Source of the DNA: Methanothrix sp.
Lineage (GTDB): Archaea > Halobacteriota > Methanosarcinia > Methanotrichales > Methanotrichaceae
Length of the DNA: 20,076 bases
Reading direction: 5' to 3'
Assembly (NCBI GenBank): GCA_037128175.1
Contig: JBAXWY010000049.1
Span: forward strand, 1 to 20,076
Shown here: piece after piece, positions 1 through 20,076 of the stretch
Layout: each line of letters begins with the position of its first letter
How positions within the stretch are numbered: position 1 is the stretch's first letter
Notes under the pieces: model-generated
What the model was told of the DNA's origin: nothing
The model's input: only the letters and a program-made list of their open reading frames with translations
Databases searched by the model: none
Translations under genes and position numbers: made by a program

Positions 1-81
1 TCTCTACCTTGGCTACCTTCTCTACCTTGGCTACCTTCTCTACCTTGGCTACCTTCTCTACCTTGGCTACCTTGGCTACCT
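1..81. repeat. 18-bp tandem repeat (TCTCTACCTTGGCTACCT, at least 4.5 copies) inside the helicase CDS, encoding EGSQGR repeats
   Basis: Units at 1-18, 19-36, 37-54 and 55-72 plus a half unit at 73-81. Built from alternating 9-mers TCTCTACCT and TGGCTACCT. Truncated by the window edge. Confidence 0.95.
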
Positions 82-1772
82 TCGCTTTCCAGCACCTGCC
101 GGATCTCCCGGCGCATGCGTCCTACCTCCTGGGCCACAGCAAAGGGAACGGGAATCTCCTCTCCCGTCCAGCTGGGAATCTCACCGCTTCGGTGGATGGG
201 CACCACCTTGATCTCATTATCTCCAATCTCGGTGATCTCCCAGATTTCGCCCTTGGTGACGAACGTGGCTCCTGGCTCGGCAAAGCTGATGACAAAGGCC
301 TCGTCCAAAGTTCCCACAGAGCGGCGGCCCACAATATCGTAGACGTTATACCTCTTCTCATCCGGGATCATGGAGAGGTTCTCGATGTAGTACTCCCGCG
401 CTTTGCGAGTCCTTTGCAAGAGGTCGCCGTCCAGCCACACCAGCCGATGCTCTTCCATTTGAGTGATGACGCCGTCCATCTCCTCTCTGGAGAGCAGCCG
501 GAAGGGATAAGCTCTGGTGATGATTCTGTGTGCCTTTTCCCGGTCTATCTCCCCGAAATCCATCTCCAGTCCCACAATCTGGTTAGCTAACACATCAGTG
601 GGCTTCTCATGAATCAGGATAGCTTCCAGCTCGCCGGCTGCCGCCCCGCGGGCAATGGCACAGCCCTCTGCCACATCATCGGCACAGGTGGCGATGATGG
701 TCCCGGAAGAGATGAGGCCGATCTTGTGCCCGGCACGGCCTACCCGCTGCAAAAGGCGCGATACCTCACGTGGCGAGCTGTACTGGATGACGTGGTCCAC
801 ATCGCCGATATCAATTCCTAGCTCCATAGAGGAAGTACAGATCAGGCCGCGTAATTCGCCGGCCTTGAAGGCCTCCTCTGCTTCCACTCGCGCCTCCACC
901 GAGAGGCTGCCGTGGTGCACGCCAATGGACTCGCCAAGCTGGCGAAACCGAGAGCCTAAGACCTCCGCCGCCTGCCGGGTGTTGACGAAGATGAGGCACT
1001 TTTTGTTGTGCACCGTCTCCCTGATGAAGCGAATCTGCGCCGCCAAACGGGGATCGCACTCCAGGGTGCCGGCCATAGTATAGTCAGCCCGCGTGGGCTG
1101 AGGACTTACTACCTGAAAATCGCTGGCCCTCTCCACATCCGTCTGGATGATTCGAAAGCTGCGTTCTGTTCCCACGAGCAGCCTGGCCACGGCCTCTGGC
1201 GAGCCCACCGTTGCAGAAAGCCCAATCCTTTGAAAGTCGCCGGCAAGCTCCGCCAGCCTCTCCAGGAGCACGGCCAGCTGCGAGCCGCGCTTGGAAGAGG
1301 CCATCTCGTGCACCTCATCCACCACGACGACCTTGACCGTGGAGAGATTTTGGCGCAGGAGCTTTCCGGTCAGCATTATCTGCAGCGTCTCCGGGGTGGT
1401 GATCAGCAGGTCCGGCGGCTTTAATGCCTGTTTTCTCCGATCCGCCTGGCTGGTGTCGCCGTGCCGAACGGCAACGGTTATGTGCAGCTTCTCCCCCCAT
1501 TCTTGAAACCGGCGCAGCATATCCCGGTTCAGGGCACGTAGCGGCGTGATGTAGACGGCCTTTGTCCCCTGGCGCTCGCCTGAAAGAATCTTATGAAAGA
1601 TGGGCAGGCTGGCCGCTTCCGTCTTTCCTGTGCCGGTGGGCGCGATGAGCAGCACATTTTCTCCGGAGAGGATGAAAGGAATGGCCTCTTCTTGCGGCTT
1701 TGTCGGCTCGAAGATGGACTCTTCCACTAGCTTTGCTCTGATCTGATCATGAAGCAGGCCGAAAACGTTCAC
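1..1772 (-). CDS. lhr: Lhr-like ATP-dependent DEAD/DEAH-box helicase (5' portion; runs off the left edge of the window)
   Basis: Absent from the ORF track because it has no stop in the window. Manual translation from GTG at 1772 gives MNVFGLLHDQ..., Walker A APTGTGKTEAA, motif Ia YITPLRALNRD, RHGDT, LITTPETL, DEVH, motif III GLSATV, HHGSLS, CTSSMELGIDIG and QRVGRAGH, then Lhr-typical IPD, GTLDE and IPSWTGE segments. Confidence 0.93.
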   Translation of the reverse strand, partial: MNVFGLLHDQIRAKLVEESIFEPTKPQEEAIPFILSGENVLLIAPTGTGKTEAASLPIFHKILSGERQGTKAVYITPLRALNRDMLRRFQEWGEKLHITVAVRHGDTSQADRRKQALKPPDLLITTPETLQIMLTGKLLRQNLSTVKVVVVDEVHEMASSKRGSQLAVLLERLAELAGDFQRIGLSATVGSPEAVARLLVGTERSFRIIQTDVERASDFQVVSPQPTRADYTMAGTLECDPRLAAQIRFIRETVHNKKCLIFVNTRQAAEVLGSRFRQLGESIGVHHGSLSVEARVEAEEAFKAGELRGLICTSSMELGIDIGDVDHVIQYSSPREVSRLLQRVGRAGHKIGLISSGTIIATCADDVAEGCAIARGAAAGELEAILIHEKPTDVLANQIVGLEMDFGEIDREKAHRIITRAYPFRLLSREEMDGVITQMEEHRLVWLDGDLLQRTRKAREYYIENLSMIPDEKRYNVYDIVGRRSVGTLDEAFVISFAEPGATFVTKGEIWEITEIGDNEIKVVPIHRSGEIPSWTGEEIPVPFAVAQEVGRMRREIRQVLESEGSQGSQGREGSQGREGSQGREGSQGR

Positions 1773-1848
1773 AATTTATCCATTTGCTGATCCGGTATAT
1801 GAAAACCTTGCGAGGGGACACAAAAACTCAAAATGATTACCTTTGTGC

Positions 1849-2100
1849 ATGAGAAGATCACGAAAGCATCTGATAAAATCAAATGTGGCCGATGCCCGGG
1901 CTCTGCAGCTGGAGACGGCAAAACAGATCTTAGCCGAGGTTTTCCATACACGGCTTTGCGATGTAGAAGATATGATTACGAAGAGGATTGAGGAGAAGTG
2001 CCGGCCTGAGGAGAAGAGCAGGATAGAGGATAATAGAAGCGCTGCAAAGTGGGGGACGTGGCCGGAGATGTTCCTGACAGAGGGTGAGATAAATATTTAA
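1849..2100 (+). CDS. small hypothetical protein
   Basis: ORF divergent from lhr, ATG at 1849 (TTG at 1843 alternative), helical charged sequence ARALQLETAKQILAEVFH. No function recognised. Confidence 0.6.
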   Translation: MRRSRKHLIKSNVADARALQLETAKQILAEVFHTRLCDVEDMITKRIEEKCRPEEKSRIEDNRSAAKWGTWPEMFLTEGEINI

Positions 2101-2110
2101 AATATTTAAT

Positions 2111-3040
2111 TTAATATATCATAATCAAATAGGATAAAGAAGATACTACTGGCAAGGTTATGTTATCATTTACTTTTAGAGGTAGCGACTCAATAATCGT
2201 TGCCAACACTACTACAAAAATTGTTGCTGGTACCGGCATCGCGAACAAGGCAAATATTGCCCCAGCCGCAAATCCTATCGTGCCTTCAAAGGTTTTGTTT
2301 CTATTCCATGGCAATTTATGTCTTCCATATCGAGTACCGATGTATGTTGCAAAACCATCCCCGAGAGCCAGTATGAGTATTACAGATATTGCTGCGGCAG
2401 AGTCGTTTCTCAGCATACTGAGGGCAAAGAGAATGCCAAGCGCGTTGTACAACGCCCCCTCGCCAGGAATTTCCCCTTCCCTTCCGACATTTCTTAGCCA
2501 TTCCTCAATCCCAGGTATTTTCATTCCGATTAATTTTAGATGTATTAATATAATTCCTGTGCAAGTTCCTAGAAGAACAAAGTATGATGTCGTTTGGATA
2601 CCCAGGATCCATATCAATAGACATGCCGACAGGTTTGAGATTATGTGTGCAGCTTTTCTGGCTCTCTCATCTATCCTATTAATTGCGTTTTTTTGTCTAA
2701 AGACAATTGCCTCAGCTATTGCATATCCAAGACCTGCTATGGCAATGCCTTCTCCGAGATCCAACCAGCAATTCAGTCCTCCAGACACCTGATACCAGCC
2801 GACCAACAGCCCAATAAAGTAGAATAAAGGAAATGCCACATGCCCCATAAGGGGAAACACAAATGAGAATGCTCCACTGATGGGTTCAAGGTGGCAGCAA
2901 TTTGCAGGTTCAGGAAGGCACTTTAGAGATGTGGCTATTAATACGGCAATGATGAGACTGAAAAACAGGAGCTTAATGCGTTCCATCGATGTAGGATTGA
3001 GAGCCGACAAGAAATCACCTAAAGGGTCAAGCGATCTCAA
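2111..3040 (-). CDS. SEC59/DGK1/VTE5-family CTP-dependent polyprenol (dolichol/phytol-type) kinase, integral membrane
   Basis: Multiple hydrophobic helices. C-terminal signature LALGDGFATYIGTRYGRHKLPWNRNKTFEGT...IESLP...NDNITLP. Confidence 0.82.
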   Translation of the reverse strand: MRSLDPLGDFLSALNPTSMERIKLLFFSLIIAVLIATSLKCLPEPANCCHLEPISGAFSFVFPLMGHVAFPLFYFIGLLVGWYQVSGGLNCWLDLGEGIAIAGLGYAIAEAIVFRQKNAINRIDERARKAAHIISNLSACLLIWILGIQTTSYFVLLGTCTGIILIHLKLIGMKIPGIEEWLRNVGREGEIPGEGALYNALGILFALSMLRNDSAAAISVILILALGDGFATYIGTRYGRHKLPWNRNKTFEGTIGFAAGAIFALFAMPVPATIFVVVLATIIESLPLKVNDNITLPVVSSLSYLIMIY

Positions 3041-3108
3041 GCAATTAATCTACGAGTATATAAATAGATGCAAATTCATCTGTTTTGCGATAGCAGGGGC
3101 ATGAGACA

Positions 3109-3762
3109 ATGCTCAATGAAAAACCTAAATCTAATTTGAATTTCATATCCTGCAAACACCAATTAGAAATATATAAAAATTATAAAATATATAGTTCCGT
3201 TCTCCTCCTTGTAATAACTTACGGTACGCTTTTTATCTTTTGGGATTTGCTGACACAATACGATACTGCTCTTTTTCTCGAAATCTGCGAAGATAGAATT
3301 CCTGCTATCGAATCTTTTTTTGTTCTATGGACAAATGGAGGGGCTTCTCTTTTTATATGTTTTATAATTATATTTCTATGGCTAAAAGGAGAAAAAAGAC
3401 CGGCGATTTATCTAGCATTGGGATTGATAGTAGATACGATTCTGGTTTATACCCTCAAGACAATGATCCACCGGCCCAGGCCATATGAAGTCCTATCCAT
3501 AATGCCACTTGAACTGGTAGATAATTTTAGAAGCTTACCATCTGGACATACTTCGACAGCTTTTTTATCTGCCATGATATTATCAAAATTTTATAGCAAA
3601 TATATGGTTGTTTTTTTTGTCATTGCAGCATCTATAGGTTTCTCGAGAGTATACATAGGTGTTCATTATCCACTTGACGTGATAGTTGGGGCAATAACCG
3701 GCAGTTTGGTGGGCATTTTGATGGTAGATCTCTTGGATCGCTTCGATTACTCAAGGAAATGA
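3109..3762 (+). CDS. PAP2-family membrane phosphatase (lipid/polyprenyl-phosphate phosphatase)
   Basis: All three PAP2 motifs present: KTMIHRPRP, PSGH and SRVYIGVHYPLDV. Confidence 0.92.
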   Translation: MLNEKPKSNLNFISCKHQLEIYKNYKIYSSVLLLVITYGTLFIFWDLLTQYDTALFLEICEDRIPAIESFFVLWTNGGASLFICFIIIFLWLKGEKRPAIYLALGLIVDTILVYTLKTMIHRPRPYEVLSIMPLELVDNFRSLPSGHTSTAFLSAMILSKFYSKYMVVFFVIAASIGFSRVYIGVHYPLDVIVGAITGSLVGILMVDLLDRFDYSRK

Positions 3763-5042
3763 TGCGTTAGTTGTGTAACATCGCGGTATCGGACCACGCC
3801 CACCATTTTGTCATCCTTATCAGTAACCGGCAGCGCCCTGAAGTCATATCTTGAGAACATAGCCGAGGCTTCTCCCAATGTGTTTTCTTCCTTCAAGGTT
3901 ATGACGCTCTTGACCATGATATCCTTTAATAAGGCTTTATCATCGCCTCTGAGCAAATCCTTCACATCGATCACACCTAGCAGCTTATCCCTCCCATCGA
4001 CGACAAAGAGATACATCACTTCATCTTTGTCCTTGGCAATTCTAGGATATCTGTTCTGCGCAGTCTCAACGATTTCATCAGGCGAAACTCGTATATATTT
4101 TTCAGTAATGATATTGATAATAGTGTCTTGCAGCTTATCCAAAATGGACTTTATCTTGTCGATGTTATCTTCATCCATCAAGTTCATTATGGCTTTCCGG
4201 TCTTCGAAAGCCAGGACTGATAGCACATCTGCAGCCTGTCCCGGCGTCATCTTGTCTAGCAGCTGTGCCACCTTTTCTTTCTTTAGAGAGGAGATTATCT
4301 CCCTTTGCATGTTCGGGCCGATCTCTTCTAGTGTATCCGAAGCTTGCTCAGTATCGAGCTGATTTATAACTGCCACTCTTTGCTCATGATCCAGATCTTC
4401 TAAGATTTCCACGAGATCAACTGGCGGAAGGTCATTCAGCTTTTCTTTCAGTATCTTGAGCTTTACGTTGCCTGTGAAACTTCCGAGGTCAGCGGGCAAT
4501 GGTTGAACGTAGAGCCATGGTATCAGCTTATCCTCGCTTCTATCGATCTCCTTATGAAATAGATCTGCAAGCCAGCTTAGGCCCAGCCTCCTCAAACGCG
4601 CATAGCTGGCAGGATCGACATCGGTAACGTACAGCTTATTTTTCTTCATCACCATCTTTATGTCGTAGACCAATTCCACATCGTTATCCTCCATATCGAG
4701 GATCTTCTTGTCCATGATATGGTCCCTTAGCAGAACAAATCCTTCGGGAATTTTGCATGCAAATTTTTCTGCATCGTCAATATCGATGGCGACTTCCTTT
4801 GAATCAAACAACCTGACCTTTTCCCAGGGGACCATTAGTGAAGGATAACCAAAGGGTCGAGTGACAACTAAATGCGTAACTTCTGCCGCTTTTTCTTTGT
4901 CCAGGACTGTAAGATCCGAGAGCTTGCCTACCTTCTTGCCACCGATTGTGACTTTCGCATTAAGCACATCACTCAAAAAATAGGTGCTCTCCGGCAAATA
5001 GATTGTCCCAAAACTAATATTAGTCTTATCAAAGCCGATCAT
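3747..5042 (-). CDS. Soluble MgtE N-terminal/CBS-domain protein with PRC-barrel-like N-terminus (no transmembrane domain)
   Basis: PRC-like segments (GKKVGKLSDL; DKKILDMEDNDV), MgtE_N acidic helical repeats (LPPVDLVEILEDL; MTPGQAADVLSVL) and a CBS pair (YLFVVDGRDKLLGVI; LPVTDKDDKMVGVV). Confidence 0.85.
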   Translation of the reverse strand: MIGFDKTNISFGTIYLPESTYFLSDVLNAKVTIGGKKVGKLSDLTVLDKEKAAEVTHLVVTRPFGYPSLMVPWEKVRLFDSKEVAIDIDDAEKFACKIPEGFVLLRDHIMDKKILDMEDNDVELVYDIKMVMKKNKLYVTDVDPASYARLRRLGLSWLADLFHKEIDRSEDKLIPWLYVQPLPADLGSFTGNVKLKILKEKLNDLPPVDLVEILEDLDHEQRVAVINQLDTEQASDTLEEIGPNMQREIISSLKKEKVAQLLDKMTPGQAADVLSVLAFEDRKAIMNLMDEDNIDKIKSILDKLQDTIINIITEKYIRVSPDEIVETAQNRYPRIAKDKDEVMYLFVVDGRDKLLGVIDVKDLLRGDDKALLKDIMVKSVITLKEENTLGEASAMFSRYDFRALPVTDKDDKMVGVVRYRDVTQLTHHFLE

Positions 5043-5248
5043 CGCACCACCAAATAAAATTTATAAACTAATATCATGACCAATATGATCAAATAGATTC
5101 TCAAAGCCAGAAGAGATGCTTTGACCAGGGGCGTCATGTGCAAGCGGGGCTGGCTGTACTTATGGTTGATCTCTTTCACCTTGCCAATCCACTCTTGGAC
5201 CATATTTTTCCCCACATGTCCCTCACTTTTTTCGTTTGCACTGGTCAC
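5039..5248 (-). CDS. small single-pass membrane protein in the metal-transporter operon
   Basis: 69 aa with a C-terminal hydrophobic helix. Its start and stop overlap both neighbours (translational coupling). Confidence 0.75.
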   Translation of the reverse strand: MTSANEKSEGHVGKNMVQEWIGKVKEINHKYSQPRLHMTPLVKASLLALRIYLIILVMILVYKFYLVVR

Positions 5249-6525
5249 TAGAAGACCTCCGGGAACAGCACGCTCAGAGCGTATAGTGTGGAAAGGATGA
5301 TTATCATGAGGATAATCGAAAAGCCCAAAACATTCTGAAACAGCGTATTCTTGTATTTCCCCATAAGCTCTTCGCTGTTCAGCAGCACTATTAGGAAGAC
5401 CAGGGCAGCAGGGAGGAGCGTGACGGCAATTACCTGCACAAATAGAGTTATGAGGACTAATGGCGCTCCTGGAAGCAGCACGATTATACCGGCACCAAGT
5501 AAGCTCAGGAAATAGAATGCATAGAACATGGGTGCTTCCGAAAGCTTGTTGTTAATAGAGTGCGCCCATCCAAGCACCTCACCCATCGCCCACGAACTTG
5601 CTAAGGAGATGCATATAGCACCCAGCAATCCTGCATCGAATAGCCCTATGGCCAGGGCCGTGCCGACTAGTGGTTGGCTTCCAATGATTGCTCGGGCGGC
5701 ATCTGCCGCGCTTTCTATATCGGTTCCACCCGGTTTGAATAACAAAGATCCTGTGAGAATTATGCAGAACACTGCCACCAGGATGGTGAAAAGGGCTCCT
5801 ATGGCAGTGTCGAGCTTCCCAAACGGAATATCTTTTTCAGTCATGCCTTTATCCACGACGGAACTCTGCTGGAAGAAGATCATCCAGGGAGCTATGGTCG
5901 TTCCGATGTTGGCCATCAAGAAAAAGAAGACCTCACCATTAAATCCATAAGGGAATGCTGGCATCAATCCGCCCATAACCTGGTTGTAATCCGGTCTTAC
6001 GATAAGTGCGGCAGGAATGTAGATCAGGTTCAAAGTACAGAATAGAAGAACTATCTTTTCCCAGGTCCAGTACCGACCATACATAACGATGGCGATCATC
6101 AGGGCTGAAACGCTGATCACCGTTAACAATGGGGGGACACCGAATATATTCAGTGCCGCAGTCATTCCGATGAATTCTGTGACCAGAGTAAGAAAATTCA
6201 CAATACCAAGGTCGATCAGAGAGAACCAGCCCCAAAATGGCCCGAAAGCATCGAATATGGCCTCAGCATGCCCCCTCTTGGTGACAGCACCGAGCCTCAC
6301 GGTCATCTCCTGAACCACATAAGCTATTGGGCCTAACAATATTACAAACCAGATAAAACTAAAACCGAACTTGGCCCCGGTGGCAGCATAGGTTGTAATT
6401 CCGCCGGCATCATTGTCGGCAATCATCACGATTATGCCCGGACCGGCAAGCGCTAGGTAAAGGCTTAACCATTTTATTAGTCTGCGATATTTATAGAAAA
6501 GACTGGCCCAAAACTCCAATGTCAT
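5248..6525 (-). CDS. NRAMP-family divalent cation transporter, NRMT (Mg2+) type
   Basis: TM1 motif GPG...ADNDAGG (DAGG rather than DPGN), QEMTVRLG, TM6 GTTIAPW, many TM helices. ATG at 6525 is preceded by GGAGAG and preferred over the 6594 start. Confidence 0.88.
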   Translation of the reverse strand: MTLEFWASLFYKYRRLIKWLSLYLALAGPGIIVMIADNDAGGITTYAATGAKFGFSFIWFVILLGPIAYVVQEMTVRLGAVTKRGHAEAIFDAFGPFWGWFSLIDLGIVNFLTLVTEFIGMTAALNIFGVPPLLTVISVSALMIAIVMYGRYWTWEKIVLLFCTLNLIYIPAALIVRPDYNQVMGGLMPAFPYGFNGEVFFFLMANIGTTIAPWMIFFQQSSVVDKGMTEKDIPFGKLDTAIGALFTILVAVFCIILTGSLLFKPGGTDIESAADAARAIIGSQPLVGTALAIGLFDAGLLGAICISLASSWAMGEVLGWAHSINNKLSEAPMFYAFYFLSLLGAGIIVLLPGAPLVLITLFVQVIAVTLLPAALVFLIVLLNSEELMGKYKNTLFQNVLGFSIILMIIILSTLYALSVLFPEVF

Positions 6526-6649
6526 CTCTCCGGGTTGTCTAATGCAGATCTCATGCTTTATCAAGATTTCGGTGTATATCCATCTTCTAATCAATTATGT
6601 TGGCAAACTACCAATCAAATGCATAAATACCAAGCAAATACCTGAATAG

Positions 6650-6666
6650 ATAAGCTTTTATATAGT
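6650..6666. promoter_or_regulatory. candidate archaeal TATA box in the divergent NRMT/Lrp intergenic region
   Basis: TAAGCTTTTATATAG, about 55 bp upstream of the Lrp ATG and readable on both strands. Confidence 0.4.
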
Positions 6667-6718
6667 ATCTTGGTACAACATTGATAAATGCCATAATTTA
6701 GGAGAAAATCAGATAAAC

Positions 6719-7183
6719 ATGGGCAATAGATCTGTGTTGGATGAAATCGATTCCAATATTCTTAAACTTCTCAAGCAAAATTCTCGAATGAGTTATCTAG
6801 AGATGTCTCGCCGCATGAACATATCAGATGCAACGGTACAATTCAGAATTAAACGGCTGAAAGAGCATGGAATCATAAAAAAGTTTACAATAACAGTAGA
6901 CCCTGCGTCAATCGGCTATGTAGTGGCGGTTATAATGCTCGTACAGATAGATGCTGATAAACATGACGCCGCTAAAAATGAGCTTTCAAAGATCCCCCAA
7001 ATCTCGGAAATCTATAGTGTGCTAGGAGAATACGACCTATTTCTCAAAGTCTATGCCAGAAGCCTTGAAGAACTCAATGAATTGATTAACGATAAGATAA
7101 GATCTATCGAGGGTATTGAGGATCTTCTCGAGATTGTTATCGTTGAGAGGGTAAAAGAAGAGTCATTCTCTAATTGTAGCTGA
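6719..7183 (+). CDS. Lrp/AsnC-family transcriptional regulator
   Basis: N-terminal HTH LDEIDSNILKLLKQNSRMSYLEMSRRMNISDATVQFRIKRL..GII; RAM domain IYSVLGEYDLFLKV. Confidence 0.94.
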   Translation: MGNRSVLDEIDSNILKLLKQNSRMSYLEMSRRMNISDATVQFRIKRLKEHGIIKKFTITVDPASIGYVVAVIMLVQIDADKHDAAKNELSKIPQISEIYSVLGEYDLFLKVYARSLEELNELINDKIRSIEGIEDLLEIVIVERVKEESFSNCS

Positions 7184-8137
7184 TTTTACCAGTTCGTATA
7201 ATGCCTCGTTTACGGGAACCTCTATCTTATGCTTTTTCGCCCGGCGAATGATGTAGCCGTTTATGGAATCAATCTCAGTCATCCTACCCTTTAACACATC
7301 CTGGAGCATGCTGGAGGTATTGCCGGATGTCTTTTCGGCTACGGAATAAACCATTTTCCTAACGCTCATCTCATCCCTCTTTATGCCTTCCTTTGCGGCA
7401 ACGTTCACGGCTTCCTTGACCGCGCCCTGCACAGTGTTTTTGAGGAAAGAGGATAAAACAATTCCGTTCTCCCGGCGAGTTAATGCCGTTATAGGGTTAA
7501 TCACGGAGTTGACGAAGAGCTTGCTGTATTGATGCTCCTTAAAATCCGGGGCATATTCCAACTCAAAGCCCTTCTCCAAGAACCTATCCATCATAAATTT
7601 TTTCTTATCCTCGCCGATTTTATCCTCTAGAATGGTTTTTCCCTTTCCTTTAAGCTCCACCGTGCCGTCCTCTGAGAGCTTGACTCCCAGAGCGGTGATG
7701 CCTTCCAATACTTGAGAATCGGGCAGATCAAGCTCATTAAAGACTTCCCTATTTCCCATGCCGTTCATCAACAATATGAAGTGGGCGTTCTTCAGCCGCC
7801 CTTGCAAGAGGCCAGACTTTCTCAATTCATCGCAGACACCGGGCAGAGAGTATGTCTTAACGCATACTAATACGATCTCCGGACAAAAATCGGATGCTTT
7901 CAGGTCATCAAGGCCTGTAAAGCAGTGTTTGAACTTCAAAAGCTTTCTCTCTTCGGGAAGATATATCTGCAGGCCGATATCTTTTATTCCATTTATATGG
8001 CTCTTTCTTCCCAGGAGAGCCACGTTTTCGATTTTAATTCCATTTAAATCGCAAGGGTCTGAGAGAAGATATCCCATGAATGAGCCAATGGCTCCCGCCC
8101 CATAAATCAAGACATCTGCCATTTTCACATCAATCAT
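7163..8137 (-). CDS. panE: 2-dehydropantoate (ketopantoate) 2-reductase
   Basis: Rossmann GAGAIG, VCVKTY, LMNGMG, KLFVNSVINPITAL, SSMLQDV..GRMTEIDSINGYI. Confidence 0.93.
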   Translation of the reverse strand: MIDVKMADVLIYGAGAIGSFMGYLLSDPCDLNGIKIENVALLGRKSHINGIKDIGLQIYLPEERKLLKFKHCFTGLDDLKASDFCPEIVLVCVKTYSLPGVCDELRKSGLLQGRLKNAHFILLMNGMGNREVFNELDLPDSQVLEGITALGVKLSEDGTVELKGKGKTILEDKIGEDKKKFMMDRFLEKGFELEYAPDFKEHQYSKLFVNSVINPITALTRRENGIVLSSFLKNTVQGAVKEAVNVAAKEGIKRDEMSVRKMVYSVAEKTSGNTSSMLQDVLKGRMTEIDSINGYIIRRAKKHKIEVPVNEALYELVKSATIRE

Positions 8138-8182
8138 TTCTTCCTATAAAAATCTCTTCCGGCGTAGAACTGATAATTCTGC

Positions 8183-8197
8183 AAAAAAATAAAAAAA
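8183..8197 (-). terminator. oligo-T terminator-like tract downstream of the cupredoxin gene
   Basis: AAAAAAATAAAAAAA on + reads as T7-A-T7 on -, about 20 bp after the stop at 8215. Confidence 0.5.
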
Positions 8198-8214
8198 GGA
8201 TTAAGCGGCCAGGC

Positions 8215-9576
8215 CTACACATTGAGCTGGTAGGCGTAACCGGCCTGGAAGTTCTTGTAATCCGAGAACGTGAACCCGCTGCCATCTATGGCGATGTTGT
8301 GATACTCATTTCCCGGAACATTGATTGTCACTGTACCGTCGGGCTCTCCCGTCATTCCCTCGGTGGCCTGATAGCTGCCATCGACATAGACATTATACCC
8401 TCGCAGCCAGGCTGAGCTGATGGTGACTGCCGCGAAATTGTAGACGGGCTGGGCAGGAGGCTGGTAGGGCACTACATCTATTACTATCACGTTGCTGGGC
8501 TGTCCGGCAATATTGAAGAACAACTGATGCTGCCCCACCTCATCAGCATAAAATCCTATCTGGTTGTAGGGATTGAAGTAGTAGCTGTTCATATCCAGAT
8601 TTCCGTCCGGATAAATCTCATAGAGATAGCCATAACCTCCGGCTGAAGATGTGGTAATCATGTTCAGCATAGAGCCCAAAGGAACCATGGCATACTGAGT
8701 CCAGCTGGAGGGGCCTGATATCCAGAGAGAGTTTATGCCGGTGCTAAGAGCATAGGTCTGATACTGGGCGTAGGACACCGCTTTTTGCGTGGAGCCGAAG
8801 TAGAGCATGGCAGGCTCCACCCCCTTCAAATCGATTTTAGTAGGAGCGGTGAGCTGATCTACTGGAGCCTCGGAGGTAGAACGATAGTACTTAGAGAACT
8901 TCTGCAAAGCAACCTGACTGGAAGCTGTGCTTGAATCCTGGCCGGTTGCCAGACCGGATACTTGGCCTAATGACTGGCCGGCGCTCTGGTCTATTGCGGG
9001 ATTGGACAAGAGCGGCAGGCCGCTAACCCCGGTTGTCCGCGTTTCGGACTGCAATTTTGCAGACTTCACCAGCTCGCTTGAGCTGAGGGGCTTTTCGCTC
9101 CAGGATGCAGATTTTCCTCCTTTTGAGCCTGCATTTTCCAATCCAGATTGCAATCCAGAAGATGAAGAATCCTGCAAAGCGGCACTTCCCGTTACCGTGA
9201 TCGTCCCTTGCATGCCGGGGTGAATGCTGCAGTGATAGCCGTAGCTGCCGGGAGTTTTGAAAGTGAAGTCGAACTTCTTTCCTGGATTTAGCACACCTGA
9301 ATCGAATAAGCCTTTAATATCACTGGTAACAGAATGCTGTACACCATCCTGATTATGCCACTCTACTTTCGTTCCAACAGGCATGGTCAAAGTGGATGGC
9401 TGAAATAAGCTGTCCTTGATATTTATCGTGGTTGCAGAGCCGGATGGATCGTCAACCTGATTGAGTTTCACACCACCGAAATTGTACCCAACCTGGCTGT
9501 CGAGCTTTTTTTCGGACACAGCGCCCGATAAGCTGATCAGCATTATCAGGATCAATATTGATAGACACCTTTTCAT
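8215..9576 (-). CDS. secreted cupredoxin (plastocyanin/azurin-like) domain protein with Ser/Gly-rich linker and beta-rich C-terminal domains
   Basis: Signal peptide MKRCLSILILIMLISLSGA; FQPSTLT..VGTKVEWHNQDGVQHSVT...YHCSIHPGMQGTITV carries the type-1 Cu ligands H, C, H, M. Confidence 0.85.
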   Translation of the reverse strand: MKRCLSILILIMLISLSGAVSEKKLDSQVGYNFGGVKLNQVDDPSGSATTINIKDSLFQPSTLTMPVGTKVEWHNQDGVQHSVTSDIKGLFDSGVLNPGKKFDFTFKTPGSYGYHCSIHPGMQGTITVTGSAALQDSSSSGLQSGLENAGSKGGKSASWSEKPLSSSELVKSAKLQSETRTTGVSGLPLLSNPAIDQSAGQSLGQVSGLATGQDSSTASSQVALQKFSKYYRSTSEAPVDQLTAPTKIDLKGVEPAMLYFGSTQKAVSYAQYQTYALSTGINSLWISGPSSWTQYAMVPLGSMLNMITTSSAGGYGYLYEIYPDGNLDMNSYYFNPYNQIGFYADEVGQHQLFFNIAGQPSNVIVIDVVPYQPPAQPVYNFAAVTISSAWLRGYNVYVDGSYQATEGMTGEPDGTVTINVPGNEYHNIAIDGSGFTFSDYKNFQAGYAYQLNV

Positions 9577-9714
9577 AGACTAAACCCCCATTTCTTCTTA
9601 GATACGCATCTATAAGAATATATATTTTTTGTGGGAAAAATGTTATATAACGCTACAAAAATACTATGAGCCGCAACACATAGCACCGGCTCATCGTCCT
9701 TTAGAATAATAGCT

Positions 9715-11007
9715 TCACTCTTCCGGCTCATCCCGGAAGATGGTCTGCTCCCTTCCCGGCCCCACCGAGACGGCAGAAATGCAGTTATCCAGCGGCTCAA
9801 TATAGAGTAGCTCCTCCAGCCGCTCAACATAAGCACGGGCATTGGCCGGCAGATCATCATACTCTTTGACTTCGGTTATATCCTCAGTCCAACCAGGCAT
9901 GTCCTCATAAATGGGCTTGCATCTGGCCAGGTCCAATGTGCTCTCCGGAGGATAGCCGAGCTCCTCGCCATCGAGCGTATAGCCGACGCAAATTTTTATG
10001 GGATTAATGCCTGTGAGCACATCCAGTTTGGTTAGAGCCAGCTCCGTGTAGCCGTTCAGGTGTACGGACTTCAGGCCCAGGACAGCATCAAACCAGCCGC
10101 AGCGTCTGGCCCTGCCCGTTGTCGTACCATACTCTGCACCCTTCTCTCGCATCATCACGCCCAGAGCATCTTTTAGCTCCGTGGGCATGGGACCTTCTCC
10201 GACGCGGGTGATGTAGGCCTTGATCACGCCGACCACGTTGTCCACCATTACCGGGCCAACGCCTAAGTTGGCGCAGGCGCTTCCCGCGGTAGTGAAGCTG
10301 GAGGTCACGAACTTCTGCGTGCCGTGGATGACATCCAGGAATGCTCCCTGAGCGCCTTCGGCCAGAACGCACTTGTCCTCGATGAGAGCTATGTTGATCT
10401 CACGCGAGACATCCGTCACCTTGTCCTTCAGGCGTTTTCCGATCTCCAGATACTCATCGATGTAGGGCGCATACCTGACCACCGTGGGGTCGCCGCCCAT
10501 GTCGGCAATGGCTTTCTCCTTGGCCGGACCGATCTCTTTGAGCTTGGCCTCCAGCAGAGCCGGGTCGGTGAGGTCTCCCATCTGCACCTCCTCGCGAGCG
10601 ACCTTATCCACGTAGGCAAACCCAATGCCACGGTTGGTGGTGCCGATCTTCTCCGTCCTGGCCTTCTCACGTAGCCCGTCGAGCTCAATGTGATAGGGCA
10701 TGATGATGGTCGTCTTGGCGTCGATGCCGATATCGACCTTGATGCCCTCCGATTCCAGGGACTGAATCTCGCTCCACAGGACACGGGGGTTGAGCACCAC
10801 GCCCGGACCGATGAGCAGCCTTCTGCCAAAGATGGCGCCGCTGGGAACCAGATGCAGCTTGTATTTCTTGCCGCCTACTACCACGGTATGGCCGGCGTTG
10901 TCGCCGCCCTGGAAGCGAACCACAACATCGTAATTTTCGGCCAGCAAATCAATAACCTTGCCTTTGCCTTCATCACCAAACTGTGCACCGGTGAGTATTG
11001 TAAACAT
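9715..11007 (-). CDS. purA: adenylosuccinate synthetase
   Basis: GAQFGDEGKGK, RFQGGDNAGHT, IGTTNRGIG, EGAQG, EYGTTTGRARRCGWFD, TKLDVL. ATG at 11007 (MFTILTG) preferred. Confidence 0.97.
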   Translation of the reverse strand: MFTILTGAQFGDEGKGKVIDLLAENYDVVVRFQGGDNAGHTVVVGGKKYKLHLVPSGAIFGRRLLIGPGVVLNPRVLWSEIQSLESEGIKVDIGIDAKTTIIMPYHIELDGLREKARTEKIGTTNRGIGFAYVDKVAREEVQMGDLTDPALLEAKLKEIGPAKEKAIADMGGDPTVVRYAPYIDEYLEIGKRLKDKVTDVSREINIALIEDKCVLAEGAQGAFLDVIHGTQKFVTSSFTTAGSACANLGVGPVMVDNVVGVIKAYITRVGEGPMPTELKDALGVMMREKGAEYGTTTGRARRCGWFDAVLGLKSVHLNGYTELALTKLDVLTGINPIKICVGYTLDGEELGYPPESTLDLARCKPIYEDMPGWTEDITEVKEYDDLPANARAYVERLEELLYIEPLDNCISAVSVGPGREQTIFRDEPEE

Positions 11008-11017
11008 GGAGCTAAGG

Positions 11018-11911
11018 TTAGCGACCACGTAGATAACAATTTTGATGCACATGGCTTGCGATAGCTGCCGTCACATCCACGCCCAGGGCTTCGAAGATGC
11101 CCTTTCCCGAAGGCGTTCCATTCACCTCGATGACGGTGAGGCCGCGCTCCGTCTCCAGGAGATCCACGCCGCAGTAGACGGTGCCCACCGCCTTGGCCGC
11201 CTTGGCCGCCAACTCCTCCAGCTCCTTCGTTACAGGACAGGCTACCGCTCGTCCGCCCCGGGCCAGGTTGCTGATCCACTGGCCGGGAGGGGCGAGGCGA
11301 TGAATGGCGCCCAAAACTCTGCCGTCCACCACAAAGGCCCGGATGTCGCGGGGAGTAACGAGGGCGATGAACTCCTGCAGGTAGACCTGCCCCTGTTTTT
11401 CCAGTATGCTTTCCAGCCGGGCCTGGTCCAAATCACTGCCGTCCTCCAGAAGGATGATGTCTCTGCCCTTGTAGCCGAAGAGGGGCTTGGAGACTGCCTT
11501 TTTAAAATCGTGCACGGCTCTCTTGGCCTCTTTGAAGCTGGTGGTGACAGCAGTCCTGGGAGTGGCGACCCCGGCATCCTGCAAAGCTCGGGAGGTGGCG
11601 AACTTGTTGGCCGCTCTAGCTATGGCCTGGGGCGGATTGATGACGGTGATTCCCTTTTCCTGGAGGGCCTGCAAGACCTCAAAGCGGAAGGCTACGTCGC
11701 TCGCACCCCTTCGGCCCAGGTCCCGCACCACTATGGCGTCCAGATTGAGGAGATCGATTCCGGCGCAGCTAAAAGATTGAATGCTGTTGATGCTGGCCAG
11801 GAGGTCCGAGAAGTTCAGGAAAAATGCGTCCATGCCTTTTGCAGAGAAGGAGGCGAGGAGAGCCTGGGCTGTCCAATCCAGGGGGTCTGAAACAATGATG
11901 GCAACGCGCAT
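11018..11911 (-). CDS. mptN: RimK-family ATP-grasp ligase, probably tetrahydromethanopterin:alpha-L-glutamate ligase
   Basis: ATP-grasp motifs ANKFAT, KPLFGYKG, YLQEFI, DIRAFVV, WISNLARGG, GVDLL and IEVNGTP. The N-terminal SDPLDWTA and VRDLG resemble the Methanosarcinales MptN type; the exact substrate is inferred. ATG at 11911. Confidence 0.75.
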   Translation of the reverse strand: MRVAIIVSDPLDWTAQALLASFSAKGMDAFFLNFSDLLASINSIQSFSCAGIDLLNLDAIVVRDLGRRGASDVAFRFEVLQALQEKGITVINPPQAIARAANKFATSRALQDAGVATPRTAVTTSFKEAKRAVHDFKKAVSKPLFGYKGRDIILLEDGSDLDQARLESILEKQGQVYLQEFIALVTPRDIRAFVVDGRVLGAIHRLAPPGQWISNLARGGRAVACPVTKELEELAAKAAKAVGTVYCGVDLLETERGLTVIEVNGTPSGKGIFEALGVDVTAAIASHVHQNCYLRGR

Positions 11912-11937
11912 GAGCTGGTTTTGGGCGAGCGGATATA

Positions 11938-12672
11938 TCACGATTGCCTCTCAGTGGTTGCCGATAAGCTGCCGATGTATTGCCGATAAAATGCCGATAA
12001 CGAGTAAGCCCGCCCCCGCCGGGATGGGTCGGCCACCTCCAGCCAGCCGTCACCCACCCAGTATTTGAGAAGGTTTCGGACCATGCGCTCAGAAAGGCCC
12101 AGCTCGGCAGCTACCTCAGGAGCAGTGATGCGATCCTGACTTGCAAAGAGGCACAGCACTACCCGCGCCCGGTGGTCCAGGCGGCGCAGAGCTTCGGGCT
12201 TCGCCGGGTGGCCCTCGGCCCCGCATCTTTCCGCCTTAAGTCGAACTGCCTCGAAGATGGCGTTCTGGCCCTCCCGGTAAGGTGTGGGCCTGGCTCTGGG
12301 GCCATATTCTACCAGAGCATGCAGCCTCTTGATCAGCTCCTCGGTGAGGGGCTTTTTCTTCCTGGCCCACTCCTCCACGCAGAGGAGAGCATTCCAGTAA
12401 TTGCGAACCTCGGAGACATCCCTCTTTCTGCCTTCGATCTCGGTTTTTTCGTCGTTGATGACGGCTTTTGCCTCCTCAAGAGTCAAGCGGTTGCCCTCGA
12501 TAAAGGTGGAGAAGTGGGAGGATCGCACACGAGCGCGAGCACGTAGCGCGGCCTCAGCCGAAGGCGAGAGCGGCATGCGGTCCACTAAAGCACGCGCCGC
12601 CTCGATCTGCATCAGGCCGCGGGCGATGGCAAGGGTGAGGGTGAAGCGGGGGGACCAGATGGGGGATGGCAT
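11938..12672 (-). pseudogene. Fic-family protein with C-terminal HTH, carrying an in-frame deletion of the catalytic Fic core (pseudogene or non-catalytic variant)
   Basis: Fic N-terminal part with STFIEGN inhibitory motif, EVRNY and LIKRLHAL..YREGQNAI joins directly to FEAVR...ITAPEVAAELGLSERMVRNLL (HTH). No HPFxDGNGR motif. Confidence 0.75.
11958..12001. repeat. four 11-bp-period direct repeats (core TGCCGAT) at the 3' end of the Fic gene
   Basis: ttgccgataag / ctgccgatgta / ttgccgataaa / atgccgataac. Confidence 0.75.
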
Positions 12673-12696
12673 TTCGAATTAGTTCCTTGATCCATT

Positions 12697-12885
12697 TCAA
12701 GAAAGGATCAGTGTTTCAAAAAGAGTTAAAGATATCTTTTGATTTTGAAATAAAATCTCGAATCTCTTCTTGGCAAGCTGGTTGCTCTCTTCCTCTATCT
12801 CGCGCTCTGCCTTCTCGTGATCAATGCCCTTCGCCTTTTCTATGGCCTCTTCCAGAAGAGACCGCAGTTTGATCTTTTCAATCAC
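12697..12885 (-). CDS. small hypothetical helical protein or gene remnant
   Basis: GTG at 12885 after GGAG; AT-richer than its neighbours; no recognised family. Confidence 0.35.
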   Translation of the reverse strand: MIEKIKLRSLLEEAIEKAKGIDHEKAEREIEEESNQLAKKRFEILFQNQKISLTLFETLILS

Positions 12886-12920
12886 AAAGACAACTCCACT
12901 TGGCGAATCTAGCCGAGATC

Positions 12921-13409
12921 TTATCTCCCAAACCTCAGCACACATCTCCCCTCTCCCCGGCAGATCCTCTCCTCCCTCTCGAATCCGATCTCCCCACCCT
13001 CACCAGAAAACTCGCTCGCCCACACCGAGTTTTCCACCCGGCAGATCAGATCGCTCACCTTCTCCGAAAGATCCCCGCGCCCTGACTTTATCATCAAGTC
13101 ATGCCAGGGGCACCTCTTGACGATCACGACAAAGCCCTCACTATGCGGCTCTATCTCATACTCGAAGCCCTCCAGGTCCAGGCGGGCACAGAGCGCAGGC
13201 TCCAGCCCCGCAAGGCCCCCTGGCAAATGCATCATGCCCTTCAGGGCGCGGGCCTGAATCTTGGGCAGAACCTTCCAGACGGCCTCGTCCAGCCGCAAGG
13301 CCTCATCAAAGCCCAGCCTCTCCTCGACCTTCATAAACCACAGCCCGTCCACAGCCGTGTAGGACCGCCGGAAGTACTCCGCCTTCTGCTCCTCTGTCAA
13401 GCGGGTCAT
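12921..13409 (-). CDS. DUF6125-like protein (ATC-hydrolase/V4R-like fold, Cys ligands)
   Basis: YTAVDGLWFMKVEERLGFDEALRLDEAVW, RCPW, ICRVE, ICRGEGRCVLRF. ATG at 13409 overlaps the TPR gene stop (ATGA). Confidence 0.75.
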   Translation of the reverse strand: MTRLTEEQKAEYFRRSYTAVDGLWFMKVEERLGFDEALRLDEAVWKVLPKIQARALKGMMHLPGGLAGLEPALCARLDLEGFEYEIEPHSEGFVVIVKRCPWHDLMIKSGRGDLSEKVSDLICRVENSVWASEFSGEGGEIGFEREERICRGEGRCVLRFGR

Positions 13410-15388
13410 GCTCCCGGCCTCCCATCCGGCCTTTCCTGCGGCGCTGCCGCTCCAGCCTTTCGCCCCGCCTTGAAGATGGCCTTGCACGACTGCATGGAGC
13501 GGTGGCATTTTTCCGCCTGTTCTCGCATCTCATGGGCGCCCGGATGGCCCTCTCTCTCCAGCTCTTCCGCCCTGGCCCTGTAGATCTTAAAGGCCTTCTT
13601 GTAAGCCTTGAGCGCCTTTTTGCTGCACTCCTCTTTATCCAACACCTCCGAAAAAGTGACATAAGCAAAGGCCAAATCCCTGAGAATATCGGCGTGCTCC
13701 AGGGGGGCCGTTTCCAGCGTGTAATACTGCATGGCCCGCTCGCAGGCATCGATGGCTTTTTGGCAGTTTTCCGCCTTGTCCTCCATTTCAGCCAACGTGA
13801 TGAAGCTGTAGCCCAGATTTTTGAGAGCATCGGCGTGCTCTGCCGGGCTCGTTCTTTCATAAATTCTGATGGCGGACTGGCAGGCCTGTATTGCCCGCCG
13901 GCAGTTCTCCTTTTTTTCCTCGACCTCAGCCAGAGCCGAATAAGCCGCCCAGAGCAAGATCTGCGCCTCAGCATGCTCCTCTGGGTAATTGGGAACATCA
14001 TAGATCTGCAAAGCCTCAAAAGCCGCAGATATGGCCTTCTTGCAGTCCTCGGCTTTGGCCTCTGCCGATATTTCCATATCTGCCAGCATTATGGCCGTCA
14101 TGGCCAGATCCTTGCAGCAGGAAGCGATTTGCAGCGGCTGGGCGGCCCAGATCCTGTAAGAATACAGCCGATCCTCGCATGCCTGCAGAGCCAGAGCGCA
14201 GTTCTCGGCCCGGTACTCGATATCGGCTAAGGTAAGATAGGCCAGCCAGAGACTGCCTTTGGCTTCGCCATAATCCTCGGGTGAGTCTTCCAGAGAAAAG
14301 ACAGAGAGAGCCTTTTGCGCCGCCATGATGGCCTTCATGCAATTGCTGGTTTTATCCACTCTCTGCCCCTGAGTAAGATAGACATTGGCCAGATTATTTT
14401 GAACCGTTGCATAGAGCCTGGGGAACTCTTCCAGAGAATAGATCTGCAGAGCATTGCTGTAAGCTTCCAGTGCAAGCCGGCAGTTCTCCAGGCACCCTTG
14501 CTCGCCCCCTTCTTCTGAAACTTCATCTTCTTCGGCCAAAGCGAGGTAAGCATTACCCAGATTGTTCTCTAAGGCGGCGTAGGCTTGCGGCTGCTCTTCC
14601 TTTGTTCTGTAGAGCAGTGCCTCTCTGCAGGCAGCAAGAGCCAGCCGGCAGTTTCCGGCCTTGTCCTCGGTCTCGGAAAGGGAGAGATAGGCTATGGCCA
14701 GATTATTTTTCATAGCTGCATATTGCATGGGACTACGGTCCGGAGAATAAACGAGGATGGCTTCCTGATAAGCTAGAATGGCTTTTTTGCAGCTTCTTGC
14801 ATGATCGGCAGCATTTGCAGCCTGGGCCAGCGTCAGATGGCAGCTTCCCAGGTTGGCCATCGTTGCCGCAAATTGCAGGGGGCTATCTTTAAGATTGAAA
14901 ACGCGTAGCGCAGCTATGCAGGCCTCTACTGCCCTTTTGCCGTTTTCTGGCCGGCTCTCCAGCTCCGCCAGTTTTCGGTAGGCACCGCCTAGATCTTTTT
15001 GAATGGAAGCATGCTCTTCCGGAAAGGCGGTTAAAGAAAAGAAGGGCAGGGATTCTTCCCAGTAAAGGGTAGACTGCTTGAGGTTTTTGGCTCGATTTGC
15101 GATGTCCGCCAGAGCGGCATAGGCGAAGCCCAGGCCTCTCATGACTTTGGCGCGAGGAATTGGGTAGCGCTCCAGAGTATAAACGAGCAGAGCTTTTTCA
15201 TAGGCTGCAATGGCGCATTCGCAGATCAACAAATCATTTTTTTGCTTGATTATTTCCAGGCAATTGTCGCCCATCTTTCTTTGTATGTTGCTCTGCTGCA
15301 CATGGTCCATCTCGAAGGCCAGCATCTTCTCGTATACGATCAGGGCCTTTTCATATTCTGAATTGAGATGCGTTTTTTTGCTCTGCAA
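13406..15388 (-). CDS. tetratricopeptide-repeat protein (about 12 helical repeats)
   Basis: Repeating units such as A...YQEAILVY....PMQYAAMKNNLAIAY..L and A...YSNALQIY....PRLYATVQNNLANVY; GGAGG upstream of the TTG start. Confidence 0.88.
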   Translation of the reverse strand: MQSKKTHLNSEYEKALIVYEKMLAFEMDHVQQSNIQRKMGDNCLEIIKQKNDLLICECAIAAYEKALLVYTLERYPIPRAKVMRGLGFAYAALADIANRAKNLKQSTLYWEESLPFFSLTAFPEEHASIQKDLGGAYRKLAELESRPENGKRAVEACIAALRVFNLKDSPLQFAATMANLGSCHLTLAQAANAADHARSCKKAILAYQEAILVYSPDRSPMQYAAMKNNLAIAYLSLSETEDKAGNCRLALAACREALLYRTKEEQPQAYAALENNLGNAYLALAEEDEVSEEGGEQGCLENCRLALEAYSNALQIYSLEEFPRLYATVQNNLANVYLTQGQRVDKTSNCMKAIMAAQKALSVFSLEDSPEDYGEAKGSLWLAYLTLADIEYRAENCALALQACEDRLYSYRIWAAQPLQIASCCKDLAMTAIMLADMEISAEAKAEDCKKAISAAFEALQIYDVPNYPEEHAEAQILLWAAYSALAEVEEKKENCRRAIQACQSAIRIYERTSPAEHADALKNLGYSFITLAEMEDKAENCQKAIDACERAMQYYTLETAPLEHADILRDLAFAYVTFSEVLDKEECSKKALKAYKKAFKIYRARAEELEREGHPGAHEMREQAEKCHRSMQSCKAIFKAGRKAGAAAPQERPDGRPGA

Positions 15389-15854
15389 TGGCCAATTCGC
15401 CTCCTTTTGTTTTTCCCGGTGGATACAGATCCAGATGGATATCGCCGCTACTTCTAATCTTCGCCCACTAACTTATTTAAAATACCGAAAGTGTTAAATC
15501 CGATGAGATTAGATAGTGTAGTAGAAAAGATTATTATCATTAACGATGATGTTGATAAGAGTTCTGCCAAAACCGGAGAGTTCAGGTCCTAAACCTCCTT
15601 CCTGAACCTCTCCCACCTCATTATATTCCTTTATTGATTTTTGATTTTACACTTCATTTTAAAAATTGATGACCTCGTGAATATATTACGCAAAATTTTA
15701 AAAATCATCTAATTACCACGACATCCAGGAGGAGCAAGATAGCTCCCAAAAAACCTACTATGGTGATTATCGTCTCAGTATTTATCTCTGGGTTATGCAC
15801 GGGCCATGCGCTAAGCAGATCTAGGATATATAGGTTTCCGGAGACGAGGGCTTT

Positions 15855-16098
15855 TCAGGCACCTAACAGATCTCCCACCCAAAGCATTCGGTTCCTCTGG
15901 GGACTATTGCCAAAGGCCTGGAAGACCTTGCCGTCGGCAGTGACCAAGTGGCCATCCAGCGCCTCGGCCAGAGCCAGGTAAAGACAATCGTAGACGCTGC
16001 GTTTGGTCCCGATAGCCATATGAAATGCTTCCTCTCGGAAATTCTGAGATGGATAAGACCGGATAGGAAATGCGATTATTTTATTATGGAGATATCAT
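15855..16098 (-). pseudogene. vapC: VapC/PIN-domain toxin remnant lacking its N-terminal half
   Basis: Manual translation: ...IIAFPIRSYPSQNFREEAFHMAIGTKRSVYDCLYLALAEALDGHLVTADGKVFQAF...LWVGDLLGA*. The ATG coupled to the upstream antitoxin (16098) is out of frame and stops after 4 codons; no N-terminal xxDxS motif. Confidence 0.8.
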
Positions 16099-16166
16099 CG
16101 CTCCCTGTCCTCGCGGATAAGCTCTACCGAATCGAGAAACGCCATGCCTTTCAGTCTCTCTGCTCG
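16095..16166 (-). pseudogene. VapB-type antitoxin C-terminal remnant
   Basis: RAERLKGMAFLDSVELIREDRER*, a typical DS..LIREDR tail with ATGA overlap into the vapC remnant. Its 5' part is replaced by the repeat starting at 16172. Confidence 0.7.
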
Positions 16167-16171
16167 GCAGA

Positions 16172-16323
16172 CGAGGCGAAAGCCTTTAAATCACTACGAA
16201 ATTAAGAGAGTAGGTAAGAAACTGTTGCTTGTTGACGGCTATGGCGATCATCGTCTGAATTGAGGTTATGATAAGAGGGATGAATGGATAGCTGCAGCTT
16301 TAGATATTCTTTTTTAATGTAAC
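16172..16323 (+). repeat. about 150-bp dispersed repeat, copy 1 (BRE/TATA-like start, T-tract end)
   Basis: Aligns by eye with 18486-18641 at roughly 85% identity. Confidence 0.9.
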
Positions 16324-16324
16324 G

Positions 16325-16416
16325 GGTTTACGAGTTTCACCACAAAGCACAATAGTCGTCTCCGTTCGTTCGTCCTCCGTGCGCTCAGTGTCTGCGGTGG
16401 TGGTAGTCCGTAAACC
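16325..16416. mobile_element. MITE/REP-like element copy A with GGTTTACG...CGTAAACC terminal inverted repeats
   Basis: Perfect 8-bp inverted termini, internal CACCACAAAG/TCTGCGGTG arms, internal sequence shared with 19826-19884 and 18892-18944. No transposase in the window. Confidence 0.55.
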
Positions 16417-16646
16417 ATTGGTTATAACCAGTGGCTAACGACGTTTTCACCACAGAGACACCACAGTTCACAGAGAACGCACAGAGCGACTAACTAACAA
16501 CTGGATAAACATAGTAACCTGAGGTTAGCAATTGGAAATAGCGAAGAGCCATAAGTATCTTAGGTAAACACCATCTCCCTCGCACAATGGCTCTTTTTAA
16601 GCGCCAAGAGTATAATCTTTGAGCCCTAACGCATATTGGGATCATT

Positions 16647-16832
16647 ATGCAAATTAGAGCAATATATGAGCATGAGGTCTTGAAGCCACTGGGAAAGCTG
16701 GATCTGAAGGATGGCGAAGAAGTGGAACTAACGCTAACGAAAAAGATATCAGAGAGGACTTTTGGTTTAATCACGCTGGATCATGATATCATTGAAGAGA
16801 TCATTGAGGATACAGAATATGGATCCTGGTAA
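16647..16832 (+). CDS. AF2212-like (DUF104) VapB-type antitoxin
   Basis: MQIRAIYEHEVLKPLGKLDLKDGEEVEL matches the IxAIYExGVLKPL..L.L.EGE.V pattern; TTTTTAAG TATA-like box about 50 bp upstream. Confidence 0.85.
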   Translation: MQIRAIYEHEVLKPLGKLDLKDGEEVELTLTKKISERTFGLITLDHDIIEEIIEDTEYGSW

Positions 16833-16885
16833 TCTTCGGAATAGTCGAATAAATAGCATAGCAACAAATGACCGAGATTTTTTCA
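16826..16885 (+). pseudogene. collapsed VapC/PIN toxin remnant
   Basis: Overlapping start-like CTG GTA ATC TTC (L/M-V-I-F) is followed within about 25 bp by INSIATNDRDF, the PIN C-terminal xATxDxDF motif; nearly the whole gene is missing. Confidence 0.6.
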
Positions 16886-16956
16886 TAATTCGTAGCCAAC
16901 CATGGTTTGATTATCCAGCTACTATTATTAACCGCAGAGGACCATAGGATTATAAT

Positions 16957-17190
16957 ATGTTAGCAGAATACATTAACGCTGCTTTAGAGCGGGCCGAATA
17001 TGAGATCCTGGAAGATGATGAGCCTAAGCCTTACTATGCCCATGTGCAAGAACTTCCCGGAGTATGGGCAACTGGTAAGACCCTTGAGGATTGCCGCAAT
17101 GAGCTTATTTCGGTTATAGAGGGATGGATCGCTTTGAGGCTGAAGTTAGGAGATCCAATACCTACTATCGGCAGCCATACGATAAGATGA
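16957..17190 (+). CDS. hicB: HicB-family (UPF0150) antitoxin, no hicA partner
   Basis: MLAEYINAALERAEYEILED...YYAHVQELPGVWATGKTLEDCRNELISVIEGWI..RL..GDPIP. The 3' end overlaps an MKISYDPK stub (DUF2283-like start) at 17187. Confidence 0.87.
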   Translation: MLAEYINAALERAEYEILEDDEPKPYYAHVQELPGVWATGKTLEDCRNELISVIEGWIALRLKLGDPIPTIGSHTIR

Positions 17191-17224
17191 AAATATCATA
17201 CGATCCCAAGATGGAATTATTATT

Positions 17225-17503
17225 ATGTCTCCTGATGAGGGCAAGAAAGTCGCACCAAACATTGCAGAAAGAACCTATGGCTTAATTAAGCTCGACGCCA
17301 GGTCGATAGATGAGATTATAGAAGATACAAAATATGGGTCACAAAGTGAGTTAGACGATCTCATTAAAGAGGAAGAGGTAGCCAACTGGGTGATATTTGA
17401 AAGAGCCGTGGAGGATCTGGATCTAACTGATGAGGATCTTCTGGCTTTGGAGAAAGTACGGGAGACTGTGTGGAAAGAAGAAAAGAAGAACCTGGGATTA
17501 TAG
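17225..17503 (+). CDS. chimeric antitoxin-like protein (AF2212-type tail fused to a second acidic antitoxin-like tail)
   Basis: IAERTYGLIKLDARSIDEIIEDTKYGS is paralogous to ISERTFGLITLDHDIIEEIIEDTEYGS of 16647-16832; the second half is LDLTDEDLLALEKVRETVWKEEKK. Confidence 0.6.
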   Translation: MSPDEGKKVAPNIAERTYGLIKLDARSIDEIIEDTKYGSQSELDDLIKEEEVANWVIFERAVEDLDLTDEDLLALEKVRETVWKEEKKNLGL

Positions 17504-17532
17504 CACCCCAGAGTGTAATAATCATACCACGG

Positions 17533-17676
17533 GTGATCAAAACGGACGCGAATGAGAGTGCATTTAATCCCATAAAAGAAGTAGAAAAGAAAAGCGCCGT
17601 TGATAAATTTTATGGAATGATGAAAATACCAAGAAAGCTTGCCGATGAGATAATTGACATGGAGATGTGGGATTGA
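17533..17676 (+). CDS. short antitoxin-like protein (degenerate AF2212/VapB-type)
   Basis: From GTG 17533: ...KKSAVDKFYGMMKIPRKLADEIIDMEMWD*, an acidic VapB-like tail with a TTGA overlap into a toxin-like stub. Confidence 0.5.
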   Translation: MIKTDANESAFNPIKEVEKKSAVDKFYGMMKIPRKLADEIIDMEMWD

Positions 17677-17738
17677 TTTTATCTCAAATATCTCGTCTCG
17701 AAAAACATGAATTTAGGATTAAGTAGAGGAGTCAAGAA

Positions 17739-17891
17739 ATGGCAAGGCCGACTAAACTTGGATTGGTATTTGAGGGTGCTGAAGCTGAAGAATTCCTCAA
17801 GAACGAAAACGGCATAGTTTTTACATCCGCTCAACTGGCTTTTTTCAGGAAAGCGAGGAGAATTTACAGGGCTAATCGCAATAAATTCTGA
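17739..17891 (+). CDS. 50-aa antitoxin-like protein (type found upstream of GNAT toxins in methanogens; inferred)
   Basis: Below the ORF-track cutoff: MARPTKLGLVFEGAEAEEFLKNENGIVFTSAQLAFFRKARRIYRANRNKF*, GAGGAG RBS, TGATG overlap with a 22-codon stub (MAALSL...). Confidence 0.6.
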   Translation: MARPTKLGLVFEGAEAEEFLKNENGIVFTSAQLAFFRKARRIYRANRNKF

Positions 17892-17955
17892 TGGCAGCAT
17901 TAAGCTTAACAGAAAACGCAACCTCAGCATACAATTCATCGGAGATCTCCAACTC

Positions 17956-18264
17956 ATGAAAAAGAAATTCAGTGTTTTGGTTGAAAAGGACGAGGACGGC
18001 TACTTGGTAGCGAAAGTTCCAACCCTTCCCGGATGCCACACACAAGCAAGAAGCATGGACGATCTCCTGGAAAGAGCAAAAGAAGCGATCGAGGCTTATC
18101 TCGAAGCTTATACTGGATCAACAAAGGATCAGGGGATAGCAGAAAATCCACCAATTGGTGACAGAATGAAGATTCTGGAGAGCTACGTAGGCATAGTAAA
18201 GCTGAAGAAACCATTTACTCTTGAGGAGATCTTAGAGCTGGAGGAAGACAACTGGCTGTACTGA
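17956..18264 (+). CDS. hicB: HicB-family (UPF0150) antitoxin fused to a VapB-like C-terminal tail
   Basis: MKKKFSVLVEKDEDGYLVAKVPTLPGCHTQARSMDDLLERAKEAIEAYLE is canonical HicB; the tail YVGIVKLKKPFTLEEILELEEDNWLY overlaps a PIN-like start (L/M)AVLIDT at 18252. Confidence 0.8.
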   Translation: MKKKFSVLVEKDEDGYLVAKVPTLPGCHTQARSMDDLLERAKEAIEAYLEAYTGSTKDQGIAENPPIGDRMKILESYVGIVKLKKPFTLEEILELEEDNWLY

Positions 18265-18485
18265 TTGATACCAAGATTTCAAGCAAATAGTCGCCTCCGT
18301 CCGCTCCTCCGCCGCGAGCTTCTCGTGTCTGTAGTGGTGAATCGTTCGCAAAACACCAGTAGTCCCGTCCGTGGACAGCACGCCCAGATTAGCAGAGATC
18401 GCATCTTCGAACTCTCCAGGGTCGGGCGCGAGTGGAGCAGCGTTAGGGAGGTACGGCGCATCTGAAATCTCCGGGGAGCCGGATG

Positions 18486-18641
18486 CGAGGCGAAAGCCAT
18501 TTAAATCACTACCGAAATTAAGAAAGTACGTAAGAAATCAGTTGCTTGTTGACGGCTATGTCGGTCATCGTCTGAATTGAGGCCATGATAAGAGGGGATG
18601 ACTGGATAGCCGTGGCTGTAGATGTTCCTTTTTGATATAAC
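18486..18641 (+). repeat. about 150-bp dispersed repeat, copy 2
   Basis: Direct repeat of 16172-16323. Confidence 0.9.
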
Positions 18642-18705
18642 TATAAATATCAATTACTGAGACAACGAGTTTGAGCATACATGAGCCTGAGAGATTTAAA
18701 CCTGG

Positions 18706-18944
18706 GGTTTACGATTTTAACCACAAAGCGCACAAAGACGATTTAGCCGATTCGAAAACCCGAGTTTTAATTATCAAGCTACTATAATTAACCGCAGAGA
18801 CGTGAAATTTACCATATTATGCATATCTCCCTAATTCAACCAAAAAAAAAGCATGCGTGTGATCACAACCCATAATTTTCGTTTTTTTTTTTCTCTGTGC
18901 GTCCTCCGTGCGCTCTGCGACTCTGCGGTTAAATTACCGTAAAC
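18706..18944. mobile_element. MITE/REP-like element copy B
   Basis: Left end GGTTTACGATTTTAACCACAAAG; right end CTCTGCGGTTAAATTACCGTAAAC (about 24-bp imperfect inverted repeat). Internal 18771-18799 matches 16911-16939. Confidence 0.55.
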
Positions 18945-19132
18945 TACCGGTATCCCTCCAACGGCTAACACGCCCGATTAACCGAGATTGCATTTACCGC
19001 CACCAGTCCGCGGATGCCTCCTCTTGCAGGATCTGGAAGTTGCTGCTGCCGGAGACGCAAACGCCAGCGTGAGGACGAGGGCACGGGGGAATGCATCCAG
19101 TATCTTTATTAAGCTAAAGGCAATTTAATACC

Positions 19133-19408
19133 ATGATGAGTGCCATATCGGCAGATGATGCCGTCCCTATTGTCCGAAGGTCCCTGCAAAGAGAGATCGG
19201 CCTACTGGAAACGAAAAAAAGGCTGACACAAAAGGAGATCAAGGAATTCGAGCGCAAATACGGCAGGACTTCTGTAGAGTTCATGAGTGAGTTTGAGCAG
19301 GGAGAGCTTGGCGATTCACAGGATTGCTTCGAGTGGTGGGGACTACTGCGGGGAATGAGAGCGATTGAAGAAGAAATAATGAAAGCAAAAGCGGTGCTCT
19401 CCTCTTGA
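19133..19408 (+). CDS. TumA-like antitoxin (partner of DUF6516)
   Basis: IKEFERKYGRTSVEFMSEFEQGELGDSQDCFEW motif (FExKYGxxSxEF...GELGD...EW); TTGA overlap with the DUF6516 gene; TTTATTAA box upstream. Confidence 0.75.
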   Translation: MMSAISADDAVPIVRRSLQREIGLLETKKRLTQKEIKEFERKYGRTSVEFMSEFEQGELGDSQDCFEWWGLLRGMRAIEEEIMKAKAVLSS

Positions 19409-19791
19409 TTTTTGAATACTTCAAGGAAGTTGAACTACGACTAAAAAATGTAGAGATAATAGCCGATAAAAGCATCGATCTTAGAGAGTTTGGTGCAAAG
19501 GAAGGCATGCTCCGCGGAAGGCTGCTCTTTGTAGATGGATCGATGCTTGAGTTTATGGAGTATCTGCAGGAAGAGAACCGATTGAAGTACAGATTTCATC
19601 TAATGGATAAGGAAGGCAATATGGTCTTTAGATATGATAATGCGCCCCACCACAAAGATGTTTCGACTTTTCCGCATCACAAACATCTCCCAGGTAATGT
19701 CGCGGAATCGGATGATAAAGGCATTATGGATGTTTTAGATGAGATAGAAATATTGATGAGTAATGCCATAACGGCAAATAAAAAAACCTAA
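19405..19791 (+). CDS. DUF6516 / TumE-family toxin
   Basis: RGRLLFVDGSMLEFME...KYRFHLMD..GNMVFRYDNAPHH..VSTFPHHKH. Confidence 0.85.
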   Translation: MIFEYFKEVELRLKNVEIIADKSIDLREFGAKEGMLRGRLLFVDGSMLEFMEYLQEENRLKYRFHLMDKEGNMVFRYDNAPHHKDVSTFPHHKHLPGNVAESDDKGIMDVLDEIEILMSNAITANKKT

Positions 19792-19825
19792 CACTCGAAA
19801 AGAAGAGCATATTTGCCTCCTGGAT

Positions 19826-19931
19826 AATAGTTCGTCTCCGTTCGTTCATCCTCCGCGAGCTCTGCGGTTATATTACCGTAAACCACTGGATTGCACCCAT
19901 CCCTAACACGCCCATCTTAACAGAGAGTGCA
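19826..19931 (+). repeat. right half of the MITE/REP-like element (copy C) plus conserved CTAACACGCCC flank
   Basis: 19826-19855 is nearly identical to 16351-16379; 19860-19931 parallels 18922-18993. Confidence 0.8.
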
Positions 19932-20005
19932 TACGATAAATCAGAAACTTTTATAAGTACTCAAGATCCCCACACTGAAGCAATAAACTAATGGTGTGAG
20001 AATCC

Positions 20006-20076
20006 TTGACAGAAATCAATCAGGCGATAGCTACCGAGCGCCAGGAGAATGATATCTCCGGGAAGATCATTGGCGC
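20006..20076 (+). CDS. GxxExxY-family protein, 5' end only
   Basis: TTG start after GGTG and a TTTTATAAG box: MTEINQAIATERQENDISGKIIG(A), matching the ENxISxxIIGAAIEVH start of this family. Only 23 codons visible. Confidence 0.55.
   Translation, partial: MTEINQAIATERQENDISGKIIG

Follow-up and report, generated by a model that had tools for sequence, protein, structure and literature searches.

The chromosomal ccd system of Erwinia chrysanthemi reportedly acts against the ccd of the F plasmid. In T6SS, CDI, and Rhs systems, orphan immunity arrays lie downstream of the genes for a secreted-toxin system, guarding against the toxins of neighbors. In VapBC antitoxins, it is the C-terminal tail that binds the toxin. 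Erosion that starts with the toxin has already been described in bacteria, as have orphan antitoxins, and eroded toxin-antitoxin (TA) loci were reported in Klebsiella (PMC7192599), E. coli (PMC10790755), and Photorhabdus (PMC13617665). In the portion of the Photorhabdus study available to us, 185 copies of toxin-only pseudogenes stand against 8 that are antitoxin-only. The question for the TA field is whether an orphan antitoxin is mere junk or a gene that still works, and on this point the bacterial surveys, in their accessible parts, just propose roles: both PMC7192599 and PMC10790755 cite the anti-addiction concept and suggest anti-addiction or regulatory functions without proof.

Here, we describe an archaeal locus at positions 16647-18290 of the window (the whole 20,076-nt stretch of a Methanothrix contig that was analyzed), in which six co-oriented ORFs (O1-O6, all on the plus strand) are assembled from eight antitoxin modules with zero intact toxins. 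An earlier note on this DNA had claimed six open frames, and these were confirmed. It had also stated that no complete toxin is present; indeed, PF01850 (PIN) gave 24 matches genome-wide at E<=10, none inside 16647-18290 and a single one in the contig, outside the array. PF07927 (HicA) had 19 matches in the genome and none in the contig, nor did tblastn with the two parental HicA proteins find a match there, in agreement with the claim that neither hicB has a hicA. Eight toxin genes have been removed or gutted: four PIN, one PIN_2, two HicA, and one GNAT. Half of the ORFs (O1, O2, and O6) passed the Pfam cut-offs; O3, O4, and O5, for which Pfam and NCBIfam gave no match, were recognized through the DNA homology that they share with parent operons of congeners. 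The NCBIfam profile search assigned none of O1-O6 to a family.

Intact parents were found in congeneric Methanothrix genomes as AF2212-like/PIN, HicB/HicA, and small protein/GNAT pairs, and as two unnamed antitoxins paired with PIN or PIN_2. The modules share 83-96% DNA identity with these intact operons, whose identities were checked by Pfam, and each breakpoint was placed at single-base resolution. The alignments bear out the proposal that toxins were repeatedly removed while antitoxins, or their C-terminal tails, were kept in open frames. The AF2212-like antitoxin domain is present (O1, with tails in O3 and O4) and a full-length adjacent PIN is absent; HicB domains occur in O2 and O6 with no adjacent HicA; and the GNAT pair, intact in genome G012 and on a viral contig, is represented by O5 followed by only a 22-codon remnant. 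As in orphan antitoxins and eroded TA loci, the modules are relatives of valid pairs with toxins that are missing or remnants.

O1 (16647-16832) is a complete AF2212-like antitoxin of 61 aa (PF01954, 58.2 bits, 1.1e-15), for which the PDB search returned AF_2212 (2nwt, E=1.1e-5) as the sole match. It is 97% identical to a copy on G016:C126 that has an intact PIN downstream. O2 (16957-17190) is a HicB-type (UPF0150) antitoxin that matches PF21748 over profile positions 1-64 of 64 (103.6 bits, 5e-30). Its domain is complete, but the last ~9 parental codons are swapped for other sequence, homology to the hicB-hicA parent in G012 stops near 17188, and hicA is gone. O5 (17739-17891), a small protein complete at 50 aa, belongs to a family found directly upstream of GNAT toxins: the homologue in G012 (46/50 residues identical) precedes a 191-aa GNAT, and four of the six paralogues in its own genome adjoin a GNAT homologue by coordinates. 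In the ESM Atlas, O5 falls into unnamed clusters only.

The remaining three ORFs are in-frame chimeras. O3 (17225-17503), aligned to L016 and L013, joins an AF2212-like antitoxin minus its first ~19 codons (17232-17344) to the C-terminal half of the 69-aa antitoxin of a PIN_2 toxin (17360-17503); by Pfam, the two parents are paired with PIN (5.8e-13) and PIN_2 (5.2e-24). O4 (17470-17676) begins at a GTG that is the old PIN_2 toxin start and ends in the tail of a further AF2212-like antitoxin (17588-17676). Between these parts, the stretch at about 17500-17530 has a homologue in just one of 58 other genomes, G016, and O4 is the weakest among the six ORFs. O6 (17956-18264) combines a HicB N-terminal domain (to about 18107; PF15919, HicB_lk_antitox, 35.9 bits, 9.7e-9, residues 5-57 only) with the tail of a 93-aa PIN antitoxin (18115-18264). 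Its parents are hicB-hicA in L011/L021 and antitoxin-PIN in L013/L021, and it lacks 96 nt (32 codons) present in G016.

Remnants of the toxins, likewise on the plus strand, were found next to or inside these ORFs. The PIN gene after O1 has undergone a 399-bp in-frame internal deletion (L011 661-1059 missing; junction between 16841 and 16842), leaving at 16783-16947 the first 8 codons joined in frame to the last ~13, with no Pfam match; the stub first noticed at 16826-16885 is hereby confirmed and refined. Five other toxins are reduced to stubs of 11-69 nt, those of PIN measuring 11-35 nt. The stub at 17667-17687 comprises 7 codons from the start of the PIN that belonged to the O4 tail, 17588-17687 being 94% identical to L013 8967-8868 and reaching 20 nt into an intact 170-aa PIN. 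The earlier note had the place of this stub right but not its reading as a gapped MIFIDSNI. Two other stubs on its list are confirmed: the one after O5 (17891-17959) is an eroded 5' remnant of GNAT, by alignment to L013 and L020, forming a 22-codon ORF whose stop overlaps the O6 start (the remnant is longer in G062 and 12 nt in G016), and the one after the O6 tail (18261-18277; L013, L021) is a PIN start plus 5 codons, including that for the first catalytic Asp, with homology breaking off at 18277.

In all, two of the five original stub readings were wrong in detail. The second of the five had taken the sequence at about 17500-17530 for VIIDT that had lost 1 nt. This candidate was rejected, the segment having no homologue outside G016 and, on reading of the sequence, no PIN-like continuation once the base is restored; the actual stub is the first ~11 codons of the PIN_2 toxin at 17470-17504, within O4. 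Two stubs were added to the list. A PIN start of 3-4 codons lies inside O3 (17334-17344; alignment to L016/L013), and 8 codons overlapping the O2 stop (17187-17210) are the probable 5' end of a DUF2283 gene; they were aligned to the DUF2283 gene of L013, which scores PF10049 at 4.6e-16, and this stub alignment is short and hence weak.

A second copy of the O2-O6 part is carried by G016:C241, a contig of only 3.4 kb from a genome bin that is 77% complete, for which reason its species assignment is uncertain. It is collinear with the window over 16946-18277 (1124/1192 aligned bases identical), with the O2-O6 order and all old junctions common to both arrays. O1 and its PIN remnant have a history separate from that of O2-O6. 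The G016 array has lost the O4 tail, and the window array no longer has a tail, retained in G016, that came from an antitoxin of 88-98 aa; erosion is thus ongoing in both lineages and hits antitoxin tails too. Six indels separate the two arrays, two outside the ORFs (2 and 53 nt) and four in ORF sequence (195, 21, 87, and 96 nt). In the O1 subfamily, PIN is intact only in G016, with independent lesions in G000 (deletion), G067 (nonsense codon), G062 (truncation), and G053 (fragments only), and a frameshift at the first catalytic Asp in G017. PIN ratios of 0.25-0.32 in O1-type pairs point to a recent origin of the lesions in both G017 and G067, so comparing toxin and antitoxin rates in these pairs does not discriminate. 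In the closest relative, G012 (purA dS 0.08; 75% complete), synteny ends at window position ~12105, which precludes a direct before/after comparison at the orthologous locus.

Comparison of the window with G016 revealed purifying selection on the ORFs. Pooling O2, O3, O5, and O6, we counted 24 synonymous and 27 nonsynonymous differences, for a pN/pS of 0.31 (binomial p=4.2e-5), a small sample of 51 differences from essentially one orthologous comparison. Third codon positions hold 28 of the 51. The two other sense frames gave ratios of 1.32 and 1.28; among the antisense frames just one came close to the pooled value (0.38), and it contains 10 stops. O3 by itself had a ratio of 0.28 (8 synonymous, 9 nonsynonymous), and O5 ranged from 0.05 to 0.11 among toxin-less copies. 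Synonymous divergence was lower in the array (pS 0.116) than in the flanking housekeeping genes (pS 0.26; p=3e-7).

These observations bear on the possibility that the locus is simply a product of two-step TA decay and now lacks a function, in which case toxin-first would be the only viable order, the antitoxin ORFs would be leftovers, and the apparent constraint would be noise or gene conversion with intact paralogues. Such a pattern has been published for bacteria (PMC13617665, PMC7192599), and according to the accessible part of PMC13617665 orphan antitoxins are expected without any benefit, because cells losing the antitoxin first die. Decay would suit the N-part of O4, whose ratio of 0.73 from 7 differences shows no constraint, and the deletions that continue in both lineages, antitoxin tails included. 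It would also suit the antitoxin-less 3' fragment of a PIN toxin that flanks the array on the minus strand (15855-16052, 65 of about 149 codons; 15921-16052 matches PF01850 profile positions 72-114 at 17.1 bits), relatives of which are open frames of about 149 aa, e.g., in G050 at 94% identity. Moreover, the genome as a whole has the same imbalance. Its 11 O2-type hicB genes, all full-profile and free of stops, have a full-length hicA beside 4, a fragment beside 4, and none beside 3, and its 10 AF2212-like genes are accompanied by a full PIN in 3 cases, a fragment in 3, and none in 4. In the toxin-seeded census, many entries had one stop, possibly just a stop upstream of the true start. Against decay stand a ratio of 0.31 that appears in the annotated frame only and resembles that of the neighboring housekeeping genes (0.13-0.25), a toxin-less O5 still at 0.11 across a dS of 0.54 (window vs G062), and ORF indels that are multiples of three in 4/4 cases. 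An appearance of constraint could also arise if intact paralogues in the population acted as donors for gene conversion, but the closest paralogues in the same genome are just 60-70% identical in protein and therefore a poor substrate for it. On balance, we regard decay alone as a rather improbable account.

Alternatively, the ORFs may have been retained for a non-defence function, either buffering distant resident toxins or regulating transcription, roles that PMC7192599 and PMC10790755 propose for orphan antitoxins in their accessible parts. Resident relatives of the lost toxins do exist: GNAT toxins of the same genome are 35-58% identical to the lost GNAT, HicA toxins 29-64% identical to the two lost HicAs (best matches 64% and 41%), and PIN proteins about 30% identical, with no close homologue of the lost PINs in this genome (best matches 29-34%). 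Yet most of these resident toxins have their own adjacent antitoxin gene, as judged by coordinates. In VapB antitoxins of other families, DNA binding resides in the N-terminal part; this activity is putative for the families of the array, and the chimeras keep C-terminal tails without the N-terminal parts of PIN antitoxins. A function of this kind is in our view quite unlikely.

The surroundings of the array are rich in repeats. Just upstream of O1 lies a MITE-like palindromic dispersed repeat (16351-16555) with 60 BLAST matches in its own genome, many of them the same place on both strands; plus-orientation matches alone mark >30 places. It forms a long hairpin (-63.8 kcal/mol, z -2.8) and belongs to no Rfam family. 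A short dispersed repeat (16899-16939), which elsewhere directly adjoins the 16351-16417 repeat, connects the O1 unit to the O2-O6 unit. As to an integron-like cassette array, no integrase was found among the scanned contig ORFs, and the repeats between cassettes are MITE-like hairpins. The contig yielded no match in either an Rfam or a tRNA scan. Downstream, on the plus strand, lies an apparently intact TumA-like/TumE pair (19133-19791; Pfam TumE 87.8 bits, NCBIfam TumE 78.4 and TumA 25.4 bits, both under cut-off).

Two stretches, 17576-17731 and 17771-17915, are matched without a single difference by contigs assembled from RNA libraries, and a G016-like O6 chimera is found on such contigs at mean depths of 736 and 338 (two runs, one study), although these contigs cannot prove transcription or strand, DNA carry-over being possible. 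Stretches that they leave uncovered are not evidence of silence. Mis-assembly of the array is unlikely, and the explanation that repeats of similar cassettes were collapsed into false chimeras has very little to commend it: the assembly does consist of 98 contigs, the region does abound in dispersed repeats and paralogous cassettes, and the junction between 16841 and 16842 has no independent support, but the O2-O6 order and junctions recur in the independent assembly of G016:C241, the O5-to-HicB adjacency is seen again in G062, the RNA-library contigs bridge 17687, and those of a separate study hold the O6-type chimera.

Our preferred reading is that of an eroded TA cassette islet whose constrained ORFs neutralize matching toxins in trans and blunt incoming cassettes, and we hold it with about as much confidence as doubt. 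The eight toxin genes were removed or gutted through recombination and deletion among neighboring cassettes; the promoter-proximal antitoxin genes, or just their C-terminal tails, stayed, three of the products being welded into in-frame chimeras; and purifying selection has since kept the surviving ORFs open. The ORFs are predicted to be made as proteins acting in trans, with each module binding and neutralizing toxins of the matching family. Such toxins probably still circulate in genomes of related Methanothrix and, where the GNAT type is concerned, on a virus, and the array may thereby blunt the addiction or killing that incoming cassettes bring. The sequence makes a role in immunity (anti-addiction) plausible. 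On the small sample above, the ORFs are retained by selection in a genome that has no close homologue of the lost PINs. A related small-protein/GNAT pair (56% and 61% identical) occurs on an IMG/VR viral contig that also carries head-tail adaptor and head-morphogenesis genes. Viral-contig scans with the PIN parents of O1 and of the O6 tail and with the PIN_2 parent found no relative, and that with HicA gave one weak 22-residue match and no convincing relative; these single-protein scans detect close relatives only.

A more ambitious version, which we entertain only tentatively, is an antitoxin-only islet, maintained by selection and passed from one Methanothrix lineage to another, with two-headed chimeras giving broad-spectrum immunity against cassettes and viruses. 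If so, O6 would unite a HicA-binding domain with a PIN-binding tail, O3 would carry two PIN-binding tails, and the lower pS of the array would reflect recent spread of its toxin-less form.

The array is a compact natural test case, with eight mapped toxin losses, known intact parents, and measurable constraint, and in its natural chimeras the toxin-binding tails are set apart from the remainder of the antitoxin. It also provides a base-resolution record of how recombination among cassettes and dispersed repeats reshapes TA islets in Methanothrix, a globally important methanogen.

Stacked immunity genes and toxin fragments arising from recombination and displacement recall the T6SS, CDI, and Rhs immunity arrays; here, however, the parts are those of intracellular type II TA systems, and no secreted polymorphic toxin or delivery system was found in the 20-kb contig (Pfam, 17 ORFs), which holds housekeeping genes and TumE. 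As proposed for anti-addiction ccd, an incoming toxin could be neutralized by a chromosomal antitoxin that has no useful toxin to accompany it, but ccd is a complete chromosomal TA pair with an experimentally shown effect, whereas the array consists of antitoxins only and is known from sequence. Phage counter-defence genes that resemble orphan antitoxins (DarTG1; bioRxiv 10.1101/2024.07.11.602962, in the part accessible to us) likewise supply a stand-alone antitoxin homologue that works in trans on a toxin whose gene lies elsewhere; there it is a phage-encoded enzyme directed against host defence, and the array is chromosomal and would act by binding. Canonical VapBC-like, HicAB, and GNAT pairs are the source of every module, unlike which the array modules have no functional toxin. 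No account of orphan antitoxins that are stacked and chimeric turned up in a literature search with most subscription journals outside its coverage. The bacterial eroded loci, as far as the accessible parts of their reports go, share with the array the inactivation or deletion of the toxin first, the persistence of the antitoxin ORF, a setting in high-turnover islets, and truncation and deletion as the main lesions. The array differs from them in its archaeal host, in packing eight modules into 1.6 kb, in having in-frame fusions for three of its ORFs, and in the constraint measured here after toxin loss; what is new is a stacked archaeal array with chimeric antitoxins under constraint.

The window is the entire contig C49 (20,076 bp) of a 2.96 Mb genome in 98 contigs that is 99.8% complete. 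Housekeeping-type genes, including an Lhr-type helicase, Nramp, purA and RimK, fill positions 1-15388, and the remainder, from ~15400 onwards, is a toxin-antitoxin (TA) islet rich in dispersed repeats. ORF calling placed six consecutive co-oriented ORFs, O1 to O6, at 16647-18264. Three of the six are assigned by Pfam (O1, AF2212-like; O2, UPF0150/HicB-like; first half of O6, HicB-like) and none by NCBIfam. PIN and HicA profiles found no match within the array; the sole PIN profile match of the contig, at 15921-16052, is to a 3′ fragment on the minus strand (15855-16052). This fragment has lost its N-terminus and has no antitoxin. Its relatives are open frames of ~149 aa, and a copy in the congener G067 carries two stops and lies ~9 kb from purA. 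A TumA-like/TumE pair at 19133-19791 is apparently intact, and in the islet of G067 a TumA-like gene is identical to it at the protein level and a TumE nearly so. Finally, a gene start at the contig end (20006-20074) has 135-aa relatives, whole or truncated, that recur in the TA islets of G067 and a second congener, G012.

We searched 40 relatives, then all 58 other genomes of the genus, with the DNA of 16560-18330 and annotated the matching loci. The region is a mosaic, its pieces matching separate places in other genomes at 83-96% DNA identity, and every piece derives from the antitoxin half of a conventional two-gene module. The O1 parent is an AF2212-like antitoxin with a 173-aa PIN (G016, contig C126), and that of O2 is a HicB/HicA pair (G012, G067). 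O3 has two parents: another AF2212-like antitoxin with a PIN (G015, G067) and a 69-aa antitoxin with a PIN_2 toxin (G012, G062). The end of O4 matches a third AF2212-like antitoxin with a 170-aa PIN (G012), and O5 a 50-aa protein paired with a 191-aa GNAT acetyltransferase (G012). The halves of O6 come from an 80-aa HicB with its HicA (G016:C126, G067) and a 92-93-aa antitoxin with a 144-aa PIN (G067). All the parental toxins score above Pfam cut-offs. In total the array represents eight antitoxin modules, and the toxins lost are likewise eight. The start codon of the PIN behind the 93-aa antitoxin is ATG in G067 and CTG in G012 (locus L013, 17697-17715), G016 (locus L012) and the window (18261-18263), so the seemingly intact G012 PIN may already be without its start.

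Mapping the junctions bore out three of the five toxin stubs proposed in the earlier note. An in-frame deletion of 399 bp (133 codons) at 16841|16842 has taken the core out of the PIN of O1 and left 54 codons; the intact O5 is followed by an eroded 22-codon GNAT remnant, the stub placed at 17891; and 3′ of the O6 stop, within the stub read at 18252-18290, the PIN survives as its start position plus five codons, up to a break at 18277 beyond which repeat sequence follows. The stub put at 17673-17692 was rightly located, being the first seven codons (17667-17687) of the PIN belonging to the tail of O4, but its sequence had been misread. A VIIDT start with a 1-nt loss at about 17500-17530 was unsupported as described.

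O2 keeps its whole domain and has lost its last ~9 codons and the entire hicA near 17188, where a probable DUF2283 gene stub (8 codons, at the DNA level) begins. O3 has a new ATG followed by the AF2212-like antitoxin minus its first ~19 codons. Its frame runs on past the former stop codon, where the PIN start is still represented by 3-4 codons, and at ~17360 enters, in frame, the 69-aa antitoxin, of which the C-terminal half remains. O4 starts where the PIN_2 toxin once started, with a 34-nt overlap with O3 as in the parent, and comprises ~11 toxin codons, a segment found in the window and G016 alone, and the AF2212-type tail. In O6, HicB codons 1 to ~50 are fused to the 93-aa antitoxin's tail.

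A second copy of O2-O6, on contig C241 of the independently assembled G016, aligns collinearly with 16946-18277, with identity at 1124 of 1192 aligned bases. All the old junctions are common to both, which dates the loss of the toxins, and the fusions in O3 and O6, to before the split of the two copies. Six indels separate them, four inside ORF sequence (195, 21, 87 and 96 nt) and two outside (2 and 53 nt). Erosion is still under way in both lineages: the O4 tail has been lost in G016, and in the window the losses are 32 codons of O6 and a tail still retained by G016. For the GNAT remnant, a deletion series runs from ~190 nt in G062 through 69 nt in the window to 12 nt in G016. The array is less diverged at synonymous sites than the flanking genes (pS 0.116 versus 0.26, p=3e-7), which hints at recent exchange of the array, but C241, being a short contig from a binned genome, may be wrongly assigned. 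Within the housekeeping block (8215-13508, compared with G012 and G016), purA of G012 is the closest among the genomes (dS 0.08), yet its RimK is as diverged as that of G016 (dS 0.31), and synteny with G012 ends at ~12105, suggesting a recombination boundary inside this block.

The leftover ORFs, chimeras included, appear to be still constrained. Pooling O2, O3, O5 and O6 between the window and G016 gave 24 differences at 206 synonymous sites and 27 at 757 nonsynonymous sites (pN/pS 0.31; p=4.2e-5 against neutrality), small counts from essentially a single orthologous pair. Third codon positions hold 28 of the 51 differences. The other two sense frames gave 1.32 and 1.28, and the single antisense frame of similar ratio (0.38) has 10 stops. 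O3 alone gave 0.28, the halves of O6 0.39 and 0.43, and the N-terminal part of O4 0.73 from just 7 differences; housekeeping neighbours range from 0.13 to 0.25. For O5, the comparison with G062, likewise toxin-less and sharing the right-hand junction, gave a ratio of 0.11 at dS 0.54. Gene conversion from intact paralogues could mimic constraint and contribute to these ratios, but the nearest paralogues in the same genome are just 60-70% identical in protein.

Toxin loss extends beyond the array. All 11 O2-type hicB genes of the genome match the full profile without stops, and the adjacent hicA is full-length in four cases, a fragment in four and missing in three. Its 10 AF2212-like genes are accompanied by a full PIN (3), a fragment (3) or none (4). 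Across the genus, 33 of 39 AF2212-like matches were evaluated (6 left out): 21 precede a full-length PIN, 7 a damaged one, 4 none and 1 a contig edge. In the O1 subfamily the PIN is broken in five of six cases, by differing lesions. For example, one (locus L039 on G017:C9, locus position ~1700-1760) has gained a single nucleotide at the codon for the first catalytic Asp, where a different ATG further upstream still keeps an ORF open, and another (locus L038 on G067:C1, locus position ~1775) independently carries a TGC-to-TGA nonsense change at codon 36. A second eroded antitoxin-rich array occurs in another species (locus L020 on G062:C70, locus positions 1500-7000); besides one antitoxin/PIN_2 pair that is intact, it contains a DUF2283::AF2212-tail chimera, an antitoxin with an internal deletion, several truncated HicBs and a TumE that is also truncated.

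Dispersed repeats surround these genes. A MITE-like palindromic repeat at 16351-16555 recurs at 18819-18900 and many other genome sites (60 BLAST matches, many being the same places on both strands); it folds into a long hairpin (-63.8 kcal/mol, z -2.8) and fits no Rfam family. RNA-library contigs cover it at high depth. Such repeats flank most cassettes of relatives' TA islets and may drive islet rearrangements. A second repeat (16172-16351 and 18486-18737, ~87-90% identity) brackets the array. O1 and its PIN remnant lie outside the block common with G016, linked through a short dispersed repeat (16899-16939). This 40-nt piece and a 67-nt piece (16351-16417) are 480 bp apart in the window and directly adjoining at several G012 sites and in RNA contigs, so the O1 unit looks to have been inserted into, or recombined within, a repeat.

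The constraint keeps alive the proposal of the earlier note that the leftover antitoxins confer immunity, which we regard as possible but less likely than not. In this genome the lost PINs are without close relatives (best 29-34% identity); its nearest GNAT shares 58% identity with the lost one and its nearest HicAs 64% and 41%, and most of these nearest relatives adjoin an antitoxin gene by coordinates. Parental modules occur in congeners, and a viral IMG/VR contig (L070, 4.35 kb) carries an O5-type/GNAT pair at 2795-3540 (56% and 61% identity) next to genes for a head-tail adaptor and for head morphogenesis. Pfam, NCBIfam and PHROG contain no model for the O5 family. One wetland metatranscriptome holds contigs with no differences over 17576-17731, across the PIN stub, and 17771-17915, which show presence only and neither strand nor transcription; a G016-like O6 chimera is likewise present on contigs from two runs of a single study, both of lake water, at mean depths of 736 and 338 (presence only).

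The array structure is real, and it is well accounted for by recombination in a TA islet together with erosion in which toxins go first. We found no report of a stacked archaeal orphan-antitoxin array, or of natural in-frame antitoxin chimeras, in a literature search that covered few subscription journals. Klebsiella and E. coli carry orphan antitoxins in abundance (PMC7192599, PMC10790755), and two-step decay with the toxin lost first is documented in Photorhabdus (PMC13617665); anti-addiction is the usual role proposed there, likewise as a proposal only (PMC7192599, PMC10790755, PMC13617665). What the present case adds is evidence for continuing constraint on the leftovers, chimeras too. Toxin-first TA erosion is a known kind of event, of which this is an unusually clear, dense and archaeal example.
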